Sequence record: NC_047880.1
Direction: 5' to 3' (one strand)
Length of the DNA stretch: 64,000 bases
Positions within the stretch are counted from its first letter, which is position 1. Each line of letters starts with the position of its first letter. Of the stretch, positions 1 through 64,000 are shown piece by piece. A model generated the notes under the pieces. It was not told the DNA's origin. It saw only the letters and a list, made by a program, of their open reading frames with translations, and made no database searches. Made by a program: the position numbers and the translations under genes.

Positions 1-610
1 CGGCATCGTTCGGGCTTGAAGGTGCGGCCAGATTGGTAACAGTGTTACCGTCTGCATTCAGGTCACCAGTCAGTGTACCGTTAGCAGCATCCAGTTTACC
101 AGCTACATCAGTCGTCAGGTCAGACACATCACCACTGATAGTGGTCAGCTGGGTCTGGATGCCAGAAGTAACACCAGACAGATAGCCGAGTTCAGCAGCA
201 GTGACCGTTGAAGTTTGCAGGGCATTATCAGCACCAGCAATAACAACGCCGTTCTGAGTCAGACCAGTGATTTTGTCTTGCTTGGTACCGACAACGGTTT
301 CTACGTGTTTCTTAGAAACAGCAGCGTTATCAGCAGAAGCAGACTGGTCATCACCAGACAGTTCGAGGTCAGCAGTCATTGCCACGGTACCGTCAGCCAG
401 AATAACTCCGTCTAACGATGCTCCGCCTTCGCCCAGTGCCTTGATTACAGTGCCATCGAAGTATTTGTATTTACCTTCGGTGGTGTTGAACCACAGGCGG
501 CCAGTTTGTGCTGCAACCAAATCACCTACGACCGGATCTGTATCAAGATTTTCCGGACGGAAGTTCTTAATTGCTGCACCTAACATTAAATCAAGATTAC
601 CAGTACGCAT
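1..610 (-). CDS. Tail fibre-like structural protein, 5' part only (runs off the window start)
   Basis: Missing from the ORF track. Manual translation from ATG at 610 (RBS GGAGA) gives MRTGNLDLMLGAAIKNFRPENL...GRLWFNTTEGKYKYFDG...LTGDLNADGNTVTNLAAPSSPNDA with no stop before base 1. The NLAAP..PNDA and GRLWFN motifs are typical of phage fibres. Confidence 0.7.
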   Translation of the reverse strand, partial: MRTGNLDLMLGAAIKNFRPENLDTDPVVGDLVAAQTGRLWFNTTEGKYKYFDGTVIKALGEGGASLDGVILADGTVAMTADLELSGDDQSASADNAAVSKKHVETVVGTKQDKITGLTQNGVVIAGADNALQTSTVTAAELGYLSGVTSGIQTQLTTISGDVSDLTTDVAGKLDAANGTLTGDLNADGNTVTNLAAPSSPNDA

Positions 611-633
611 TGTATTCTCCTAGTGCGCGGGAT

Positions 634-1377
634 TTAGAAAAACTGACTGTCACATTCACCTAAACTACAACGTAGTCTTTGGTATGCAGCAACACGTTCT
701 TCAATGAGATTAATATACTTGTCGTCGATACTGAACTTCGCTCGTAACGGCGCTTCATAGTCATCGAGTAAGTGATGCCTCTTGTACACGTCGGCACGAA
801 GAAGCGGTGTGCTAACCCCAGTACATTCCATAATACTAAGATCAATTTTGTCGGCATAAATGAAAGGCCGCTCCCGTTTACACAGGATATAATCTATCTC
901 ATGTAAATTAAAGAGTGTGAAATTCATATAGCCAATAATGAACTCTGCGATAAGCCTGAACGATTCAGACATATCTTGCCTGAGCTGTTGTGTGAGTATC
1001 TGACCAATCAGCGGAGTTATTTCTTGTCGCAGATCGGTCCAAGTCTCATACAGCGGCACGGGAAAATCTTCAGGATGTGCTTCCATAATAGCAAGCACAT
1101 TACGCTCCATATCAGCGAACGATGTTAGAACGTCAGCAGCGTCAACTTCCGTGACGACACCACTGCCTGTTAGAATGAATCTGCATTCAACGTCTCTTAA
1201 CCACGATTCAGATGCGGATAAGTATTGGAGTAAAATTTCTCTGGCTCCAGCAGTGAAATCATGCCGTTCGGAGTCAAGAACCTCACTGAGCATGAAAGCC
1301 TTTGCCTTGTAGAAATCAATATAACGTTCGGCAGTAAATCGTCGAAACGCTATGTTATTTCTCAAGTAGCCTGTCAT
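634..1377 (-). CDS. Hypothetical protein (247 aa)
   Basis: Long ORF with an ATGA overlap to the upstream gene; no recognisable motif. Confidence 0.75.
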   Translation of the reverse strand: MTGYLRNNIAFRRFTAERYIDFYKAKAFMLSEVLDSERHDFTAGAREILLQYLSASESWLRDVECRFILTGSGVVTEVDAADVLTSFADMERNVLAIMEAHPEDFPVPLYETWTDLRQEITPLIGQILTQQLRQDMSESFRLIAEFIIGYMNFTLFNLHEIDYILCKRERPFIYADKIDLSIMECTGVSTPLLRADVYKRHHLLDDYEAPLRAKFSIDDKYINLIEERVAAYQRLRCSLGECDSQFF

Positions 1378-1889
1378 CGCAACGCCCTCAGATCATTTAC
1401 GCCCGAACCACCAGGTGCATTCGGGGACGTATACAAGGAACTCGACAAGCTGTGCAGTCTGAGACTGAGCGAGCCAAGTTCTTGTCGCAGATCGCTTATA
1501 CCATCGAGCACTTCACGCATTAAGTCGGAAGAGGATTGATGATCACGCGATTGTTGGGAGATGATTCGCTCGAAGCGTTGAATAGCTCTGAGCACTGAAT
1601 TCAAACCCTCTTTCATATCTAAATTATCGACTGGTGCAGACTCGGAAAATGCCTGAACAGCTTTCTTAATCTCTTCCAGTTCAGCAGACACAGTAACTGA
1701 ATCGTACTGGCCTGTTGGGTCTTCGTCTATTTCTGCTAACCTTGCTTTCGCTTGCTCCAGCTCTTCCATCATGGGAATGACTTTCAACCAATAAAAGCCT
1801 CCCCCTAGAATGAGCGCAATAACTGAAAGAGCAGTTGCATACTCGGACGCAAGCAGTTGCCCTAAGATATCCGTCCACATTCTATTCAA
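1374..1889 (-). CDS. Single-pass membrane protein with coiled coil (holin- or spanin-like candidate)
   Basis: Hydrophobic segment ALSVIALILGGGFYWLKVI followed by heptad-like helices. ORF is solid; function is inferred. Confidence 0.6.
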   Translation of the reverse strand: MNRMWTDILGQLLASEYATALSVIALILGGGFYWLKVIPMMEELEQAKARLAEIDEDPTGQYDSVTVSAELEEIKKAVQAFSESAPVDNLDMKEGLNSVLRAIQRFERIISQQSRDHQSSSDLMREVLDGISDLRQELGSLSLRLHSLSSSLYTSPNAPGGSGVNDLRALR

Positions 1890-2170
1890 CCCTTACAGGT
1901 GTTCTCATTAAGTTCGATGATAACCCTCTGAGCACCTGGTTCGTTTACGTCAGTGGTTTTATACGTGTGCGCCATCCGAGGCTTGAACTCTAAGCAGCTT
2001 TGGCCATACCGTCCATCGTTGATGCAGACAGCAGACAAGCAACTAACATCTTCCTTGAGAATAATGTTTTCAGGAGATTGATTGACACTCCTAACAGCGG
2101 TGATTATGAAACTAACCATCGCAAGAGAGATGACAACCAATATAGCGATTCTTATTCGCTTGGCGTTCAT
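1886..2170 (-). CDS. Small N-terminally anchored membrane/periplasmic protein with 4 Cys (94 aa)
   Basis: MNAKRIRIAILVVISLAMVSFIITAV anchor, then a Cys-containing soluble domain. Confidence 0.65.
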   Translation of the reverse strand: MNAKRIRIAILVVISLAMVSFIITAVRSVNQSPENIILKEDVSCLSAVCINDGRYGQSCLEFKPRMAHTYKTTDVNEPGAQRVIIELNENTCKG

Positions 2171-2203
2171 TTCGGTTGTTACCTTAATCTCTTTTGGTGA
2201 TAG

Positions 2204-2210
2204 AAATTAG
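2204..2210 (-). promoter_or_regulatory. CTAATTT candidate late-promoter motif
   Basis: Intergenic, about 34 nt upstream of ATG 2170; same heptamer lies upstream of six other genes. Confidence 0.5.
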
Positions 2211-2233
2211 CGAAGCTTGTGTTTCTACGAGGA

Positions 2234-3259
2234 CTATTTGTCCAACACGCCACCAATCTCCTGAAACATATTCTTGTACACAAGGCTAGCACCCAAGTTA
2301 TCAAGACGTTGAGGTGAGACATACAGGTGCGGAGTAGTGCGTATGTCTGACCACACTTTCTCGTTCGCGTCTATGCCACCAACAGTAGGCACAATGACTA
2401 AGCTCAAGTTAGACTGAGCACGAACAAACCCCACGTCGATATGTCTCTTATTGATTTTAATAATGAGTCGGTTGATTGCGTCCAAACCAACAGGCACATT
2501 ATATTCAGTGTCACTCACCGTATTGATTAGGCTTATGAGGAAACCCTTGGGCTTACTGGAAATATCAAACAGATTGGTCTTGAGTTCAGCCAGCGTGTTA
2601 GCTTGATACTGATCTACATCATGACCAAGTTCTTTCAAACAGGCTCCGAGCGCTCTTGCCGATTCGTTATGTGCTGAGTTATCGTCACGCAAGATATAGA
2701 TAGGCGCATCCGGTTGGTATGTCCGTTTTGCTATCCTGTCGATAAGCTCACAAGAAGGTCTGCCGACTGTAGCAAGACCCTTGTTAACGATAACGAACTT
2801 CGTCTTATACTGTTCATAAACAGATGGCGTCATGTACTTCATGTAATCGTCATCGAGACTCAAAATCAAACGAGGCTTAATGAGTTGAATCACAAGTTGC
2901 ACAGAACGCAACGCTGATTTGTATTCAGTGTCAGACAGCACACGGTTGATTGGAAGATACTGTACGAATACAAATCTTTCATCAACTGAATCCACTACAG
3001 AACGTATCAGCGTACTGCCGATAGTAGGGCCTGCCGAAAATTGAGTGACAATCATCAAACTACCTTCGGCTACCCCATTCGAACTACGAGTTACTGTTGT
3101 ATCTGTGGAAGCAGAGGTAACATCCCACGTTATGCCGGGCCCGTCTCGTTCGGGATCTGCATATACATCAACTGAGCTACACCAGAGACAGGCTCCAAGA
3201 AAGTAAGCAGCAAGATGTTTTCGGGATCTACTTCTGCCGGATTTATTGTCTCCGGACAT
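2234..3259 (-). CDS. Secreted protein resembling a periplasmic (ABC-type) substrate-binding fold
   Basis: Strong RBS AAGGAG 8 nt before ATG 3259; signal-peptide-like RSRSRKHLAAYFLGACLWCSSVDVYA; KPRLILSLDDD resembles the PDxIIxxDD motif of ABC substrate-binding domains. Confidence 0.5.
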   Translation of the reverse strand: MSGDNKSGRSRSRKHLAAYFLGACLWCSSVDVYADPERDGPGITWDVTSASTDTTVTRSSNGVAEGSLMIVTQFSAGPTIGSTLIRSVVDSVDERFVFVQYLPINRVLSDTEYKSALRSVQLVIQLIKPRLILSLDDDYMKYMTPSVYEQYKTKFVIVNKGLATVGRPSCELIDRIAKRTYQPDAPIYILRDDNSAHNESARALGACLKELGHDVDQYQANTLAELKTNLFDISSKPKGFLISLINTVSDTEYNVPVGLDAINRLIIKINKRHIDVGFVRAQSNLSLVIVPTVGGIDANEKVWSDIRTTPHLYVSPQRLDNLGASLVYKNMFQEIGGVLDK

Positions 3260-3957
3260 AAGACTTCTCCTTTCTCGTCTGTGACGAAAGGAATGCCTGC
3301 TCCCTTACCCAGATCGTGGCGCAAGGCCCAAACTGTGTCAGCATTCTCTTGTACGAAAACAAGACCCTTAATCTGCCCTTCGCCACCAGCTTGCTCAAGA
3401 GCCGAGATACGACTATCAAGTAACGGTACGTCTTGTTGCAGAGCACGAATCGCAGTTAAGTTCGAGTTAACGCGGGAGTTCATGTTGTTGAACATCGTGA
3501 AGAACGAGTTGTTCATCGCGGTACGAACACCATCCGTATAGGACTTCGGAGCGAGTTCGTCTGTATCAAAAGCAGTAACACCCGTGCGCACTAAAACCTT
3601 TCCGGTCAAGCGTCCGCCACTAGCACTGATAATCTGAGGAGCAGGCAAATCTGCTTCATCCCAGCGTTGAACAGTATTCATGACAGTAGCGTAATCGGTT
3701 TCTTCTTGCCACGTATTTTTATACGGAGCAGTTGCTGTCTTTGATACGCGACGCAGAACTTTCTTGTACCCTGCAGCGGAGCCATCAGCGATAAGCCAAA
3801 GACCGTTCAGCGGGAATACATGCGTTGTTGGTTCTACAAACGAAAGAATCATAGTCACATCAGGTTTGAGTTGATATGCAATGTCATTCGATGCAGAAAG
3901 TCCCTGCTGCGTAGCAAGAGACACAAGCGTGTCCACGTAGTTAGTCAGTTGGCTCAT
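3130..3957 (-). CDS. Virion structural/fibre-associated protein (275 aa)
   Basis: Long ORF; C-terminal WALRHDLG...N..LLTFLEPVSG.A module is common in phage structural proteins. Confidence 0.7.
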   Translation of the reverse strand: MSQLTNYVDTLVSLATQQGLSASNDIAYQLKPDVTMILSFVEPTTHVFPLNGLWLIADGSAAGYKKVLRRVSKTATAPYKNTWQEETDYATVMNTVQRWDEADLPAPQIISASGGRLTGKVLVRTGVTAFDTDELAPKSYTDGVRTAMNNSFFTMFNNMNSRVNSNLTAIRALQQDVPLLDSRISALEQAGGEGQIKGLVFVQENADTVWALRHDLGKGAGIPFVTDEKGEVLCPETINPAEVDPENILLLTFLEPVSGVAQLMYMQIPNETGPA

Positions 3958-4417
3958 CCGAAACTCCTAGCGTCTTTAGAATAGAAGAACTTTTATCGGA
4001 CAAGGCAATTGCAATCAGTTTAGCTGCGGCCTCGTCCACGGTTAAAGTGCTGATTTTTCCTTTGGTGTTACATACGATTGTCTGAGGAGCAAACGTAGCA
4101 CAAGCCAAAGCAAATAGCAGATGATTGCCGAGGTCACCAGAGATAGATACTTCTACACCCAAGTCAGGCACGTAGATATTCTGGTTTATTTCAGCAACAA
4201 ACTGCGCCAGCACCACCGGGTCATGTTCGGCAGGCGCTGTATCATAATCCTCTGCAAGATCAATCTGACCTGTCAGAGGATAGTATTGGAATGCAGACAT
4301 ATCGCTGAGGATTCTACCGAACAGTTCAGGAGAAACCTCGATGCAATACTTGTCTGTCTTCTCTCGGACTCGACCCAGCAGCTTATTAGATACTGGGTCA
4401 ACGCGAATAAACGGCAT
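3941..4417 (-). CDS. Hypothetical protein in fibre cluster (158 aa), possible fibre assembly chaperone
   Basis: Tightly packed ORF directly downstream of a collagen fibre gene. Confidence 0.65.
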   Translation of the reverse strand: MPFIRVDPVSNKLLGRVREKTDKYCIEVSPELFGRILSDMSAFQYYPLTGQIDLAEDYDTAPAEHDPVVLAQFVAEINQNIYVPDLGVEVSISGDLGNHLLFALACATFAPQTIVCNTKGKISTLTVDEAAAKLIAIALSDKSSSILKTLGVSDEPTD

Positions 4418-4419
4418 AG

Positions 4420-5238
4420 TTAATCACCACTCGCAGTATAGAAGAAGTCCCAGCCAGTAACGTTCGTGCCTGTAGACTTAATCGTGAACCCGCCTAACAA
4501 GGCATTCTCATTGACAGCACTTGTACCATCAAGATTGTAGAGTTGCCAAGTACGAGCTTGGTTGAGGGCTGCATTCAAGAATGTAACCTGAATGCTTAGA
4601 CAACGGTTGAGGAACGGTTGGTTGAAGATAACGTGAATTGTATCTGTTGTTGAAGCGTTAACGATACGACCCATGTTCTCTGTGTAACCAGTGTTCATAT
4701 CACGGTTGCTACCAATCCATGCGTTAGGAATGATAGCGCCAGTGATAGGGTCAAGCGCTTGAGACGTCAGATATTCGTCAATCGCACTATCTCGCCCAGG
4801 AGAACCGGTAGGTCCAGTCGGCCCCGTAGGACCAACAGCACCAGTGTTACCAGTAGCGCCGTTAGGTCCTGTGTTGCCAGTAGGCCCATTACGACCACGA
4901 GGTCCACGAGGCCCCGGACAACCTTCACCGCCATCTACACCGTCACGCCCGTCAGAGCCGGGTAGCCCGCGTAAACCATCTTTACCTTGCTTGCCCTCAC
5001 GACCAGACTTCAACTGATCTGCTGTTGGTAAACCTGTTGTAGATGATTGACTACCGTCTTGCCATACAACTGTGAGAGTACCAGTGACAGGGTCGAACTG
5101 CACACCCTGCGCACCGGGAATCTTATCTGCTTCTTGTGGGTCTATGAAAGCAACCGTAGTAGCAGTCTGTTTGCCCAACACTCTACCAATAGCAGCATCG
5201 CCGCCACTGATTAACTGTGGGCTGATCTTTGTTAACAT
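4420..5238 (-). CDS. Collagen-like fibre protein (272 aa)
   Basis: About 25 Gly-X-Y triplets (GREGKQGKDG...[10 protein letters not shown]) flanked by globular domains. Confidence 0.85.
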   Translation of the reverse strand: MLTKISPQLISGGDAAIGRVLGKQTATTVAFIDPQEADKIPGAQGVQFDPVTGTLTVVWQDGSQSSTTGLPTADQLKSGREGKQGKDGLRGLPGSDGRDGVDGGEGCPGPRGPRGRNGPTGNTGPNGATGNTGAVGPTGPTGPTGSPGRDSAIDEYLTSQALDPITGAIIPNAWIGSNRDMNTGYTENMGRIVNASTTDTIHVIFNQPFLNRCLSIQVTFLNAALNQARTWQLYNLDGTSAVNENALLGGFTIKSTGTNVTGWDFFYTASGD

Positions 5239-5248
5239 GGGCTAACTC

Positions 5249-5452
5249 CTAACCAGTCAGTGTTGTCCAATCTGGCTGACCCGCTTGACCCGCTTCTGGA
5301 TTCTTTACTTTCGTGTTGTTGATAGTCATACGAATCCAACGAACATTTCCAGCTCCGTCATCCCAGCGAATCTTCGTGCCACCGTATGCTAAATTAGCTA
5401 CCCATCTGTCTGTGCTCGGATCTTTGAAAGCTAAACGTGCATAAGCAGGCAT
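5249..5452 (-). CDS. Small fibre-associated protein (67 aa)
   Basis: RBS GAGGAG upstream; fills the gap between larger genes. Confidence 0.75.
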   Translation of the reverse strand: MPAYARLAFKDPSTDRWVANLAYGGTKIRWDDGAGNVRWIRMTINNTKVKNPEAGQAGQPDWTTLTG

Positions 5453-5469
5453 AGGTTACTCCTCTTAAA

Positions 5470-8346
5470 TCATTCTACTTCGCTAGGTTCCCAGCACAGT
5501 ATAGGTCTACGCCACACTTGGAATACGCCGATAGGTGAACCAAGCCCCGAACTGACTTTACAGTCCATTGTAAGTCCGCCTGAGTTGCCACTACGCATTA
5601 AGATGTTCAGGTCTTGCTGCCATGAAGCACGTCCGCAAGAATCAGCTTCAAACAAACCTTCCCACACCATATCAAATGCACCATTCCATGCGTTGAAGTG
5701 ATGCGAAGAATAAGCACCGTCACCAACAGGACAAAGAACCATGTACTGGTAATCTTTGACGCAAGGAATGCCGTAGTTGTTACCACGCGGTATAGCTGTA
5801 CCGTTGTTGTTGAAGATACATTCCCAACCTGTGCGGTCTGCTGAACCTGTTGTAAGGAACAGAGGACGACGAATGATCATCATGATACCATTCTCTGCAC
5901 CATTGTCGTCATTAGTCTCACAGTACGCATTACAACGCAACGAACGGTCTACAGTGAACGTTGTAGAGTTCGAGAAGTCACGGCAGTAGAAGTTTGCACC
6001 CCACTTAGGCAGGTACTCAGTTGGTGGAACAAAGAAATGACGTTCAGCAAGTTCGACAGAACCATAACGGTCATACGCAAACACGATGTATTCGTAGCCT
6101 GCATCAATCGGAATGTTATGCCCTTGAGAACCAACACCATTCCATTTCCAATGCACCTGCCAGTCATTCGAATCGCGCGTAGCTTCTTCCGTGATAAGCT
6201 GATACTTACGTTCGTAGATATGCCAGACTTTACCTTCTTGGGTTGTGTTGATATACAACGAATTAGGGTCATTGATATTTCCGTTATCCGTACCGCAATA
6301 AACTTTATGACTTGCACCAGCAGAGTTATAGATAGTGCCAGACCCGATAGAACCGAACATATCAAAGTTCATCATCAAGTGAGAAGTACACATCTCATTC
6401 TGACCAGCACCATCTGACGTTGTGAGCAGATACTCATTCAGGTCTTTGAACGGATACTTGACCAAGTTCGAGTTAGCTCTGTTCACCACATGCACCCAGT
6501 CATGCGATTGAATCTTAGGCACAGGGAAGCAAGGGTTAGTGACGGACACGACAAAATTCTTCGTCTCATACATAGGCAGTTTCTTGAAGCGGTTATCACG
6601 AATAGTTACCGTGTGCTTCATGCCGTATGTCTTAGCACCATCAATACCACCGAGAACTTTGTAGTAGTCGATGTGAGCGCTCTTAGTGTTATCAAACACA
6701 TTCGAGATGCTCATGGCCAGAGAGTTGTTTCTGTCTGTACCTGTCGTGTATGCAACACCGCCGTTATCGAACGCATAACCAACTGAGTAATAACTATCAG
6801 GGTCACTTGAGTTCGGTCCCCAGTACATCTCGTTGACTGCATTACCTTCACCGAGGCCAGGACTACCGAAGCAATTGTATGCACCGCGATACTGATAGCT
6901 ACCACTTTCGTACACGAGACGACTTGCACCGATACGATACATTGCAGCAGGCAGTCCACCCTGAACACGGTTGATGTTCGCAGTATCATAAGACACAACA
7001 AACACGTAGTAGTCACTGCTAAGGCTGTTAAGGAACTGAGCCATTTGTGCAGCATACGTTGAACCAGGCGCTACGCCTTCCGCAGAAATATGAATGTCAT
7101 ACGAACGACGATCAACAAGTACACGGTCGGACTTACGAATCACATACACGTTGAAACCTCGTGTGTCTGTGTAGTACGTGCCGTTATAAATTGTATAGCC
7201 AGAATCGCCAGTGTCTAAGTGACGTTGATAACCAACAACGTGTGAGAACAAGGTGCTTCGTTGTTGTAGGCTGAGTGCGTTATCGTTCGACCAACTGACA
7301 GACACATCACCAGCAGCCATACGTGCAGCCCAATCATCAGGCTTGTACGGATAAGTTGTTACGTCAAACGATGCGCTGAATCCGCTTCCGATTTCCACAC
7401 AGCACGGGTCACGATAGATGATCGCTGGATCGAGAACGATATCATCAGGGATATCAACTTGACCACAATAGAACTGCAACCACGTTCCTGGCTGACCACC
7501 TAATGAACCCGGCCCTGGAGGTGTTGCAACAGAGAAGTCATAGATAGCACTTAGTCTGTACGTCTGCTGGTTATGCAATGCAGGAATGTTAGTCCATGCT
7601 ACGTGATTACCGAACACATTGATTGAACGGTTACGCGCTGTTTCAGTAGCAGCGATGTATGCAGCACCGTTAGAACGAATACCTAAAGGGCTGTAGATAG
7701 CGTTAAAATTGACGTTACCTTCATACGGACCCTTTTGCAGTACGATTATGCTTGTTCCGTTTCGGTGTGCCTCACGGAGCGCTGTACACATAGCAGCAGG
7801 CAGTGTTTGAGCACCAGCGGACAGTAATAAAACGACACAAGACCATTGCTGAAACGACTTATACGTACCGTCATATCCGTATGCACCAGCGTTAATCTCT
7901 TGCCAGCTATGAGCAACCATATCGAGTGGCATACGCTTCATATAGCTGACGAGCATTCCCCAAGACTCCATACTGTTTTCATCTGAGACAGAGGCTTGGT
8001 CGGACATGACTAGCATTGTGCTGCCAGCAGTCAGGTTAGAGTTGTAACCACGTTCAATCAGGAACTGACGCAGTACACCCATGTTGTTGATGCTTTTGTT
8101 TCTGTACGTGCCCAGCCAACCGTAACTACCATTGACCATAGGACTATCGTCACGAATGAAAGCACCGTTCATATAGACAGAACCGTAACCGCACACGTAA
8201 GCGAGAGAGTGTCCATCTACGACGAAAGAGGTGAAACGAGAACTATCGACTGCCATTGCATCAACAGCAGCAGCAGAGCCATCGCCAGGACTGCCCGAGA
8301 ATACTGGTGTCATGCCTCGCGCATACAAGCAACTTTGTTGCAGCAT
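5470..8346 (-). CDS. Tail fibre / receptor-binding protein with an ILEI (PANDER/GG-lectin)-like domain (958 aa)
   Basis: RGFNVYVI...DRRSYD...AQFLNSLSSDYYVFVVSYD...GAS...YRGAYNCFG matches the ILEI pattern; remainder is beta-rich and aromatic. Confidence 0.65.
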   Translation of the reverse strand: MLQQSCLYARGMTPVFSGSPGDGSAAAVDAMAVDSSRFTSFVVDGHSLAYVCGYGSVYMNGAFIRDDSPMVNGSYGWLGTYRNKSINNMGVLRQFLIERGYNSNLTAGSTMLVMSDQASVSDENSMESWGMLVSYMKRMPLDMVAHSWQEINAGAYGYDGTYKSFQQWSCVVLLLSAGAQTLPAAMCTALREAHRNGTSIIVLQKGPYEGNVNFNAIYSPLGIRSNGAAYIAATETARNRSINVFGNHVAWTNIPALHNQQTYRLSAIYDFSVATPPGPGSLGGQPGTWLQFYCGQVDIPDDIVLDPAIIYRDPCCVEIGSGFSASFDVTTYPYKPDDWAARMAAGDVSVSWSNDNALSLQQRSTLFSHVVGYQRHLDTGDSGYTIYNGTYYTDTRGFNVYVIRKSDRVLVDRRSYDIHISAEGVAPGSTYAAQMAQFLNSLSSDYYVFVVSYDTANINRVQGGLPAAMYRIGASRLVYESGSYQYRGAYNCFGSPGLGEGNAVNEMYWGPNSSDPDSYYSVGYAFDNGGVAYTTGTDRNNSLAMSISNVFDNTKSAHIDYYKVLGGIDGAKTYGMKHTVTIRDNRFKKLPMYETKNFVVSVTNPCFPVPKIQSHDWVHVVNRANSNLVKYPFKDLNEYLLTTSDGAGQNEMCTSHLMMNFDMFGSIGSGTIYNSAGASHKVYCGTDNGNINDPNSLYINTTQEGKVWHIYERKYQLITEEATRDSNDWQVHWKWNGVGSQGHNIPIDAGYEYIVFAYDRYGSVELAERHFFVPPTEYLPKWGANFYCRDFSNSTTFTVDRSLRCNAYCETNDDNGAENGIMMIIRRPLFLTTGSADRTGWECIFNNNGTAIPRGNNYGIPCVKDYQYMVLCPVGDGAYSSHHFNAWNGAFDMVWEGLFEADSCGRASWQQDLNILMRSGNSGGLTMDCKVSSGLGSPIGVFQVWRRPILCWEPSEVE

Positions 8347-8364
8347 GGTATGTCCTTAAGATCG

Positions 8365-8386
8365 AGAAGAGGGGCCGAAGCCCCTT
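8365..8386 (-). terminator. Intrinsic terminator
   Basis: AGGGGC-TTCG-GCCCCT followed by CTTCT, just after the stop at 8391. Confidence 0.7.
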
Positions 8387-8390
8387 TGTT

Positions 8391-10409
8391 TTACCCAAAC
8401 ACGATATTCGTGACAGCAAGATACGTCACATCATTCGAGTCGCCTCGGTCACCTGAGCCATAAGCCATAAGCCAGATTTCTTCGCCTGCTGGGATGTTTG
8501 TATCAAACGTTATGGTCTGCATTTGCGTGTTAGAATAAACACGTTGCGCAGCACCAGCTCCAGCGTATCTCTCATAGATGGACATGTCATGCCAGCTACC
8601 ATTGTTACCGTCGAATGCCCAGTTAAATGTTATGCTCACAATGCGTTTAGTGAAGAAGTTATTGAACTTGAACCAACCGTTAGACCCACCCCAGAAGTTC
8701 ATGTAACTACCGTCTTGAACTTTCAGGTTCTCAATACCGCCACTGACTGAACGTCCACCCGTTTGCGTAAACGCATAGCAATACCACGGGAATGGATCAG
8801 AGTCAGGCGGCTGGTCATTACCACCAGCGATTGTGACGCAGCGATAAGGAACAGTGAAGTCACTCACATTGATATGTGGTGGTTGAATCGGACAGTAGAC
8901 ATAGTACGACCAGTCACAACCGATTGGTGCAGTAACACGCACGTCGATATCAGAACGATAAATATGCTCTGGATATTTCCAGTATTCAAGCGTTCCTGTC
9001 TGGCCTGCTGCAACGATAGTGGAATCAAGCAGCGTCATCTGTCTGTCAAACACTTCGAACTTGGTGTCGAATGAATTCGCAACGCACACAATAAGCTCTG
9101 CGCGTATATCTGTCTGAGTGCCTAACGAGAAATTATCTTCTGTGGTTGGGTGACCGGCAGAAGACACGCTATAACTCTGACAAGGATGACGGAACTCACG
9201 AGCACCACGTTCACCTGGGCAGTACATGCTGTAGAACACGGATGACAGCGAACCTGCGTTACCGAAGTCTTTACTGACAACACGCACCATCAGATCACAC
9301 GCAACGCCTTTCGGGTCGAAGTAGAAGTACAGGAAGTTCTCACCTGTCTTCGCGTCTAACGTTGTAGCGATACGACGTCCTGACTGATACACTTCGATGA
9401 AGTCGAATGTTTCCCACGATGTGAAGTCGAGATACATCCAACCCGCTGCCCAGCCTACAAAGTGATAGTATTCAAAAGCGTTAGCATTCTGAATGCGTTC
9501 TGTGATTGGCCAGACAGAAGCATGACACGGTGCGGGGAAGATGGGCGTACCGATGTAATCAGGGTGAATAACATCAGGGAAGTTAATCACGTCATACGCG
9601 GCTTGACTATCGAGCGCTAAGCCACCACGGTCAGAAGGTGCAGAGAGACGAGGTGGGAATACCATCAAGCTCCAGCCTGTTGACTGCGTTGTACGCACAC
9701 GAATCATGAGACGCATATCAGCAGCATCAGGGTCGAACTGGAATTTGATACGCGAACGTCCAGTAAGTTTGCCACAAGATGAAGCTACGCGAACGCCCAT
9801 GTGATACACATCGACACTCATACCTGCAGGTGCATACGAAGCAAAGATAATCTCTACATAACCTTCAACAGCAGGCATTGCATAGACTGTCTCTGTAATC
9901 GTTGCACCACGTCCGTGAACAGAAGCATACGGTAAGTTAGGGTTAGCGTATGTGCCTAAGCCTGTACGAGACGCTACACCCACTGGGTCATACGTCTCAA
10001 TAGCTTTAATTCCCGGACGGTTTATTGAACGACCAGTCGGAGGTGCAGATGATGTAATGAGACCAAAGCCAGTACGACCAGCATCAGGTAAGTCGAAGCC
10101 AGCAGGATAGCCTTTCAGAATCTCATACTTCTCACGACCACCAGAGCCTATGCCGTTACCGGAGCCTTTAGTTGTTGACGTTGGTCCGCCGCCACATGCA
10201 CCGCCATCGAGATTCGAACACGGGTCATCATATGTAGGGTCAAACGAGTCATCAATATCATGCCAGCGTTTACCATACAAGTTACGCACACTGAACTTCT
10301 CAGGAGTCAGAGGAGTCCAGTCACCTTCCTTGGTGCGTATGAACATGGGCGTATCGACGCAATCAAGCCAACCGTTATTCGCTGCATTACGAATGCGAAA
10401 ACGAGACAT
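8391..10409 (-). CDS. Fibre-associated structural protein with three internal beta-sandwich-like repeats (672 aa)
   Basis: Three ~100-aa units, each preceded by P-(C/Y)-x-S and ending VFPP / MYCP / VYCP. Confidence 0.7.
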   Translation of the reverse strand: MSRFRIRNAANNGWLDCVDTPMFIRTKEGDWTPLTPEKFSVRNLYGKRWHDIDDSFDPTYDDPCSNLDGGACGGGPTSTTKGSGNGIGSGGREKYEILKGYPAGFDLPDAGRTGFGLITSSAPPTGRSINRPGIKAIETYDPVGVASRTGLGTYANPNLPYASVHGRGATITETVYAMPAVEGYVEIIFASYAPAGMSVDVYHMGVRVASSCGKLTGRSRIKFQFDPDAADMRLMIRVRTTQSTGWSLMVFPPRLSAPSDRGGLALDSQAAYDVINFPDVIHPDYIGTPIFPAPCHASVWPITERIQNANAFEYYHFVGWAAGWMYLDFTSWETFDFIEVYQSGRRIATTLDAKTGENFLYFYFDPKGVACDLMVRVVSKDFGNAGSLSSVFYSMYCPGERGAREFRHPCQSYSVSSAGHPTTEDNFSLGTQTDIRAELIVCVANSFDTKFEVFDRQMTLLDSTIVAAGQTGTLEYWKYPEHIYRSDIDVRVTAPIGCDWSYYVYCPIQPPHINVSDFTVPYRCVTIAGGNDQPPDSDPFPWYCYAFTQTGGRSVSGGIENLKVQDGSYMNFWGGSNGWFKFNNFFTKRIVSITFNWAFDGNNGSWHDMSIYERYAGAGAAQRVYSNTQMQTITFDTNIPAGEEIWLMAYGSGDRGDSNDVTYLAVTNIVFG

Positions 10410-10420
10410 GCGTTAGCTCC

Positions 10421-10912
10421 TTATGGCCTCACCCAGATTGCTCCAGGAGATACCTCTTGGTCGATAGACGGATCAGAATCTTGTACGAAGATCTCCACTA
10501 CACCCGGATTACCCGCAGCGCCAGTAGAACCGGTTGGGCCTGTAGGACCTGCTGGGCCACGCAGACCAACATAGCCTTGCTTGCCCGGTAGACCATCACC
10601 ACCACGAGGGCCGGGACAACCGTCAGTACCACGTTTACCGTTAGTACCCATCAGACCGTCGATACCATCACGACCAGCACCGCCGTCAGGACCTACAGGA
10701 CCATAGCCAATGCTGTGAATAGTAGGCAGTCCACTGATTTGCAACTTGCCGATGCTCGGAATGTTTATTGCGAGTACGCCAGTCTGCTGATCGAAAGCAC
10801 CGTTAAGCGTACTATCATCTTCGGCAGTATTTACAGACACACCGCCTTGAGTAGCTACTACAGGACCAGAAGCATTTGTCTTGAGTAGCGTTATATCAAC
10901 CTTTTCAACCAC
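10421..10912 (-). CDS. Collagen-like fibre protein (163 aa)
   Basis: Gly-X-Y run GPVGPDGGAGRDG...GPTGPTG; GTG start with RBS AAGGAG. Confidence 0.85.
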   Translation of the reverse strand: MVEKVDITLLKTNASGPVVATQGGVSVNTAEDDSTLNGAFDQQTGVLAINIPSIGKLQISGLPTIHSIGYGPVGPDGGAGRDGIDGLMGTNGKRGTDGCPGPRGGDGLPGKQGYVGLRGPAGPTGPTGSTGAAGNPGVVEIFVQDSDPSIDQEVSPGAIWVRP

Positions 10913-10921
10913 GTTAACTCC

Positions 10922-11554
10922 TTACGGCCACGTAATGCCTTGGTCTTTAGTAGGGTCGACCCAGAGAGTTCCGGCTGCCACCGCTCCAGGTTGTGTAGCA
11001 CTCACGATAATAGCGAGACGACCAGATGGTCCAGCAGGGCCTGTTGCACCAGTAGCACCAGTACCACCAGTTGCGCCGGTAGGGCCTGTACCGCCACGAG
11101 GTCCAGTAGGGCCTGTTGGTCCCATTGGGCCCGGGCCGCCTTGAGGGCCTGTAGGTCCGACGTTACCATCACGACCATCACGACCATCAGGGCCCGGCAA
11201 GCCTTGTTCACCATCTGGGCCTACAGGACCTGTACAACCTTCTGAGCCGACGTTACCATCACGACCATCACGACCATCTTTACCGTCAGCGCCTGTCTCA
11301 CCGCGTGTGCCGGGACGACCTTCTGGAATATCAGATGATGTAGGGAAGCCTGTAACTTTCACGCTCTGCCCATTAGCGAAACGCAGTGTCAGTATACCCG
11401 ACGTAGCATCATACGAAGAATCCGTTGTTACCTCAGAAGGAACATCAGACTCATCCGCACCTACAACGAGCGTACCACCGGAAGCGCGAACAGGCGTCGG
11501 CGTTGAAGTCAATCCCGTTTGAATCAGGGTTGATTTGACTTTAAGCAATGCCAT
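10922..11554 (-). CDS. Collagen-like fibre protein (210 aa)
   Basis: Gly-X-Y run of about 33 triplets containing a duplicated [11 protein letters not shown] block. Confidence 0.85.
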
Positions 11555-12991
11555 TTAAAGTTTCTCCGCTTTAGCAACGATATCCGTATTATGCACGAGT
11601 ACATCACCAACGAAATAGCAATCGAAAGGCTCAACATCAATGTCTACTGTATCGACAGCTTTGTCTACACGATAGCACTCTGATACTGAGATAGGTCCTT
11701 TGCGCCCGAGAACAGTTTGACCAAGCAGTACATCACGCGCAGGCACATAACGCCATGTCGTATCATACACAAGGACTGGATGCTCATGCGTAAATTTCTG
11801 TCCGTTAATCACATAGTAATGATCTTCACGACCATAACGTAATGCAAGCACAGACGCATAAACTGTTTTGCCTTTCATCGCAGTAACAGACCAGCCTCTG
11901 AAATCTTTAGGCTGATTAGAGTGTGCGAGAATGCTATCGCCAACAGACAGGTCTTTCACATCAACAGGACCGATGACAGTATCGACAGTTGAGCCGAATA
12001 CAATACAGCCTGTAGTAGAAGTGTTGACAGGGTTACGTGCAACAACGGTCAGCGCAGAACGAACTGTAGCTGTCGGTCGAGACGTTTGTCCCATGTCTGT
12101 AACTACGCAGGTGATAGTGCCTTTGATTGTTCTATCAGCACCGAGACCGAGACGCAGATAAAAGTTAACGACGCAGGTGGAAGTTTCAGTGTCTTGAATC
12201 GTCACGCCTTCTGTAGTAGTGATAGTCCAATTATACTTATAAGGACCGACACCACCACGAGCATTGACAGGCAGATACGCAAGAGCTGTGAATAAATCAG
12301 AGCCTTGAACAGTACGTGTACCTACCATATAGAGACTAGACACAGATGCAGCAAGCGGTGTTATGATTGGGAGAGGTGGCGCTGGCGTAACGTTAGCAGT
12401 AGGGTATAACCAAGCGAACACACGACCATCAGTAGGCTGAGTATTCGATTGCACTGCAACAGTCAGAGGCGCTGGGCCTTGAGCACCAGTAGCGCCACGC
12501 ACACAGTCGGGACCTGTATTTCCACGAGGCCCGATAGGACCTGTAGGACCGTCTGGACCAATTGGCCCCGTAGGACCGTCTGGACCAACAGGTCCTGTAT
12601 CGCCATCGGGGCCAGTATTGCCGTCTCGACCAGCATCACCTACAGTACCTGTTTGGCCTTTAGACCCAGGCTCACCTTCACAACCATCTTTACCAGTTTC
12701 ACCATCACGACCATCACGACCATCACGACCCGTGGATCCGGGAGTGCCTCTCTTGCCAGCCTTCCCTTCACCAAACATCGCAACAGTCGGCAGTCCGGCG
12801 ACATTAATCACTTCGCCATTCTGCTTGATGAATACGAGTACACCGTTCTTACTGTCAAACTTCACGCTGGCAAGTTGCGTCATTGTCAACGCATCGGACG
12901 ATTCAAAAGAGAATTGACCATCCTTGCCTACCGCACTTTTGCCTTCATCGTTGGCAGTAGTTTCGATTTGCGAGAGTTTTAACATTGTCAT
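11555..12991 (-). CDS. Collagen-like fibre protein with Ig-like domain and C-terminal Hint (intein-like) domain (478 aa)
   Basis: Gly-X-Y region, then a beta-sandwich ([10 protein letters not shown]), then G|CIVFGSTV...FTHEHP...[10 protein letters not shown]|T. Confidence 0.85.
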
Positions 12992-15318
12992 TTTGGTTCA
13001 ACCTTAATGCACAAGTTACCGATCAGATTAGAGCCGTAGCTTGTAATCTGTGCGTCAGCGATACGGACTTTCGCAACGATATCAATGAAGCCTTGTGGCT
13101 GGTTTTCTGCGAGGATAACAAACATCTGTGTTGCAGAGACATTTGAATATGCAATCACACCTGTATCAGAACCAGATAACGCATTGAAACCAGCAACGCC
13201 TGTGCCTTTAAGACCACGACCGTATTCAGCTTCTGATGTGCCTGGAGTTTTGAAACTCAAGACATACTCGATACGTTCTTTACCGCTAGTTGCAGCAAAG
13301 CCAGGACCGAGTTGACACTGGAAGTCTACGGTACACGTCATCATAACACCGTTCTTAAACTCGATGCGCTGCGTGATCGTAAGCTCTTCCGTGTCAGCCT
13401 CTTTACGCTGAATGTTGTAGACGTTAGTCGGGTCTGCGTCTTCTTTGAGTGCTGCATCGCTACTGATTTTAATCTCAGGCCATGAGCCCGTGATCGATAT
13501 ACCTTCACCTGCGATAATCTCAGGCTTAGCGATAGGCACATCAATAGGAGGCAGACCTTGACGCTTGAACATGTAGCCTGTTGGCGTAGGCACAACGTCG
13601 ATGATAACACCATCAACTGAACTGTCTTTCGAACCAACAGCTTTAATGTTCTCGAAGATTGTCACTTCAACCAGCGTATCAGCGGGTACGACAGACGTTT
13701 TCTTCAAGACATTGCCAGCGACTGTGAACTCTGAACCGTGAATAGTCAGACCGCCCATGTTCACTACGCAATACGCTTTACCCAAAGGACTTGTTGGCAG
13801 AATGAAAGTATCTGCATCGTATGGGAAGTTGTATTGAGCAACACGAACGCGAGTAGACCAACCAGCGCGTTCTTCATAGCGAGCAACGTAGAAAGTAAAC
13901 TTCTGACCAGACGGAATAGCCTGAGTCATTGTCACTTTGTTTCCGTTAGCAAGCTTGTAGCTGGTGGACGGCTGCCATGTGTTACCGACAACACAGAAGA
14001 TCATGTCTGCGCTATCGACTGTCTGGTTGCCTAACGTGTAAGTAACGGTCTGGCCATCACCAACACCTTCAACAAGTTCAAACAGAACAACGTGGCCTTG
14101 AGACGGTTCGATACGGAACTGTCTGAGGTCGAGCGTCAGTTGCTGTTCAAGATACGACGAAAGCAGAAGCTGATCTTCTTGCACAGAGTAAGCTGTACGA
14201 GGCTGCAAGACACCACTTGTACCGAGGAACAAATCGGTAGAGCTGTCAAGAATCTCGGTGAGCTGATAACGCAGCGTACTCGGCAGACCTGTTGTTACGA
14301 CAGAACTAAACAGCAACTTGCCTGGAGGTACGAACAGACTTGCAGTAGTCTGGCGCGACTGACCGACAGGGCCCCAATAAGGCTTCGTGTTCTTGCCTCG
14401 GAACAATGCCCATGTATCTGGAACATCATTGTTATCAGGCCAAGGCAGCCCAGCAGAAGCAACAGTTGGGTTAGTGATTCTGCGCCACACAGCAATAGTG
14501 GTCTGTGCGCTAATGAATGGAATGACTGCATCCATATTCACTAACTGACCTGCTGTGTATTTGAAGTGACGACAAGCGCCAGCACCAGGACCAGCGATAG
14601 TTTGAATGATTACTACTTCACCCTCACTGAGAGAAGTGATAGAGGCAATCTTAAACGTATTCGCATTGATGAACCCGCTACTGACAGCACCGCTGAAAAT
14701 ACGGTCGTGCTCACTGAAAGACCAGTAATAAGAACCGGCACCGTAACGAGATGCTAGGCCGGGCGACTTACTACCATCAGAGTTGATGTGCAGGTCTAAC
14801 ACGGACACAGCATTGAATACGTTATCTTTCAATGAAGGTAAATTCGCAAGCGTTGGGATGCTCGGAATAGATGTGTAGTCAGCCATCTTAACAGCAAGAA
14901 TCTTTTGAATATCCTGCTGAATATGAACGAGCAAACTTACACGGCTGATAGAATTCGGTACTGCAATAATCGGTTCAGCGAGAACAACGTGACCGAATGG
15001 TTGGTTGTCTTCAAGCAGAATCAACAGTTCACCGACACGCTTCAATGACTCACCAGCAGCGTATGGGATCTTAATGTCGAAGATGAAGCGAGCGCTATTC
15101 TCAGTAAGAACCTGCACGTAAGACAATGCGCCGGATGCAAGCTCGTTGCCAAGTAACTGCTCAGGAACCTCAGACGGATTTGAACCGACGAAGTCACCTG
15201 CTTTGAATGCCACTGGGGTTATTGCAATCCCACCAGCATTAGCGTTAGCAACGGCCTGTTCTCCCTGAGGCGTCAAACGCAGAGCGTCAACGTAAATGGA
15301 TTCAGTGGTGGCCATCAA
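12988..15318 (-). CDS. Baseplate/tail-fibre attachment protein with tail-collar-like N-terminus (776 aa)
   Basis: N-terminal [12 protein letters not shown]...[10 protein letters not shown] resembles the fibre-base domain of P2 gpH-like proteins; repeated T(F/Y)TL...GV.QP...Y modules. Confidence 0.65.
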
Positions 15319-15346
15319 AAAAACTCCTTGGGGTTTTAACGCTTAT

Positions 15347-15353
15347 AAATTAG
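15347..15353 (-). promoter_or_regulatory. CTAATTT candidate late-promoter motif
   Basis: Lies between a terminator and the AAGGAG RBS of the 776-aa gene. Confidence 0.55.
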
Positions 15354-15361
15354 TGAAAGTC

Positions 15362-15399
15362 AAAAGGGAGCCAGGAACATCTAGCTCCAAGCTCCCTTT
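15362..15399 (-). terminator. Intrinsic terminator
   Basis: AAAGGGAGC-TT-GGAGC-TAGAT-GTTCC-TG-GCTCCCTTTT hairpin immediately after the stop at 15403. Confidence 0.8.
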
Positions 15400-15402
15400 A
15401 TT

Positions 15403-18400
15403 TTATTGATAGCGAACAGTGATAACAGCAGAGCCGAAAGCACGAGCATTGGTTCGATAGATCAAGACGTTTTCTGTCAGGTTATCATAAACCATTTTGC
15501 TGACGATAGGTCCTTTCTTACCATTGTCTCCAGTCACAGGCCATTGAGCACCATCGAATGCAAGCCACCCTTTGTTCACGTTACCTTGACTATCGGATGC
15601 AGCAGCAAACACCGCAGTACCGAATGACTGTCTGACAACGAAATATCCGTATTCATCAGTCTTAGTCGAGAGAACAAAAGTACCGCCAACGTTAGAACGT
15701 AAACGACTAGGCAGTTGAGCAAGTGCAGCGCTTATCGTAGTCAGACCGAACGGTGCAATACCGAATCGTGGGTATGACGAGAAGGCTTTCATGAAGTGTG
15801 TCTGCGTGAGTCTTTGCTGACCTTCAATATAGAGAACCTTAACACCAAAGTCTGTATCGTTAAGCAACAAACTTATAGCGAGACGACCAGTAGAGGAGTT
15901 AATCGAGATGCCTTGAACATCTACAACGTCACCCTTACTATTGGTTATCTGCCACAAGCATTTAGCACTCACATCTTCTTTTACGAAGGTGCCTGTACGA
16001 CCAAGCATTGCAGCCATTTGCATCGAGCTATCATCACGGACGTTTGTGAATCCACCGACTGTTAAGTCCTGTGGGAAACCAATTCCCGGACACGTAATCT
16101 CTTGTGTTAAGCTGATCGACGTGCGTTGTTCTGTGATGATACATTCCACCTGAACTGACTGTGGGTCTTTCGCTGCTTGGAAACGGAAGGAACCGTCTTG
16201 AGACAGAGAGAAGCCACTAACAGACTTGATTACGTTCCACTGGAATTTAACCGAGTTAGCATCAGGCAGTACGCTCGTACCTTTCTGACCAGAACGTCGC
16301 TCATAGTTCGCAACAAACTTATAGTCAGTGTTGGGTTCGATATTCGATGCAGGGTTTTCGATGAAGCCGCTGAGAATGGTGTTCTGCGTATTCAACTCAA
16401 CCGTGCGTGATGCAATGATCGTTTCGTCTGCAAGGCTCTGCGGGTTCTGTTTAGTGAACACCGCTCTTAGTCCAATAAGGCCATCAGACAGTTGAGACTG
16501 ACTAATGAACAGATGACCATTGAGAGGATCTACTGAAACACCATCGACGTTTGTCTCGTCACCGATAGACCAGATAGCATCAGAAGTAACGAGTTCATCA
16601 TCAGGGTCAATGATTACGCGCAACTGGAATGGGATGTACCAGCGACCATTCTCATAACCAATCTCTGGGTTTCTATCAGACACATCCCACACAATATCAG
16701 GACCGATGATACCGATTGAACGCAGATACGTGTTAGCCTGTACGAGATAGACGAGCAAAGTCTTTTCAATCTGGTACTGGTCACACGTAAAGCGAGCACG
16801 AATCTCAACAGCACCATCAACGTTCTGACTTGGCGTTAGTGTGCCACTCGCATCAATCTCCGCAACACTGTCAGAAGTAGGTACAAGCATCTGACTTCCG
16901 TTCGGACCTGCTTTCACGTAGTAGTTATTGATGACAGCCCACTCTGAATCCACTTCAAGTTCGAATTGAGTCTTCGGAGTTTCTACATAGCTTCCATCAA
17001 GCGTTTTCGCTACACCACCTGTCTCATACATATTAACCAGTGTATAAGATTCGGAGAGTACATCAGCGCTGATCTGCGTTGCACCTTCAATGCGACTATT
17101 GATTATGTTGTTCACACTTTCTTTAGGCTGAGGTGTAACGATAAGGTCCATCTTGTTGCTGATACGGAAGAAACGCGCTTGCACCTGAGTGTATGTTACT
17201 TCATTGCACTTGCCTGTTTGCAGGATAGCACCATCAAAGTAACTGTTCTCAAGTTGAGTCAGATCACCAATGCTGTTAAACATAGGCAAGCGTGAGATTT
17301 CCATTGCACGGAAGTCTTTGTAGCTGTCAGGCGTACGGCCTTCGACAATCTCAACGATAGCTGTACCGCTGTAACGACCAGGAGAGAACTGTAGGACCTT
17401 GTACTCGTCTGTGTCTTTATCAGCCCAAATACCAGACCACTGTGCAGCAGTCACATACTCCTGAGTACCATCAACATAAGTTGCGAGCAGTCGGCAGAAC
17501 GTGCGCTTCCTGTCAAACATCTCGGTCGGACACTCAATCGTTATTGAATCAACAAGTGAGCGTGAAGGTGTCAGTTGCAGATCACGGTAGTTCGTTATCG
17601 TCGTGCCGTCATAGTCATACGTCATTGAGATACGTGCAGAGCCGTGTAAATCACCTTGGAAATACAGAACGTACTCTTTGAACTTACGTGCTAACACCGG
17701 GTCATACACTTCGTTCGTTGATACGGTTACGTTCAGCGTTACCCAGCGAGCGTAGTCAGGATTATCAGGGTCGAACTGTAACGGGTCTTCACCAGCTTGA
17801 ACAGCATCCTGCTGGAGTTGAATCGTTCGCGCTCTTGCTTCTTCTTTCGCGGACTGTGAAGGCAGATACTCGACAGTCACAGCAGCCGCAGCAGCGTACA
17901 CAAGTCCGTTATTCCATAGACAAGTTGTAGGCAGCATCAGCGTACTGGCGCTACTGATAGAAGGTGCAGAACGCAGATCGACAGAACGAGGTATCATGAT
18001 GATATCATCAATCAGGAAGTTCTTGCTGAACGTTTTAGTCTCGGCAACGTCGATATACGCGAAATGCAGAGAGTATAGCACTGCATCACCATCCACTAAA
18101 GGTGCCGTGAACTGGCCCGTAGATTGCTCAACGGCAGGCAGGGAATGCACATCGTTAGCGTCATCTTGGCTACTAAACCAAATGCCAGATACTTCTGTAT
18201 AAGCGACAATGATCGACGGATCACGCGCTGCAATCTGTGCATCAGTAGCCGAAGCGAGAACATACAAAGCCATTGCTTTAGGTCGAATGATATCGCGCTC
18301 AACAATGGTGCTTGGGATAACGATATCGACTGTGGCAAGATTGATAGCAGGCGCTTTCATTGTCACTTGCTTCACAGCCTGAACAGGTTCACCTTCACCG

Positions 18401-19929
18401 AACTCGACATAGATACTGGTCATGTAGTCCTGACGCAGAATGTCTGACTTCAACACGTCTTCAACAACGGACGTATGTTCGGATGTGGAGCGAGCTTGAG
18501 CAACCACCAGCTTGGACGTTGTGTCGTTGTACGTGACAGAACACTTGATTGGTATGTCGATGCCCTGATCAAGTTCATCATCCATAATCAGTGCAATCGA
18601 AACAGGAACAAGGTCACGCACGGAGCGATTAACATCGAACTCCTGTGTCTTACTCAAGTTGAACTGACCTTGATAGAGCACACTGATATCAAGAGTGGTG
18701 TCAGCATCAACGGAAGGAAGAATGAGAGTTGAACCGTCGATAGTTCCGAGTGTTGTACTCAGTCTAACCATTCCGCTATCAGTTAGTTCGCGTGTCAGAC
18801 CTGTACCGTATTTACCATACACACGGACTTTCGCGCTTGCGTTTCCGTAGAGTGTAGGACATTCGATAGACAGAGAATCTGGGTCTGGCTCAACACCTAA
18901 CGGGAAGATACGCAGTTCCATGTCAGTCTTCGTTCCGTTATAAGACAGTGTGAGTGTCATAACAGAAATCGCAAGAGGTTCATTGAACTTCACATTCTCG
19001 CCGTCACGCTCTGCAATCCATACGTTGTCTTCAACGTGAGCGACAACAGTTTCTTCTGTGTTATCGCTATACTTAACGATTGCACCGAACTGTAAGAACT
19101 CACCGCCATGAACGTATTCAGGCTGAATGAAGTTGATAGCGCTTGCGAGAGGAGCACCGACCATGAAGCGTCTGACAGGTTCAACTACCGTGTGTGCTGT
19201 CATATACACAGCAGCCGCGATATTCACAGTAGCATAAACACCTTCGAGGATTTCTTCGATTGGTGCCCACTGATAGAACAGGTCAGCGATACGTTTCTGG
19301 AACATAACTGATCGAGCGGTGTATTGCTCAATGTCATTATTCACAGGGTCGAAGCCGATATGATTGTTAAACCAGTCTTCGGCTTCTTGTTGCTCCATGC
19401 CTACGAGTTGCAAAGCGTTAACGATCAACGTCTCAGCATCTTTCGTAATCGTCAGGTCGAGGCCACTATTGATAAGGTGCGCATCAACTTCAAGGCTTGC
19501 GTGAGTTGTCTTGTACCAGTTGCCACCGTCTTGAATCAAAGTACCAAGAGGTGTAGGCAAGAACGTTTGATAGTCTGCGGTGTACAGGCGAGTAGTATCG
19601 AACTGACCACCAAGCAGCATACCAACAAACTTATTCCACTGCGTTGTACCAGAGACTTGCTGCCAGTCAGGCAAGCAGTCAATGACGCGCTTCAATGAAG
19701 GTAAGCGATAAGAAAGCATATCGCGTGTAACGTTGATGCCGAGCTGGCGAATAGCTTCTTCGGCCAGCACGTCATTCGTATCCCCATTAATACGACGGAT
19801 ATCCAAAAGCTCCTGAATAGTTGTCAGGTTCGCTTCGTCGTTATGCTCGTCAATAATCTGGAACAACTCAGCCCACGCGGGATTGTCTTCAATGAAGTCG
19901 ATCAGGAAGGCTTGAGCGTTTGATTTCAC
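15403..19929 (-). CDS. Large baseplate wedge protein (T4 gp7-like position) with Ig-like repeats (1508 aa)
   Basis: Follows the J-like wedge gene; repeated I.I.GP/CP..v Ig-like starts. Confidence 0.65.
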   Translation of the reverse strand: MKSNAQAFLIDFIEDNPAWAELFQIIDEHNDEANLTTIQELLDIRRINGDTNDVLAEEAIRQLGINVTRDMLSYRLPSLKRVIDCLPDWQQVSGTTQWNKFVGMLLGGQFDTTRLYTADYQTFLPTPLGTLIQDGGNWYKTTHASLEVDAHLINSGLDLTITKDAETLIVNALQLVGMEQQEAEDWFNNHIGFDPVNNDIEQYTARSVMFQKRIADLFYQWAPIEEILEGVYATVNIAAAVYMTAHTVVEPVRRFMVGAPLASAINFIQPEYVHGGEFLQFGAIVKYSDNTEETVVAHVEDNVWIAERDGENVKFNEPLAISVMTLTLSYNGTKTDMELRIFPLGVEPDPDSLSIECPTLYGNASAKVRVYGKYGTGLTRELTDSGMVRLSTTLGTIDGSTLILPSVDADTTLDISVLYQGQFNLSKTQEFDVNRSVRDLVPVSIALIMDDELDQGIDIPIKCSVTYNDTTSKLVVAQARSTSEHTSVVEDVLKSDILRQDYMTSIYVEFGEGEPVQAVKQVTMKAPAINLATVDIVIPSTIVERDIIRPKAMALYVLASATDAQIAARDPSIIVAYTEVSGIWFSSQDDANDVHSLPAVEQSTGQFTAPLVDGDAVLYSLHFAYIDVAETKTFSKNFLIDDIIMIPRSVDLRSAPSISSASTLMLPTTCLWNNGLVYAAAAAVTVEYLPSQSAKEEARARTIQLQQDAVQAGEDPLQFDPDNPDYARWVTLNVTVSTNEVYDPVLARKFKEYVLYFQGDLHGSARISMTYDYDGTTITNYRDLQLTPSRSLVDSITIECPTEMFDRKRTFCRLLATYVDGTQEYVTAAQWSGIWADKDTDEYKVLQFSPGRYSGTAIVEIVEGRTPDSYKDFRAMEISRLPMFNSIGDLTQLENSYFDGAILQTGKCNEVTYTQVQARFFRISNKMDLIVTPQPKESVNNIINSRIEGATQISADVLSESYTLVNMYETGGVAKTLDGSYVETPKTQFELEVDSEWAVINNYYVKAGPNGSQMLVPTSDSVAEIDASGTLTPSQNVDGAVEIRARFTCDQYQIEKTLLVYLVQANTYLRSIGIIGPDIVWDVSDRNPEIGYENGRWYIPFQLRVIIDPDDELVTSDAIWSIGDETNVDGVSVDPLNGHLFISQSQLSDGLIGLRAVFTKQNPQSLADETIIASRTVELNTQNTILSGFIENPASNIEPNTDYKFVANYERRSGQKGTSVLPDANSVKFQWNVIKSVSGFSLSQDGSFRFQAAKDPQSVQVECIITEQRTSISLTQEITCPGIGFPQDLTVGGFTNVRDDSSMQMAAMLGRTGTFVKEDVSAKCLWQITNSKGDVVDVQGISINSSTGRLAISLLLNDTDFGVKVLYIEGQQRLTQTHFMKAFSSYPRFGIAPFGLTTISAALAQLPSRLRSNVGGTFVLSTKTDEYGYFVVRQSFGTAVFAAASDSQGNVNKGWLAFDGAQWPVTGDNGKKGPIVSKMVYDNLTENVLIYRTNARAFGSAVITVRYQ

Positions 19930-21392
19930 GACATTTTCCTTTCGCTATACGTGATGTTCACACGCAGATTGCGCAGTGCCACGTATTCGAGTACAGAGTT
20001 AGGTATAACATCTTGCACAGGGCTTGGGATGTTGCAGTAGTCCACTTCTTTACGTCGAACAGGTCTGTCTACGTCCGTGTAATCATACAACACACGGTCC
20101 ATGATATCAGACACAGCGAGACGTTTGCCGAGAAGTCCAGGACGACGTTCAAACAGTTTGAGGATTGCTTCTTCAAGAACCGTCTGATTAGAATCGCGTG
20201 TGCCTGGAGCATCAGCATACAGCGCGACTTCTACAACACAGTCAATCTGCAACTTGTCAGGGTTCCACGATTGAACATCAAGAGGACTGTGGTACTGAAC
20301 AAGCCAGTTGAGAAACTTAGTCCACTGTGCAGAAGTAGGGTTAGGATTCACTCCTCCCCACGTACTTGTATTCTTCGGCAATACGCACACACGCACGATG
20401 CCCATCCACTCTTTATCGTTCGGTGCAATTTCAGCTTGACCCTGAACAACAACGTCAGCAACATCAGGATAGAGAGCACATGCCGCTTTCCACTCGTCAC
20501 GACGAATCAGTTTCTTTCTGCTACGTCCAACGATAGGTGCATAGTTGCGATAGTATTCGACAGGCGTTTCATCAGCACCACCGAGAATCGCAGTAACAGT
20601 CTTACCTTGAAGCTGTGGATTAGACAGGCACTGAACACGAAGACCAAGTGAATCAGAGTTACCGCTTGCGCCTAATGCTCTGACTGCTTGCACACGCATC
20701 GTATAACCATTCGGAGGTTGTACACCCCACTGCTCACCACCGAACAGTAGTTGAACATCTCCGCTATCAGTAGTCATATCGAGGAAGATTTGTTGTCCGG
20801 CATAGGCCTCAAACAAACACTTATCGAAACGCTGATACTCAATCGTGCTACCTGTAGGATGTTCGAACCACACACGGATATCAGAAGTAAGCTGGAAGTC
20901 TTCTGAACCAAGAGTGATTGACATGTAATCGGTAGGGTTAGTCACGATTTGGCTGAACGTGAAGATATCACCGACAATGAAGTCTACGTTCTTCACTTCA
21001 CCTGCTGCCCATTGAGTAACCTCAGACAGCAACACATTCATATCACCTACAGTGAATGGAGTGTACTTGTCGAACGAAACTTTCTGCGAACTTAGGTTAG
21101 CAACAGAAGCAGTAACGGTCGAAACAGATTTGCGTCCGATATCAACACCTAGATAACGAGCATTCTGTAGGATTGAAGTATCACGACGAGCCAGACGACT
21201 GAACGCTTCACGCGCTGCAATCAATGCGGCGTAGCTGTTAGTAACACCGATATCACCGAGAGCATCTGAGATCAAGGAAGTCATCGAGCTGACTTGTGCA
21301 TCAGTCCAATAAGAGGATGCGTTGATACGCGCAAGGAAGTCTGCGGCAAACTCCTCGTGCGTTAAATATGTACTGAGAATGCTGGTGCTCAT
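19926..21392 (-). CDS. Baseplate wedge protein, T4 gp6 / P2 gpJ-like (488 aa from MSTSILS)
   Basis: AREAF..LARRDTSI..ARYLG, GGAD.TPVE..R..AP and LIRRDEW motifs of baseplate-J; start placed at the TAATG overlap at 21392. Confidence 0.8.
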   Translation of the reverse strand: MSTSILSTYLTHEEFAADFLARINASSYWTDAQVSSMTSLISDALGDIGVTNSYAALIAAREAFSRLARRDTSILQNARYLGVDIGRKSVSTVTASVANLSSQKVSFDKYTPFTVGDMNVLLSEVTQWAAGEVKNVDFIVGDIFTFSQIVTNPTDYMSITLGSEDFQLTSDIRVWFEHPTGSTIEYQRFDKCLFEAYAGQQIFLDMTTDSGDVQLLFGGEQWGVQPPNGYTMRVQAVRALGASGNSDSLGLRVQCLSNPQLQGKTVTAILGGADETPVEYYRNYAPIVGRSRKKLIRRDEWKAACALYPDVADVVVQGQAEIAPNDKEWMGIVRVCVLPKNTSTWGGVNPNPTSAQWTKFLNWLVQYHSPLDVQSWNPDKLQIDCVVEVALYADAPGTRDSNQTVLEEAILKLFERRPGLLGKRLAVSDIMDRVLYDYTDVDRPVRRKEVDYCNIPSPVQDVIPNSVLEYVALRNLRVNITYSERKMS

Positions 21393-21811
21393 TACTGCGC
21401 CCTCATAGCAAATGTTACGGACTGCGTTGCTTCCAATTTCGGACAGCGCCATGAAATGATACAGGTGTACGTTTGTTCGTATAGTGAGCTGGCTGTACAC
21501 GCTGTCTTCACATCAACAACGTCGGCTGTTATGCCATTCGCAGGGTCTTCAAGTGCGATGCGCATGTAGGTTGCAATCCAATCAGCAGTTGTCTGATCGA
21601 ATGGTTCGAATAGATACTGATACACATCACAACCGAATGACTCACGCCACTTACGGGACTTCTTGCGCGTACCAACGATCATTAGAATCTTCTGGACAAT
21701 GCTGTCCATGTTCTGCACGTTATCACGAGGCTCAAGTTGAATCCACGCATTCAGATCACAATAGATGCGCTCGCTAACAGGAACATTTATCAGTTTGACG
21801 TAAATTCCCAT
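21392..21811 (-). CDS. Baseplate wedge protein, gp25-like (139 aa from MGIYVKL)
   Basis: KILMIVGTRK.SR.WRESFGCDV.QYLFEP gp25 signature; TGATG overlap with the PAAR stop. Confidence 0.85.
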   Translation of the reverse strand: MGIYVKLINVPVSERIYCDLNAWIQLEPRDNVQNMDSIVQKILMIVGTRKKSRKWRESFGCDVYQYLFEPFDQTTADWIATYMRIALEDPANGITADVVDVKTACTASSLYEQTYTCIISWRCPKLEATQSVTFAMRAQ

Positions 21812-22101
21812 CAGCCGAATCTCACGTTTGAGCTTCCACCAGAAGCAGTATCGCCACACGAATTGCCGTCACCAGCACGTTGAGCAGGCTTACCGTTAAC
21901 TCTGACAGAAGATGATGAAGTTGCTGTGCCTGTATGTGGAGGGCTATCTTTCTTCCAGTGGGGTTGATATGAATCTCCAACACGCACTGAGCCTTTGCCA
22001 TTAACAAACACATTACCAGAAGCAGAAACAGGCACTACAGGGAAATAGCCGTTATGGCCTGTAGAACGGTCTGTGCCTAAGCGAATCGCTTTTTGTCCCA
22101 T
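21811..22101 (-). CDS. PAAR-repeat spike tip protein (T4 gp5.4-like, 96 aa)
   Basis: AIRLGTD.STGH, VFVNGKG.VRVGD, H...PPH, V.VNGKPA.RAGD..SCG. Confidence 0.92.
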   Translation of the reverse strand: MGQKAIRLGTDRSTGHNGYFPVVPVSASGNVFVNGKGSVRVGDSYQPHWKKDSPPHTGTATSSSSVRVNGKPAQRAGDGNSCGDTASGGSSNVRFG

Positions 22102-22123
22102 GATAATCTCCTTTGTTAAGCAT

Positions 22124-22130
22124 AAATTAG
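22124..22130 (-). promoter_or_regulatory. CTAATTT candidate late-promoter motif
   Basis: Between the terminator at 22150-22176 and the AAGGAG RBS of the PAAR gene. Confidence 0.55.
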
Positions 22131-22149
22131 CTTGTTACGTGCGAGAAAC

Positions 22150-22176
22150 AAAAACGGGCAGCCTAATGGCCACCCG
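22150..22176 (-). terminator. Intrinsic terminator closing the non-coding interval
   Basis: CGGGTGGCC-ATTA-GGCTGCCCG-TTTTT. Confidence 0.85.
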
Positions 22177-22208
22177 ATTTTTGCGCTTGGAATTTTGTCG
22201 TTGTCCCC

Positions 22209-22355
22209 TCACACCCGAAGCGAGTGCATTGTAGCGTGAGCTACGCAGCCGGGACGAATTTCAGAACTAGCCTCTTGACAGACTGGTTCCGCTCTCGATA
22301 GCAATCGACCAAGCAATGCGATTACTATCAACGACATAAAGAACAGGAAGAACAT
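22209..22355 (-). CDS. Possible 48-aa small membrane peptide
   Basis: AGGAG RBS 5 nt before ATG; MFFLFFMSLIVIALLGRLLSRAEPVCQEASSEIRPGCVAHATMHSLRV. Overlaps predicted hairpins, so it may be non-coding. Confidence 0.4.
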   Translation of the reverse strand: MFFLFFMSLIVIALLGRLLSRAEPVCQEASSEIRPGCVAHATMHSLRV

Positions 22356-23368
22356 GAGTGCTCCTATGCCGTTACTACATTTCTTTGCAAAGAACTTTTG
22401 ACTCAGAATTTTTGGTACGCTCGCGACCCAACTGTCACAAGTCTCGTACTTTCGATTCTGTTAACCGCCCGTGCCAGGAATTGCTCCTAGTCTAATCAAA
22501 TAAGTTAAGGGGGAACCTATCCGACTCGAAGAAGAGTTGAGAGCACATCGGCATCTGCGGTGGTTGATACACTCTTTAACGATCATCTTAATACTACCTC
22601 TGTGCAAGAACCTGATCGACCGCTAACGATTCAAGCACAGATGCCACGAACAAGAAGGACGATATGCAGTGGGCACTGAACACATCCCGCTATGCACTCG
22701 GACATTAGTACATAGAAGGCTGAACACAGCTTATGGCAAAGCGTTGAGTCCCCGTATCCCATCTGAAACAGGTCTAACTCAAACTCGACTACATCCTAAA
22801 CAAGGGCTAAGGGTTCCTTGCTCATATGTGCCTGCGGATGTTACTCACTATTTAACGATTCATTGTCACCTTGAGAAAACCTTTGCAGACTTGAATCGTC
22901 CGCTTTAGAATCTGCATCAGTTCCTCTCGCTGTAGTGGAAGCGTTCTCTCGGTGGGAATATATGACGAAGCGCACCCTGTTCAGGCTACTTCCCAATGCG
23001 CACTAAGGTGAAAGTCAGAGTACGCATCAGGCAGCAGTCGCCGCAGTACAGCTATACCTAAAAGACTGGCCACAACACGGAGTTTCGCGCTCCACCAGTC
23101 TACGTGCCTAGAGGCCGGGTCCGTGCTAAGAGTTTCCGTTGGGCTTGGTTTGCGTCAACAGCAGAGAACCGGGCTATCACGTGGGTGCAGGAGTTATTCC
23201 TCACTATTACAATGCCGAAGCATATCCTGCTGGAGGCCGATACAAATCAACTAGACTAAGTATCTGTAGTATGTCGCTATGACGTGTAACGAAAAACATG
23301 CAAACGTTACGCGCATACAGATATTACTATCTGCAATTCTTATTTACAGATTTTCTGCAAAATGACCG

Positions 23369-25129
23369 TTAGAAATTCTTTCTTTCTACGTTCGTGTACA
23401 GAGTATCGTACGGATCAGAGTACAGCTCGGAACTACGCTGTGCGCGAACAGTCACATAACCTGTGTGACGATTGAACGCAATGATTTCAACCGTAGGCTG
23501 CTTCGGCTTAATCGTCGCATAGATAGGCGCGTTAAGCATCGGCTCGTCTGCAAGCAGTTTATCAACAGCAGGCAGTTGGGCAGCAGACAGCTTAGGTAGA
23601 TTGAAACGAATCTCTGCGCGAGTACGACCGAACGCCAGACGGATAGAACCTTTAGTCAGTTCACCACCGTTGTTGCGCAGATAGTTCATGATACGACGCG
23701 CAACACCTTCCACTTGGCCACGAGCAGCAGGGTCCATAAGACCGTCGAAGCTGATAGCGCCAGTAGGCTGGTTGATTGACAGATGCAGACCAGTGTTGAA
23801 GTAACCCTCTGCTAACAGGCGATACACTTCACGCGCAATCTCTGCGTTGTTCGTTGAGATGATTGGCGTTCTGATCTCAGGTGGATTCTCTTTCTGAGGC
23901 TCTGTGTACTCAACAGCACCAGAAGAATAACCCATGCTAATCTTTTTCGCTTTAGCATATTTCGCTTGCAGCAGGCCACTTGCGCGAATGATCACTGAAC
24001 CATTCTTAGACAGGTCATACAACTCGTCTGTACTGAATGTACTGAACAAGAAATAGTCCTGAGGAATAGCCATACGTGATACTGCTTCGAGTGCTTTCTT
24101 CTGCGCGTCTTTAATCGTTTCACCAAACACGATACGACTGCGATTCGGCTGAGCAGGACTGACAGGGAAGAACGCGCCGTACACAACACGACTATCTTTC
24201 TTAATCGGTTGTTCGGATTTAACCTTCTTGCCACCAGCAAGAGGAGGTAGCTTAACACCAACGAGCTTGCCTTTGGTGATAGCTTTGTTCGCAACAACAG
24301 GCTTCAATGCGTTGAGCAGTTTCGACAGGTCAGCAGCATCAAGCACCTTCTCCAGAGGAACAGCTAAGTTCTGCGGGAGATAGTGTTTCTTGCGGAACAT
24401 GTAGATGACCGTGTCTTTCTTCAACTGAATCGGTGTTGCCATGTTACGGCCAACGACACCAACAGGTGAGAACGTATTTACTTTATCAGCAGCAACAGAA
24501 CCGAACTCTTTATCGAACACGGACTGGCCAATGATGTTAGCAACACGCAGATGACCACGAAGCGTAAACACAATCTTCGGTTCATCTTTCAGACGCAGTT
24601 CATAACGATCGCGGTTGAGATACACAAGGCTGTATTTATCACCCTTCTCAAGTTCGAGATCGTATTCATCGGACGCATCATCGAAGTGTACTTTCTTACC
24701 TTGATAGGTAGCATACACACGAGGACCAGCAGACTCAGAAGCAATCTGCATTGCTTTACCGCTATTCGAAAGCGCTACAGCAAAGTCCGTTACAGCGTTT
24801 TGCATCTCCAGTGTAGAAGATACATGACGCTCAGGTTGAGGTGACCCGATTTCCAAATGCACAGCGCTTGAGCTGGACATGAACACGCTTTTGCCTGTTG
24901 GATTAACGCCAGCGAAGTGCATATCGCTGATACGTTCAATCTCATTAGCATTAACGTGAGGCATCGAGATAGATACACCAGCAGCAAAGTCAAAGATTTC
25001 ACCTTGACGCCAAGCATATCCGATGTTGTTTGAACTAAGTCCGATAAACGCATCGCCCACTAAGCGAACGGATGTCGGCACGATACCCAAGTCACGAATG
25101 ACGGGGTTCAGCTTTGGTGAGATAATCAT
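23369..25129 (-). CDS. Hypothetical protein, possibly head-internal (586 aa)
   Basis: Long ORF; several S-X-S motifs in the first 133 aa followed by a domain shared with three other proteins in the window. Confidence 0.7.
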   Translation of the reverse strand: MIISPKLNPVIRDLGIVPTSVRLVGDAFIGLSSNNIGYAWRQGEIFDFAAGVSISMPHVNANEIERISDMHFAGVNPTGKSVFMSSSSAVHLEIGSPQPERHVSSTLEMQNAVTDFAVALSNSGKAMQIASESAGPRVYATYQGKKVHFDDASDEYDLELEKGDKYSLVYLNRDRYELRLKDEPKIVFTLRGHLRVANIIGQSVFDKEFGSVAADKVNTFSPVGVVGRNMATPIQLKKDTVIYMFRKKHYLPQNLAVPLEKVLDAADLSKLLNALKPVVANKAITKGKLVGVKLPPLAGGKKVKSEQPIKKDSRVVYGAFFPVSPAQPNRSRIVFGETIKDAQKKALEAVSRMAIPQDYFLFSTFSTDELYDLSKNGSVIIRASGLLQAKYAKAKKISMGYSSGAVEYTEPQKENPPEIRTPIISTNNAEIAREVYRLLAEGYFNTGLHLSINQPTGAISFDGLMDPAARGQVEGVARRIMNYLRNNGGELTKGSIRLAFGRTRAEIRFNLPKLSAAQLPAVDKLLADEPMLNAPIYATIKPKQPTVEIIAFNRHTGYVTVRAQRSSELYSDPYDTLYTNVERKNF

Positions 25130-25137
25130 ATTAATCC

Positions 25138-25572
25138 CTAATACGAAACAAGGCGGAAAGCATTCTGTTTCAGCAGGTTGAGATTACCCAACATCAAGCT
25201 GTATGACAGAGTGCCATGCTGATTGATCAGACTATCAGGTACGATAGACCCGAAGTAAATTGCTCGGGGAACGAGATCATTAATCTCAACACCGACTGAC
25301 TTCATCGCATTAGGAACAATGAAGCACCACGGTTCAGCGATATACTTACCTTTCTGAAACTGAACTCTATACCCAACCGCGATTGGCTGGTGGGTAGGCG
25401 GGCTGTATGAGAAGACGTCCACGTTCTGCTTCATTGCGCGGCGCACAGAGAACATGGCCATAGTGCGAAAGCGTTGTTCGAACTGCGGAATAAAAGCGTT
25501 GTCCTCACAAATCTTCTTCAATACAGCCTCTTGCCGTTCTCTCGTCAGAGATGGGAACAGCGACAGGTTCAT
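25138..25572 (-). CDS. Hypothetical protein (144 aa)
   Basis: ATGA overlap with the tmk stop; no motif recognised. Confidence 0.7.
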   Translation of the reverse strand: MNLSLFPSLTRERQEAVLKKICEDNAFIPQFEQRFRTMAMFSVRRAMKQNVDVFSYSPPTHQPIAVGYRVQFQKGKYIAEPWCFIVPNAMKSVGVEINDLVPRAIYFGSIVPDSLINQHGTLSYSLMLGNLNLLKQNAFRLVSY

Positions 25573-26183
25573 GAAAGTCTGGCGAGTATCTGTCGAACCA
25601 CGTCTGACACAGAGTTAGTTTCGGTATCAATAACCAAATCGAAGCCGCCCGGTACTTCAAGATAGCGCTGATTGTATTGCTCATACACTTCTTTGGTCTG
25701 ACGCTTTTCGATACGGTCTTCACCACCGATACGAATCTTGCGGCGCTCGATAGACGTTTCATAGCTACACGTCAGCAGCACGGTCAGACGGCGTTCAGGT
25801 GCGAGCGCTTCCCACGTATGCTGATAGATGTGTGCGTTAACATCAGACTCACCCGCCTGATACACGTAGGTAGAGGGATAACCGCGATCAGCAATGATGA
25901 TCGTATCAGGCTCATTATCCAGAATGCGCTCATAAGCATTCATCGTCGAGGAACGTGCTGCAAGGAAGAGCAACAGTTCTGTGCGTGAGTCCATATCTTC
26001 ATTAAGAGGATTGGAGTTAGACAGCAGAACGTCACGGATGTGTTCAGCCAGAGGTGTACCGCCAGGCTCACGCAAGCGCAGAGTTTTTGCGCCACGTTGT
26101 GTCAGTATCTCAGACAGTGCATTACACACTGTAGATTTGCCTCCACCTTCGCCGCCTTCGATTAAGATATAAGTTGAGTTCAT
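25569..26183 (-). CDS. tmk: Thymidylate (dTMP) kinase
   Basis: YILIEGGEGGGKST P-loop, REPGGT, ELLLFLAAR and IIADRG motifs; start placed at MNSTY with AAGGA RBS. Confidence 0.93.
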   Translation of the reverse strand: MNSTYILIEGGEGGGKSTVCNALSEILTQRGAKTLRLREPGGTPLAEHIRDVLLSNSNPLNEDMDSRTELLLFLAARSSTMNAYERILDNEPDTIIIADRGYPSTYVYQAGESDVNAHIYQHTWEALAPERRLTVLLTCSYETSIERRKIRIGGEDRIEKRQTKEVYEQYNQRYLEVPGGFDLVIDTETNSVSDVVRQILARLS

Positions 26184-26194
26184 AGAGTTATTCC

Positions 26195-26686
26195 TTAGGC
26201 AAATCGCCCGCCACGCCATGCGGCTTTAATGAGCAATTTAGCCACGATTTCGTTCTTCATTGTCTTCCGCTTTGCGTTGCTTCTGACAAATGCAGAGCCG
26301 AACTTATCCACGACGATTAATCCACAACCAAGTTGTTTGATGCGGATAATGATTCTATCACCGTGTGATTCAAACAGTCGTTCATCAATGATGAAGTACA
26401 TGCGCATACAGTAGGGCAAATACTTGTGCCACTTCTTATCAGTGTTGAAGTCTGCCCAGCAACTCTTCACCTCAGTGATTATCATATCACACTTGGTGTT
26501 CAAGCAAAACACGTCTGCCCGTAAGTTGCCGTGCTTAATCAGACCGAGTTCGATGTGGCATGAATAGCGTTTGTCAATCCAGTAGCGCTGTGCTGCTTCG
26601 GTAAGAAAGGCCGTCTTATCAGGACGGCTCATTGATTTGAATACGGCAGTTTGAATAGGTTCAGCTTTGCGCCGCTTATAAGCCAT
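26195..26686 (-). CDS. MmcB-like PD-(D/E)xK endonuclease (163 aa from MAYKRR)
   Basis: E.G....LRADV..L....IITEVKS..ADF.TD.KW..Y..YC..MYF matches the MmcB family pattern. Confidence 0.8.
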   Translation of the reverse strand: MAYKRRKAEPIQTAVFKSMSRPDKTAFLTEAAQRYWIDKRYSCHIELGLIKHGNLRADVFCLNTKCDMIITEVKSCWADFNTDKKWHKYLPYCMRMYFIIDERLFESHGDRIIIRIKQLGCGLIVVDKFGSAFVRSNAKRKTMKNEIVAKLLIKAAWRGGRFA

Positions 26687-27134
26687 ATGAGTCGATGATA
26701 TCCAGGGCTTGCTCAACGATAGGTCGAAGTTTCTTATCAACCTTGTTGAGCGCTTTCTCTGCCTTGAACCACTTACGCTCACGGGTCAGGACTTCATCAT
26801 AGTCGGTCAACATTGTCTTGACCTTCATGACGAACCATTCAACGTGTTGCTCGCGGCCAGTCTTTCCTTTGACATACTTCATGATATCAACGAAGTCTTT
26901 CGGCTTGCCCAGAACACCAGCTTCTTCCATTGCTTCTTTAAGCGCAGAATCGAGTGGTGTCATTCCTTTCTCTACGCCGCCTTTGGGTAAACCCCAATTG
27001 CCTGCGTGAGTAGTACGAATGAGAAGAACTTCAATCGTACCGTCTTTCTTTTTACGGTATGGGATTACTCCGGACTGCTGTCGAGGCTTTTTCTCAAAAG
27101 GCATCTTAGCAGAGAGGGACACATTGAGCATCAT
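26676..27134 (-). CDS. Nudix hydrolase
   Basis: Nudix box GGVEKGMTPLDSALKEAMEEAG; QQSGVIPYR and WGLPKGG as in DIPP/Ap4A-like Nudix enzymes. Confidence 0.92.
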   Translation of the reverse strand: MMLNVSLSAKMPFEKKPRQQSGVIPYRKKKDGTIEVLLIRTTHAGNWGLPKGGVEKGMTPLDSALKEAMEEAGVLGKPKDFVDIMKYVKGKTGREQHVEWFVMKVKTMLTDYDEVLTRERKWFKAEKALNKVDKKLRPIVEQALDIIDSYGL

Positions 27135-27649
27135 AGATAGTCAGTGCCTCGTGGCATGTCTTTATCCCAAGACCAAGCGTTTGTCTTCCAAAGACCAGCT
27201 TGCTGCAATTCGCCGTAAGCTTCTTGGTAAGAGATAGAGTGCAGAACACTAACTTCCATAGGCAATGCAGGTCCGTTGTAACTGCATGACATACCTGGGA
27301 AGTATGAAGCACGGCACGTTGCATACGTGTCAAACACAATGCAACCTTCTGCATCAGTTACGACAGCATGAGACGCTACTCCGCCATTAACACCGCTCTG
27401 CCCTAATACGACAATGCGATAGTCCGGATGGAGGTTATATGAACGCTGAACAAATGAGGCGGCTTCTGCGAAAGGCAATGCAATAGATGCAGCACGATTG
27501 CAGTTCTGTTGGAACGCAGACTCAGAAAGAGAGCGAGCTCCTGTCAGATTCATAGCCGATGCAAAAATCATTGTTGTCAGATCTTTTGGTGCGACAGCAG
27601 TGGGGAAAAACTTAGTGCCCCACGCTTCTGATAATGAAAGCATGGACAT
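27131..27649 (-). CDS. Putative papain/transglutaminase-like fold protein (172 aa)
   Basis: Cys (QNCNR), His (SHAVV) and Asp (VFDTY) in the order and spacing of a catalytic triad. Confidence 0.45.
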   Translation of the reverse strand: MSMLSLSEAWGTKFFPTAVAPKDLTTMIFASAMNLTGARSLSESAFQQNCNRAASIALPFAEAASFVQRSYNLHPDYRIVVLGQSGVNGGVASHAVVTDAEGCIVFDTYATCRASYFPGMSCSYNGPALPMEVSVLHSISYQEAYGELQQAGLWKTNAWSWDKDMPRGTDYL

Positions 27650-27672
27650 CTCCTTATACGATAGTCTCAGCT

Positions 27673-27679
27673 AAATTAG
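27673..27679 (-). promoter_or_regulatory. CTAATTT candidate late-promoter motif
   Basis: Intergenic, about 24 nt upstream of ATG 27649 (RBS AAGGAG). Confidence 0.5.
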
Positions 27680-27685
27680 CGTCAT

Positions 27686-27976
27686 TTAGTTCGGACAGAC
27701 TAACACACGCTTGCGACCTTTGTAAAAAGAATCTGGTGCTTTGCCTATGACGATAGCGTAGCGCAACATGAAGCCTGGCTTCTTTACAGCTACGTTACAG
27801 CCACCATGAGAAAGAGCTGATAGCGCTTGACTGCGAAAGGGACCAGTCAGACAGAGATTATGAGCGAAGAAGGGTTTGCTCACCTTCTTCATTGTCCTGC
27901 TCATGAGTGCCCGAATAGCTTCGCATTGATCAGCAGTAGGTTCAGTACCGCAGTAAACATCAAAGTGCATAATCAA
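27686..27976 (-). CDS. Hypothetical protein (96 aa)
   Basis: Overlap-coupled ORF; no motif recognised. Confidence 0.65.
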   Translation of the reverse strand: MIMHFDVYCGTEPTADQCEAIRALMSRTMKKVSKPFFAHNLCLTGPFRSQALSALSHGGCNVAVKKPGFMLRYAIVIGKAPDSFYKGRKRVLVCPN

Positions 27977-28668
27977 ACCTTACTCGTCATCACGCCGTCG
28001 TAGATTCCCATGTTATCAGTGAAACGAGCTAGTGCTTGGTGCACATCATCGTTTTCAAATTCAACAAGGCGCACGTTAGCATTCGTTGCTGTTACGTTCT
28101 TCGTACCCTTCTCTTGAACAAAGAAGGTGGTACCATCATACTTACTGTTATCAGTAAAGAAGACACCATAGGAGGCCCACGATTTTGTACCAGCTTCGAG
28201 AACGAATACGGACGCTTCGAAGAACATGGTGTTCAGGTCAGCACGGTTGTCTTCGATGAATTGTGCGTCTTCGTTATCAGACAGAACAACGTCCAGCGTG
28301 ATAAGTTCGACAGAAGCGGGACTCGACTTTAGCCAGACGCGCATCAAGCGATCAAAGTATTCAGCAAGTGCGCAGCAGATACAGCTACGATTATCAGGGT
28401 CTTTGGCTGCACGAGGGATTGCTGTGATTGCACGATCAGTCATCTTCCAAGAAACGAAATCCGTCTCAAAAGAGCCTGCGTGGTAATCATACTCTTCATC
28501 GTTAATGACAAAGAGGTTGGTGCGCTGAAACGCAATAGATGACAGGACATGCTTTGCGCGAGTCATCAGATCAGCAGGGAATTGAATCATGACACGGGCA
28601 GTAAGAACGCGAGGAACGCCCTTTTCAATGTATGCAAAGTTCATCTTGCGATGTAAGAGCTGGCGCAT
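27973..28668 (-). CDS. Hypothetical protein (231 aa)
   Basis: RBS AAGGA; packed directly after the spike gene. Confidence 0.75.
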   Translation of the reverse strand: MRQLLHRKMNFAYIEKGVPRVLTARVMIQFPADLMTRAKHVLSSIAFQRTNLFVINDEEYDYHAGSFETDFVSWKMTDRAITAIPRAAKDPDNRSCICCALAEYFDRLMRVWLKSSPASVELITLDVVLSDNEDAQFIEDNRADLNTMFFEASVFVLEAGTKSWASYGVFFTDNSKYDGTTFFVQEKGTKNVTATNANVRLVEFENDDVHQALARFTDNMGIYDGVMTSKV

Positions 28669-28677
28669 CGTAGTTCC

Positions 28678-29466
28678 TTAGTTTAAATTGATCGTCTGGC
28701 CATTTACAGTAACTTCCTGACCGGCTTCGATACCGACAGTACCTTTGACTTCGAGCTTATCGTTGCCTTTGATTTTGGTCACACGATTACCATCAATCTC
28801 TACTGTTTGATTGCCTGTGATCTTCGTGTACTGATTCCCAGCATCACCTTTAGCTGTACCTTTAAACTTGATACGCTTCTTCGGGTCCGGCTTCAACGAC
28901 TTCGGAGTCATTGTCGGGTCATTGAGAATGTAATCAGGAATATCGTTCTTAGCGCCAGTGATGATAAGCTGTTGGTTGCCAACGATAGTCTGATTCACAT
29001 CACCCATGATTGTCATATTGAAATCACCAGAGGTCACGAGGAAGTGCTCGTTAGTCATGCGGTCAATAATGAGCTGGGTACCAGTAGACAGACGAACACC
29101 GATACGATGCGGGTAGTTAACGAGAAACTCAGGCAGCATGTCAGCTTGAGTCATACGCACAGCAGTATTGTACATACCCTCATGCAACTGGCCTGTAGGG
29201 AATTTCACATTCACTTTAGCGCCGCGCGTCGGTATGAATGATGCACCGAACACTACACCCTGTGAACCACCTTTAAGACCTTCGAGATGACCGACAGCAG
29301 GACGAATCCACGGGATATCTTCATCTGCTATATCATCGGTCAGCCCCATAATACGCGCACGTATCTGGCCTATCTGACGTGGGTCATTGTTGTCGATAAC
29401 GATTGCCTCATAGTCCATCAGAGGGTCGATACCTTTCTTTGAGTTAACACTGTTCAGAGGAATCAT
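28678..29466 (-). CDS. Baseplate central spike, T4 gp5 / VgrG C-terminal-like (262 aa)
   Basis: OB-fold start EAIVIDNNDPRQIGQIRARI...PWI.P; C-terminal beta-helix repeats (ITGNQTVEIDGNRVTKIKGND). Confidence 0.9.
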   Translation of the reverse strand: MIPLNSVNSKKGIDPLMDYEAIVIDNNDPRQIGQIRARIMGLTDDIADEDIPWIRPAVGHLEGLKGGSQGVVFGASFIPTRGAKVNVKFPTGQLHEGMYNTAVRMTQADMLPEFLVNYPHRIGVRLSTGTQLIIDRMTNEHFLVTSGDFNMTIMGDVNQTIVGNQQLIITGAKNDIPDYILNDPTMTPKSLKPDPKKRIKFKGTAKGDAGNQYTKITGNQTVEIDGNRVTKIKGNDKLEVKGTVGIEAGQEVTVNGQTINLN

Positions 29467-31358
29467 TTATTCACCCGAGGCATATACATTTCAAGTTTCT
29501 CACCGTCTGGTGTTCCGTTCTTGCTTGAACCATCAACAGTACCGTCACCCAGCGAGCACAAGAAGTTACGCAGGTTCTCTTCTTGCTGTCTGATCATCTG
29601 CGCCAGATTCGTACTCGGACCAAGCAGTTTGCTGATAGAGAACGCATCGAGACACTTATCAGGAAGAGCATCATCAGCCATACGCTGCAAGTCATCCAAC
29701 TTGTTAGAGACGCAACGTTGGTTTATCTGAGGACCGTCAAGATATTCAGAAGGGATATCACCATTTGCAATCAGACCGTTCACGTCTTGCGTGAAACCAC
29801 CGAGCATGTTTTCCATACTGTCTATGCGATTAGCAAGACCATCAAGAATACCGCCTTTGTAGTTGATAGCAAGGTTGACACTCAGCTTTTCAAGTTTCGA
29901 CAGAGCGTTACAAATACCTGTAAGGTACTTCGCCATGTTGAATTCTTGCATCAGACTGTTAAGGTAGTCAGCACCCTCGCCGTACTTCGCAGCAAGCTCA
30001 GGGAATTTGAACATCTCACTATCAGTCTGGAACTGGTCGAGCATAACATCAAGCTGTAGGCTGTGCGTCTGTGCAATCCAATCGAGGGGGTTAGAGCCAT
30101 CGAGAGCCTGCTTGATGTTAGAGTTAATCTGGAATGGACGCAGCACGTTAGCCACTGTGTCGAGTGGAGTTTGAATGATATTCGCACCGCCACCTACATT
30201 CGATGTACCTTCAACAGGCGTGAAGTTACGAGACAACAGGAATGCTTCGCTGTACATACCACTGGCAAACGTGCGAGTACGACCAATGACGATCCACTTA
30301 CCTGAAAGCTTATCATCAATCTTCACTTCACGCGATGCACTAATGATACCAGCAGATACATCAACGATATCGAACAGGTCTACTTCTGGACAGCCGCCTA
30401 AGATAAGACAGCGAGCAGTTTCGGTGTACGTCATTGACTGACGCTTGTTCGAATAGTACGCCTGCATGTACTTGTCGTGGATGTTGATATCGTTCGTCGG
30501 ACGGGCATACGCTTTACGTGCACCAGCAATATCACCGCGAGTGTCGCTGTTAATGTTCAGCGGGTCACGGCCTTTGACTGTCACGGTAGAAAGTTCGTTT
30601 GTCTTACCGTCAGAAGAAGACCACAGCAATTTATCACCGTAGTTCGACATACCATTGAAGATGCCGCTCAACGACTTTGGCTTGAACTCATGCAAGTTGT
30701 AGACAGGACGTTTGTCAGCAGGCTTGTGGTTGAACAGCCAGTATGCTTTGGGTTCTTTGTCGAACAAGGCATTGAGATCACGAACGACCATGCGCTTATC
30801 AGCAGTGACAAACATCTTAGGAAGAGCTTCTTCCGATATCCACATATGCTGTGCAATGTCGTTAGCGAATTTCTTAGGGGAACATGTTGCAGATACCCAT
30901 GACATGATATCAGAAGTCTGTAGTCCACCTCCGTCGAACGTAAGGCCACTGAACTTAGCGACTTTAGCCAGAGCATCGAGTGATGTACCACGAATACTGA
31001 AACTGCGAGTATCGAACAAGAAGACAGGCGCATCCAACGCACACACAACACGCAACATGTGAACACCACCCTCGTCATACTCACGAACAGCAAACACACT
31101 GAACGTAAGCGTAGAGGCTGATTCTGCATCAGGGCCTAACACGAGGGTTATCTTGGTGCCATCGACGATAGCATGAGAGGAGCGTAGAATGTTTGTGTGG
31201 TCTGCAAAGATAATCAGAGCGCACGGAATAGCGAATGTGTTTTCGAATACGTGGACGGAGCGCACAAGGTTCGGGGTTGACGGCGGTGCTTTGCCGTCAA
31301 GTAATAGTCCGAAGAAGCCTTGGTCTTTAACGCCGCCAGCAGATACTTGCTCGGCCAT
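29463..31358 (-). CDS. Baseplate hub protein, gp27 / VgrG N-terminal-like (631 aa)
   Basis: Immediately upstream of the spike; GCPEVDLFDIV...LSGKWIV...R hub-like C-terminal motif around aa 340-385, plus a helical extension. Confidence 0.7.
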   Translation of the reverse strand: MAEQVSAGGVKDQGFFGLLLDGKAPPSTPNLVRSVHVFENTFAIPCALIIFADHTNILRSSHAIVDGTKITLVLGPDAESASTLTFSVFAVREYDEGGVHMLRVVCALDAPVFLFDTRSFSIRGTSLDALAKVAKFSGLTFDGGGLQTSDIMSWVSATCSPKKFANDIAQHMWISEEALPKMFVTADKRMVVRDLNALFDKEPKAYWLFNHKPADKRPVYNLHEFKPKSLSGIFNGMSNYGDKLLWSSSDGKTNELSTVTVKGRDPLNINSDTRGDIAGARKAYARPTNDINIHDKYMQAYYSNKRQSMTYTETARCLILGGCPEVDLFDIVDVSAGIISASREVKIDDKLSGKWIVIGRTRTFASGMYSEAFLLSRNFTPVEGTSNVGGGANIIQTPLDTVANVLRPFQINSNIKQALDGSNPLDWIAQTHSLQLDVMLDQFQTDSEMFKFPELAAKYGEGADYLNSLMQEFNMAKYLTGICNALSKLEKLSVNLAINYKGGILDGLANRIDSMENMLGGFTQDVNGLIANGDIPSEYLDGPQINQRCVSNKLDDLQRMADDALPDKCLDAFSISKLLGPSTNLAQMIRQQEENLRNFLCSLGDGTVDGSSKNGTPDGEKLEMYMPRVNK

Positions 31359-31360
31359 GA

Positions 31361-31795
31361 TTATTCCTTAGCATCAATCTCACGCGCAAGGTTCTTCAAC
31401 TGCACTGACAGAATCTTTAACTCAGCAGAATCAGCAGGCATGTTGAAGCCACCACGTGCCGGTTTGATCTCAGCATCTTTTTTGGTGTTGTACCATTTAC
31501 GGAACGCAACGACAGGTGAACCTTTATCGTCAGTAGAAAGCTCAACAGACAACCAGCCGTGCTCACCAGTTTTGATTCGGAAAGGCACAGGCTCAGATGT
31601 TTCTTTGCGTGTAACTTTCTTCTCTTTACTTGGCTTCTCTTTCGATACAGCAGGCTTCTCAGCTTTTACTTTCTTTTTCTTAGGCTTTTTGATTTCAGTG
31701 TCATCAGAAGCTTTCTCAACAGGCTTATCACGCTTCAAAGTCTTCTTGATCTTCTTCGCCTTAGAACCAACAATTTTACCGTTCACCATAGCCAT
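31361..31795 (-). CDS. PC4-like ssDNA-binding protein with Lys-rich N-terminal tail (144 aa)
   Basis: LSVE...GSPVVAFRKWY...EIKPARGGFNM matches the PC4 (p15/KELP) VDIRxWY...KPxxxGIxL pattern. Confidence 0.7.
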   Translation of the reverse strand: MAMVNGKIVGSKAKKIKKTLKRDKPVEKASDDTEIKKPKKKKVKAEKPAVSKEKPSKEKKVTRKETSEPVPFRIKTGEHGWLSVELSTDDKGSPVVAFRKWYNTKKDAEIKPARGGFNMPADSAELKILSVQLKNLAREIDAKE

Positions 31796-32085
31796 TATAT
31801 CTGCGTCCTCTTTATTTGTTTTATTGCGGCACTCGGTGCTTTGCGAGGCAGAGCTACCATCATACCAGCAACTAACTCAGACGGATGAACAAGACCGTTC
31901 GCAATCAGAATCAGATGCCAGTATGCGTTAGTGCCATATTGGTTGTAAGACAGCAACTGTGGATTGCCCTCCATCGAAGCGTCAATGCGTATTGAATCGA
32001 ATAATGCGGAGTCAACATCACTGAATGCTTTCATCGTTAGAGGGTCAATTCCCCAGGCGTCAATCACTGCGATAGTTTCAGCCAT
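31795..32085 (-). CDS. Baseplate wedge LysM/gp53-like protein (96 aa)
   Basis: LLSYNQYGTNAYWHLILIANGL.HP.EL..G motif. Confidence 0.8.
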   Translation of the reverse strand: MAETIAVIDAWGIDPLTMKAFSDVDSALFDSIRIDASMEGNPQLLSYNQYGTNAYWHLILIANGLVHPSELVAGMMVALPRKAPSAAIKQIKRTQI

Positions 32086-32876
32086 TTGCGTAGGTCCTGT
32101 CGAGTCACAGCAAAGTAACTTGATACTTGAAGGATGAAGTCAACGCTGATAGGGTTACCAGTACCATCTTCCCATACGTTGTCGAAGTTAGCACTCACGC
32201 TATCAACAACACACGGACTCATTGAGAAGAAATTACCGATATCAACAAAGAAGGCTTCATTGTCTTCAAGTACATTGCCTAGTGCTGCATTCGCTGCGTC
32301 AGCACCTCCACCACTAGCAGCCAGTGTGAGTGTTTCCATACTGACTGACTTCAATGGACTTGGGCCTGGAGGTACTAGCAGACCGCCGACTTCTGACGGT
32401 GCGCACAGGGAAAGCAGGCTGACTGTCGTCTCAACTACTTCACTGCGTGTATCTGAATAAGCATCAACGAAGATAGGAAGGTTGAGCGACATATAGCTCG
32501 GACCTCCCCATACACGCGCACTAGCTAACTTGTGCATCGAACTAGCACCAGCGAACTTGAGAGCTTTATCAGCACGACCTGCGTTAGCAGCAACGAAGTC
32601 ACCGGCAGCACCAATCTTTCCGCCTACACCACCGAGAGCGCCACCGAGATTACCAGCAACATCTGCGATTGATGTATCAGCGAAAGGTGCTGTCCATGAA
32701 CTTGACAAGTCGAACGCGAAGTCAGGTGGCACAAACCCGCTGAACTTGATTGTACCGCTTTTGTTATAGATGCGAACCCGATACATGTTATCGACTGTCA
32801 TGATATCTTCACGAGTTCGCGTAGCGCCAACAGCGGTTGGTGTACCGCCATCGGCTGGCATTAAGTAGTTAGCCAC
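32064..32876 (-). CDS. Tail tube initiator / gp48-like protein (270 aa)
   Basis: WGGPS...L.LPI, V.IG..F....CVV.SVS..FD and P..VD..L motifs; position between the tape-measure-like and LysM genes. Confidence 0.6.
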   Translation of the reverse strand: MANYLMPADGGTPTAVGATRTREDIMTVDNMYRVRIYNKSGTIKFSGFVPPDFAFDLSSSWTAPFADTSIADVAGNLGGALGGVGGKIGAAGDFVAANAGRADKALKFAGASSMHKLASARVWGGPSYMSLNLPIFVDAYSDTRSEVVETTVSLLSLCAPSEVGGLLVPPGPSPLKSVSMETLTLAASGGGADAANAALGNVLEDNEAFFVDIGNFFSMSPCVVDSVSANFDNVWEDGTGNPISVDFILQVSSYFAVTRQDLRKWLKLSQ

Positions 32877-32886
32877 AGAGACTCCT

Positions 32887-35565
32887 TTACATGTAGCCCA
32901 TCGTAATCATATTCAGCATCGGGTCATCCAAGAACACTGGAATTGAATCGAGTGAGTGAGCACTGCCTGGACTTTGCCCAGCTTTGTTCGAAGAACTAGG
33001 GCGTGATGTTGCGCCACCCGAAGGTGCAGGTGCAGCAGCTTGTTGAACTACTTGCGCAGGCTCAGGAGCTTCACGTCGAGCTACGTCACCCTCAGTAACT
33101 AAAGGTTCACGCTCAACTGTCTCTGTAGGTTTCTGAACAGGTGTTATAGTTGATTCAGAACGCGGTACAAGATCTTGCAGGTGTTTCGCATACTGCTCAG
33201 GTGTCTCTTTTGGCAGAGAAGGTCCTTTAGCAGTCAGATCAGGTACAGGCTGTGCATCAACACTTGTATTCGACGTATCTAAACTGCCATCGCCCTTAGG
33301 TAAATCAGGGAATTTAGCAGCGATCTTCGCATCAAGTTCTTCGTCACCTGTCTTAGTCTTATTTACAGAGTTTTTCTTCTGGTCCGCATCAGCAACCTTG
33401 AGCAACACGTCCTTCTCGTTCTTCGCTCGCATCGCTACGGATTGCTGCGTCTGAGCATCAGAGGACTTGAAATACTTGTCAGTCGTAGCGGCCTTGTAGT
33501 CCTGAATAGCGCTGATAAGTTCTGGGTCGGACATTGCATTAACGTCTTTCCCCTCAAGCGCTTTCGACACAACAGAAGTACCTGAACCGTACTGAACAGC
33601 AGTCGAGTAAAGCAGTTCTTTAACGCCAGCACCACGAGACGACAGGTCAACACCCACATCGTTCTGCGTCTTAGCAACAAGAGGTGCGTAGTGAGTACGA
33701 GTGATATAGTCGGACTGTGCTTTATCCAGTTCAGCACCCTGTGTATTAGCAACGTCCTTATAAACAGAGTTGAACTGTTCTGTACCAGGAGCAAGGCCAC
33801 CAAAGCGCTGCAAGAACGGTTGGCCTTCTTTCGAGTTCAAGAAGTTCATCATGCTGCCGTTGTTCGTAGCGAGCTGGTGCTTACCGTAAGACACACCGCC
33901 GTAATCGCCTTTACCCGTCGATACAGTACCTACGCCTTTGCCACCAGATTCAAACTGTTCTGATACTGCACCTAATCCACCCTCAGCAATAGCTTTCTGG
34001 GCAATGTCAGTTACTTGCTTGCTGTCGAGACGTTGAGCAGGACGCGCACGTTGAGGCCCGCCATAAGTACCACCGCCACCGCCCGGCATCATCATTGGCA
34101 TTGCAGCGCCACCTAAAGCAAAAGGCATCATCACAGGAGCAGGGAATTTCGCTTTGTTCTGATTCTCAGCAGTGGTGTCGTTATACTCGTCCATCTTTTC
34201 TTTACGGTCTTTCTCACCCTCTGCGAGCATGTCATCGGATTCGTCAGTTACTTTATCTGCAACGTACTCACCGACTTTACTGCCTATCGCATCACCCAAC
34301 ATGCCACCAAGAGTAGCACCGAGTGCAGCACCAGCAATAGTACCTGGGCCAGGAATGATTGAACCGAGAATGCCGCCAATCCAGCCACCAGCGATAGCAC
34401 CGACTGAACCTCCAGTTGCTCCGCCAACAGCACCACCAGCAGTTGTCTTATACGCTTTCTCTTTCTCAGCTTCTGTCATCGTGTCATCGGCTTTGATGTG
34501 CTGCATATCGTTAGCAGCCATGAGGCCGTTACCTAGTACAGCGCCGACAACAGGAATACGTTTACTCGCAGCCATTAGCGCAAGTGACGCGCCAGAAACA
34601 GCGAGGTCTTGAGCTTCTGACGGTTCTTTCGTCTTAGACTCTGCGGGCTTAGCTTCTGGTTCATCTGTCTTAGGCTTAGCAGCATTGACAGGTGCTTGAT
34701 CAACAGGCTTAGGCTGTATCTGGTCAGGAGTACCAGCACCGCCATTCTCTGCGTTATCTTCTACGAACTCTTCCTGTGAGTTTTCTTTCAGCTTGTTACC
34801 AGCATAAAGAGCAGCACCAGCAACAGCACCGATAGCGAGAGCAGCACCGAGCTTGCCTTTGAACATACGCTTCCAGCCGCCACCGCGAGGTAAACGACGA
34901 CCAGGACCACGTCTGTTTCCACGGCCACGGCCATAACGACGTCCGCGTTTCTTGCGTCTACGTCGTTCATCACCACCATTATCTTCTAAGCCACCACCAT
35001 TGTCGTCGTCGTTGCTATCATCATTAGCAGGATCGTTTACAGGACGTGGGCCACCTGCACCCGGTTGTTGACCTAGTGGATCTGACTTAGCTTTGTTCTT
35101 CTCTTTGAATGCCTCACTCTTCTCCCAGCGTAACCAGTCTTCAAGCGCTTTCTGTGTCTTAGCACTTACAGCGTTACCGTCACGAATAGCATGGACGATA
35201 TCTTCACCCGAACGTTCACCAGCAATGAATAGTTCTTCGATTGCGGATTCAACTTGACGTGGGTTAGGTGGCTGTTGATTGACAGCACGAGGCTGTGGAG
35301 ATTGAGTGACTGTTATGTCAATCTGTCGGGCTTTCTCTTTCTCGGCACGACGTTGACGCGCTTCCTTGTTCTTTGCACGGGAGCCAGGACCTACATAATA
35401 CTCTTGGTCGTCGTCTTCGGTCTCGCCTAAGTTATCGAATGAGAAATCAGGCTTTGACGATTTACGTTTATTACGAGGCATACCAGCGACAGAAGAACTC
35501 ATACTGTCTGCATGTTCGATCATCAGTTCGAGTGCAGTCAGTTCCTTCTTATTAGCCTGAGCCAT
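32887..35565 (-). CDS. Tape-measure-like tail protein with lysozyme-like domain (892 aa)
   Basis: Gly/Ala-rich hydrophobic zipper (GGAVGGATGGSVGAIAGGWIGG...) and SEQFESGG...GGVSYGKHQL lysozyme-like motif. Confidence 0.65.
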   Translation of the reverse strand: MAQANKKELTALELMIEHADSMSSSVAGMPRNKRKSSKPDFSFDNLGETEDDDQEYYVGPGSRAKNKEARQRRAEKEKARQIDITVTQSPQPRAVNQQPPNPRQVESAIEELFIAGERSGEDIVHAIRDGNAVSAKTQKALEDWLRWEKSEAFKEKNKAKSDPLGQQPGAGGPRPVNDPANDDSNDDDNGGGLEDNGGDERRRRKKRGRRYGRGRGNRRGPGRRLPRGGGWKRMFKGKLGAALAIGAVAGAALYAGNKLKENSQEEFVEDNAENGGAGTPDQIQPKPVDQAPVNAAKPKTDEPEAKPAESKTKEPSEAQDLAVSGASLALMAASKRIPVVGAVLGNGLMAANDMQHIKADDTMTEAEKEKAYKTTAGGAVGGATGGSVGAIAGGWIGGILGSIIPGPGTIAGAALGATLGGMLGDAIGSKVGEYVADKVTDESDDMLAEGEKDRKEKMDEYNDTTAENQNKAKFPAPVMMPFALGGAAMPMMMPGGGGGTYGGPQRARPAQRLDSKQVTDIAQKAIAEGGLGAVSEQFESGGKGVGTVSTGKGDYGGVSYGKHQLATNNGSMMNFLNSKEGQPFLQRFGGLAPGTEQFNSVYKDVANTQGAELDKAQSDYITRTHYAPLVAKTQNDVGVDLSSRGAGVKELLYSTAVQYGSGTSVVSKALEGKDVNAMSDPELISAIQDYKAATTDKYFKSSDAQTQQSVAMRAKNEKDVLLKVADADQKKNSVNKTKTGDEELDAKIAAKFPDLPKGDGSLDTSNTSVDAQPVPDLTAKGPSLPKETPEQYAKHLQDLVPRSESTITPVQKPTETVEREPLVTEGDVARREAPEPAQVVQQAAAPAPSGGATSRPSSSNKAGQSPGSAHSLDSIPVFLDDPMLNMITMGYM

Positions 35566-36416
35566 TAACCACCTCGTCCGCCTCTACCTCTACCAGCAGC
35601 CTTAGCCAATGCTCGCGCTTCTTCTGCGCGTTGCTTGTCTTGAACGTATGCGCTATGCCAGTAAAGCAGTTTGTTTATCGTGATATCATCAGGCACGTAG
35701 ATGTTTTTCGCAGACGCAAGGTCGAGCGTCATGTTCATCATAGACGTGTCGGAGTAAACACGGAAGAAGCCAAGAATATTAATCGCATTCTTGTACTTGT
35801 ATGTACGGAAGCAACGGTTGCACTTGTGCGTTGTCTCAAGCTCACAACTGATATACACGTACTGTCCTGCATTGATTACTTCGCTAGGATTCACGTAGTC
35901 AATCGTTCGGTCGAGACTCAGATCGCTATCAATGTACATCGCGTTGGTCACTATCGTTCTGTCCATTGTTTCAGACAACAACTCAGCTTCAATCCAACGA
36001 CCAACTGTTGGGTGTCGAAGTCCTTCTGGCAGGTCACGCCATTTGTGCTCTATCACTTTATGACGCATAACGTCTTCGGTGTTAAGCAACTTACAAGGAA
36101 CTTCAACGTACTTACGACCATGCGGCCTTTCGTAATGAGTCATACCTTGCATGTCTACAAAGTAGTTCATCGAGCAGCGCCACTCAAACATACGGTGCGA
36201 CTGCGGCCAGCTATTTTTGTCGAACATAGCAATCATATAACGGAAGTCTTCCAGATACATCTCACGGAGATTAACGTTAGTGAAGCGCTGCAACGTATCG
36301 ACAAAGAGGTCGGGCAGTTTATACTTCTGTGCGTTGTACAAGCTGGACATTGCATCTGCCGTGACTTGATGAATACGCACATCTGACCGACCGGAAGGTA
36401 GGTATATCTCTAACAT
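35565..36416 (-). CDS. Baseplate hub assembly protein, gp26-like (283 aa)
   Basis: LPSG start; C-terminal CxxC (KCNRC); paralogous to the upstream gene. Confidence 0.55.
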   Translation of the reverse strand: MLEIYLPSGRSDVRIHQVTADAMSSLYNAQKYKLPDLFVDTLQRFTNVNLREMYLEDFRYMIAMFDKNSWPQSHRMFEWRCSMNYFVDMQGMTHYERPHGRKYVEVPCKLLNTEDVMRHKVIEHKWRDLPEGLRHPTVGRWIEAELLSETMDRTIVTNAMYIDSDLSLDRTIDYVNPSEVINAGQYVYISCELETTHKCNRCFRTYKYKNAINILGFFRVYSDTSMMNMTLDLASAKNIYVPDDITINKLLYWHSAYVQDKQRAEEARALAKAAGRGRGGRGG

Positions 36417-37099
36417 TAGCTAATGAAGATCGCAGGAGTCATTTCCCACTGACGATCAGAAGCACGTTGACAGCTCGGACAGGTCAATTCGATCTCAGTG
36501 CGTACACCGTGAACAGAAGCACGAACCCACTCAGACAACTCAGTCCATAGAGTCAAGTCGGTTTGTTCTTCAAGACGTGCTACGTTCCTGTCGAAGTTCG
36601 GTCCCATGTGCGCGGCGTGCCAGTTGAACATATCGACAACCGCTTTATCATAGTGACGCATACGCGCAAGGTCGAACGTGTCATGCTCTGCAACGAGACG
36701 AGAAATAGTCATGGAAGATTCATCAATCACACCGACGTTGTTCGCAGCACACGGGAAGGTATTGATAGCACCACCTTCAGGTCGAATGTGCTTTGAAAGT
36801 CCATCGGAGTATTCAAACAGTGGTTTACTGCAACGCCAGTAAGTGCGAAGCGGTGCAACGGAATTCATGAACATACGCTGTTGGAATACGAGAGCGTGTG
36901 CATCCTGAATAGTAAACTCTTCAAGCGGTACGCTAAGACAAGGCGAGAGTGCATCAATAAGGATATGACGCAACTCTTTTGTCTCAACTGCTTTAGAAAT
37001 GAAACGCATCTCAGAACCGCCGAACATGCGCATCTCAAAAACAGCAGGTATTTGTGACTTGTACCCACCAGAAGGTAAACTAGCTGTTTGAATTTCCAT
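36416..37099 (-). CDS. Baseplate hub assembly protein, gp26-like (227 aa)
   Basis: LPSGG start; ends HGVRTEIELTCPSC, as in T4 gp26-like proteins. Confidence 0.6.
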   Translation of the reverse strand: MEIQTASLPSGGYKSQIPAVFEMRMFGGSEMRFISKAVETKELRHILIDALSPCLSVPLEEFTIQDAHALVFQQRMFMNSVAPLRTYWRCSKPLFEYSDGLSKHIRPEGGAINTFPCAANNVGVIDESSMTISRLVAEHDTFDLARMRHYDKAVVDMFNWHAAHMGPNFDRNVARLEEQTDLTLWTELSEWVRASVHGVRTEIELTCPSCQRASDRQWEMTPAIFIS

Positions 37100-37108
37100 A
37101 ACGTATTC

Positions 37109-37621
37109 TCATATAACAGGACGTGAAACATCAATAGCCATTTGCATAGACCAAACAGCACGACCACCAGTACCATTAAGCTGTAAGCCCTGCCCGCCAA
37201 TAGGCCAGCAGTTACGAAGCTCTTGATAACCAATCATCGTACCTTGTCCATCATACAGCTCGACGATAATGTTTTTCTTATACACAGAGGGCAAACGGAA
37301 ACCGCCTGTATACGGGTTTTGAATTAAGCTCTGCCAAGCATTGAAGTATTTCATGGCAGCCAGCTTCTGGTCCAAGCCGAACATCAAACTGAATCCATCG
37401 ACGCTTGAACTCTGAGGCGTATGAATAGCGACTGACGCTACCTCTTTGGACTTCATCTGATAGACAGAGAATGGCAGTTCGACTTCTTCACACGCGAATG
37501 GGCTTAACGAGAATCCCCCGATAGCAGGGAATGAACGTACACGCCACTTATCTTGCATGAATGGATCATCAAGGCCGGGAGCAGAGCTATCTTGCAAGTC
37601 AGCAAGCGTCGGCAGTGGCAT
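37109..37621 (-). CDS. Tail tube-like protein (gp19/gp54-like paralog, 170 aa)
   Basis: DP...DKW.V, YFNAWQSLI.NP..G, YKKNI.V..YD and L.NCWP are typical of the gp19 family. Confidence 0.75.
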   Translation of the reverse strand: MPLPTLADLQDSSAPGLDDPFMQDKWRVRSFPAIGGFSLSPFACEEVELPFSVYQMKSKEVASVAIHTPQSSSVDGFSLMFGLDQKLAAMKYFNAWQSLIQNPYTGGFRLPSVYKKNIIVELYDGQGTMIGYQELRNCWPIGGQGLQLNGTGGRAVWSMQMAIDVSRPVI

Positions 37622-37625
37622 GGGT

Positions 37626-38297
37626 TTAACCCTCTACGACAATGAGCACAGGACGAACAGCTTCATCCAGCTTGAGGAACGTTGCGCCTACGAGATAACC
37701 ACCTTTCTCTACTTGCTTAACGACCGCTTTCTCAAGGTCTGTTTCCCACTTGTCACGCTGATTTGATTTGTAGGGTTCAAACGTTTCGGAAGCATCGTAG
37801 TAGTTATACGTTTCACCAGTAGGGAATGGGATACGCGCTAAGAATTGCAGACGATTGCAGTTCTTCATCGGTGTCTTGCGCAGTTCTTTCGTCAGCTTAA
37901 CGTCTTCAGGCTTAGAGCCGGGCACAGCTTTGAATGGCAACTTTGGTTGTGCTTCTTTCGGAGCAGCAGGCAGTTTCTCACGCGCTGGCGTATTCTTATC
38001 AGTAGCTTTCTTAACACGAATGCCACTAACAGTTCCAGTGAATGGACGACTGCGGCCTAACAGAGAACGAGCACCAGCAGCATCAACTTGAAACACGACA
38101 GAGGGATCATCACGGTGCAGAACATAGAACACATTACGTTTTGCAGCTTTGATTCCGAACACATCTTTCTCGTCGATATCCGCTTCATAGTCTTTGTTCT
38201 CGAGGGCGACTTTGCGTTTACCTTCGAAGCGATACCAATCGCAGTCGAGAATTGCTACTTGCGGCTTGCGGGCACTTTCGCTAAGAAAAATAAGCAT
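37626..38297 (-). CDS. Hypothetical protein, possibly head-internal (223 aa from MLIFLSES)
   Basis: Start reassigned to ATG 38297 (RBS GGAG, downstream of the terminator); N-terminal S-E-S followed by the shared domain. Confidence 0.7.
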   Translation of the reverse strand: MLIFLSESARKPQVAILDCDWYRFEGKRKVALENKDYEADIDEKDVFGIKAAKRNVFYVLHRDDPSVVFQVDAAGARSLLGRSRPFTGTVSGIRVKKATDKNTPAREKLPAAPKEAQPKLPFKAVPGSKPEDVKLTKELRKTPMKNCNRLQFLARIPFPTGETYNYYDASETFEPYKSNQRDKWETDLEKAVVKQVEKGGYLVGATFLKLDEAVRPVLIVVEG

Positions 38298-38313
38298 AGT
38301 GTCTCCAGAAACG

Positions 38314-38340
38314 AAAAAGGGCCAAAACATCTGGCCCTTG
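38314..38340 (-). terminator. Intrinsic terminator after the tube gene
   Basis: AAGGGCCAGA-TGTT-TTGGCCCTT-TTT. Confidence 0.75.
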
Positions 38341-38343
38341 TGC

Positions 38344-38853
38344 TTATGCTTCTTCGGCGTAGTCGAAGGACCATTCGATTGATACCGGAACAGCCTGAGC
38401 AGCACCAGAGAACTGCAAGTCTGGAACTACTTTTGGCCACACACCGAAGATGTTGTACTCTTTAACAACAGAGCCATCCATATCAAAGATACGGAAGATT
38501 GCTTTGACAGCGTACTCTGCTTTCTTCGCACCGAGCTGGGTCTGCGTAGCACGTACAAGAGTATGCCACGCTTCCAGAGCGGAATAGACTTCCATCTCGG
38601 AGTTTTCGTTGTATTCAGTTGAGAGAGCATGAGAGAAGATCTTACGACCAGCATAGTTGAGCTGATGGCCGAACGCTTCTTTCAATACTTCTTCCAGTGT
38701 AGAACCTGGCTTAACACCAGTCTTACACATCAGGCGAAGAGTACGCGCATACTCAGTACCACCAACTGGCGGGTTAGGAATCAGGAACTCGAAGTTGTCA
38801 TCGAGTAACGGATCCTTCGTAGACGAGAACTCGTCAAGAGTTACCTTAGGCAT
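38344..38853 (-). CDS. Tail tube protein (T4 gp19-like, 169 aa)
   Basis: DPLLDDNFE, YAGRK.F, F.I.D.DG..VKEY...GVWP and V..SFDY; directly follows the sheath gene. Confidence 0.88.
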   Translation of the reverse strand: MPKVTLDEFSSTKDPLLDDNFEFLIPNPPVGGTEYARTLRLMCKTGVKPGSTLEEVLKEAFGHQLNYAGRKIFSHALSTEYNENSEMEVYSALEAWHTLVRATQTQLGAKKAEYAVKAIFRIFDMDGSVVKEYNIFGVWPKVVPDLQFSGAAQAVPVSIEWSFDYAEEA

Positions 38854-38863
38854 CTAAAGCTCC

Positions 38864-40549
38864 TTAGAGTGAACCGGATTGGATAAGTTGCAGCGCGTAC
38901 TGAATATCACCAACAGGTGGTACGATAGCAGTTACGTGAATGCGTTTGGTGTAGCGAGTCGGGTCAAGGAAGATATCAATGATCAGATCGCCGCGAGCTT
39001 CGTCTTCTGCCGTGTTGTTGGTATAGTCACAAGTGACAGCATACCAGCGCAGACCACGACCGAGTTTGATTGGCTCAAGAATTGCTTCCATCGCATCTTT
39101 CTGGCGTTGCTTCAACAGGTCATCGTTCGGTTCGAATACAGCGCTAAGGTTGTTAGCACGAACAGAAGCGTGAAGCATTGCGAGCAGACGACGAATGCCG
39201 ATATCTTGCAGTGGGCTTTTCGTAGTGTAAGTGGTATCAGCACCCCACACGAAGATACCTTCACCGTCAAAGACAGCAATCGGGTTAATCTGGTTATCGA
39301 CCAGAATGTCACGATCGCCCACTTTAAAGCGATAACGCACATCAGTAGCGAAGTCCAGCTTACCGCGATTCAGACCACCAGGTGCTAACCATGATGCTAC
39401 TTGGTCAGCAGTCAACATGCAGTACGCCATACACACAGACGCAGGCACGTAGTAGTCACGGGCGTTGTCGTTGTCACGCGCTTTAACATCACTGTTAGTC
39501 AACGCAGACCACGAACCGGTACCAGAGAACTCTGCTTCTTTGTACGGCTTGTTGCCACGACGATAAGCAACAGCAGCATCACGTTCCTGATAAACAGTAG
39601 GGATACCGTTCGTTGCGATACAGTCCATGCGCGATTCAGCGAGTGAGTCAATCTTGTTAGCAATAACAGGATGCTCAAGACCGCCGGAGCACAGGATGCC
39701 CGCTTGAATGTCTTCCCAATCGCGATAGTTATCCCAACCAGAAAGCACAGCAGCAAGGCTTGTATTCGCAATGGTAGCGTCTGAGTGATCGATATCAATC
39801 ACAGAGCCGTCTGAACCACCAGTGAACTGACCGTTAGGTGCAGTCGGATTCGTTGGGTCAGCAGGCCCGCCGCCTACAGAGTTGAGCACAACAAAGTCTG
39901 GGTCTTCCAGAAGCTTGTAGTGATTTTCGTTGAGCTTGAAGCGGACGTACTTCGAGTTAACGTTGATCACGTCTTCAATGAAGAACTGATTGCCTGCTTC
40001 GTCTTTGTAGTAACGAGTAGTCACCACATGAGTTTCCAACGCAGTCAGGAAACCTGTTTGATACACTTTGATGATGGACTTAATGCCCATTGCATCAGTC
40101 ACGTCAGGTTCGAACGTGATGTACAGGTCGTTTGCCTTAGCATACTGAGACAGAGCGTAGAGCAGACCAATATCGCGATCAGTGAAAGCAATTTGTTCTG
40201 GGTCTTCGAGTCCGCCGTCACCAAGCGGTCGGCATGTAGCAAAGTTATTATACGTTGTTAAGTACACACCTGCATACTTCACAGCGATAGCGACACGAGT
40301 AATGTTCAGCTTTGTTGCTTTGGTCATCAGAGTCTTGGCGATCTGAACGTTGTTAGCGTAAGGACCTGTTGCTGGACCGAACAGTGTGTCGATTTCAGTT
40401 GTTGAAGTAACAGTGGTATTCTCACCAACGACGCCACGAGGGAATGGCAGAACCAAAGTACACATGCCGAACTGGACAAGTGCTGCTTGATTCGAGCGGT
40501 CATTCTCCTGTGAGTATACCCCAGGAGAGGGGTGATTAGGTTGTAACAT
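38864..40549 (-). CDS. Tail sheath protein (561 aa)
   Basis: PSPGVYSQENDRS start; W.APGGLNRG, L.DNQINPI, VWG..T and IRRLL sheath motifs. Confidence 0.93.
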   Translation of the reverse strand: MLQPNHPSPGVYSQENDRSNQAALVQFGMCTLVLPFPRGVVGENTTVTSTTEIDTLFGPATGPYANNVQIAKTLMTKATKLNITRVAIAVKYAGVYLTTYNNFATCRPLGDGGLEDPEQIAFTDRDIGLLYALSQYAKANDLYITFEPDVTDAMGIKSIIKVYQTGFLTALETHVVTTRYYKDEAGNQFFIEDVINVNSKYVRFKLNENHYKLLEDPDFVVLNSVGGGPADPTNPTAPNGQFTGGSDGSVIDIDHSDATIANTSLAAVLSGWDNYRDWEDIQAGILCSGGLEHPVIANKIDSLAESRMDCIATNGIPTVYQERDAAVAYRRGNKPYKEAEFSGTGSWSALTNSDVKARDNDNARDYYVPASVCMAYCMLTADQVASWLAPGGLNRGKLDFATDVRYRFKVGDRDILVDNQINPIAVFDGEGIFVWGADTTYTTKSPLQDIGIRRLLAMLHASVRANNLSAVFEPNDDLLKQRQKDAMEAILEPIKLGRGLRWYAVTCDYTNNTAEDEARGDLIIDIFLDPTRYTKRIHVTAIVPPVGDIQYALQLIQSGSL

Positions 40550-40591
40550 CGTGAATCTCCATGAGAATGGGCATCGTGAAACGACTGTATC

Positions 40592-40598
40592 AAATTAG
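40592..40598 (-). promoter_or_regulatory. CTAATTT candidate late-promoter motif
   Basis: Intergenic, about 43 nt upstream of the sheath ATG. Confidence 0.5.
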
Positions 40599-40605
40599 CG
40601 TTTTG

Positions 40606-40950
40606 TTAATAGCAAATCACATTAACACGCTGTTCGACGTCACTTACTAATACGGATTGCGCCATCTTACCAGTCAGGGTGAACTGACCTTCAATGATCA
40701 ACTGACCACCAGCGTATTGCAGAATGATTGGTTCAGCAGTGTCGATGTACAGAAGACCTACAATCTCAGGCAGAGCATATCCTTTTGGACCTACGATAAC
40801 ACTCTGCATTGAGTATGCGCCATCGAGAGGAATGCCAACAGGATGTGACTGGCGCTTGAGCACTTCGTTTTGATTCGAACTAACAGAACGCACACGGCTG
40901 TCAATGACAAGTGTACGGTCTAGCTTACGATACTTCTCGCGTGTGTACAT
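40606..40950 (-). CDS. Hypothetical virion protein (114 aa)
   Basis: TAATG overlap; lies between a neck-like gene and the sheath. Confidence 0.7.
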   Translation of the reverse strand: MYTREKYRKLDRTLVIDSRVRSVSSNQNEVLKRQSHPVGIPLDGAYSMQSVIVGPKGYALPEIVGLLYIDTAEPIILQYAGGQLIIEGQFTLTGKMAQSVLVSDVEQRVNVICY

Positions 40951-41624
40951 TACGCATCCCCTTCAGGTTCTTTCGCTGTGTCAACGTCCATATCAATCTC
41001 AAAGGACTCGGTGACTTCGCCGTAGTTGTTAATCTTAGCTTGTTCAAGGTTGAAACCAATCTTACTTTTGATAAGAATAGGAATCTCAAGCTCGAAGCTT
41101 CCTGGAGTTGAGCCATCATCAAGGTCTTCGATGGTAGGCATAGGGATACTATCACCTTCAACAGAAACACGCACAGTCCATTTAGCTGTAGGCATTTCAA
41201 TAGAGAAGCTGAGTAAGTCAGAGATGGATGCAACCAGCAATTGCTGTACGAACAGCAGTGCCTGATCAACATTCATAAACTTAACGAATAACGTCCCACT
41301 CATGTTGACAGGGAAGTAATAGTTGGTGACTACGATAGCATTCGTATCACTACCGCCAACAGCCCAACCTGAGCCATGACGTGCAACTGTCTTCGGGTTA
41401 GATAACGTCTCACGGTCAAACGCTATCGTAGGCAATTTGAACCAGCCGTACGGATAATCAGTGCTATAGTTGTTCGTAGCACGAATACCCTGCTTTGGGT
41501 TGTTATGCACAGACCAGACGAATCGCTTTAGCCCGAAGCCTTGTCGAAACTGGCGCTGAAACCCAAAGATGGTAGCACGTAACGATGTGCTGTTGCGTAG
41601 CATACCTGTAAGATTTGCACTCAT
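40950..41624 (-). CDS. Probable neck / tail completion protein (224 aa)
   Basis: Position between capsid and sheath; beta-rich. Function by synteny only. Confidence 0.5.
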   Translation of the reverse strand: MSANLTGMLRNSTSLRATIFGFQRQFRQGFGLKRFVWSVHNNPKQGIRATNNYSTDYPYGWFKLPTIAFDRETLSNPKTVARHGSGWAVGGSDTNAIVVTNYYFPVNMSGTLFVKFMNVDQALLFVQQLLVASISDLLSFSIEMPTAKWTVRVSVEGDSIPMPTIEDLDDGSTPGSFELEIPILIKSKIGFNLEQAKINNYGEVTESFEIDMDVDTAKEPEGDA

Positions 41625-41642
41625 TTGCGGCGCTCCAGATAC

Positions 41643-41670
41643 AAAAAAGGGCAGCCGAAGCCACCCTTTT
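41643..41670 (-). terminator. Intrinsic terminator ending the head operon
   Basis: AAAAGGGTGGC-TTCG-GCTGCCC-TTTTTT, preceded by an ACCCGA-TT-TCGGGT hairpin. Confidence 0.85.
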
Positions 41671-41690
41671 GGTTACCCGAAATCGGGTGC

Positions 41691-42104
41691 TTAGTCGAGA
41701 CGTATGCGAATTAACGTGGAAGACTCTGAATCAATGAACTCGTCATTTTCATCATCGGCCTCTTCGTCATCTTCACCAAAGTCGAAGTCATCATCAGATG
41801 ATTCTTCATCAGTGTTAATGTCGTCCACTTCGTCGTCGCCGTACATTGACTCGGAACGTTCTTCCTCGGCGTCAAGTTCTAAGGCAGAAGAGAGAGCCGT
41901 AACAGCAGTTGTCATTCCGCTTGCGCTACTGAAAGAATCAACTAAGCACTGTGCTTCGTAGTTCTCGGTCAGTTGGCACTCAAGGAATTGATCTGAATCT
42001 GGCGCACAAGCAGCTTGCGCAGCAAGTCGAGCAGCGTCAGCCCAGTTACCATCACGAATCGCAATTAATGCCAATGCAGCTAAGGAACCAGATAAGGTCT
42101 TCAT
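41691..42104 (-). CDS. Acidic head-associated protein (137 aa)
   Basis: Follows the capsid gene; D/E-rich tail with RSES and DSES motifs. Confidence 0.7.
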   Translation of the reverse strand: MKTLSGSLAALALIAIRDGNWADAARLAAQAACAPDSDQFLECQLTENYEAQCLVDSFSSASGMTTAVTALSSALELDAEEERSESMYGDDEVDDINTDEESSDDDFDFGEDDEEADDENDEFIDSESSTLIRIRLD

Positions 42105-42117
42105 GTATGGTCCTCAG

Positions 42118-42124
42118 AAATTAG
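42118..42124 (-). promoter_or_regulatory. CTAATTT candidate late-promoter motif
   Basis: 14 nt upstream of ATG 42104, immediately before the GAGGA RBS. Confidence 0.45.
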
Positions 42125-42159
42125 GGCAACGTTATGCTGCCCTTTGCATTAGAACTCGC

Positions 42160-43260
42160 TTAGCCACGAACCGCTTTAGCCACGGAACGAACGTTAGCCA
42201 GGGTGAAGCTGAAGGTGCTAGACAGCAACCAGCCGCGGTCAGTGTTACCCTGGTTAGCGCCAGACGTTGGAGTAGACTGGGTGCCGCCACGAGTGGTGTA
42301 CATCGCGTGGTAGTCCTGGTCAGCAATAACGTACAGCTCACCCTGTTTCAGAACGATGTGCTCTGGTGCGCGCATACCATCGGTCAGCAGTTCCATACCC
42401 AGCAGGGTACCCAGGCGGCCGGTGATCAGCAAGTCATACTTAGACACTGGGTCCAGAGCAGAACTGAACTGGTCGTTACCGACGATATCGTTCCAGTAGT
42501 CATACGCCATCACAGCGGTTGATACTGGCAGCGGCCAGGACGCAACAGAATTTTTCAGAGTAGACAGCAGACGAGGAGTCAGGTCACCGTGAACATAAGT
42601 CACAGGGTTCTGAATACCAACTGCTTGGTCACACGCACGTTTCCACAGACGGTCTTCTGCAACCATGATGGAAGTCAGACCATCCTGTTGAGCGCGGTCC
42701 AGCAGATCGCCGTTGATCTGGTCCAGGTCCATTTTGCTGACGCGAATGTTGGATTTCAGTTCAAACTCAGCAGGCGTGTAAACACGACCGCGGAATTGGT
42801 AGTAACCCATGTCAGTAGGACCAGTAGCGATGATTGCTTCTGATTGGTGAGTTTTCAGTTCGATACGAGCAACGTCGCCTTGACGAACAGTTGCGCCTTT
42901 ACAAACTTTACGCAGAAGACCAGCACGTTCAGCACGGTCTTCGATAGAGCCAACGATTGAAGCACCCAGTGAAGCCCACTTAGCGCCAGACTGATCTGCA
43001 ACAGCTTCTGCCAGCAGTTCAGTTTTCTCTTCGTTGGTCAGGCCGTTAGAAGCAGCAGACTGGCTATGAACCAGTTCACCGTTCTGGAAAGCCTGCATCA
43101 TGCGAGTGATGTTAGACACCAGGTCTTTCTGCGAGTAAGCATTCAGCTCACCGGTAGACTCAGACAGTGCGAGTTCGCCTTTGCCGCCGAAACGCAGTTG
43201 TTCAATCGGGTCGCCGTTACGCAGAGTTACTTTCGCGCCGCGCATTAAGGAATTTGACAT
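42160..43260 (-). CDS. Major capsid protein (366 aa)
   Basis: Strong codon bias, AGGAG RBS, head-module position and an HK97-like pattern (P.EFEL..NIRV..MDL; GRLGTLLGMELLTD). Confidence 0.85.
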   Translation of the reverse strand: MSNSLMRGAKVTLRNGDPIEQLRFGGKGELALSESTGELNAYSQKDLVSNITRMMQAFQNGELVHSQSAASNGLTNEEKTELLAEAVADQSGAKWASLGASIVGSIEDRAERAGLLRKVCKGATVRQGDVARIELKTHQSEAIIATGPTDMGYYQFRGRVYTPAEFELKSNIRVSKMDLDQINGDLLDRAQQDGLTSIMVAEDRLWKRACDQAVGIQNPVTYVHGDLTPRLLSTLKNSVASWPLPVSTAVMAYDYWNDIVGNDQFSSALDPVSKYDLLITGRLGTLLGMELLTDGMRAPEHIVLKQGELYVIADQDYHAMYTTRGGTQSTPTSGANQGNTDRGWLLSSTFSFTLANVRSVAKAVRG

Positions 43261-43320
43261 TGTTTGCTCCTGAGAATTTTATCTCGTAGTTTCAGTTCAA
43301 TCAGTCACGGTGCGCGACGA

Positions 43321-44028
43321 TTAAGCGCCGTAAGAAGAGGTGGTTTCGACGATCAGGTAACCGCGATCAGAGGTCGGTGCCTGCTTGATGATCAAGCCTT
43401 TCAGCTCAGTACCAGCGCCACCGATGGTCAGTTTACCGTTCGGGCCCAGTGAAGGGTGCAGAACGTTATCAGCAGACCAGTCAGCATTGGCATCAAACAT
43501 AGAGGTAGCAACGTTACCCAGTTTGATATAACCAACGCGGCCTTCGATGTTGGATGGCAGACCACCGATTGGTGCGTCAGCAGTGTAAGAACGCGCTTCG
43601 GTCACAGTCAGCTCGTAAGCATACTGGATGAAGACTTTCTTACCGATGTCAGATGCGTGGAAATACAGATCAGCACCCTGAACACCGACTTTGCCAGCAG
43701 CAGTAGGAGCAGCGTTAGCTTCCTGTTCTGCTTTAACGCCGTCAACTTTAACCAGCAACTGGCCAGCTTCTGGCAGACGAGACGCGGTGAATTTTTTGGT
43801 GGCATCAACAACGAATTCTTCGACGCGGTTCTGGAACGCTGGTGGCATGTTACGTGCCAGAGCGAAACCTGCGAATACTTCGTCAGCAGCACCGGTAGAC
43901 AGACGCACGAAGGATTTACCACCTTCACGAGCCCAAACCAGAGCAACACCTTCTTCGTGGATTACTTCGCCCGGCAGCAGATCAGCTTCCTGGGTCTGTA
44001 CGATAGCAGTAGCGTTTTGAAACAACAT
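43321..44028 (-). CDS. Head decoration / capsid-stabilising protein (235 aa)
   Basis: Highly biased codons; lies between the scaffold-like gene and the capsid; EEGVALV and FAGFAL resemble decoration proteins. Confidence 0.6.
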   Translation of the reverse strand: MLFQNATAIVQTQEADLLPGEVIHEEGVALVWAREGGKSFVRLSTGAADEVFAGFALARNMPPAFQNRVEEFVVDATKKFTASRLPEAGQLLVKVDGVKAEQEANAAPTAAGKVGVQGADLYFHASDIGKKVFIQYAYELTVTEARSYTADAPIGGLPSNIEGRVGYIKLGNVATSMFDANADWSADNVLHPSLGPNGKLTIGGAGTELKGLIIKQAPTSDRGYLIVETTSSYGA

Positions 44029-44081
44029 AATTAAATTCTCCGATAAGAGAGGATTAAAGTCAACTGATTGCTACGCGACGA

Positions 44082-46157
44082 TTAGCCGCGCAGACGTTTC
44101 AGTTTATCTTCGAATGAGCCAGTGGAAGCTGAACTCTGAGATTGAACATTAACAGGAGCATGTTCCTGATTCAGCAGATCGTTTGCAGAGTTGTTAATCG
44201 GTTGAGCGACAACAGCCTGCTGAACTACAGTCTTCGCAGCAGTAGCAGCGGTAAGAGTACCGGCCGCAGCATTAATGCTTTCGGAGATTTCGTTCTGAGC
44301 TACTTCGGATTTCGACATCAGGTCCATAGCTTTAGACAACGCTACTGCCAGATAGTCTTTACCGTGAGCAATGAACGCACGTTCAATCAATGCGCGTGGC
44401 TCTTTCAATCCGGCGGATTGCAGTGTGCTGCACAGTGACTCAACGATTGGGTTGCGAGCATCACCCCAGAAGTTTTTAACGATACCCAACTGAGCAGCAG
44501 ACAACGCAGAGATAAGGCGCTCTTTGTTTGCGTCAACAGCTTCGGTGATGGTGGCGTTAACGGTTTCAGTCGTTTCGCTGATACGAGCGTCGGACTGAGC
44601 AACCAGCAGTTTGTCAACCGGCATTTCGATTGTGAATGGCATGAAGCCAAACGAATTGCAAGTTTCAGAAACACCGTTCTGATTCAGAGACACGCTGATT
44701 GCACGAATGAAATTATCAGTTGCGAAGTTTTTCGCAGCGGATTCTTCACTGATTGCGTTTGATACAGACGCGAACGTTGCGCGAGCGATCGGCATACCGT
44801 CGTAGTTCATAAACACTGAATCTACTTTACCGCCGGTAGCGCGAGACAGGCTGACCAGAGCAGGGTCCAGATTGCCGTGCTGCGCTTGCGCTGCGCTGAG
44901 ACTGTCGAAGGTGCAGGACACGGCGCCGCTTTCAGATTCGATATCTTCGTCGTCGTCGAGGTCCAGATCATCTTCATCCAGGTCTTCGTCTTCGTCAAAG
45001 TCGAGGTCTTCATCGTCTTCGTCTTCCAGATCGTCTTCGTCATCGCCGGAGCCGCTTTCAGAATCAATGTCTTCGTCGTCGAGGTCTTCTTCATCGAGGT
45101 CCTCGTCGTCCAGATCATCTTCATCGTCAATGTCGTCTTCGTCGAAGTCTTCATCGTCTTCGTCGTCAGAACCAGATTCGGAATCAATGTCCTCATCTTC
45201 GTCTTCATCGGCGTCGAAGTCTTCGTCATCCAGATCGTCTTCATCCAGATCATCTTCATCGAAGTCTTCTTCGTCGTCATCAGAAGATTCGGAATCAACG
45301 TCGTCGTCTTCTTCAACGTCGTCGCTATCCAGATCTTCGTCGTCCAGAATGTCGATATCGCTATCGTCATCGCCGCTTTCGGATTCGATATCCAGCAGGC
45401 CGCCTGAACAGTGAGCGCAGAATACAGGCTCTTCATCAGAGCTTACAGTGAATGGCTGTTCGCAGTTAGCGGAGCAGCTATACATGTGCGCTTCAACTTC
45501 ATCACCTTCAACGCTTGAAGACAGGGCTTCAACGCTTGAAGACAGGGCTTCAACGTTTTCTTTCGGCTCGTTGCTAGTGACTTTAGCACCAGTGTACGGG
45601 TCGAAGTTTGCGTGAGTAGCAGCGTTGAAAGAACCACTACCAGACAGCGCGGTGAATGCGTGTGCGTTGCTCAGAGCCTGCACGAAGTTGCGTTGAGCTT
45701 CTTCGGCGGTAGCACCTGTTGCAACTAAACCTTCGTGCTCGACAGTCTGGCTGGCGGAAGCGGATTCAGCTAAGAAGCTTTGAACGCGCTCGTCAGTGAT
45801 TTCAGACAAGTCCGCAGAGCACGACGGGCAGCAACCCTGGATGTTCGCAGAGCTATCGCTGATAACGTGGCTACCACAACCATCCAGACAGATGGTGTAA
45901 TAAGCTTTGACGTCAGCAGAGCTAGACTCTGACTGGAACTCGGCTTTTGCAACCAAATCAGGGCGTTCCACCAGCAGTTCAGAACCGCCGTTAGGATTGT
46001 AGAGGTCAACAGAGCTATTGGAAGCGAATGCTACGCCATCTTTCGATGCGTAAAACATTGTGTTCTTACCGACAGCAGTTTGACGAAAGTTCTCTACAGC
46101 CTGATTATGGTTTTGACCGACACACAGGATACCCGCAAGACGGGAAATCTTTGGCAT
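44082..46157 (-). CDS. Prohead scaffold/core-like protein with Zn-ribbon motifs and a long acidic tract (691 aa)
   Basis: Cys pairs (CLDGC/CPSC; CSANC/CAHC), about 150-aa D/E tract punctuated by (I/V)(D/E)SES, and a helical C-terminus; directly upstream of the decoration and capsid genes. Confidence 0.6.
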   Translation of the reverse strand: MPKISRLAGILCVGQNHNQAVENFRQTAVGKNTMFYASKDGVAFASNSSVDLYNPNGGSELLVERPDLVAKAEFQSESSSADVKAYYTICLDGCGSHVISDSSANIQGCCPSCSADLSEITDERVQSFLAESASASQTVEHEGLVATGATAEEAQRNFVQALSNAHAFTALSGSGSFNAATHANFDPYTGAKVTSNEPKENVEALSSSVEALSSSVEGDEVEAHMYSCSANCEQPFTVSSDEEPVFCAHCSGGLLDIESESGDDDSDIDILDDEDLDSDDVEEDDDVDSESSDDDEEDFDEDDLDEDDLDDEDFDADEDEDEDIDSESGSDDEDDEDFDEDDIDDEDDLDDEDLDEEDLDDEDIDSESGSGDDEDDLEDEDDEDLDFDEDEDLDEDDLDLDDDEDIESESGAVSCTFDSLSAAQAQHGNLDPALVSLSRATGGKVDSVFMNYDGMPIARATFASVSNAISEESAAKNFATDNFIRAISVSLNQNGVSETCNSFGFMPFTIEMPVDKLLVAQSDARISETTETVNATITEAVDANKERLISALSAAQLGIVKNFWGDARNPIVESLCSTLQSAGLKEPRALIERAFIAHGKDYLAVALSKAMDLMSKSEVAQNEISESINAAAGTLTAATAAKTVVQQAVVAQPINNSANDLLNQEHAPVNVQSQSSASTGSFEDKLKRLRG
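44872..45414. repeat. Low-complexity acidic coding repeats (DDEDLD...IDSESG units)
   Basis: Recurrent tcttcatcgtc-type triplet runs; five S-E-S-delimited units. Confidence 0.85.
45506..45555. repeat. Perfect 21-bp tandem duplication (encodes ALSSSVE twice)
   Basis: cttcaacgcttgaagacaggg x2 plus cttcaacg. Confidence 0.9.
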
Positions 46158-46234
46158 GGTAAAACCCTCATTGATAGAAGTCGTTGTTTTCGACGTATTA
46201 AAATTAATGTATGCAGAAAAAATAGAGGTATTTT

Positions 46235-47347
46235 CTATACTTTCCTGCTCTCAATATCTTTCTGCGGAACGTAGCGATTTTCGAAGTATTTCGCTACTAC
46301 ATCAAACCCATTTAACGTATAAACGTTACGCAGGCTAGCACCCCACACCATTAACTCAGCCAGTGTTGCAAAATGCTCAGTCGGTACTGATCGCACTTGC
46401 CGCGTGAGAGAATCTGGGTGTATCTTCTTACCGCGAATCGCCTGTTCGAATCGCATACGCTCTACGTTACGCAGCATCGTATGGTCAACAAAGTGGGCTA
46501 ATTCGTGGGTGATAACGTGAGCCACTGACAGGCTATTGAAGCCACCGAAATACTTAATAAGCTGTTTCGGGTCAATGGTTATCGCGCCGTACATAAAGCC
46601 ATGCACTGGATAGGTAACGATGTGACTACCGATATCCGAGTTCTCTTTCGACAGACCAACGTATAGACGCTTGAATGGCAGAGGGAAGTTAAGACCAATG
46701 CCGGGCATCACGTTTTCCTGTATGTCTTTCAACACGTAATCAGGAGGACTCACGCCATACTTCTCAAGCTTAGCGCGTGGCACTTGCAAATCATCCAGAC
46801 CAAATACTTCTAAATGCACTTTACCGCACTTAGGTACAGGCTTAACTGCATAGTTATTAGCAGAGCCACCAGAGTAAATAGCTGGAGCATATACAAGCGG
46901 CTTTAAGTTGCCGAAGTCAGGCATATCATCAGCGCGAATACGTTTAGCACGGGCTGTAGCAGCATCGTCTTCCTCATAGGAAGTATCTGATACTGGCTCA
47001 GGTGCGGGTGCAGAAGGCTCAGGCTTTTTAGTCAAGACAACAGGTTTGGGCTTGGGTTTCTGCACAGCTTCGGGCGCTTGTTCTGCAACTTCTGATGGTG
47101 TAAAATTAAAATTTGCAGAAAATAAAGCGTTAGGAGCAGCAGTAAATTTACGACTATTTGCTATGATCATTTCGCCCGAATCACCACTGATTGCAACAGC
47201 TCCAGGGTACTTAGGGTGAGCGATATAGAAGAGAGAATCGTTAGCTTGAATCAGACCAACAACCTCGCGGGGCTCCATGTGAACCCCGTTTGAGATTAGC
47301 TGACCTTTCCCCAAATAACGATAGAAGGAATAATCAGATATGTCCAT
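46235..47347 (-). CDS. Putative zinc metallopeptidase (370 aa)
   Basis: VITHELAHFVD (HExxH) and a downstream EHFA; N-terminal shared domain followed by a Pro-rich linker. Confidence 0.65.
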   Translation of the reverse strand: MDISDYSFYRYLGKGQLISNGVHMEPREVVGLIQANDSLFYIAHPKYPGAVAISGDSGEMIIANSRKFTAAPNALFSANFNFTPSEVAEQAPEAVQKPKPKPVVLTKKPEPSAPAPEPVSDTSYEEDDAATARAKRIRADDMPDFGNLKPLVYAPAIYSGGSANNYAVKPVPKCGKVHLEVFGLDDLQVPRAKLEKYGVSPPDYVLKDIQENVMPGIGLNFPLPFKRLYVGLSKENSDIGSHIVTYPVHGFMYGAITIDPKQLIKYFGGFNSLSVAHVITHELAHFVDHTMLRNVERMRFEQAIRGKKIHPDSLTRQVRSVPTEHFATLAELMVWGASLRNVYTLNGFDVVAKYFENRYVPQKDIESRKV

Positions 47348-47348
47348 A

Positions 47349-48131
47349 TTAACCCATTCTCATTAAGTGCTCTTTGTAAGTAGCAGCACATGCGAAGGCT
47401 GGGTCATCAACAGAACTACACTCGAAGCCTGTAAGAACCTTACAGTCACGATAAGCAAGACGACCAGTGCGAGCGTCGAGATGCGTAGGCTTGTTGAAGG
47501 ATGTATGCGAGCAGAAGTTTCTGGCGCGTGGGGTAACGAGTTCACCGCAGATAGAACATTTATAAGCACGGTAGGTAGTACCCTTGCTGTACGTGTTCAG
47601 GTCACCGCTAAGAATTCGGTCACAGCGTTCTGGACAACGAGTTCTGTCAAACGCCAGCAGCAGAGTCAGACGAGCATGATTGCCACGGAAGTTTTTCAGC
47701 TTAGACATATCGCTATCGAAGATAATGCCCATAGCCTGACGAATATCTTTGTTGTTGTGCTCAATGAACGTCGGCTTACCGATAAACGTTTTATACGCCA
47801 ATCGGCCTTGGTCTGGGTTGAATGAAAGCCATTCTTGCAGACTGAATGCGTCACCGTTAGTGTTCGGCAGTTCAGTGATATTCACAGGAACAGGTACTAC
47901 GATGTAGTCACGAATATCGCGTGAGGTGTTGTAGATCTCAGCGGCTTTCGGCAACCACACGTTAACGTCGAGATTGAAGGAGCCTGTCTGGATTCCGAAG
48001 CGAGAGGCATCAACACGAATCGACTTAGCTGTTTTGCTAACGTCTTCTTTGTGCATATCAATCGCGTTCATCCCTACAAGACCCACATCCGATACGTCAA
48101 ACGACTCGGAACGAACGGGCTTGCCCATCAT
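47349..48131 (-). CDS. Prohead maturation protease (260 aa)
   Basis: GKPTFIEHNN (His), YSKG (Ser) and FECSSVDDPAF pattern of phage prohead serine proteases; head-module position. Confidence 0.75.
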   Translation of the reverse strand: MMGKPVRSESFDVSDVGLVGMNAIDMHKEDVSKTAKSIRVDASRFGIQTGSFNLDVNVWLPKAAEIYNTSRDIRDYIVVPVPVNITELPNTNGDAFSLQEWLSFNPDQGRLAYKTFIGKPTFIEHNNKDIRQAMGIIFDSDMSKLKNFRGNHARLTLLLAFDRTRCPERCDRILSGDLNTYSKGTTYRAYKCSICGELVTPRARNFCSHTSFNKPTHLDARTGRLAYRDCKVLTGFECSSVDDPAFACAATYKEHLMRMG

Positions 48132-48138
48132 GTTCTCC

Positions 48139-48555
48139 CTATTGGAATTTGTTGATGTTATCTTGGCTCTGGTTTGCTAAACGCACACAGGCTTCTTCAA
48201 CTTGGAACGAATTAACGCCGTCAAGTTCAGTCAGCCAATAGCGCAAGCGACCATTTGAAATTACTGCACTATCAACATATGCAGGGATTTCAACACCAAT
48301 ATCTTTGAGACGCACCATAACTTCAACGCCTGGGTAAAACACATCAAATGACTTCGTACTGAAAATCGGTTTGACGATTTGTTCTTCCTTCACAGGGTGC
48401 TGCGCATAGCGGCTGGTAACCATATACACAGCTTCATCGGCAACAATGAGAATCGAGTTGATAGTACCACGAAGAATGCAAGGACTGCAATGCTCAGAAG
48501 GTACTTCGTATGAAATGATATCCCCGATGTTATACGCAAACGAGAACTGTGGCAT
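48139..48555 (-). CDS. Hypothetical protein with two SH3/KOW-like repeats (138 aa)
   Basis: YNIGD.I...G.I.SI.I and FYPG.EV.V...AYV.S..I repeats. Confidence 0.65.
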   Translation of the reverse strand: MPQFSFAYNIGDIISYEVPSEHCSPCILRGTINSILIVADEAVYMVTSRYAQHPVKEEQIVKPIFSTKSFDVFYPGVEVMVRLKDIGVEIPAYVDSAVISNGRLRYWLTELDGVNSFQVEEACVRLANQSQDNINKFQ

Positions 48556-48557
48556 GA

Positions 48558-49415
48558 TTAACCTCTCAATGCACTACGCGCCCATGACTTAGCAAACGCA
48601 AGAGTCATACGGCTTGGGTTCTGCAATTTAACTTCGCCCTTATGCACGGCAGTGAACGGTTCATTCGGGTTCGTACCACGACCAGAACGATACGCTGCTT
48701 CATTGAATCCATCAAACAAGGTAACTACCCAGCCTGTAGATTTGTCAGAGCATTCACCACATGCAGGATCCCAGCTTACTTTGCCACAAGGCTTTCCACC
48801 AGATGATACAACGTAACTCAAACGATCAGAATCGCTGTACACGTTTTTGCTTTTGTTCGCTTTGAACGTGATACGGGATGCTGATTCAGAACGAGGCATC
48901 ATCTTTTGTTTCAGCGCTTCGACGTCGATCGAGGACCAGTACGATTCAAACAGAGTTACCAGCTTCTGTTCAATAGGCAGGTCCACTGCATTCATCTGCA
49001 CGATAGTGGATGATGCGTCATCGATCACACGGTTAACAAAGTATGCACCAAGCACGATTGGAAGTTGCACACCTTGAGAACCTGCTGTCAGACCAGAGCG
49101 CTTGCAGTAGATATCAGCAAGACCAATAGAAAGACGCACAAGAACCTTGAACGTCTCTTTTTCAGTTGTTCCAGACAGCTCCGTAAGAATGCGTGAGGCA
49201 ATCGCAGGCACTACTGTGCGTTTTGCAACGCTGGTGATATCTTCGGGTTTGAAACTTGTGCCGAGTCGCTTACGCGCTGCGAGTTCAAAAGCATTCGTCA
49301 GACTAGCTTTGTTCGCTGTCGTCAGTGCTTCGCTCAACTTCTCCAACGTGCGCTCCGTCCCGTTGATGATCGACACTGGCTTCTGAGCCATTTTCCGTTT
49401 CGCTACTTTCGCCAT
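48558..49415 (-). CDS. Hypothetical protein (285 aa)
   Basis: AGGAG RBS inside the upstream gene; helical N-domain, PRSESAS linker and a beta C-domain. Confidence 0.75.
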   Translation of the reverse strand: MAKVAKRKMAQKPVSIINGTERTLEKLSEALTTANKASLTNAFELAARKRLGTSFKPEDITSVAKRTVVPAIASRILTELSGTTEKETFKVLVRLSIGLADIYCKRSGLTAGSQGVQLPIVLGAYFVNRVIDDASSTIVQMNAVDLPIEQKLVTLFESYWSSIDVEALKQKMMPRSESASRITFKANKSKNVYSDSDRLSYVVSSGGKPCGKVSWDPACGECSDKSTGWVVTLFDGFNEAAYRSGRGTNPNEPFTAVHKGEVKLQNPSRMTLAFAKSWARSALRG

Positions 49416-50520
49416 TGGAGACTGTCTCCTGTTGTTGCGGCTGTTGCAGTAAAGCTAACAAGCCAGAGTTCGTGATTGCAGCAGTCACGTCTTCGTTTCG
49501 GTGAAGACTTAATTGCGCAAGGTAGTTAAGAGCTTGTTCAACAAGACCCAGATTGCGACAACCCCAATAAGCGAGATCGTAACATAGGTCTAAATTAATA
49601 GAAGTCTGGTCAAACAAGAAACTTTTTGGATTCTGTTGTACAGTGCTGATCCCTTGAATAGCGAAAGAAACTGCACTGACATTATCACCACGACGATAGA
49701 AGATATCGCCAAGCATCGCATAACATTCAACGCGGTCAGGTCTGTATGCAATAGCTTTATAACAGGCGTCGATTGATTCCTGAGTGAAGCCTTGCATGAA
49801 CAGAGCTTTAGACAGTTCAAGGTTAGCAATCGAAACGTAATCGTTCCAGCGAGCAATGCCCTGTAGACGAGCTACTTCGCGGCGAGCATCATCAAGCAAG
49901 TCCGCCTGTCCGCCTTGCACTGCATAGCACAGTTCACGCGCATAGTAGAAACTGCAACGATCTTCATGAGGCCAATCACCGACGTCACGCGCAAGCTCCA
50001 TGAGATAACCACGAGGCTTACTGTAATCAGGGAAGTGGTCAGTTGCAAACTCTGCACGTACTGTAGCAATGCGTTGAGGATTCTTGCTCAACAGGACTTC
50101 ATGCGCACGATAGCGCCAGCCATACGAACGACGGCGATACGCCTTCATTTGATCGTAGTGACTATCACCGTTACGCATCAGAATCCAAACAGCTTCGGCT
50201 TGATCAATATCTTTGATATCTCGAAGCGACTCAACCCAATCAGGATCGTCAAATCGCTCGTCGATATCAAGCCAGACAACAAGGTCATCTTCTGAGAAAG
50301 GTGTAGCGGCCAGTTCACGACTTGCAGCGAGATTGCGTTCTTCCGACACGTCAAACATGTGGTAGATATTGCTGTGTGCGAATCGTGAGATAATGTCGGT
50401 AGTTGAGTCCGTACTGCCTGTATCAACAATGCTGATAGCATCGGCTTTCGATACATGCTGCAAGAATTCAGCCATGTTCTTTTCTTCATTACGGCAGATA
50501 GCCGCTACACAAATTCTCAT
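49303..50520 (-). CDS. Glycosyltransferase family 2 with TPR C-terminus (405 aa)
   Basis: ICRNEE, IVDTGSTDST, WLDIDE (DxD) and YR.HE motifs, then TPR-like helices (YKAIAYRPDRVECYAMLG). Confidence 0.88.
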   Translation of the reverse strand: MRICVAAICRNEEKNMAEFLQHVSKADAISIVDTGSTDSTTDIISRFAHSNIYHMFDVSEERNLAASRELAATPFSEDDLVVWLDIDERFDDPDWVESLRDIKDIDQAEAVWILMRNGDSHYDQMKAYRRRSYGWRYRAHEVLLSKNPQRIATVRAEFATDHFPDYSKPRGYLMELARDVGDWPHEDRCSFYYARELCYAVQGGQADLLDDARREVARLQGIARWNDYVSIANLELSKALFMQGFTQESIDACYKAIAYRPDRVECYAMLGDIFYRRGDNVSAVSFAIQGISTVQQNPKSFLFDQTSINLDLCYDLAYWGCRNLGLVEQALNYLAQLSLHRNEDVTAAITNSGLLALLQQPQQQETVSNGESSETENGSEASVDHQRDGAHVGEVERSTDDSEQS

Positions 50521-50533
50521 ACATGCCTCTTAA

Positions 50534-51451
50534 TTAAACAAGAATGTTTCCGCTGTCCCACCACTTCTTGCCGTAGATATCAGACACACGGTAGGTAAGC
50601 ACAGTTGGTTGGTCGAGATCGACTTGAGTTATATAGCGGCCTAAGGCTGCACTCCATACTGTTTTCTCCTCAGTATAAAGTTTAATGTCGATTTCGATAT
50701 CACCTTGAGATCGTTTAGGCAGGAAGGGATGTGAGAAGTCAGCATCAAAACCTTCGCCGATAGTATCATCAAAGTATGTGTACGCTTGAATCTCACTCGC
50801 AGTATTGTAGACAGTAGGCGCATACACCATACGGTTATAGTACGATGTGTAATCCGCATACGTGCTCTGCATTAAAATTCTGCGCTTGTAGATTCGCTTA
50901 ACGCCTTTGCTGTCTGTCTCGGCACGGTACTGATTGTAGAACCAGCTAATCTCCGTGAACTTGACAGGCTTCAACTGCGCTTGTCCTGCTGCATAACGAT
51001 AGAACGGATATGCAGTGAATCTGTGATATGTCTTCTCCGCATTCTTACGATAAAGCAAGACACGGAAAGTATACCACTGGTACACGTCGAGCGTAATCGT
51101 ACCGCTATCTGATTGCTGCGTACCGTTAGTCAGGACGTAATCGAAACAGTCACCACCAACGTAACCACTTCGAGGGCTGTAGATAAACGCATCGTTAAAT
51201 GTATTGAGGCGCACAGTACCTAACAGCGGGTCATTTATTTTAATCGCGTTAAGACGCCAACCACGCTGGGCGGGCACCTTATCGAGAACTCCCTCTGTCG
51301 GGCTGTGCTTTGTCAATTCATCACGAGCGCCCTGTATGATTTGCTCAAGCGTGATCTCCGTATCAGTGGAGTTACGCACTTGAACAGTAATGTTCGGAGC
51401 TACTGGTTTATAGTTGCGCCAATAGTCGAACGTACAAGGCTTCGCAAGCAT
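50534..51451 (-). CDS. Virion structural protein with an Ig/cadherin-like domain (305 aa)
   Basis: P..GTV.L...AFIYSP..GYVGGDCFDYVLTNG tandem-95/Big-like motif. Confidence 0.65.
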   Translation of the reverse strand: MLAKPCTFDYWRNYKPVAPNITVQVRNSTDTEITLEQIIQGARDELTKHSPTEGVLDKVPAQRGWRLNAIKINDPLLGTVRLNTFNDAFIYSPRSGYVGGDCFDYVLTNGTQQSDSGTITLDVYQWYTFRVLLYRKNAEKTYHRFTAYPFYRYAAGQAQLKPVKFTEISWFYNQYRAETDSKGVKRIYKRRILMQSTYADYTSYYNRMVYAPTVYNTASEIQAYTYFDDTIGEGFDADFSHPFLPKRSQGDIEIDIKLYTEEKTVWSAALGRYITQVDLDQPTVLTYRVSDIYGKKWWDSGNILV

Positions 51452-51453
51452 AG

Positions 51454-53400
51454 TTACTCCAGTTTGTATTTGCTCTTGAACTCCGCCAGGCCCATAACAG
51501 GAATGCCTTTATCCATAGCTTTCTGGAGTTTAGCACTACCAGAACCTGGGTCTTTGGCGATAAGAATCGAAGTATCTGCTTTCATGCTGTCGGACGCTGT
51601 GCCACCAAGCTCAACAATACGCTGCATCAGTTCACGATCACGAATACCAGTGAACGCTACGTTGACGCCTTTGAGCTTGGAGCTTGTCACTTTGATCTTC
51701 TTCGGAGCAACTAACGTCACACCGATTTCAACCGCAAGCAGATAAGACTTAACAGCAGCCTCTGCAATCTGAGGTGCAAGCTTATCGACACCGTGCATAC
51801 TGTTGATCTTAATCGCCAGTTCAGCAGTCTTTCCTTTCTTGAGGTACTGCTCAAGGTTCGGAATGGCATCAACAACTTTGTCAAACGTGGTGTTAGCGCC
51901 GCGCATAAAGAATGATGCAGTAGCTTTCAACCACGTATTCATCGGCACACCAACTTTCAGCGTCTTGAGATCTTTAGCAAGCTGACGACCACGAGAGTCA
52001 CCAACAATCTCACGCAGAGAAACCATAGGCGTCATGAATAACTGTTGCGGTGTTTTGATGCCAGAAGCGACAAGCTGTTTGCATGTGCCTGGGCCTGTGT
52101 TCGCAACATCAAGTCCTTTCAAGAACGAACCCAGCAGACGGGAATCACCAGCACTTGTCTTCTCTTTCGCAACATACTCAACGCCGTTAACTTTATACTG
52201 AACGCTAGGCAGTTTGGGCTTAGAAGCAGGCTTGATGATTTCCATTATCCACGGGATTACTTTGCCGCTACGAATCAACTTAACTTTAGCACCAGGACCG
52301 AGTGGACGTTTCTTGCCGAGCACTGCACCTTTCTTCTTAGGCTTGAGATAGCCATGCTCAACATAAAAACCGTTGTGCGCAGAAGCACGTTCGACAGTAA
52401 CACCGCCAGGCATGATAGTTGGCGGGAAGATTGCAACAGGAGCAAGCACACCGTACTTAGACTCCTGATAGATGATATCTTTCACTGTTACGATCACAGT
52501 GTCCGACTCAACATTCATCTTAAACTTGAACGCATGTTTCGGGTTTGATGCAGTAGACTTAGGCGAAGGTACATCACGGGTCAGCACGATACCGTCGAGT
52601 TCATACTTGGCTTTTGCCAGTCGTTTCTCCAGCCACTCAACAAGTTCTTGAGGGTCAGAGAAACGAAGAGGACCGAAGTTACGAACAACCTCGAATCCCC
52701 AACGCTCAAGCATAGCGAATTGTTTCGACTGCTTATCCGTAGCACCTTTACCGCCAATGATTCCGAAGCACACCATATGGACGTACTTGAATTCTTTGGC
52801 AGTCTCGAAGTTACGCACAAGACCGGACGCAGCATTACGCGCTGCTTTAAAGCGACCGCCATTCGATTCGTGCATCTTAGACATGAACGTTTTGAACGGG
52901 ATAAGCGCTTCACAGCGAATAATGACCTGACCCTTCTGCGGTATCTTTTGAGGAATACGCATAGAAGGGATGTGGTGCGATACGTCCTTACCGTGCGTAG
53001 CATCGCCACGAGTGTACGCAGCAACAGGTACTCCGTTCTCATAAACAAGTTCAATGCTCAGACCATCAAGCTTATCAGTCAGCACCCACTCCACATCTTC
53101 TGCGAGAGCTTTGGCTATCTGTTTCCCTTCAAGCGTATACTGGTCGAGGCTGGCCATTGGTACAGGCAGCTTAACATCTTCATCCGAGCGAGCACCCACT
53201 TTGAGTGCAAGCTTAGACTTAGGCCAGCGATTGGTTATGTAATTCCTGATTGCATCGTAGACAGCATCGGACACAAGGCCCTCAGAGTCAGTGTGAAACG
53301 CATCATCCAGATGCGCCACTAACTTGGTTGCCTGCGTCAGATTGAGCGTGTCGAGAATCTTTTGAGGACTCTTCTCTAAGCGCTTCAATGATATTTGCAT
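51454..53400 (-). CDS. ligA: NAD-dependent DNA ligase (648 aa from MQISLK)
   Basis: VSDAVYD (domain Ia), KLDG adenylation motif, TRGD, YELDGIV, AFK, OB fold and C-terminal BRCT (VAFTG...GSGSAKLQKA); start placed at the GGAG-preceded ATG 53400. Confidence 0.95.
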   Translation of the reverse strand: MQISLKRLEKSPQKILDTLNLTQATKLVAHLDDAFHTDSEGLVSDAVYDAIRNYITNRWPKSKLALKVGARSDEDVKLPVPMASLDQYTLEGKQIAKALAEDVEWVLTDKLDGLSIELVYENGVPVAAYTRGDATHGKDVSHHIPSMRIPQKIPQKGQVIIRCEALIPFKTFMSKMHESNGGRFKAARNAASGLVRNFETAKEFKYVHMVCFGIIGGKGATDKQSKQFAMLERWGFEVVRNFGPLRFSDPQELVEWLEKRLAKAKYELDGIVLTRDVPSPKSTASNPKHAFKFKMNVESDTVIVTVKDIIYQESKYGVLAPVAIFPPTIMPGGVTVERASAHNGFYVEHGYLKPKKKGAVLGKKRPLGPGAKVKLIRSGKVIPWIMEIIKPASKPKLPSVQYKVNGVEYVAKEKTSAGDSRLLGSFLKGLDVANTGPGTCKQLVASGIKTPQQLFMTPMVSLREIVGDSRGRQLAKDLKTLKVGVPMNTWLKATASFFMRGANTTFDKVVDAIPNLEQYLKKGKTAELAIKINSMHGVDKLAPQIAEAAVKSYLLAVEIGVTLVAPKKIKVTSSKLKGVNVAFTGIRDRELMQRIVELGGTASDSMKADTSILIAKDPGSGSAKLQKAMDKGIPVMGLAEFKSKYKLE

Positions 53401-53441
53401 GAGTATCTCCACGTATCGTCGTAACACTGTTATTTACAGCA

Positions 53442-55322
53442 TTAGCTGGCGATAGGGTCTTTATTCACAGGATAATCTTCCACAATATCGTAGACTTTAT
53501 TGAACAGCTTCGGAGCCATGTCTTTGACATGTTCTGCGTAGTCGAACAGGTTCTGTTTACGAGCGCGGTTGATACGCACCTGACGAACTTCGTCTGGACT
53601 ATTCGTGATATCGTACACGGTGTACGTCACGATGTTATCAGACTTCTCGTGGGTACTCACTTTGACGATAAGCCAATCGCGATTCAGTTTAACGTCAGCA
53701 CGGAATTTAACTACGTCACCTTCCTCTGGTTCTTCTGCACGTTGAGACGGCGTGGATTTGTTTTCGGCGGCAATCTTCTTCGCAGTCTCGGCAGCTTCTT
53801 TCTCTGCTGCGGCCACATCGGAATCACCATCTTCATCAGCTCCTGTTTCGTCTACGGCGTCAGAGGCATCGGCGTCTTCGCTATCTTCATCTGCTGAATC
53901 ATCTCCTGCGTCGTCGTCCTCGCTATCATCCAAGGATTCGTCTCCGGAATCGTCATCAGATTCAGCGTCGGATTCTTCGTCATCAGCATTATCGACGTCG
54001 GGATCACTATCGCTAGTATCTTCTTCTTCATCGTCAGACTCCTCTTCCTCAGGTTCTTCCTCTTCTGCGTCGGGCTCAACGGCAGCAGGCTTAGCTTTCT
54101 TCGAACGCACTTTAGACGGTGGAGGTGTTTCTTCTTCATCGTCTTCGGGTTCATCCATGTCAGACAAGTCGAACTCAGGATCAACTTCATCGTGAGTATC
54201 ATCACCGCCAAACAGAGAGCCGATAGTGTCTTCGATGTTATGCGTGTCACCAGCAAAAGGACTTCTGCCAATGATATCACCCATGCGCTGTTCGTTCTCG
54301 TCAATCTCAACATCAAGGTCAATATCGTGATCGAAGTCTTCATCCAGATCATGTTCCAAATCTTCTTCCTCTTCGAGTGCTTCATGCTCGATGATTCGGG
54401 AGTTACGACGACGCTTGTCCAGTTCAGGTGAATCCTGATAGATGGTATTAACGTCACGCTTAGGTGCTTCGATTTCACCACTGCGAATCTTGCGGCGCAT
54501 CTCTTTCAGTTCAGCTTCTTCGGCTGCATTAGCATTACGCTGTGCCGTCGAAATTTCTTTCTGCTGCTGTTTACGTTCAAGAATACGCGCACGATCTGCA
54601 AGGCGAATTGCTTCGCGCTCTTCCGCTTCGGAACGACGACGATTCTTTTTAGCGGACTTGCGATATGCAATCACAGCCTCAGCGTCAACAGAACCTTCTG
54701 GCCATTCTTGATACGGAATGATGTTCGTGTCTGCAACGAATTTATCGAACTCGTCATCAGGCACAAGCAGATACAGACCATCAGTATTTACAAGCACACC
54801 GCCTTTACCCTGACGTTTGAAGCGAACGCCAATCATATCATTGCGATGAAACTTGACGATACCTTTAGAAGTCTTCACAGCGTAATCATTCGTTGGTACC
54901 ATGCGCCATTGATAGCTCGCAAAGTTGATACCATTGACTGACTCGTTAGGGACCTTCTTCGGTTGGAATCGTGCCTGATCGAAGTTAGTGCGATTGATAA
55001 GACGTGAAAGTGTTTTAGCACCAGCAGTCTTCACACGACCTTCGTTCTTGACGATCTCAGGAGTCTTGCGCATCTTCGAACTACGATCCATCAAGAACTT
55101 ACCTGTCTGCATATCGAGAGGGAAATCAATATGCGGGATATCTGGGAAAATCAAAGTATAGCGGCTGCCGTTACGCAGAGGCAGTATGCCGAAGATATCG
55201 CCCTCACGAATCATTCGCTTATGAGTGCGCTGCGATACTTCTTTGCCACGGGACCCTGTGAACTTGAGCCACGCGTACTTCGATACTGCATCATCATAAG
55301 ATGCGGATTCGGAGAGTACCAT
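53442..55322 (-). CDS. Acidic, possibly head-internal protein (626 aa)
   Basis: MVLSESAS start, two copies of the shared domain, a coiled coil, a long D/E tract and a C-terminal SH3-like domain. Confidence 0.7.
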   Translation of the reverse strand: MVLSESASYDDAVSKYAWLKFTGSRGKEVSQRTHKRMIREGDIFGILPLRNGSRYTLIFPDIPHIDFPLDMQTGKFLMDRSSKMRKTPEIVKNEGRVKTAGAKTLSRLINRTNFDQARFQPKKVPNESVNGINFASYQWRMVPTNDYAVKTSKGIVKFHRNDMIGVRFKRQGKGGVLVNTDGLYLLVPDDEFDKFVADTNIIPYQEWPEGSVDAEAVIAYRKSAKKNRRRSEAEEREAIRLADRARILERKQQQKEISTAQRNANAAEEAELKEMRRKIRSGEIEAPKRDVNTIYQDSPELDKRRRNSRIIEHEALEEEEDLEHDLDEDFDHDIDLDVEIDENEQRMGDIIGRSPFAGDTHNIEDTIGSLFGGDDTHDEVDPEFDLSDMDEPEDDEEETPPPSKVRSKKAKPAAVEPDAEEEEPEEEESDDEEEDTSDSDPDVDNADDEESDAESDDDSGDESLDDSEDDDAGDDSADEDSEDADASDAVDETGADEDGDSDVAAAEKEAAETAKKIAAENKSTPSQRAEEPEEGDVVKFRADVKLNRDWLIVKVSTHEKSDNIVTYTVYDITNSPDEVRQVRINRARKQNLFDYAEHVKDMAPKLFNKVYDIVEDYPVNKDPIAS

Positions 55323-55356
55323 GTTATTGTCTCTTTAGTTGTACGAACACTCATTG

Positions 55357-55363
55357 AAATTAG
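55357..55363 (-). promoter_or_regulatory. CTAATTT candidate late-promoter motif
   Basis: Between a terminator and ATG 55322 (about 35 nt upstream). Confidence 0.55.
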
Positions 55364-55372
55364 ATATACCGA

Positions 55373-55401
55373 AAAGGAAAAGCGGGATTTAACCCCCGCT
55401 C
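55373..55401 (-). terminator. Intrinsic terminator overlapping the stop of the 1396-aa gene
   Basis: AGCGGGG-GTTAAA-TCCCGCT-TTTCCTTTT. Confidence 0.75.
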
Positions 55402-58400
55402 AGATATCCTCGGGCAGCACAAGACATAGAACCACAAGAAGCATCACACACGGTGATTTGTGCCCACGTCCAGTAACCATTGACCTGTTGAATAGCATAC
55501 ACCATCGACGGGTCAAAGCCCCACACAGAAGTTGCGTTCTGCAACGCTGCGAGTTCAGTTGCGAAATAACCTTCTTTCAGCGGTTCATCAATATATCCGT
55601 GATCAGGCTCGACAGTCCACGCTTCCAGCACAGGTCTTTCTAATCCGTATACTTTCGTCTTAGTGACTCGCGCTTGTTTCACGTCAGCCCTGATGACAGG
55701 ACGAGCTGTTATTCTCGGTGCAGAAACATTAATAGGATTCGACTTAGGTGCAGACACCTGAATCGCCTTAGACGTATCTGCTTTATTGACGGACTTGAGG
55801 CTTACGTGGCGTTGGTTGTTGTGATCAATTTTGTTGACCACATCTGCAACACGGAACGATGGCGTCTGTGTCTCAACATGCGAAGCAACAAATCGTTCTT
55901 GACTGAACACACTTTCTGCACCCGCTACAGGGTACTGTACAGGAGCTACAGCCTGTCGTGAGGGAGAAGCACCGACGTAGTAATGCGTCTCGCTACTATT
56001 CCAACGAACAAACGGAATCTCAGGCAAGAAGATAACGGCTGGGTGATACAGAGGATCTACATAGCGACCGGTCATTGTTTTGACACGATATACCATCTGA
56101 CCCGGAATCCATCGCACGTTACCGTTATCAACACCGTACACCGCATTGCTTCCAACACTCAACTTAGCAGTAGAGGCAGCGATTTGGTATGTAGCGCCAT
56201 TATCGACCTTAACAGCTTCTGCGGACTGTTGGCGATGAACTATCTCGTCAATGAGTCTAGCGTCAGCAATCGGAATTTGCCCGCCAGCAGGGTCTCTAAT
56301 GATACGTGCGGTCGCATTAGGGACGTGTGTAGGCGCCTGCTCGAGGTACTTTTTAGGAAGCAGAGCATCTGCACGACCTTTTGAGTATGTCTGATATCGA
56401 GGCTCCGCAATGTCGAAATACTGCGGTTTATCGAGAAGCATCTCAACGAATGTATTGCTGAACGTGTCGGCAATAAACTCTCGGTCTGTGAAGAACTGTT
56501 GGTCGAACTCAGACTCAACAAACTCTCTGTCCGTAAAGAAGTGTGGCCAGAACGTATCAGAACGAACAGTCTCGCCAAGCATTGCCTCAAACAGAGGATA
56601 CGTGGTGATCGTGTCTTTACGTCCAGTGATAAATGCAGGCAGAGGCATTGTTGTGCCCGCTACATCTTTACCACTAACCATCTCGAACAAGTCGAATCCA
56701 TCAGCACGAATGTCTGTAACGGTATCGAATTCAAACAGGTCGAACTTGTCTGACTTGATATCCGTAACAGCGTCGAAGTCCAGTGACGCATACGGTGCGA
56801 TGAAGTCTTTTTGCCCAACGATAAACGTAGGAAGAACGATATCCTGACGCGGTGTTGGGGACTGTGTGACTATTGAGATATCCGCGCTCGTATTCGCATG
56901 AGTCTGCGCTTGCTCGAACTCAAACCAAGAGTCACTGATTGCTACTGCTCGGTCAACAGCATTGAGGAACGCATGAGAAGCAACTACCGATACGTGCTCA
57001 GTAACACGATCATCAAACGCAATACCAACCATTTGTTTTGATGACTCAGGTTGATACTCATACGTCGGGTCAGTGGTCATATCGTACAACCACGGAAGAG
57101 GCGCATTGCCTAGCATCAACGTGTGAGGCTGATCGTGAGACGGAAGTCCATGTATCTTGAGCATCGTCTCAGAACATTCGAACGGTCCGATTACTAGTCC
57201 TTGATCTCGATACACACCACGACTGTCAAGTTCTTGAACGACACGCACACCATCAACATCGAGCAGCATACCAGCAGGGATTTTGATATACGTCCAGAAG
57301 TTATCAGGTATATTGCCGAACAGAATGTCGTCGCTCTCGCCCATGACATAACGTTCAGCACGTTCAGTCGGAGGCACTACACCCAGCCATACTTTGTCTG
57401 CCCACACAGACCACACGTAACTGTATTGGTCTGAATTGAACTTGACGCTGTATTGTTTGTTCTCACTCGGAGTAAACTTCAAGTAAGTTGTAGCGTTTGG
57501 TGCAAGCGTTACCGTCTGGCCACCCTGACTGAATTGTGCATCAGTCTCCGTGATTGTAAGCACAAGCGGAATAGTGCCTGTGTTAGTCATCACGTCAGAG
57601 CGTACTTCAACTCCGATAGGTGCATATGCCCAGTTACGTCCTACTACAAGCTGGCCTTCAACAATCGTGTACACACCAAAGTGAGAACTACCTTGACCTA
57701 CGTTAACGTCAACGCGGGTTGTGTTGTTCTCATGTTGAATCTCAAAGCCTAACGTTTGATTGTTGCGAACATAAGCAGGCATCGGAGTTTCAACGCCGTT
57801 CACAAAAATCTTAACACGCGAGTAATCTTCAACACCATCGACAAGCACAGACACAGGAACAGAAACGTTGATGCCTATGATTGCAACGTCAGCAGTACGG
57901 TTCCACGTATCGTTATCAACACCGAGAATATTATCCCACGCATATGCGTTCGGTGTGTCGTCAGCTTTCATCTCAAAGACATGGACTGTACGACCGATAG
58001 AGATAGGGAATGTGCTGCTTGTGATATACTCGTGGGCAAGAGTGACTTCAATCTCCTGTCCATCGTACACCTTAGTTACAGGCTTGCGTGTTACTGTCTC
58101 AACACCATCGTCATCGACAGTGCGCGTAACAAGTTGCAGAGAAACAGTAACGCCATCAGGTGCTGTTACAGGCAGACCAATATCCGGGTCACCTGCGTCT
58201 ACGTTAACAGTGAATGTCACGGTAGGACCGAGTTCAACGTTAGCGAGTGCAGGCATAACAGTTTGATAGTTACGAATAGCAACGTGTTTCAAGTTGTTCG
58301 TAGGACGTGCTGCGTAATAGAACAGGCGATCATACGAACTGGCTAACGTATAAGGTGCAGTAAGCAACTCAACGTAAGACCAACCAGCACGGGTTTGAAC

Positions 58401-59579
58401 AGGCGTCTCACTATCTGCAAAACTGAACAGAGCATCAGAGCCATTCGAATCCATACCAGCAACTAACTTGCCACCAGTCTCAGTCCATGCAGCGGTCGTG
58501 TTAAACACAACACAATCATTTGCGACTAACGCACGAGGAGGTACATACTCTTTGTTGTCACGAATGTTGAACTGGTGGATGTTGCCTTGAGCATCATAAC
58601 CGAGTACGAGGAAAGAACTTGGAACGAATTGATACCAGAATACTCCTTCAGGAAGCGTAAGCCCCATTGCAGTAATCTGACCATCAAGCGTTGACAGAAC
58701 ATCGTAGCTGTCTGAGGCGTTGACATAGAACTTATCAAAGATCGATTTGGTCTGAACGAACGTAGCACTAAGGAAATGCGCAACGCCGTCTTTGTCAAGT
58801 ACCACGTAACTGTCTACGGTGTTAGAGCCTACACCAGCGCGTCTGCAAACAACACGGTTAACTTCATACGGAAGCTGTGTGCTGCCTGTCTTGAACATCG
58901 CCTCGTCAAAGGTTTCAATCAAACCACTTGTGTGGAATACTACGGCTGAACGTTTATTCTGTGCGTCATAGCTGATCTTGTACGCAGCGAGATCAACGTT
59001 ATTCATTGCACCGTAGATTTTGGTGTTCGCTATCGAATCAGCATTGCTAATCCAATAAAGAGTCTGGTTCTGTCTATCGTAAACGAATGAAACAGGCTTC
59101 GTTAAATCGAATACGGCAGATTCAAGTTGAGAGAACGGAATCACAGCACTTGACTGCATTGCATCAGTTGTCGGGATGCGAACGCCACCACCAAGCACAA
59201 GACCATTATACGTTGGGTTGACTACAGAACCTAAAGGAAGAGCATCGAAGCCTTTAGTGACTAAGCGATAGTCCAGCTCTTTCGTCTGAGGCAGCATGAA
59301 GATGCGAGACGCGCTGTTAACGAGTACCCACAAATCGCCGTCTTGATAATAGACGAGAACAGGTTGTGTAGCAGAAGCATTGACTGTGATAGTCGCCTTC
59401 AAACTTAATGCGTATGCAGCACCAGTAGGCGAGATATCTTTTTCAGTCGTGTCATCATCGAACGTACCGCCTGAGACACGGAACTTGAGTTGCTCTGTAT
59501 GACCTTGAATGGTAGCAGCATCAGTCCAAGTCTGTTGGCCAGTAGACTCAACGACAGTGATTAATTCAGCCATGTTCAC
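55389..59579 (-). CDS. Large fibre/structural protein (1396 aa)
   Basis: Propeller-like N-part, Ig-like middle (DDTPNAYAW...R.A.V.I.GIN.SVPVS), low-complexity stalk and a Cys-containing tip. Confidence 0.7.
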   Translation of the reverse strand: MNMAELITVVESTGQQTWTDAATIQGHTEQLKFRVSGGTFDDDTTEKDISPTGAAYALSLKATITVNASATQPVLVYYQDGDLWVLVNSASRIFMLPQTKELDYRLVTKGFDALPLGSVVNPTYNGLVLGGGVRIPTTDAMQSSAVIPFSQLESAVFDLTKPVSFVYDRQNQTLYWISNADSIANTKIYGAMNNVDLAAYKISYDAQNKRSAVVFHTSGLIETFDEAMFKTGSTQLPYEVNRVVCRRAGVGSNTVDSYVVLDKDGVAHFLSATFVQTKSIFDKFYVNASDSYDVLSTLDGQITAMGLTLPEGVFWYQFVPSSFLVLGYDAQGNIHQFNIRDNKEYVPPRALVANDCVVFNTTAAWTETGGKLVAGMDSNGSDALFSFADSETPVQTRAGWSYVELLTAPYTLASSYDRLFYYAARPTNNLKHVAIRNYQTVMPALANVELGPTVTFTVNVDAGDPDIGLPVTAPDGVTVSLQLVTRTVDDDGVETVTRKPVTKVYDGQEIEVTLAHEYITSSTFPISIGRTVHVFEMKADDTPNAYAWDNILGVDNDTWNRTADVAIIGINVSVPVSVLVDGVEDYSRVKIFVNGVETPMPAYVRNNQTLGFEIQHENNTTRVDVNVGQGSSHFGVYTIVEGQLVVGRNWAYAPIGVEVRSDVMTNTGTIPLVLTITETDAQFSQGGQTVTLAPNATTYLKFTPSENKQYSVKFNSDQYSYVWSVWADKVWLGVVPPTERAERYVMGESDDILFGNIPDNFWTYIKIPAGMLLDVDGVRVVQELDSRGVYRDQGLVIGPFECSETMLKIHGLPSHDQPHTLMLGNAPLPWLYDMTTDPTYEYQPESSKQMVGIAFDDRVTEHVSVVASHAFLNAVDRAVAISDSWFEFEQAQTHANTSADISIVTQSPTPRQDIVLPTFIVGQKDFIAPYASLDFDAVTDIKSDKFDLFEFDTVTDIRADGFDLFEMVSGKDVAGTTMPLPAFITGRKDTITTYPLFEAMLGETVRSDTFWPHFFTDREFVESEFDQQFFTDREFIADTFSNTFVEMLLDKPQYFDIAEPRYQTYSKGRADALLPKKYLEQAPTHVPNATARIIRDPAGGQIPIADARLIDEIVHRQQSAEAVKVDNGATYQIAASTAKLSVGSNAVYGVDNGNVRWIPGQMVYRVKTMTGRYVDPLYHPAVIFLPEIPFVRWNSSETHYYVGASPSRQAVAPVQYPVAGAESVFSQERFVASHVETQTPSFRVADVVNKIDHNNQRHVSLKSVNKADTSKAIQVSAPKSNPINVSAPRITARPVIRADVKQARVTKTKVYGLERPVLEAWTVEPDHGYIDEPLKEGYFATELAALQNATSVWGFDPSMVYAIQQVNGYWTWAQITVCDASCGSMSCAARGYLSGG

Positions 59580-59596
59580 CTCACGATGCAGAAACT

Positions 59597-59620
59597 AAAA
59601 TGGGCGCCCGAAGGCACCCA
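59597..59620 (-). terminator. Intrinsic terminator
   Basis: TGGGTGCC-TTCG-GGCGCCCA-TTTT. Confidence 0.85.
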
Positions 59621-59632
59621 GTGAGGATTGCA

Positions 59633-60802
59633 TTAGGCGCCTGATTTTTTATCGTCAGCCAAGAAGAAGATACGCATACCGGTGTTGTTCGGACTGTTAG
59701 CAGTCAGAGCTTTGTACTGGCGTTTCAGCGGCTCACCTTCTGGGAGTCCATCAACAGTTTCGTTGTAGACCTGTACGTCGATGGTTGTGCCGTTAGAGAT
59801 AACGTCAGAAGACGCATAACCAACAACATCCATTTCGTACGGGTAGCTATAACGCTGCGTGTTGAAGCCCTGTGGCAGACGGAAATCGAAGTGGTTATCT
59901 TCGGAGAACGGAACCATCTGATAAGGGTTGATAACAGCAGAGGCATCAGCACTGTGGATGTGAGCGAGAACAGGTAAAGTCGGCGCATTCACATCAGACT
60001 CACGCACGGTGAAGCGCATGATCTGGTATGAGCCTGGGCTGTTCGGAACAGAACGCACTTCGGTGCTGTTATCGCTTGAACCACCGCCGTTGGTAGAGAA
60101 CATGCAGAACAGAGGTGCTTTACCGTCTTCAACAACAGTACCATCAGAGTTGATAGCACGTTGCACAACAAACCACGCAGCACGACAACCATCAGAGTCA
60201 CGGCCTTCCACTTGAATGTGGACAGCAAAGCCATGATCAGTGATTGCCAGATGATACGTGAACGGAGTTGCTTCTGGGTCAGCGAAGATCAAGCTGTCTG
60301 CGTTCGTCTGCAAAGTGGCGCTTGTAGTAGCATTCGGTGGGAATGCCATAGAGCCGCCGTAGAACACAGTGGTGTTTGCGTTCTGAATACCGCGATGGTA
60401 GAAAGCAACTTCGTTATCACCAGCAGCACCGGAAGTACCAGTGTAGCGAGCACCAATCTGACCAGCGTACTCAGGAACAACAGTACCTGCGATAGTCAGA
60501 GCACCAGTCTTAGCGATAGTACCAGTGTCGGAGATCTGCTCAGGTGCAGCAACGTAAAGCTGAGTGCGTTTCTCAGTCAGCTTACACGCTACACGCCAGC
60601 GCTGTGCACCAGTTCCTGCAAGCGGGTCAATAGCGGAAGTTGCTTCAACAACGAATGCGGTCAAGTCAGTTGACGGCAGCGTCGAAGCAATCGTGTTGTT
60701 GTAGCTTACCAGAGAGAAGCCGTTGGCAATCAAATCGGTGAGGATTGATTTCCACATCTTAACGTTGCTGGTGAAGCCTGATTTTACAATCAATTTGCTC
60801 AT
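59633..60802 (-). CDS. Abundant virion structural protein, paralog A (389 aa)
   Basis: Strong codon bias; aligns end to end with the upstream gene; own terminator. Confidence 0.7.
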   Translation of the reverse strand: MSKLIVKSGFTSNVKMWKSILTDLIANGFSLVSYNNTIASTLPSTDLTAFVVEATSAIDPLAGTGAQRWRVACKLTEKRTQLYVAAPEQISDTGTIAKTGALTIAGTVVPEYAGQIGARYTGTSGAAGDNEVAFYHRGIQNANTTVFYGGSMAFPPNATTSATLQTNADSLIFADPEATPFTYHLAITDHGFAVHIQVEGRDSDGCRAAWFVVQRAINSDGTVVEDGKAPLFCMFSTNGGGSSDNSTEVRSVPNSPGSYQIMRFTVRESDVNAPTLPVLAHIHSADASAVINPYQMVPFSEDNHFDFRLPQGFNTQRYSYPYEMDVVGYASSDVISNGTTIDVQVYNETVDGLPEGEPLKRQYKALTANSPNNTGMRIFFLADDKKSGA

Positions 60803-60822
60803 GAGATGAAATCCCTCTTAGA

Positions 60823-61806
60823 TTAAGCAGATGCCACGGCGATAGGAAGAAGCAGACGCATACCACGGTTGTCTTTACCGTTAGCGTTCATACCGCGATA
60901 CGTTGTCTTGAGAGCGGCAGCAGTCGGATTCAAATCTACTTCTGAACCAGCAGACAGGACGTCAGCAGACGTATAGCCCAGCATGTCGAGTGTAGCGAAG
61001 TACACGTAACGCTGAGTGTTGATCAGTTGAGGGAACAGCACGACAGCGCGGTTACCTTCTGCGATCATTACCTGCTGCATCGGGTTGATGATTGGGCAAC
61101 CGTCTGGAGTAGGTGATACAGCAGAAATCGGAACAGTAGCTGAGTAGATACCGTCTTCAACAACAGTGAAGCGCTGAATCGAGGTAACAACCGCAGTATC
61201 TGGATCGCCATTCTGACCGCCACCGCAAGAGAACACACAGAACAGAGGACTGTGATCACCTGGAGTAGTGTCACCAGTCTGAACGCCACGCTGAACAACG
61301 AACCAGCTAAACGCAGTACCAGTGTTATCGAAGCCTTCAGCATTCACATGCAGAGCAACGCCGTGATCAGTTGTAACCAGATCATAGGTCAGTGGGTAGG
61401 CAGCAGTGTCTGCGCTACCATCCATCTTCCAGTCTGCAACGAGGTCAATGAAGAAGCTTGTTGCAAGGCCAGTCTTAGACAGACGCCCGATTTCTACAGT
61501 AGCAGAACGCATCGCTGCGCCGTAGTCAGTGGTACTCACCTGATTATCAGGCAGAACGTTCACAGCCAGTTGTTTGTTCGCGTCAGACGCTTCCAGAATA
61601 ATGCCCCACTTCTGATTCGCATACAGCGGATCGATAGTAGCAGAGGCGAGCAGGTAGAAGCTCTTTGCAGTTGGTGTTACAGTCGTAGCGGCGGCACCAT
61701 CGACAGCTACGAGCGTGAAGCCCGCAGTAATCAAGTCAGCGACCAGTTTGCGAGTCATTGTTTCCAGACCCACAAGTTTGTTTGCAGTCAAATGTTGCAT
61801 AATCAC
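60823..61806 (-). CDS. Virion structural protein, paralog B (327 aa; start possibly 61800)
   Basis: Shares DLI..GF.LV, P.TY.L..TDHG.A.H...EG.D, WFVVQR, PLFC.FS, INP.Q and GMR with paralog A. Confidence 0.7.
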   Translation of the reverse strand: MIMQHLTANKLVGLETMTRKLVADLITAGFTLVAVDGAAATTVTPTAKSFYLLASATIDPLYANQKWGIILEASDANKQLAVNVLPDNQVSTTDYGAAMRSATVEIGRLSKTGLATSFFIDLVADWKMDGSADTAAYPLTYDLVTTDHGVALHVNAEGFDNTGTAFSWFVVQRGVQTGDTTPGDHSPLFCVFSCGGGQNGDPDTAVVTSIQRFTVVEDGIYSATVPISAVSPTPDGCPIINPMQQVMIAEGNRAVVLFPQLINTQRYVYFATLDMLGYTSADVLSAGSEVDLNPTAAALKTTYRGMNANGKDNRGMRLLLPIAVASA

Positions 61807-62588
61807 TCCAATACCAGATAGGTGACAGTGAGTTTAGGTTTAGCAGGTGATGTGCCAATATTTTTCCAGCGCCACGAGATAGTTGGTGTATTATCTCTGT
61901 TTGACAAGAAGCTATATCGACGAAGCTTTCTGATCACAGGATTGCCTTCGCTATCCTCTTCATAGAACACGCCATCATCTGAAAGGAAATTAGCAGTAGA
62001 GCGGAATAAATACGGGTTTCTGTCTGTTCGTTCCGAAGATTCGAAAGCGGACAGTTCGATATCAAACGCATTGAGTTCCACGCGCTGCAACATCAGTGTA
62101 CGGTTCATCTGTAGATCGAAGTCAACAGAAGCACCAGGCTGAATGTACGCACCTGCTTCATACTCAACAGTCTTGCGAACGCCCATGTTCTCGCTACCGC
62201 TCATGTCTACCCAGAACATCGTACCGTTTGCGCCTGATACAAGCGTCATGCCTGCGTATTCAGGTTCAGGTACTTGCGAACTTGGGTCAAGACCTACGAC
62301 AGTTAAACCTGTTTCATCCACAGCAGTGACGAACGGTGACTCAAACTTATAAGCAGAGCCTCCGAACTTCGCATCCTTCCACGTCACGTTGTCTACATCC
62401 AACTGATACATCTTGTTGGTCTCGGTGACGTAACACAATGTCCCAGGCTTTTTATTACCAGCAGACATTGCATCACGATCAGCAAGAGTAGCCAGACAAC
62501 GCATACCCCCACGAAGGTACTTGTCTTCGAGGAGGTATGGAAGTGCTGTAGATGCAGGCAACAAGAACGAAGTCATGTTAACCGGCAT
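61803..62588 (-). CDS. Virion structural/fibre-associated protein (261 aa)
   Basis: N-terminal LRGG...LADRDA....K.GTLCYV...YQL module is common in phage fibres. Confidence 0.65.
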   Translation of the reverse strand: MPVNMTSFLLPASTALPYLLEDKYLRGGMRCLATLADRDAMSAGNKKPGTLCYVTETNKMYQLDVDNVTWKDAKFGGSAYKFESPFVTAVDETGLTVVGLDPSSQVPEPEYAGMTLVSGANGTMFWVDMSGSENMGVRKTVEYEAGAYIQPGASVDFDLQMNRTLMLQRVELNAFDIELSAFESSERTDRNPYLFRSTANFLSDDGVFYEEDSEGNPVIRKLRRYSFLSNRDNTPTISWRWKNIGTSPAKPKLTVTYLVLE

Positions 62589-62599
62589 CTTATTTCTCC

Positions 62600-64000
62600 T
62601 TACGCGATACCTGAACCAGGGTTCGTAGAACCGTAGGTCAGTTTAAACGTATAGGCCAGACTATCGAATGGGAAGTCGTTACGATAGATAACGTAATCGA
62701 CACCGTTGATCTGCACTTCTGCTGGACCAGCAAAGTTGAAGTCATCAAACTCCAACGCACCATCCCAAGAACCTGCAAAGCCCTGCGCGGATTCGACGAA
62801 GTAACCATAGCCGAGAGACTTAGGCCAAGCTACATAGAAGAACACGTTGTTCGATGCGGTACTTGTATTCGCTGGACAGTTCAGCAACTGTTGACCAGTA
62901 GTAGTCAACTGAGTAGCCAGAGACTGTACGAACTGAGCATCATAACCAGATACGGCTTTCACTTTCGCATGAGAACCGAAGCGAGCACCCAAGTCAGATA
63001 CCTGCTCTTTCTTCACAGTAACGTCTTTGGTTGCTGTCACAGTCTTACCGTTCTGAGTATAAGAAACAGTAATCGTCACAACAGCATCAGCAGTCACAGC
63101 ACCAGTTACCAGAGAACCACCAACAACGGTCAGTGGACTCACTGTACCTGACTTAACAGCTACAGACCATGAGGCAGTAGTCGTCACATCAGGCGTTGTA
63201 CCGTCAGACAGAGTTGCAGTAGCAGTGTACGCAGTAGTAACGCCACCGATAACGCTCGTAGGTCCGTTGATAGTAACAGAGTCAGGAGTTGCAGGTGCTG
63301 GCGTGTTTGTCACAGTCAGGGTTGCTGTCTGTGCTACACCACCATACGATGCAGTACCTGTGATGATTGCGGTCTGAACAGTGCTCACAGTATTACCTGT
63401 GATAGTGTTGTTTCCGTTGAACGTGAACGCTGTAGTAGAACCAGAGCTACGTGTAATCACAGGAGTCAGGTCAGACGTTGTACCGCTAGAGAATGTCAGG
63501 CGAAGAATGTAAGTACCAGTCTCACCCTTGTTCACAGCAGTCGGACCAATCAGCTCGCGCTTCGTGATCGTTTCAGCCTGATTGATAATCTGAATCGTTT
63601 TCTCAGGTGTGTACGTTGTACCCTCGATCGTCACAGCAGCAGCACGTAACGTAGCGGTTTGATTCTGCGTGATGGAGTTTGCAGGCACAGTCACTTTGAT
63701 ACGAGATGGCAGAGTACCGACAGACAGTTGAGCGTATGCACCACCCTGAGGTAATGACCACGATGGAGTTGATGCAACGTATTCAAACGCTGTACCTGAC
63801 AGACGTGTAGCACGAACGAGATACTCACCAGCAACGCTACCCTCAGTCACAGTATCTGGACCGATGATTTCAACTGTGCTTACTGTATCAGTAGGACCAG
63901 TAACGGTGAACGACACGCTACCTGTCTTAGACACAGCACCAACAGTTGCAGCAACAGAAAGCTGGAATGTCAGAGTACCGTAGAAACCGGTCAGTGCTTT
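62600..64000 (-). CDS. Ig-like repeat structural protein, 3' part (ORF enters from beyond the window end)
   Basis: Frame is open from 64000 (KALTGFYGTLTFQLSVAATVGAVSKTG...); three I.GP..V.G Ig-like repeats plus a C-terminal domain. Confidence 0.8.
   Translation of the reverse strand, partial: KALTGFYGTLTFQLSVAATVGAVSKTGSVSFTVTGPTDTVSTVEIIGPDTVTEGSVAGEYLVRATRLSGTAFEYVASTPSWSLPQGGAYAQLSVGTLPSRIKVTVPANSITQNQTATLRAAAVTIEGTTYTPEKTIQIINQAETITKRELIGPTAVNKGETGTYILRLTFSSGTTSDLTPVITRSSGSTTAFTFNGNNTITGNTVSTVQTAIITGTASYGGVAQTATLTVTNTPAPATPDSVTINGPTSVIGGVTTAYTATATLSDGTTPDVTTTASWSVAVKSGTVSPLTVVGGSLVTGAVTADAVVTITVSYTQNGKTVTATKDVTVKKEQVSDLGARFGSHAKVKAVSGYDAQFVQSLATQLTTTGQQLLNCPANTSTASNNVFFYVAWPKSLGYGYFVESAQGFAGSWDGALEFDDFNFAGPAEVQINGVDYVIYRNDFPFDSLAYTFKLTYGSTNPGSGIA

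Follow-up and report, generated by a model that had tools for sequence, protein, structure and literature searches.

Introduction

Type-A bacterial intein-like (BIL) domains, reportedly described by Amitai et al. in 2003, carry a Cys1, a block-B TxxH motif and a C-terminal His-Asn, have no endonuclease, are not mobile and occur in variable surface proteins. They are defined by the absence of a nucleophile at position +1 (PMC4031507, PMC7664689), and the alpha-amine of the tail has been proposed to resolve their thioester (PMC4031507). For BUBL BIL2 of Tetrahymena thermophila, which lies in a eukaryotic locus with ubiquitin-like flanks, it has been proposed that a downstream lysine acts as the nucleophile and becomes linked to the upstream C-terminus by an isopeptide bond (PMC8616854). 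The PT-HINT domains of bacterial polymorphic toxins precede a C-terminal toxin domain and are predicted to release it by autoproteolysis (PMC3239186). In Hedgehog, the Hog domain follows the functional part on its C-terminal side, with a Gly-Cys scissile junction; it does not depend on a C-terminal Asn and contains a sterol-recognition region.

Self-cleaving C-terminal modules are central to the maturation of phage fibres and spikes. To our knowledge, the known modules of this type are the Peptidase_S74 domains, which act as intramolecular chaperones on phage tail fibres and spikes, are located at the C-terminus, cleave themselves off and are absent from the mature trimeric fibre.

We analysed a 64-kb stretch of DNA, hereafter the window, which matches the jumbo phage Erwinia phage vB_EamM_Y3 with 100% identity (KY984068.1; a window position equals the KY984068.1 position minus 62000). 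The presence of an intein or Hint domain was already flagged in GenBank, where the note on Y3_110 reads 'putative phage tail protein, contains intein domain', and for this window alone our result is more modest. The collagen-like fibre encoded by Y3_110 is capped by a fixed, non-mobile, type-A-BIL-like Hint domain that most likely, although far from certainly, removes itself after translation or assembly.

Gene organization and domain architecture of Y3_110

The features of Y3_110 and its neighbours are listed in Table 1. The stop codon of Y3_111 overlaps the start of Y3_110, and the ATG of Y3_109 comes immediately after the TAA stop of Y3_110. Y3_111 shows a weak N-terminal match to a tail-collar fibre domain (Pfam Phage_tail_fib, E 1e-4, just under the cut-off). 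Y3_110 matches PHROG 38766 over its whole length (E 4.6e-302), and its N-terminal domain matches PHROG 8745, 'tail fiber protein'.

Table 1. Coordinates of the domains of Y3_110 and of the neighbouring genes in the window
Feature	Residues or length	Window position	Strand	Description	Basis
Y3_111	776 aa	12988..15318	(-)	upstream gene of the module	ORF, GenBank
Y3_110	478 aa + stop	11555..12991	(-)	collagen-like virion fibre with C-terminal Hint cap	ORF, GenBank CDS
N-terminal domain	1-75	12767..12991	(-)	common to Y3_109 and Y3_108; presumed attachment domain	
Collagen triple-helix segment	76-175	12467..12766	(-)		Pfam PF01391, E 1e-14
Post-collagen segment and Pro-rich linker	176-212	12356..12466	(-)	equivalent segment is the end of Y3_109 and Y3_108	
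Beta-rich middle domain	213-320	12032..12355	(-)		predicted strands, weak profile matches
Variable linker	321-328	12008..12031	(-)	ends in Gly328, Hint position -1	
Hint domain	329-468	11588..12007	(-)		profile, AlphaFold2, Foldseek
Tail	469-478	11558..11587	(-)	[10 protein letters not shown]; ten residues, then stop	
Y3_109	210 aa	10922..11554	(-)	collagen-like paralog without middle domain and Hint	ORF, Pfam, BLASTP
Y3_108	163 aa	10421..10912	(-)	second collagen-like paralog	ORF, Pfam, BLASTP

Local BLASTP indicated that the pre-collagen part of Y3_110 is similar to those of Y3_109 and Y3_108 over 25-31 residues (E 1e-5 and 3e-4, respectively), and that the latter two resemble each other over 72 residues (E 6e-6). 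Residues 45-198 of Y3_110 share 46% identity with residues 48-202 of Y3_109 (BLASTP, E 1e-42). The collagen segment contains 29 unbroken G-X-Y triplets from residue 76, followed by a short interruption, and has one Cys, at residue 104. Further downstream, W194, L195, P197 and T198 are invariant in the orthologs, and both paralogs stop at the equivalent of about residue 205. The Hint domain was also considered as a nucleator of the collagen helix and rejected in this role: Y3_109 and Y3_108 have collagen segments without a Hint domain, so trimerisation of the collagen as such does not depend on it.

The first-pass annotation of this DNA had placed an Ig domain between the collagen and the Hint domain. 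The region is beta-rich, with strands at residues 251-319 in the full-length AlphaFold2 model obtained with the 20-ortholog alignment, which is a poor model of low confidence (pLDDT 45), and on this modelling an Ig-like fold of residues 213-320 is plausible. The Ig assignment was not confirmed at the sequence level, where support is weak and consists of matches to SprB repeats in 9 of 20 orthologs (best E 0.0036) and to the phage decoration protein 5lxk (E 0.14). With the full-length model Foldseek recovered the Hint fold and no match for the middle domain, and the NCBIfam search returned collagen-adhesin matches only, all sub-threshold. In the linker that follows, residues 322-327 are variable and Gly328 is invariant among the 20 orthologs.

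Identification of the Hint domain

A complete Hint domain of about 140 residues at the C-terminus of a collagen fibre had been proposed from the sequence, and the open reading frame, the Pfam collagen match, the profile match to 2lwy and the structural model all agree with it. The key residues are Cys329 (12005-12007, exactly the codon first assigned to Cys1), Thr401 and His404 (11780-11791), Asp450-Ile-Asp-Val and His467-Asn468 (11588-11593). They belong to the motifs G/C-I-V-F-G-S-T-V (328-336), F-T-H-E-H-P (400-405), [13 protein letters not shown] (449-461) and V-L-V-H-N/T (464-469), where the slash marks a domain boundary; all the motifs quoted in the first-pass annotation are present. The annotation was also right that no homing endonuclease is present, as the Hint domain, with only 140 residues, leaves no room for one.

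The single sequence matched PDB 2lwy, the structure of a type-A BIL domain from Clostridium thermocellum, over its full length (E 1e-4), and a profile built from the relatives matched 2lwy at E 8.8e-25 together with 32 other Hint chains. Structure prediction, which had been suggested as a check, gave an AlphaFold2 model of residues 328-478 with a mean pLDDT of 94.9 and a pTM of 0.89, in which the tail is disordered (pLDDT 64 and 44 in the last two blocks). Foldseek retrieved 47 PDB matches with this model at E<=1e-3, every one of them a Hint fold (47/47), with 2lwy first (TM 0.73/0.80), followed by BUBL BIL2 (6y75), Hedgehog (1at0) and inteins. Residues 329-468 are a genuine Hint-fold domain, with a match far beyond chance, and this is the sole Hint within the window. 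The Pfam scores of Y3_110 are below the gathering thresholds both for PT-HINT (18.1 bits, threshold 27.7) and for Hint_2 (16.7 bits, threshold 28.4). PT-HINT (PF07591) is the nearest Pfam model, matching 15 of 20 orthologs at E<=0.1 and 34 of the 56 distant relatives described below at E<=1e-3 (best 1.9e-28).

Conservation and selection among orthologs

In 20 orthologs at 55-80% identity, G328, C329, T401, H404, D450, H467 and N468 are invariant, as are Asp470, Ala475, Glu476 and Lys477 of the tail. The Hint part has a dN/dS of 0.118, the other domains of Y3_110 having values of 0.13-0.16, and is under purifying selection. Both catalytic sets to which the first-pass annotation had drawn attention, Cys329, Thr401 and His404 for the N-S acyl shift and His467-Asn468 for cyclisation of the Asn, are thus fully conserved, and because of this invariance autoprocessing can reasonably be inferred. 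On the same sequence basis some cleavage is predicted to occur, and the dominant product is likewise a prediction.

All 21 database orthologs have the Hint domain, as do about 50 records of cultured phages from the jumbo-phage clade; none of these orthologs lacks it. A scan of cellular genomes with the ortholog alignment returned one contig only, a Y3-like phage contig binned in a Raoultibacter MAG. The Y3_110 Hint does not qualify as a mobile intein, given the missing endonuclease, its fixation in the clade, its C-terminal location and the lack of any Hint-less ortholog that we could find.

The residue at +1 is Thr in Y3, Ala in P0021 and P0023, Ser in P0022, Met in P0024, Val in Yersinia phage fHe-Yen9-02 and Met in Alcaligenes phage Afa-NA1, and two near-identical proteins of the Yersinia-phage type differ at this position (Ala vs Val). 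These data bear on class-1 splicing, in which Thr469 would attack the thioester and Asn468 would cyclise, so that the mature fibre would consist of residues 1-328 joined to the 10-residue tail by a normal peptide bond, as the first-pass annotation had suggested for one possible outcome. The Y3 protein does have every class-1 element, including the +1 Thr, and the good conservation of the tail in the clade is what would be expected if it were kept in the mature protein. However, orthologs that otherwise keep the tail have Ala, Val, Ser or Met at +1, and given the variability of this residue (Thr, Ser, Ala, Val, Met) class-1 splicing via Thr+1 is not the conserved function. In addition, the closest structures are BIL domains rather than inteins, and there is neither an insertion into a conserved site of a host protein nor a Hint-less counterpart among the orthologs. 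Together with the +1 counts from more distant proteins given in the next section, these observations make class-1 splicing of the tip quite improbable.

Distant relatives and the residues flanking the Hint domain

The relatives analysed were the best 150 matches among 1.84 billion representatives; 104 further matches at E<=1e-3 are outside the counts. Among the best 150, 140 align through the His-Asn, which is invariant in all 140, and 96 of these 140 have tails of 1-15 residues; a tail of length 0 was found in none (0/140). In 56 distant short-tail relatives, whose alignment has a mean column identity of 8%, Cys1, the block-B Thr and the His-Asn are invariant and the block-B His is present in at least 90%. 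The +1 residue of the 96 short-tailed relatives (of the best 150) is Ser in 9, Thr in 2, Cys in none and a non-nucleophile in 85, a distribution that argues against class-1 splicing as a shared function.

By contrast with the variable +1 position, a lysine is present in 93 of the 96 short tails (of the best 150), 24.6 +/- 4.1 being expected. The tail ends at the Lys itself or one residue past it in 51 of the 93, and Arg is not enriched. An ordinary composition bias of C-termini and a search artefact were ruled out as the source of this enrichment by composition controls and by a tail-less query, with which the rule was unchanged. As far as the sequences tell, lysine is the single conserved feature of the tail across the relatives, one that the first-pass annotation had not noted. 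On the other side of the domain, per-position counts showed a Gly at -1, before Cys1, in 41 of the 56 distant relatives. The Lys rule of the tail and the Gly rule at -1 are new here, and no description of a downstream-Lys feature of this Hint subfamily was found in the searchable literature.

These patterns are relevant to the possibility that the Hint domain is retained as a distal knob, a binding or stabilising domain without catalysis, and that no processing takes place. Hint relatives do include inactive Hint-like folds, which counts in favour of such a knob, but it would not explain, all together, why Cys1, the block-B Thr and the His-Asn never vary across very divergent proteins, why at least one residue is needed after the Asn, and the Lys rule; we consider it decidedly improbable.

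Most of the nearest relatives (best 150) are C-terminal Hint caps. Upstream of the Hint domain, these proteins have collagen, fn3, Ig, PKD, Calx-beta and tail-collar fibre domains. Where the context of a relative is known (the Y3-type module, three cultured phages and five metagenomic contigs), the gene is a phage tail or fibre gene, and on 5 of the 5 contigs with enough sequence for a judgement the Hint gene lies in a tail or fibre module of a phage. On one metagenomic contig the neighbouring fibre carries a Peptidase_S74 domain. An architecture with a Hint, intein or BIL domain on a phage fibre was not described in the literature searched. From their sequences, the phage fibre proteins with a C-terminal Hint cap apparently form an undescribed class of 96 sequence clusters, and proteins of this class probably cut off their own cap after assembly.

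Comparison with described Hint domains

Sequence features place the Y3_110 Hint closer to the type-A BIL domains than to inteins. Y3_110 shares with them the Cys1, the block-B TxxH, the C-terminal His-Asn, the lack of an endonuclease and of mobility, and the location in a variable surface protein, and 2lwy is the best match by both sequence and structure. The +1 nucleophile, absent by definition from type A, is also dispensable in the family of Y3_110, where 85 of 96 short tails (of the best 150) and several orthologs lack it, Y3 itself having Thr469. Besides this Thr, Y3_110 differs from type A in that its Hint domain caps a phage virion fibre at the C-terminus, with only 10 residues after it, and in that a downstream Lys is near universal in its subfamily. 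With respect to canonical class-1 inteins, we found no conserved Cys, Ser or Thr at +1, no conserved insertion site and no signs of mobility.

The comparison with PT-HINT fails at the downstream side, where a toxin should directly follow: 96 of 140 relatives (of the best 150) have tails of at most 15 residues. As only a 10-residue tail comes after the Y3_110 Hint, the part released would be the Hint domain itself, whereas PT-HINT releases a toxin. The likeness to Peptidase_S74 lies in the same position and a presumed common logic, while fold and chemistry are unrelated and the Pfam search found no Peptidase_S74 match in Y3_110; it is proposed as a functional analogy only.

BUBL BIL2 (6y75, 6tmm) is the second-best structural match (TM 0.72) and has a Gly-ending upstream segment and a parallel to the tail Lys. 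It differs in its sequence, only 16-17% identical, and in its locus, the flanks of Y3_110 not being ubiquitin-like. Isopeptide chemistry in Y3_110 would be pure inference. The Hog domain (1at0) is similar in fold (TM 0.72/0.74), in the Gly-Cys junction and in its position, but Y3_110 has an invariant His-Asn and, in place of an adduct-recognition region after the Hint core, a tail of 10 residues.

These two systems suggest a conjugation in trans, an outcome also named in the first-pass annotation, in which the Gly328 thioester would be attacked from outside, for instance by a small molecule or by a Lys in a second virion protein, and the fibre would become covalently linked to the attacking molecule by its C-terminus. 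The Gly-Cys junction with its invariant Gly328 is that of Hedgehog, both folds match with a TM of 0.72, and BUBL BIL2 attaches the domain upstream of it to lysines on a number of substrates (PMC8616854). An external acceptor nevertheless appears unlikely: nothing like a sterol-recognition region is found in the 10 residues after the Hint, and the His-Asn and downstream Lys are near universal with a tail that is never absent (best 150), which argues for an acceptor in the same chain.

Proposed self-removal of the cap

According to the reading that we favour, self-removal, Cys329 would convert the Gly328-Cys329 peptide bond into a thioester with the aid of Thr401 and His404, and Asn468, aided by His467, would cyclise and cut the bond to the 10-residue tail. 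Resolution of the thioester would then fall either to water, which would simply cleave it, or to an amine in the tail. Two such amines are candidates: the alpha-amine, in line with the proposal for type-A BIL domains, and the epsilon-amine of the conserved Lys477, in line with what is reported on BUBL BIL2. This would yield a free Hint domain of 140 residues and a mature fibre, residues 1-328, with a C-terminal Gly to which the short tail peptide may or may not be attached. The benefit of the cap to the phage is conjecture: it may serve as a removable C-terminal maturation module, comparable by its position to the self-cleaving Peptidase_S74 chaperone domains. Release of the Hint domain in the manner of an intramolecular chaperone was another outcome considered in the first-pass annotation. 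As a counterpoint, a tail that is simply thrown away would not be expected to keep Asp470, Ala475, Glu476 and Lys477 so strictly within the clade.

A further and more tentative proposal, possible although on balance doubtful, is that the Hint fibre caps are a distinct functional class in which the tail Lys replaces the missing +1 nucleophile, with products that are joined by an isopeptide bond or have the fibre tip fixed to another amine. The still tethered Lys would direct its epsilon-amine at the Gly-Cys thioester, after which cyclisation of the Asn would release the Hint domain and leave the C-terminal Gly of the fibre isopeptide-bonded to a very short peptide in a 'lysine-directed' splice; in a variant, the same chemistry would fix the tip covalently to another amine. 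Such a mechanism would explain why the tail is never absent (best 150), why it ends at or near a Lys (51/93) with no enrichment of Arg, and why the His-Asn is invariant while the +1 residue is free to vary.

Significance

If the processing is true, the Hint-based cap would represent a second, unrelated maturation route for receptor-binding proteins, and such fibre genes would be annotated differently, with a mature protein that lacks about 150 residues of the open reading frame. The downstream Lys and the upstream Gly are simple, testable rules that suggest an amine-directed variant of protein splicing, so far reported for one ciliate locus only, and such a variant, if true, would be of interest for research on the intein mechanism and for protein-ligation technology.

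Genomic context and domain organization of Y3_110

The window corresponds at 100% identity to the Erwinia amylovora jumbo phage vB_EamM_Y3 (KY984068.1, genus Sasquatchvirus), and subtracting 62000 from a position in that record gives the window position. Y3_110 is located in the baseplate and fibre module. Genes for a baseplate spike, a wedge and a 1508-aa protein lie upstream, as does the 776-aa Y3_111, which matches a tail-collar fibre weakly; downstream come the shorter collagen-like genes Y3_109 and Y3_108, Y3_107, a gene for an ILEI-domain protein and a further fibre gene. The overlapping and abutting codons at its two junctions suggest translational coupling, and Y3_111, Y3_110 and Y3_109 are presumably co-translated. 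GenBank already lists Y3_110 as a 'putative tail protein' and notes that it 'contains intein domain'; the observation of an intein domain is therefore not new by itself.

Position of features in and around Y3_110
Feature	Position	Remarks
Y3_110 gene	window 11555-12991, minus strand	478 aa
Junction Y3_111/Y3_110	window 12988-12991	ATGA; Y3_111 stop overlaps Y3_110 start
Junction Y3_110/Y3_109	window 11552-11557	TAAATG; Y3_110 TAA abuts Y3_109 ATG
Cys1 codon	window 12005-12007	
G-X-Y runs of adjacent paralogs	window 10421-12991, minus strand	29 (Y3_110), 34 (Y3_109) and 23 (Y3_108) triplets
N-terminal domain	residues 1-75	common to Y3_110 and both paralogs
Collagen	residues 76-175	Pfam E 1e-14; 29 uninterrupted G-X-Y triplets
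Conserved post-collagen segment and Pro-rich linker	residues 176-212	
Beta-rich middle domain	residues 213-320	
Variable linker	residues 321-328	last residue is the invariant Gly328
Hint domain	residues 329-468	
Tail	residues 469-478	

Residues 45-198 of Y3_110 align with Y3_109 at 46% identity (E 1e-42); Y3_110 is thus a fibre of the Y3_109 type, extended at its C-terminus by the middle and Hint domains. The Ig domain proposed by the first-pass annotation to precede the Hint domain is plausible for the middle domain, to which all the matches are weak. Each of the three collagen paralogs contains exactly one Cys, always at offset +28 counted from the Gly that opens the run, and this shared register could conceivably serve a disulfide knot, or mixed trimers.

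Structure and family of the Hint domain

The motifs quoted in the first-pass annotation are all present where they had been placed, and its reading of a complete Hint domain at the C-terminus of a collagen fibre was confirmed by sequence and profile searches of the PDB, AlphaFold2 and Foldseek; the domain indeed has no homing endonuclease. With a single sequence, the PDB search matched 2lwy, a bacterial intein-like (BIL) domain of C. thermocellum, over its full length (E 1e-4), and a profile of 62 relatives raised this match to E 8.8e-25 and added 32 other Hint chains. Structure prediction returned the Hint fold: the AlphaFold2 model built with the 62-relative alignment reached a pLDDT of 94.9 and a pTM of 0.89, the 10-residue tail being its only disordered part. 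The top Foldseek match in the PDB was again 2lwy (TM 0.73/0.80), followed by BIL2 of the Tetrahymena BUBL locus as second-best match, the Hedgehog autoprocessing domain and many inteins. Among viral models the best matches were Hint domains at the C-termini of proteins from phage NCTB and from uncultured phages, the latter proteins carrying fn3 or PASTA domains. The Pfam families PT-HINT and Hint_2 matched Y3_110 below threshold only; at E<=0.1 they matched 15 and 19 of 20 orthologs, respectively, and PT-HINT reached E<=1e-3 in 34 of 56 distant relatives.

Conservation of the Hint domain and variation at +1

The Hint domain is carried by 21/21 database orthologs of Y3_110 and by about 50 records of cultured Erwinia, Dickeya and Yersinia jumbo phages belonging to the same clade, and no second Hint domain was found elsewhere in the 64,000-nt window. 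Residues G328, C329, T401, H402, E403, H404, P405, D450, I451, D452, V453, H467 and N468 are invariant in 20 orthologs of 55-80% identity. Pairwise dN/dS is 0.118 in the Hint domain, as low as in the other parts of the gene (0.144 for the N-terminal part, 0.164 for collagen, 0.129 for the middle domain). A selfish, mobile intein was ruled out by the absence of an endonuclease, the presence of the domain in all 21 database orthologs and the low dN/dS; the domain is a resident functional one.

Thr469, the first residue after the terminal Asn (+1), is not conserved: the orthologs and relatives have Ala (P0021, P0023), Val (Yersinia phage fHe-Yen9-02, otherwise nearly identical to P0021), Ser (P0022) or Met (P0024 and Alcaligenes phage Afa-NA1). 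Since this residue varies, the splicing through Thr+1 considered in the first-pass annotation is unlikely as a conserved function, whereas the invariant catalytic residues make the proposed autoprocessing of the fibre likely. Type-A BIL domains have His-Asn without a +1 nucleophile and mainly cleave both junctions, and the freed amine can ligate the flanks (PMC4031507, PMC7664689); by these definitions, the variable +1 resembles type-A behaviour.

C-terminal Hint domains in a wider set of proteins

Searching 1.84 billion representatives exhaustively with phmmer, with the 151-residue C-terminal piece of Y3_110 as query, revealed 254 proteins at E<=1e-3. Among the best 150 of these, 140 align through His-Asn. 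At least one residue follows His-Asn in all 140, and in 96 of them the tail is short, at 1-15 residues (median 7). In the 56 short-tail relatives of at least 300 aa from this set, Cys1, the block-B Thr and His-Asn never vary, and the upstream parts include collagen (13), fn3, Ig, PKD, Calx-beta and a tail-collar fibre domain. All five genomic contexts on sufficiently long contigs are phage structural modules, one of which, on the 311-kb contig L017, repeats the Y3 gene order. The sole match in cellular genomes is JAVWLC010000001.1 (34.7 kb, 'MAG: Raoultibacter sp.', an actinobacterial MAG), which encodes a Y3_110 ortholog at 77% identity and is almost certainly a mis-binned contig of a Y3-like phage. 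Phage NCTB has been assigned to the jumbo-phage group of Y3 (PMC7412058), and at least three of its proteins (506, 1304 and 153 aa) have predicted structures that match the Y3_110 Hint domain best; the 1304-aa protein (LT598654.1 locus, L003:434-4348) combines a Calx-beta domain with the same kind of terminal Hint domain and a 7-residue tail with Lys. We found no description of this class of phage-fibre Hint caps in the searchable literature.

Other arrangements were also observed. In another of the five contexts, a metagenomic myophage contig (L015:6541-9089), the gene directly after a tail fibre encodes a protein of 362 aa that ends in a Hint cap. The fibre itself contains Phage_fiber_2 and weakly matches the self-cleaving Peptidase_S74 domain; two different putative self-cleaving modules adjoin here. 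Two or more Hint domains occur in 25 relatives, in many of which they are separated by just Lys and 0-4 Gly; such tandem arrays of two to three are found in P0034, P0045, P0064, P0075, P0094, P0115, P0154 and P0167 and at locus L019:7001-8806. P0034 is encoded on a phage-like contig but in a non-structural region, where it adjoins RNA-repair and queuosine-type genes, then LemA and ion-channel genes.

The 78-kb phage Afa-NA1 (PV550095.1 43930-52358, locus L002) has the whole fibre module of window 8391-12991 in the same order, with homologs of Y3_109 (53% identity), Y3_108 (50%), Y3_107 (53%) and the Hint fibre (37%), which suggests that a jumbo and a non-jumbo phage have exchanged the module. 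Its 'putative large intein domain protein' (L002:5619-6845, plus strand) is the homolog of Y3_107 (window 8391-10409, minus strand; 53% over 395 aa). The family profile detected no Hint domain in it and Y3_107 has no Pfam match of any kind; the name looks like a propagated mis-annotation.

Lys and Gly flanking the Hint domain

At least one Lys is present in 93 of the 96 short tails from the best 150 relatives, against 23.2 +/- 3.8 expected from random same-length segments of the same proteins and 24.6 +/- 4.1 (maximum 41 in 2000 draws) from length-matched C-termini of 147 ordinary phage ORFs. Among short-tail residues 15.6% are Lys, versus 3.8% elsewhere in these proteins, and Arg, present in 9/96 tails, is not enriched. 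One-residue tails are plain Lys in 4/5 cases, and Lys is last or penultimate in 51 of the 93 Lys-bearing tails. Longer regions follow the domain in 44 relatives, of which 36 have Lys within 7 residues after His-Asn but only 7 have it in their own last 7 residues; the Lys rule is therefore a property of the Hint junction rather than of the protein end. A query ending at Asn468 retained 139/140 matches, with Lys within the following 10 residues in 131/139, and left the rule unchanged. Within the Y3 clade Lys477 (+9) is invariant and Lys474 variable, and Lys at +9 is kept in P0023, P0024 and Afa-NA1 despite Ala or Met at +1. On the other side of the domain, the residue before Cys1 is Gly in 41 of the 56 short-tail relatives of at least 300 aa, and Gly is the commonest residue at -2 to -6.

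Mechanism and biological role

In Hint chemistry, Cys1 with the block-B Thr and His forms a thioester at the upstream junction, and the terminal Asn, assisted by the His before it, undergoes cyclisation that breaks the downstream junction (PMC4031507). We infer that both reactions occur in Y3_110 and that its Hint domain would excise itself, because both sets of catalytic residues are invariant and at least one residue always follows the Asn. The thioester might be resolved by water (plain cleavage), by the alpha-amine that is freed on the tail, a route proposed for type-A BILs, or, in Y3 alone, by the Thr469 side chain. The Lys rule suggests the epsilon-amine of a tail Lys as a further candidate, with one precedent: for BUBL BIL2, an isopeptide bond was reported between the upstream C-terminus and a lysine, the 'nucleophilic lysine' of the downstream domain being placed at the N-terminal junction (PMC8616854).

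The Y3_110 Hint domain is closest to, and predicted to work like, a type-A BIL or PT-HINT domain, but unlike either it caps the end of a phage virion fibre and is followed by a short Lys-bearing tail. A requirement for collagen trimerisation as such was rejected because Y3_109 and Y3_108 have collagen without Hint. By analogy with the Peptidase_S74 chaperone domains of other fibres, the Hint domain of Y3_110 is probably a removable maturation cap.

Follow-up and report, generated by a model that had tools for sequence, protein, structure and literature searches.

The DNA analysed here, a 64-kb stretch of the Erwinia jumbo phage vB_EamM_Y3 (the window), contains a 1.27-kb gap between a gp116-like gene and a PAAR gene. 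An initial annotation, made from the sequence, had noted that the minus strand of this gap is without any ORF of at least 60 codons, and this was confirmed for positions 22102-23368, where the longest frames encode 48-51 aa. The accompanying statement that every other gap is shorter than 90 nt was essentially right: the sole other long gap between ORFs of at least 80 aa spans 231 nt (5239-5469) and contains a ~70-codon ORF with a ribosome-binding site. Both genes flanking the gap are complete. The upstream protein aligns with its homologs from end to end, through to the stop, and the PAAR gene (21811-22101, minus strand; PF05488) has its own ribosome-binding site and start. Pfam and PHROGs searches of the ORF pieces, the small ORF described below and the neighbouring genes matched only KMPT-N, PAAR and gp25, all in the neighbours. 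KMPT-N is the sole domain detected in the gp116-like protein, and a PDB sequence search with the gp116 profile returned no relative. The locus is the boundary between a nucleotide-metabolism module, which lies upstream, and a baseplate module, whose PAAR, gp25-like and baseplate wedge genes directly adjoin it downstream. Its features, in the direction of the minus strand, are as follows; helices 1-8 carry the numbers of the initial annotation.

23369-25129, minus strand: gp116-like gene (586 aa), upstream neighbour, 100% identical to Y3 gp116
23335-23352, minus strand: promoter-like 5′ motif AATCTGTAAATAnnAATT, invariant in 15 aligned relatives
23237-23319, minus strand: variable 5′ leader hairpins (RNAalifold)
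23055-23238, minus strand: 5′ multi-helix domain with helix 1, a long interrupted helix and helix 2
22984-23040, minus strand: long interrupted hairpin (helix 3) with conserved flanks CUGCCUGAUG and GCAUUGGGAAG
22735-22921, minus strand: module A (paralog 1) with helices 4, 5 and 6 and a hairpin with a large conserved loop
22664-22730, minus strand: connecting hairpins, including helix 7 (22718-22687)
22400-22651, minus strand: module B (paralog 2) with the inner arm of helix 8, the UAGCGGU/ACCGC helix and a long variable hairpin
22371-22399, minus strand: AU-rich linker joining the RNA body to the 3′ domain
22184-22370, minus strand: 3′ domain with hairpins, a three-way junction, a long-range helix and a pseudoknot
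22209-22355, minus strand: 48-aa small ORF, its N-terminal helix hydrophobic and its tail variable, preceded at 7 nt by an AGGAG ribosome-binding site
22146-22176, minus strand: intrinsic terminator, a 9-bp stem (7 G-C; 22176-22155) followed by a T-run
22124-22130, minus strand: CTAATTT motif ahead of the PAAR gene, a boundary feature

The unit has five parts, namely a promoter-like motif, a ~970-nt non-coding body, the AU-rich linker, a 3′ domain of ~190 nt and the terminator; the body is composed of the 5′ multi-helix domain and the two paralogous modules. The sequence signals suggest that ~23335 to 22146 on the minus strand is one ~1.2-kb transcription unit, of which the transcript, its ends and its processing are predicted.

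Folding of the 1267-nt minus strand gave a minimum-free-energy z-score of -3.8 against shuffles; the plus strand scored -0.25, and coding controls scored 0.0 and -0.5. A separate z-score run on the 949-nt body gave -2.86 versus +0.20. The excess of structure is strand-specific: the minus strand beats its shuffles (z about -3 to -4), whereas the plus strand and the flanking genes do not. This strand asymmetry, the G-U pairs and the terminator point to RNA, and a DNA-level element is therefore excluded.

Covariation was assessed in an alignment of 15 sequences, with 53-60% identity between lineages and ~7 effectively independent lineages. The RNAalifold consensus contains 350 pairs, 145 of which carry compensatory changes, compared with 41-46 in column-shuffled controls and 7-32 in flanking coding alignments. 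The consensus energy was -533, against -283 to -310 for column shuffles. Across the whole unit we count ~50 helices and more than 140 base pairs preserved through compensatory changes; the consensus itself is imperfect, because better helices turned up outside it. The four JA11-like sequences, aligned separately, also showed covariation above their own shuffles. Substitutions in stems between close relatives mostly preserve pairing (40 kept versus 4 lost in one example), and the sequence evolves fast while the structure is retained. Of the helices proposed from the Y3 sequence, numbers 1-7 coincide with covariation-supported helices, and number 8 does so in its inner arm; its outer arm, GGCATCTGTG/CGCAGATGCC, is peculiar to Y3 and not conserved. 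These data collectively indicate that the locus almost certainly encodes a real, conserved structured RNA of a new family. The initial annotation had envisaged an independently terminated large ncRNA, possibly of a new class. Covariation and the lack of any Rfam match uphold this view, except that the last ~190 nt carry a 48-codon ORF.

The variable leader includes one helix (23270-23260 with 23247-23237) of 10 bp, 9 with compensatory changes by RNAalifold. In the adjoining 5′ domain, helix 1 (23230-23187, including a UUCG hairpin), the interrupted helix (23182-23102) and helix 2 (23101-23063) follow one another, and the consensus fold has 46 pairs, 17 of them changed on both sides. A covariance model of this domain (R1) scored 148-216 bits in 19 loci. 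Cells in the alignment of this domain were paired in 97.7% of cases versus 85.3% after shuffling and 35-44% in slid controls, and 21 pairs were changed on both sides versus 11.1 ± 1.8, with none of 500 shuffles reaching the observed values. R1 gave weak syntenic matches in JA11-like loci and did not find the 5′ domain in Yoloswag-like loci. Helix 3 (19 bp, 6 compensatory by RNAalifold) is represented by its motif in 23 of 23 close loci, and nhmmer extended the hairpin to Yoloswag-, SNUABM_5- and JA11-like loci and to the contig L033, where it shows compensatory changes.

Module A comprises helix 4 (22921-22880), helix 5 (22828-22792) and helix 6 (22786-22739), to which RNAalifold assigns 9, 2 + 6 and 8 + 5 compensatory pairs, respectively. 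Helix 7, in the connecting hairpins, has 13 bp, 8 of them compensatory (RNAalifold). The consensus fold of module B has 56 pairs, 33 changed on both sides; its UAGCGGU/ACCGC helix shows 100% pairing and has one position with three pair types, and its large-loop hairpin lies at 22455-22409. A hairpin with a conserved 17-nt loop occurs twice, once in each module, and the modules have repeat families in common. A model built from module B only (R2; 34-68 bits) recovered the module A copies in Alexandra- and Snu-type loci at E values of 2.6e-5 to 2e-4; it did not detect module A in Y3 itself, nor either module in distant lineages. Judged from these sequence relationships, modules A and B are an internal duplication. 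The AU-rich linker that follows contains no consensus pairs (RNAalifold), is apparently unpaired and is possibly a processing site.

In the 3′ domain, a hairpin at 22370-22333 is predicted to mask the ribosome-binding site and start codon of the small ORF. It is followed by hairpins at 22330-22296 and 22291-22262 and by a three-way junction at 22255-22203; RNAalifold assigns these helices 1, 3, 5 + 4 and 3 + 4 + 3 compensatory pairs. A long-range helix joins 22336-22329 with 22203-22196 and has two covarying flanking pairs, and a pseudoknot joins the loop 22314-22309 with 22190-22185, reading CUUGG/CCAAG in the Y3 type, CUCGG/CCGAG in Yoloswag and UUUGG/CCAAA in the contig L032. Two compensatory events underlie the pseudoknot, and two covarying positions underlie the alternative pairing. 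Yoloswag and L032 have a matching 3′ domain architecture.

The small ORF is open in every lineage: in 20 of 20 sequences of the gap and also in distant relatives, namely as Yoloswag gp109 and in a JA11-like contig (L032, 7836-8039). Its indels are in frame. The other frames contain 1-6 stops. Positional entropy over the first 20 codons is 0.58/0.23/0.66, and this conservation of the second position is the expectation for a membrane helix; over the remainder of the ORF the entropy is flat. The last 33 codons are without coding periodicity, so constraints on the RNA might have kept the frame open incidentally. Neither Pfam nor PHROG contained a match to the small ORF. On balance, we hold translation of the peptide to be somewhat probable.

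The promoter-like motif directly follows the gp116 homolog in Yoloswag, SNUABM_5, JA11 and fHe-Yen9-02, and an intrinsic terminator of gp116 lies upstream of it in Yoloswag and SNUABM_5. The invariant block at the motif reaches 23320 in the Y3, Alexandra and Snu types, and the motif has diverged in L032. From this position we infer that the motif is a promoter. Y3 has one further copy of it, 61 nt before another gene, with metabolic genes downstream. Scans for sigma-70-type promoters found no site on the RNA strand and a single sigma-70-like site on the opposite strand (22882-22911), ~530 nt from the small ORF. A T4 late-promoter octamer pattern had no match, and a scan of IMG/VR for the 5′ motif was dominated by chance matches. 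The 5′ motif differs from the CTAATTT motif fronting structural genes, which has nine minus-strand copies and no plus-strand copy in the window, eight of the nine just upstream of gene starts. As stated in the initial annotation, the PAAR gene has a CTAATTT of its own (22130-22124), and a strong intrinsic terminator ends the gap (22176-22146). The terminator is conserved with compensatory loop-proximal changes (CCAUUAGG / CCUUCGGG) and is kept in JA11, L032 and further jumbo-phage contigs; in Y3 no terminator is predicted between the RNA body and the small ORF.

The gap between the gp116-like and PAAR genes is present in 46 related phage records, and gp116 homologs with 40-69% identity were found in each RNA-bearing lineage; the gene keeps its synteny with the RNA throughout. 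As far as searched, the family is limited to one clade, the ~250-270-kb jumbo myoviruses of Erwinia, Dickeya and Yersinia; no cellular homolog of the RNA was found, and our literature search found no paper describing it. A hairpin-C motif scan of genome contigs gave 24 matches in unrelated taxa, which we attribute to chance because the full-profile nhmmer search matched none of those contigs. JA11-like and Yoloswag-like phages carry extra genes between the RNA body and the small ORF. In JA11-like phages these are further small genes, one encoding a membrane protein, within one terminator-bounded unit; in Yoloswag three genes separate the small ORF from the body, and the ORF has a 5′ motif of its own, 55 nt upstream. 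The intervening genes and this second 5′ motif in Yoloswag show that the RNA body is separable from the small ORF.

No known RNA class was recognised at the locus. With gathering thresholds, Rfam cmscan yielded no match anywhere in the window, and a scan of 21900-23600 at E up to 10 gave just three chance-level matches to unrelated small RNAs. The covariance models of GOLLD, ROOL, OLE, raiA and HEARO did not match even at E up to 10, and no match to the Rfam models of tmRNA, RNase P RNA or 6S RNA and no ARAGORN detection was obtained. An intron or ribozyme was rejected, as no group I, group II or self-cleaving model matched at E up to 10 and the flanking genes are complete. The earlier failure to place the RNA with GOLLD, ROOL, tmRNA, RNase P RNA or introns is therefore confirmed by Rfam cmscan, and for tmRNA also by ARAGORN.

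To our knowledge, RNAs of more than 500 nt with a complex, conserved fold are very few in bacteria and phages, and the Y3 RNA is longer than most known large ornate RNAs. GOLLD and ROOL are phage-encoded RNAs of several hundred to more than 800 nt, with a covariation-defined multi-domain structure and unknown function, and are usually found near tRNA islands (PMC12286853). The Y3 RNA is likewise phage-encoded and large, with an elaborate multi-domain fold defined by covariation, and it resembles GOLLD in its layout of a conserved part and a more variable part. However, ARAGORN detected neither tRNA nor tmRNA in the 64-kb window around it, and it differs from both in its greater length, internal duplication, small ORF and enterobacterial jumbo-phage carrier. 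The OLE RNA complex localises to the membrane and has membrane-associated protein partners such as OapA (PMC12265935, PMC10898510). In Y3, too, a large structured RNA is linked genetically to a predicted membrane peptide, which is encoded within the same predicted transcript; by contrast, OLE is cellular (Bacillota) and ~600 nt long, and its partner is a separate multi-pass protein rather than an embedded 48-aa peptide. Like dual-function RNAs, the Y3 unit is predicted to combine a structured RNA with a short hydrophobic-peptide ORF. Dual-function RNAs, such as staphylococcal RNAIII and enterobacterial SgrS, are 200-500 nt long, base-pair with mRNAs and join a structured RNA-level part to a short ORF whose peptide is often hydrophobic. 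The Y3 body is two to five times larger, and no target complementarity was found in the window, where the antisense-target search gave just 10-11-nt chance-level matches. Type I toxin mRNAs of the hok kind are highly structured and have a small hydrophobic ORF, a masked ribosome-binding site and long-range 5′-3′ pairing. The Y3 small ORF is predicted to share its hydrophobicity, masked ribosome-binding site and long-range pairing with them, but no antisense RNA gene is evident at the ORF, no family matched, and the Y3 unit, which belongs to a lytic phage and is both conserved and syntenic, includes a 1-kb structured body absent from those systems.

The arrangement of the unit also resembles that of a riboswitch or other cis-acting leader, and its 3′ domain might hold an expression platform of the riboswitch type, with a conserved hairpin over the ribosome-binding site and a competing long-range helix with two covarying pairs. 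The body could be a giant cis-regulatory leader, a ~970-nt 5′ UTR of a small-membrane-protein operon that senses a ligand, protein, tRNA or temperature, controls translation or stability and has no function in trans. The body lies directly upstream of the small ORF on the same strand, and in Y3 no terminator intervenes; a predicted hairpin hides the start codon together with the ribosome-binding site, in competition with a long-range pairing; and in JA11-like phages the small genes between body and ORF, including that for a membrane protein, belong to the same terminator-bounded unit. However, the body, with its length of ~1 kb, its roughly 45 helices and its module duplication, is far above the size of any known leader, and, unlike known riboswitches, it contains no aptamer of a known class in Rfam. 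In addition, the conserved elements of the switch all fall within the 3′ domain and none in the body, and the small ORF of Yoloswag, three genes from the body, has its own 5′ motif. We consider a purely cis-acting leader rather unlikely. The two copies of the hairpin with the 17-nt conserved loop would fit a counter-defence or host-takeover decoy, a sponge or mimic titrating a host RNA-binding protein, nuclease or immune sensor, for which the paralogous large-loop hairpins would be putative repeated binding sites. Fast sequence evolution with retained structure and the lineage-specific insertion of small genes, as in accessory hot spots, are in keeping with such a role; yet Rfam showed no similarity to known decoy families, Pfam and PHROGs revealed no defence-related domain nearby, and the argument is purely analogical. 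We consider a decoy quite improbable.

A role in the virion or in its assembly, the latter suggested in the initial annotation, would have the RNA packaged or acting as a scaffold for baseplate or tail assembly, and its place directly upstream of the PAAR, gp25-like and baseplate wedge genes speaks for such a role. This proposal found no support: the 5′ motif is unlike the CTAATTT of the structural genes and in its other Y3 copy precedes metabolic genes, the RNA sits at the module boundary with nucleotide-metabolism genes as upstream neighbours, and no sequence link to structural proteins was seen; we regard it as very improbable. That the region is not a functional RNA at all, being a decayed protein gene, a tiling of small ORFs, a mobile intron or a set of chance helices, is scarcely credible. 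Several GenBank records do annotate small hypothetical proteins within it, but their position and strand shift between close relatives. Each frame across the body contains 9-23 stop codons in 15 of 15 relatives, which speaks against tiling by translated ORFs there, and a Pfam search of 10 ORF fragments of the gap gave no match. Intron and ribozyme models are likewise without a match next to complete flanking genes, and the compensatory changes far exceed those of shuffled and coding controls.

Based on these findings, the best explanation overall is a large folded bifunctional RNA of a new family, a reading to which we give an even chance; whether the body functions in trans as RNA is similarly balanced. 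Inside the infected cell, the ~970-nt body would be active as an RNA molecule; it might bring protein partners together as a scaffold, or it might assemble with itself into a particle, as other large phage RNAs do. It would be made from its own promoter, on a schedule apart from that of the CTAATTT-driven structural genes. The 3′ domain would be a translationally gated mini-cistron in which a hairpin locks up the start codon along with the ribosome-binding site; one of the two strands of this masking hairpin could pair instead with a segment downstream of the ORF, so that the fold of the 3′ domain would decide whether the membrane peptide is made. We hold such gating by alternative pairing to be slightly less likely than not. 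By analogy with OLE RNA and its membrane proteins, the small peptide may be the membrane partner of the RNA; our searches found no partner protein, ligand or target of the RNA. More specifically, and with slightly more doubt than belief, we speculate that the RNA represents a new class of giant ornate RNAs (~1 kb or more) acting in trans while a jumbo phage infects its host, as an RNA-only particle of the GOLLD/ROOL kind or as a membrane-tethered RNP with its own peptide.

Were this true, enterobacterial phages would have their first large structured RNA of such a kind, and in a host and phage that both grow in laboratory culture. We know of no established function for GOLLD, ROOL or OLE. For the Y3 RNA, support from covariation is unusually dense; the RNA also contains an internally duplicated domain, and a gene for a small peptide is embedded in it. 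Since its carrier phages of Erwinia, Dickeya and Yersinia are isolated, sequenced and cultivable, expression, localisation, partners and three-dimensional structure are directly measurable, which could make the long-standing question of the roles of large phage RNAs directly testable. The analysis also corrects the annotation of the locus: the small genes placed over the RNA in several GenBank records are spurious, and the small peptide gene, unannotated in the Y3 record, had been missed.

Sequence comparison showed that the gap between the gp116 and PAAR genes holds a conserved, strand-specific RNA fold with very extensive secondary structure; the predicted unit has defined ends, is internally duplicated and has a conserved mini-ORF embedded in it. 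Positions 22102-23368 of the window match NC_047880.1 84102-85368 with 100% identity (Erwinia phage vB_EamM_Y3, 261 kb, Sasquatchvirus), and the Y3 record has no annotated feature across them. As the initial annotation had stated, this region contains no minus-strand ORF of at least 60 aa, carries a strong intrinsic terminator (22176-22155; a 9-bp stem with seven G-C pairs, followed by a T-run) and stands out in the window, where the only other long stretch lacking an ORF of at least 80 aa, 5239-5469, is itself ORF-bearing. The latter holds, on the minus strand, a ~70-codon ORF with a good ribosome-binding site and has a CTAATTT copy inside. The minus strand is the coding strand of every gene near the RNA. 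Genes for a nudix hydrolase, an MmcB-like protein, thymidylate kinase, gp117 and gp116 lie upstream, and those for a gp25-like baseplate protein, a wedge subunit and a 1508-aa tail protein lie beyond PAAR. KMPT-N, the sole recognisable domain of gp116, is a domain of phage 'polyvalent' proteins; a PDB sequence search with gp116 returned no relative.

Features of the gp116-PAAR region in Y3 (window coordinates)
23369-25129, minus: gp116, 586 aa, KMPT-N at residues 138-200
23352-23335, minus: 18-nt core of the promoter-like 5' motif, invariant across close lineages
23319-23237, minus: variable leader hairpins after the 5' motif
23238-23055, minus: 5' multi-helix domain, consensus fold (covariance model R1)
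23040-22984, minus: long interrupted hairpin with conserved flanks
22921-22735, minus: module A, paralog of module B
22730-22664, minus: connecting hairpins between modules A and B
22651-22400, minus: module B, paralog of module A
22399-22371, minus: AU-rich linker, no consensus pairs
22370-22184, minus: 3' domain, preceding the terminator
22355-22209, minus: small ORF, 48 codons, AGGAG 7 nt upstream
21811-22101, minus: PAAR gene, downstream neighbour of the RNA

Blastn detected partial similarity to the gap in 46 phage records, all from Erwinia or Dickeya jumbo phages and all with ~1.3 kb of unannotated or sparsely annotated sequence between the gp116 homolog and PAAR. The main lineages (Y3, Alexandravirus and the SNUABM_13/7 type) have gaps of similar length and share 53-60% mutual identity, a divergence suited to a covariation test. 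About seven effective lineages were available in all. RNAalifold folded an alignment of 15 sequences into an incomplete consensus of 350 pairs in 55 helices (energy -533). The homologs do carry the compensatory changes expected of the structured RNA proposed initially, with 145 of these pairs doubly changed, compared with 41-46 compensatory pairs and energies of -283 to -310 after column shuffling. The antisense alignment reached -444, and flanking coding alignments contained 7-32 compensatory pairs per ~600 columns. Both sides had changed in 17 of 46 consensus pairs in the 5' domain and in 33 of 56 in the module B region. When the 19 hits of R1, built on the 5' domain, were aligned to the model, 97.7% of cells were paired (85.3% in shuffles) and 21 pairs had changed on both sides, a count reached by none of 500 shuffles (11.1 ± 1.8); sliding the partners by 1-3 columns left 35-44% paired. 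Stem substitutions between close relatives kept 40 pairs and lost 4 (gap sequences S17 and S1) or kept 46 and lost 4 (S30 and S1).

The minus strand of the 1267-nt gap had a folding energy of -420.6 against -384.8 ± 9.5 for dinucleotide shuffles (z = -3.8), better than shuffles as anticipated, while z was -0.25 for the plus strand and 0.0 and -0.5 for two coding controls. The 949-nt body had z = -2.86, with none of 20 shuffles folding as well, and its complement had z = +0.20. Of the eight helices singled out in the initial annotation, seven match supported helices in full; the eighth does so in its inner arm, while its outer arm is unconserved. Modules A and B each contain an AGCGGx/xCCGC-type helix, the blocks AGUG..AAC..CCGCAG and GGxGUAAAxGAG, and a hairpin whose 17-nt conserved loop is closed by a covarying CYC/GRG stem. 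Built from the module B hairpin alone, a covariance model detects its module A counterpart in Alexandra- and Snu-type phages at E-values, rough for such models, of 2.6e-5 to 2e-4.

The ~970-nt body 5' of the linker has 9-23 stop codons per frame in all six frames of every relative, and ten ORF pieces from it had no family match in Pfam. GenBank small 'hypothetical proteins' inside the body are probably over-annotation, because their positions and strands differ between records.

Small genes annotated inside the body of relatives, at non-conserved positions (locus coordinates)
L012:1089-1238, minus
L017:1190-1351, minus
L013:670-813, minus
L020:630-1097, minus
L020:919-1194, plus
L021:630-1106, minus

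That the RNA belongs to no catalogued family, as first suspected, was borne out by Rfam 15, which matched nowhere in the window at gathering thresholds; when E-values up to 10 were allowed, the RNA region gave three chance-level matches and nothing else. The window contains no tRNA or tmRNA, and full-text literature searches found no description of the RNA. The known large phage RNAs GOLLD and ROOL, and OLE, as described in PMC12286853, PMC12265935 and PMC10898510, are comparable in kind only; none of the possible tests of membership in these families came out positive.

The small ORF is open in 20 of 20 gap sequences, and all its indels are in frame. It is also open in Yoloswag, where it is annotated as gp109 (53 aa), and in a JA11-like contig, where it spans 67 aa. 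In the predicted product, a hydrophobic N-terminal helix is followed by a variable tail. Codon-position entropy over the first 20 codons (0.58/0.23/0.66) has the pattern expected of a membrane helix and is flat over the remaining 33 (0.73/0.81/0.77); PAAR gives 0.25/0.24/1.06. The ORF's own nucleotides form covarying hairpins, and a conserved hairpin (22370-22333) contains its ribosome-binding site and start codon. The 3' strand of this masking hairpin (22336-22329) can alternatively form a long-range helix with 22203-22196, which lies beyond the 3' end of the ORF; two pairs flanking this helix covary (G-C with U-A, U-A with C-G). Loop 22314-22309 is complementary to 22190-22185, forming a predicted pseudoknot supported by two compensatory events: CUUGG/CCAAG in close lineages, CUCGG/CCGAG in Yoloswag and UUUGG/CCAAA in the JA11-like contig. 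We read the 3' domain as a putative pseudoknotted element that would gate the translation of a genuine small peptide. The conserved ORF, unannotated in Y3, is annotated in some relatives (L012:1787-1945, L017:1754-1897 and Yoloswag gp109).

The CTAATTT motif reported ahead of PAAR is present, with its first base at 22130 on the minus strand. It occurs nine times on that strand (first bases 61993, 55363, 42124, 40598, 27679, 22130, 15353, 5397 and 2210) and never on the plus strand of the window. Eight of the nine copies lie outside large (>200 aa) ORFs, seven of them 5-41 nt before a gene start, and the motif is probably a promoter or leader motif of structural (late) genes in this phage clade. 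A T4 late-promoter octamer had no match. The 5' motif that opens the RNA unit would be a promoter of a different class. Yoloswag, SNUABM_5, JA11 and fHe-Yen9-02 also carry it immediately after their gp116 homolog, with a gp116 intrinsic terminator ahead of it in the first two, and it is diverged in one metagenomic lineage. Second copies occur in Yoloswag, 55 nt before the small ORF (L024:6296-6313), and in Y3, 61 nt before a gene (L083:3421-3438, plus strand; ~14297-14314 of the Y3 record), where it is flanked by a 2OG-Fe(II) oxygenase gene and a small gene adjoining asparagine synthase; they suggest that a promoter class of its own serves a small regulon. The annotated gp116 homolog of SNUABM_16 and SNUABM_22 stops 75 nt earlier than in other phages (L020, L021; 627-701), leaving additional sequence ahead of the 5' motif.

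Yoloswag, SNUABM_5, Yersinia phage fHe-Yen9-02 and the Dickeya JA11 group have more distant gp116 homologs (40-51% identity), and six metagenomic contigs with homologs represent further lineages; gp116 homologs are syntenic with the RNA in all cases. In these distant lineages, the gp116-PAAR distance is 1.75-2.4 kb, and additional small genes separate the RNA body from the small ORF. There, nhmmer and R1 recovered, at syntenic positions and with compensatory changes, two hairpins (the first of the 5' domain and the long one), module A blocks, the region of the small ORF and the terminator. Four JA11-like sequences aligned separately gave -304 (shuffles, -208 and -222) and 47 compensatory pairs (shuffles, 21-27). 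Covariance-model searches covered the retrieved locus sequences, and wider databases were scanned by motif. In IMG/VR, the hairpin motif occurred in 14 contigs, of which one is a 9-kb fragment and the rest belong to jumbo phages of this clade, and the terminator motif in seven, two of them new relative to earlier scans; 185,579 bacterial and archaeal genomes yielded 24 motif matches, all chance.

Based on these comparisons, we propose that the unit may be one bifunctional transcript, combining an RNA-acting body with the small ORF. A serious rival is that the body is the leader of the small ORF, and it stays so because nothing divides the two in Y3. Judging by the gene insertions and by the extra copy of the 5' motif in Yoloswag, the body is evolutionarily separable from the ORF, and this speaks for a trans-acting RNA rather than a pure leader. 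Roles as a decoy or in the virion are possible, with little or nothing that specifically points to either.

In JA11-like and Yoloswag-like phages, the RNA locus behaves like a hot spot at which small accessory genes insert. The inserted genes at L032:7374-7574 and 7574-7780 and at L024:5479-6269 (all plus strand) are translationally coupled, and one encodes a predicted membrane protein. Between the RNA terminator and PAAR, an extra ~40-aa ORF, absent from Y3, is found in SNUABM_3, 2910A, SNUABM_33, AD1, Yoloswag and SNUABM_5 (L014:2025-2147, L018:2028-2156, L019:2028-2156, L016 ~2030-2158, L024 ~6780-6905 and L025:7083-7208).

Follow-up and report, generated by a model that had tools for sequence, protein, structure and literature searches.

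S-x-S motifs in the head proteins of Erwinia jumbo phage vB_EamM_Y3 as a probable prohead-protease cleavage and packaging code

The head module and its S-x-S sites

The window, which here means the whole stretch of 64,000 nucleotides analysed, covers bases 62001-126000 of the record of the Erwinia jumbo phage vB_EamM_Y3 (Y3), and positions are those of the window unless stated otherwise, with (-) for the minus strand. A sequence-only reading had noticed that a recurring S-x-S motif marks the head proteins encoded here. This was confirmed for the major capsid protein, the prohead protease, a scaffold-like protein and a 137-aa protein, and was also seen in the portal, encoded outside the window, with motif sites at aa 38, 49 and 535.

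The major capsid protein Y3_139 (366 aa; 42160..43260 (-); phrog_2522, E = 3.9e-120) has an HK97-type body that aligns to phage G gp27 (PDB 6wkk) from Y3 residue 74 on. Its aa 1-69 contained three S-x-S against 0.8 expected (P = 0.03), and both listed motifs, ALSES (aa 31-35) and HSQS (aa 65-68), were present. Site 1, ALSEST (aa 31-36; 43153..43170 (-)), is the second site, inside the predicted propeptide, and was found as LSQS, LSES, LSKS, LSES and LSSS in the orthologues, LSQS being the form of AD1 and LSKS that of fHe-Yen9-02; S-x-S occupied this place in 87 of 117 homologues (34.8 expected). Site 2, VHSQSA (aa 64-69; 43054..43071 (-)), is the predicted boundary between propeptide and mature protein. 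It is located three to five residues upstream of the start of the 6wkk alignment, just before the HK97 body, and is held by the only internal stretch of the capsid protein with pLDDT <50 (aa 66-72). Of 118 homologues, 68 had S-x-S in this variable linker (31.7 expected) and 50 had S-x-S-[ASGTK] there (11.5 expected); no conserved glutamate was found in the linker of the capsid homologues.

The proposed enzyme is the prohead protease Y3_143 (260 aa; 47349..48131 (-)), which matches phrog_18299 'head maturation protease' (E = 1.8e-131). The best structural match of its AlphaFold model (pLDDT 80.6) was T4 gp21 (5jbl_A; Z 9.2, rmsd 3.1, 140/165 residues), and the herpesvirus proteases of VZV (Z 5.6), HCMV (Z 4.9) and KSHV (Z 3.4) were matched as well. 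On this model Y3_143 has the predicted fold of T4 gp21 and the herpesvirus assemblins. Sequence-profile searches (Pfam, PDB profiles) gave no link to gp21, and Foldseek gave E 0.15 only. In an alignment of 23 homologues H125 and S182 were invariant and H209, a candidate third catalytic residue that is also a member of a Cys3-His cluster, was nearly so. The listed VRSES (aa 6-10) was detected as part of VRSESF (aa 6-11; 48099..48116 (-)), a candidate self-cleavage site in a disordered N-terminus (residues 1-15, pLDDT <50), where the consensus of the 23 homologues, down to 47% identity, was S-x-S-F with E, H, K, T, Q, R, A or Y as the middle residue. Between the protease and scaffold genes lies Y3_142 (46235..47347 (-)), a zinc-peptidase-like protein with KMPT-N and HExxH (Pfam PF20294, E 7e-28; HELAH in the translation).

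The scaffold-like acidic protein Y3_141 (691 aa; 44082..46157 (-)), the main predicted substrate, contained 27 S-x-S against 10.0 expected (P<0.0005), and all motifs attributed to it (FQSES, IESES twice, VDSES, IDSES twice, VQSQS and a duplicated ALSSS) were present. It has 10 sites of the extended form [FILV]-x-S-x-S-[ASG], or 13 if A or M is allowed at the first position. In its acidic core (aa 257-411; 44925..45389 (-)) five (I/V)-(D/E)-S-E-S-(G/S) sites, always with E in the middle, delimit blocks of about 30-42 residues, and this punctuation was also found in AD1, Yoloswag, fHe-Yen9-02, JA29 and the environmental phage L087; in the orthologues the acidic repeats diverge and the motif sites stay. 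FQSESS in the N-terminal part (aa 74-79; 45921..45938 (-)) is VQSQSS, FASESS, FASESS and FQSESS in four relatives, and VQSQSS near the C-terminus (aa 671-676; 44130..44147 (-)) is (V/I)-x-S-Q-S-S in all four, with MQSQSS at the matching place in NCTB.

The 137-aa protein Y3_138 (41691..42104 (-)), helical and acidic, is a further predicted substrate with five S-x-S (1.75 expected, P 0.018). Both motifs reported in it exist. IDSESS (aa 124-129; 41718..41735 (-)), directly before a conserved C-terminal 8-mer, was IESDSS, AQSSS, IPSNSS and FESSSS in relatives; ERSES (41844-41861) was not conserved.

Leaders and linkers on dispersed proteins

S-x-S recurs at the N-termini of dispersed proteins, as had been claimed, and leaders of 7-16 residues ending in the motif were found on unrelated proteins, namely a Nudix hydrolase, a 1951-aa SNF2 helicase (Y3_176) and KMPT-N proteins. 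Y3_133, a KMPT-N protein of the tail-tube cluster (KMPT-N aa 19-83), starts with MLIFLSESA (38271..38297 (-)), and M-L-hydrophobic(3)-S-x-S-A was present in 4/4 relatives with E, A, T or V as x. The 626-aa Y3_149 (KMPT-N aa 16-81) starts with MVLSESA (55302..55322 (-)) and its orthologues with MHSLSA, MHSLSA and MLSQSA. In the 586-aa Y3_116, IASESA (aa 129-134; 24728..24745 (-)) lies just before the KMPT-N domain (aa 138-200); AD1, Yoloswag and JA29 have S-x-S-A at this place, fHe-Yen9-02 has it at a shifted position, and FMSSSS (24866-24883) is a second conserved site. The leader of the Nudix hydrolase Y3_120, MMLNVSLSAK (27105..27134 (-); Nudix domain from aa 21), corresponds to MMINVSLSAK in AD1, MEIIVSLSAR in Yoloswag and MEIMISLSAK in fHe-Yen9-02; it is kept in 4/5 phages of the enterobacterial clade and lost in JA29. 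Packaging of the enzyme would be plausible. In the 285-aa Y3_145, the linker PRSESA (aa 174-179; 48879..48896 (-)) precedes a conserved C-terminal domain; S-x-S-(A/S) is kept in four relatives, and the PaBG homologue starts directly after the linker.

The leaders and linkers named by the earlier reading, MVLSES (55322), MLIFLSES (38297), MMLNVSLS (Nudix), ALSNS/IASES (586-aa protein) and PRSES (285-aa protein), were all recovered, as was MSMLSLS (27649), for which the annotated start gives MLSLS. ERSES of Y3_138 and the MLSLS start of Y3_121 are not conserved and are probably chance. The earlier reading took a few S-E-S hits in tail or membrane proteins as probable chance; sites outside the head are not all of that kind, as (L/I)-P-S-x-S-A is conserved in the 1508-aa tail-region protein Y3_112 (LPSQSA, aa 689-694; 17848..17865 (-); orthologues IPSDSA, IPSASA, IPSQSA and IPSPSA). 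Tags without a known head link, which weigh against the cleavage code proposed below, occur on Y3_133 and on plus-strand ORFs near record 192-196 kb, and the Y3_112 site is of the same kind.

Motif statistics and comparison among lineages

The conserved unit across orthologues was hydrophobic-x-S-x-S-(A/S/G), not S-E-S, with E, Q, K, H, S, T, R, A, L or V between the serines. Tested genome-wide against within-protein shuffles, which control for composition, plain S-x-S was 1.09-fold enriched in Y3 (478 vs 439, z 2.0) and SES more so (40 vs 22.4, z 3.6). The extended motif [FILV]-x-S-x-S-[ASG], defined after inspection of Y3, was present 59 times against 24.0 expected (z 9.5), so that about 40% of its matches (24/59) would be due to chance; threonine, alanine, reversed and re-spaced control motifs stayed at about 1.0 in the same test. 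Enrichment was similar in four relatives of Y3, which share ancestry with it and are not independent, a problem that the pair scan and the L087, NCTB and Lu11 results described below lessen and do not remove. Fifteen of the 59 sites were in the first 30 residues (12% expected, P 0.003), and the N-terminal tags of Y3, most of them S-L-S, numbered 14 against 0-5 for control patterns.

Of 283 S-x-S, 34 had both serines unchanged in each of the four relatives (spacing controls: S-S and S-xx-S 7-8%, S-xxx-S 4%), and the two serines of the motif were equally conserved (90/110 each). Among 287 a-x-b pairs scanned without bias, S-x-S came out on top when pairs were ranked by conserved ends around a variable middle (23 vs 10.5, z 3.9), and the T4- and phiKZ-type pairs S-x-E, A-x-E, G-x-E, L-x-E and I-x-E showed no excess conservation. 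Since all six serine codons are used at the motif and no upstream DNA is common to its sites, selection acts on the protein.

Outside the loci used for the definition, the extended motif was found 12 times in NCTB (2.7 expected) and 6 times in L087 (2.2 expected, z 2.7), and the shorter S-x-S-[ASG] 23 times in L087 (9.2 expected). The head region of Lu11 contained 19 A-x-A-S against 3.4 expected (z 8.6) and only 2 S-x-S-[ASG] against 4.5. The alanine form is VATASS in the Lu11 capsid linker at the place of site 2, was counted at 12 sites in its scaffold, and appears in the tag MKVYLAIAAS; the counterparts of Y3_138 in Lu11 and PaBG carry A-x-A-S instead of S-x-S. The protease N-terminus co-varies with the motif, SESF in Y3 and ALGF in Lu11. 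PaBG has mixed forms (portal FEATAG, scaffold EATAS), a weaker proteome-wide enrichment (40 vs 29.9) and one N-terminal tag only. It is established that the motif is present at these places, is maintained by selection with a free middle residue, and co-varies by lineage.

Virion proteins of PaBG are proteolytically processed, and the mass of its capsid protein falls by about 20% (PMC7412058). The calculated loss is 18.8% for cleavage where the PaBG protein aligns with site 2 and 9.3% for cleavage at site 1, and the published loss fits site 2. The 221-kDa helicase gp202 and gp83 are also virion proteins of PaBG (PMC7412058); gp202 is the orthologue of the tag-bearing Y3_176, and gp83 has a matching leader.

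A proposed cleavage code and its alternatives

The comparative evidence fits the suggestion of the sequence-only reading that S-x-S is a prohead-protease cleavage and packaging code. Such a code, a variant of the T4 system, is probably used in Y3, and we consider it likely that hydrophobic-x-S-x-S-(A/S/G) is the recognition motif of Y3_143. Cleavage, the bond cut and the packaging role are inferred as follows. Y3_143 would remove about 68 N-terminal capsid residues at the flexible linker VHSQS|A during head maturation, cut a second time inside the propeptide, and trim its own N-terminus and the portal ends. The scaffold-like and 137-aa proteins would be chopped into short acidic peptides. Leaders of 7-16 residues would be taken off two KMPT-N proteins, the Nudix hydrolase, the 1951-aa helicase and a group of clustered small proteins encoded at record 161-175 kb. 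Such leaders, of the M-x-I-F-V-S-L-S-A and M-x-x-I-K-L-N-L...S-E-S-A types, probably also target proteins into the prohead like the T4 capsid targeting sequence. The enzyme seems to recognise a small side chain at each of two alternate positions, which are occupied by serine in the enterobacterial clade and in NCTB and by alanine in Lu11; A-x-A-S at the same places in Lu11 indicates that small side chains are read and not hydroxyls. If A-x-A|S and the A|S bond cut in herpesviruses are taken as models, cleavage most probably follows the second serine.

It is unlikely, though the least so of the alternatives, that another enzyme, Y3_142 or a host peptidase, cleaves S-x-S and that the gp21-like protease keeps glutamate specificity. 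Y3_142, a second peptidase-like gene in the same head module, counts against the assignment to Y3_143; three other KMPT-N proteins have S-x-S-A just before that domain; and PaBG, in which no Y3_142 homologue was found by tblastn, has the weaker enrichment and the single tag. However, neither Lu11 nor PaBG has a Y3_142 homologue at the head locus, yet both show the alanine form at the matching places of capsid, portal and scaffold, and the N-terminus of the protease itself has the motif in the alignment of 23 homologues and changes along with it from Y3 to Lu11. Glutamate specificity finds no match in the capsid linker or in the conservation of x-E pairs.

Slightly less probable still is an uncut S-x-S, acting as a docking or targeting strand or as a site of serine modification by phosphorylation or by O-glycosylation through Y3_146, a GT2 glycosyltransferase that adjoins the head module and is conserved in Y3, AD1, Yoloswag, fHe-Yen9-02, JA29, Lu11 and L087. 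It would suit Y3_180, where IFSASA is at the extreme C-terminus and a cut would release a single residue. In Lu11 and PaBG, however, alanine stands in for both serines at the matching places in capsid, portal, scaffold and leaders, so hydroxyls are dispensable and a phosphorylation or glycosylation sequon is excluded, an argument that does not extend to docking at single sites; the known processing in PaBG and its capsid mass loss also speak for cutting.

The earlier reading had also allowed a cut at the E within S-E-S, as in T4 (L/I-x-E) and phiKZ (S/A-x-E), with the serines as flanking preferences. In its favour, cleavage after Glu is the rule for every characterised gp21-family protease (PMC9026906), Y3 is enriched in SES, the middle residue of the scaffold core is always E, and SPN3US prefers Ser at P1'. 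This version is nevertheless very improbable: E is swapped at orthologous sites with both serines kept, even where the proteases are 70-89% identical, LSQS and LSKS occur at site 1, HSQS is the form of site 2 in Y3 itself, the protease N-terminus tolerates H, K, T, Q, R, A or Y, most tags are S-L-S, and x-E pairs lack excess conservation. A by-product of chance or composition, from head proteins that are rich in serine and low in complexity or from beta-strands with an alternating pattern, could be read into the 1.09-fold enrichment of plain S-x-S, the chance share of extended matches and the two unconserved sites, but is every bit as improbable given the shuffles, the flat controls, the first rank among 287 pairs, the replication in loci outside the motif definition and the specific positions in disordered linkers and N-termini.

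Short motifs, propeptides cut at several points, a fragmented scaffold and targeting leaders at N-termini have precedents in T4, phiKZ and SPN3US (PMC9026906, PMC5694885, PMC10052503). The proposed Y3 system resembles that of T4 in the predicted protease fold, a protease gene adjoining the scaffold and capsid genes, a short motif with several sites in the capsid propeptide, the predicted cutting of the scaffold or core into short acidic peptides, and leaders of about 10 residues that end in the protease motif on unrelated proteins (PMC9026906, PMC5694885). It differs in lacking sequence similarity to gp21 detectable by Pfam or PDB profiles and a required glutamate, the presumed motif being small-x-small (S-x-S, or A-x-A-S in Lu11) after a hydrophobic residue, and in leaders that are short hydrophobic strands (M-x-I-F-V-S-L-S type) and not the T4 sequence. 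Y3 belongs to another jumbo-phage lineage than phiKZ and SPN3US, the PaBG/Lu11/Dickeya/Erwinia group (PMC7412058). With phiKZ gp175 (MEROPS S80, S/A-x-E) and SPN3US gp245 (A-x-E), likewise of jumbo myoviruses, it would share a small residue two places before the cut, small residues preferred after it, redundant propeptide sites, self-processing, and a set of substrates made up of the capsid protein, the portal and abundant internal or ejection proteins. Their proteases cut at Glu and process their own C-terminus, whereas the residue cut in the Y3 group would be Ser or Ala and the self-cleavage site of Y3 would be N-terminal.

The consensus of the herpesvirus assemblin, the maturational protease, is (V/L/I)-x-A|S. 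The predicted fold, the small residues flanking the cut, the upstream hydrophobic residue and the A|S pair of Lu11 A-x-A-S are all alike, whereas the Y3 clade has serine at both small positions and its hydrophobic residue two places before the first. In specificity alone, the motif also resembles the -3/-1 'A-x-A' rule of bacterial type I signal peptidase, under which two alternate positions take small uncharged residues and either Ala or Ser will serve. That enzyme is unrelated; compared with signal peptides, the Y3 leaders are too short and have neither charged nor long hydrophobic regions, and the internal Y3 sites are in cytoplasmic head proteins.

Abundance and conservation of the S-x-S motif

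The sequence-only reading had proposed S-x-S, mostly as S-E-S, as the cleavage code of the prohead protease and a predictor of packaged proteins. All of the motifs it quoted were present at their positions in the genome of Erwinia phage vB_EamM_Y3 (Y3; KY984068.1, 261,365 bp, genus Sasquatchvirus), to which the window sequence is 100% identical. Across this genome SES occurred 40 times against 22.4 expected from within-protein shuffles, and plain S-x-S was barely enriched (478 against 439 expected). The S-x-S enrichment signal is local: the scaffold-like protein Y3_141 contained 27 (10.0 expected), the acidic protein Y3_138 five (1.75 expected) and residues 1-69 of the major capsid protein Y3_139 three (0.8 expected), and the mature part of the capsid protein contained none.

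The genomes of AD1, Yoloswag, fHe-Yen9-02, JA29 and PaBG, whose median protein identities to Y3 lie between 67% and 32%, were compared whole by the alignment of 160 orthologue sets. Both serines were identical in all four enterobacterial-clade relatives for 12.0% of S-x-S, compared with 8.1% of S-S, 7.1% of S-xx-S and 4.2% of S-xxx-S; the compared genomes are kin, and the counts are therefore not independent. When 287 a-x-b pairs were scanned without bias for cases where both ends were identical in the four relatives and the middle variable, S-x-S ranked first (23 against 10.5, z 3.9), and L-x-E, I-x-E, S-x-E, A-x-E and G-x-E showed no excess conservation. The conserved cases carried a hydrophobic residue two positions before the first serine and a small residue after the second, with the middle free. 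The corresponding extended motif, [FILV]-x-S-x-S-[ASG], had 59 matches in Y3 (24.0 expected, z 9.5), about 40% of which would arise by chance, and 47-61 in the four relatives (about 22-25 expected). Threonine, alanine, reversed and re-spaced control motifs were flat. The extended motif was defined after Y3 had been inspected, and it was replicated in loci outside that definition. The NCTB locus contained 12 sites (2.7 expected) and the environmental phage L087, with a capsid protein 48% identical, six (2.2 expected), together with 23 of the shorter S-x-S-[ASG] (9.2 expected). Neither the serine motif nor the alanine form described below was enriched in phage RSL1. Within the Y3 proteins, extended-motif sites were overrepresented in the first 30 residues (15/59, P 0.003).

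A glutamate within S-E-S had also been suggested as the determinant of cleavage, and this part of the proposal was not supported, as the E gives way in orthologues to Q, K, H, S, T, L and other residues. Capsid site 1 reads LSES, LSQS, LSES, LSKS and LSES across orthologues and site 2 reads HSQS, HSHS, HSES, VSES and VSES, and the consensus S-x-S-F at the protease N-terminus (23 homologues) accommodates eight different middle residues. All known cuts in T4, phiKZ, 201phi2-1 and SPN3US follow Glu; these phages have several sites per propeptide and fragment their core proteins, and T4 directs proteins into its head by means of a 10-residue leader (PMC9026906, PMC5694885, PMC10052503). Whereas T4 and phiKZ proteins are cut C-terminal to a conserved Glu, the candidate sites of Y3 appear to have none, and the varying middle residue together with the lack of excess x-E conservation argues, indirectly, against a Glu-specific code (L/I-x-E, S/A-x-E or A-x-E). 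In the literature, no paper was found that describes a code of the S-x-S or A-x-A-S type for this lineage.

The head module and its protease

Every gene of the window (record bases 62001-126000) is carried on the minus strand. The protease gene Y3_143 (window 47349-48131) sits in a head-morphogenesis module with scaffold and major capsid genes, as expected of a gp21/assemblin-type protease; the module also includes Y3_142 (window 46235-47347), the scaffold-like acidic protein Y3_141 (691 aa, window 44082-46157), the structural protein Y3_140, the capsid protein Y3_139 and the 137-aa Y3_138. From the protease through Y3_142, the scaffold-like protein and Y3_140 to the capsid protein, the gene order is kept in AD1, Yoloswag, fHe-Yen9-02 and JA29. 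A GT2 glycosyltransferase gene (window 49303-50520) adjoins the module and is kept in Y3, AD1, Yoloswag, fHe-Yen9-02, JA29, Lu11 and L087.

The model of Y3_143 (pLDDT 80.6) points to an assemblin-type fold. Its best match in a wide VIA-align search was T4 gp21 (5jbl_A, Z 9.2, rmsd 3.1, 140/165 residues), followed by three herpesvirus proteases, including 1vzv_A (Z 5.6) and 8j3s_A (Z 4.9); Foldseek also placed 5jbl first, weakly (E 0.15). H125 and S182 (the latter in N-T-Y-S-x-G), candidates for the catalytic His and Ser, were invariant in 23 homologues and spaced much as in gp21. C192, C195 and C207 were likewise invariant and H209 nearly so; this cluster (aa 192-209) looks like an inserted zinc finger; alternatively, H209 might act as the third catalytic residue. 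Y3_143 matches a PHROG named 'head maturation protease'. Sequence profiles did not place it in the gp21/assemblin family, either with the Pfam S77/S80 models or against the PDB: Pfam gave no family at E <= 0.01, and the profile of 23 homologues returned only zinc-finger noise from the PDB (C2H2 zinc fingers at the Cys/His cluster).

The rival candidate for the enzyme is the neighbouring Y3_142, which has a KMPT-N domain and an HExxH motif in the zinc-peptidase form HELAH, and whose gene lies between those of the prohead protease and the scaffold-like protein. The head module may thus hold a second peptidase. AD1, Yoloswag, fHe-Yen9-02 and JA29 all have Y3_142; a counterpart was looked for in PaBG and not found.

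In the capsid model (pLDDT 81) only two stretches were of low confidence, aa 1-9 and aa 66-72, the latter corresponding to site 2 (VHSQSA, aa 64-69). Residue 4 of the deposited phage G capsid chain (PDB 6wkk, 280 aa) aligns to Y3 residue 74, which puts the start of the HK97 body directly behind site 2; the phage G paper gives no capsid cleavage site. The variable linker at aa 60-80 contained S-x-S in 68/118 homologues (31.7 expected), in 50/118 with a small residue or Lys next to the second serine (11.5 expected), and site 1 (ALSEST, aa 31-36) retained S-x-S in 87/117 (34.8 expected). For PaBG, proteolytic processing of virion proteins has been reported, with a loss of about 20% of the mass of the capsid protein (PMC7412058); a cut at the place aligned with Y3 site 2 removes 18.8%, and one at site 1 removes 9.3%. 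The protease carries its site in a disordered N-terminus. In the portal Y3_006, encoded outside the window, the motif is conserved at aa 38, 49 and 535, and a 70-aa protein adjoining the portal has two sites. The ERSES of Y3_138, quoted in the earlier reading, was not conserved.

In the scaffold-like protein, five (I/V)-(D/E)-S-E-S-(G/S) sites interrupt the acidic core, leaving blocks of about 30-42 residues. Sites of this kind persist in relatives, although the acidic repeats there differ in number, spacing and sequence. RefSeq and PHROGs name the protein 'ATPase', apparently on account of its acidic repeats, and no ATPase domain was found in it with Pfam. Zinc-ribbon-like Cys4 motifs occur in it twice, as C-x3-C ... 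C-C-x2-C near aa 90-113 and as C-x3-C ... C-x2-C near aa 228-252. It also contains a seven-residue VEALSSS in exact tandem duplicate (window 45510-45548), where relatives have a single ALSS-like copy.

Serine and alanine forms across lineages

The strongest argument is the co-variation between lineages. The 19-kb head region of Lu11 (JQ768459.1 28468-47538) contained A-x-A-S 19 times against 3.4 expected (z 8.6), and S-x-S-[ASG] was absent or depleted (2 against 4.5 expected). The capsid linker of Lu11 reads VATASS where Y3 has VHSQSA, its scaffold-like protein has 12 A-x-A-S sites (1.2 expected), its counterpart of Y3_138 bears the alanine form, and its protease N-terminus has ALGF where that of Y3 has SESF. 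PaBG is mixed, with eight A-x-A-S (1.2 expected) and six S-x-S-[ASG] (1.5 expected) in the scaffold protein and FEATAG in the portal where Y3 has FVSESS. The alanine form is there confined to head-region proteins, the relaxed small-x-small pattern not being enriched proteome-wide (A-x-A-S 1.16-fold). Two distant protease homologues (P0034 and P0031) have no S-x-S at the N-terminus and no capsid gene within 10 kb.

On these comparisons, the lineage pattern would be explained by a single recognition system for small side chains, with a preference that shifts between Ser and Ala. A sequon for serine phosphorylation or glycosylation was ruled out, as alanine replaces both serines at equivalent places in Lu11 and PaBG.

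N-terminal leaders and proposed processing

Two kinds of short N-terminal leader ending in the motif were recognized in Y3. The first, M-x-I-F-V-S-L-S-(A/S/K), has 7-9 residues and is carried by Y3_133, Y3_193, Y3_195 (with S-L-A), Y3_205, Y3_206, Y3_208, Y3_149 and the Nudix enzyme Y3_120, and in a looser form by the SNF2 helicase Y3_176 (1951 aa). The second, M-x-x-I-K-L-N-L...S-E-S-(A/S), has about 16 residues and is found on Y3_187, Y3_194 and Y3_196. A pattern written for the first kind, M-x(0-3)-hydrophobic(2-4)-S-x-S, fitted 14 protein starts in Y3; the four relatives had 7-11 such starts and PaBG one, compared with 0-5 for control patterns. As in T4-type targeting, the leader is common to unrelated proteins, including the Nudix enzyme, the helicase, KMPT-N proteins and small uncharacterised proteins. 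Among the N-termini pointed out earlier, the Nudix leader was conserved in 4/5 enterobacterial-clade phages and the MLSLS start of Y3_121 was not conserved.

The KMPT-N domain (PF20294) was found in four proteins: Y3_142 (aa 6-65), Y3_133 (window 37626-38297, aa 19-83), Y3_149 (window 53442-55322, aa 16-81) and Y3_116 (window 23369-25129, aa 138-200). It follows S-x-S-A by 4-10 residues in the latter three, and in Y3_142 the domain occurs without the motif.

Alanine replaces serine in the leaders of Lu11 and PaBG as well: Lu11_0068 starts MKVYLAIAAS, to be compared with MQIFVSLSS of Y3_193, and the long leader of PaBG gp83 has A-A-K-A where AD1 has S-E-S-A. The PaBG virion proteins identified by MALDI include gp83 and the helicase-like gp202 (221,162 Da; PMC7412058, Table 1), which was matched by mass to the 1969-aa PaBG orthologue of Y3_176. 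For fHe-Yen9-02, no proteomics was found in the literature.

An explanation of the shared leaders at the DNA or RNA level was ruled out, as the motif serines use all six codons, the leucine codons are mixed and no common DNA lies upstream of the start codons. Signal peptides were rejected as an explanation too, since the leaders lack the length and the charge for them.

The analysis establishes that the motif exists, that it is under selection and where it lies, as well as the modelled protease fold and the co-variation, and from these we infer that Y3_143 cuts at the motif sites. It would remove aa 1-68 of the capsid protein, reduce the scaffold-like protein and the 137-aa protein to acidic peptides, shorten both the portal and itself, and take off the leaders, which would also load their proteins into the prohead. 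A cut after the second serine is favoured, by arguments none of which is decisive. The herpesvirus protease cleaves an Ala-Ser bond, which a cut of the Lu11 A-x-A-S before its serine would mirror, in the small-x-E register of phiKZ, where the cut follows the Glu. Cutting behind the second serine would create N-termini of Ala, Ser or Gly; with the cut behind the first, most leader-bearing proteins would begin with Leu. The alignment with PDB 6wkk starts two to five residues past S68. The substitution spectrum does not distinguish the cut-side serine, each serine being conserved in 90/110 cases.

A more far-reaching reading, which we consider possible rather than probable, is that in this jumbo-phage lineage (Erwinia, Dickeya and Yersinia phages, NCTB, PaBG, Lu11 and environmental relatives) a gp21-fold protease dropped the Glu specificity of every characterised relative for a small-x-small rule drifting between Ser and Ala with its substrates. 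A portable leader of 7-16 residues would then be a capsid-loading tag, by which enzymes such as the Nudix hydrolase and the SNF2 helicase, and also KMPT-N proteins, enter the head to be ejected into the host. Confirmation would make this the first gp21-family prohead protease whose cleavage code does not use glutamate, and the Ser-to-Ala shift a natural case of a protease and its substrates co-evolving. The packaged and ejected proteome of this group, including likely early-acting enzymes, would become predictable from sequence alone, a very short tag would be available to load foreign proteins into large capsids, like the T4 targeting sequence, and database labels such as 'ATPase' for the scaffold-like protein would be corrected.

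Some sites lie apart from the head proteins and leaders. Y3_112 (1508 aa, baseplate/tail region) has a conserved (L/I)-P-S-x-S-A at window 17848-17865 with four middle residues in five phages, which may reflect processing outside the head or coincidence. Y3_180 (record 153828-154658, outside the window), which has a lysine-rich N-terminus and adjoins the head-to-tail joining gene, ends in IFSASA at its extreme C-terminus, as does its AD1 counterpart, and that of Yoloswag in IFSSSS. Because about 40% of matches are expected by chance, single sites such as these two and those in plus-strand ORFs cannot be called.

PRSES in Y3_145 (window 48558-49415), listed earlier as a domain linker, was found to be a linker with conserved S-x-S-(A/S), and the PaBG homologue begins directly after it. 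The annotated start of Y3_145, 49337, lies 78 bases inside the longest ORF; the orthologues in Yoloswag and fHe-Yen9-02 have an upstream extension that would start MLISLSQ, and those of Y3 and AD1 are without it. Finally, a run of small, partly paralogous proteins at record 161268-174802 (Y3_187 to Y3_208, outside the window) bears leaders, and by analogy these may be internal or ejection proteins comparable to the inner-body paralogues of phiKZ.
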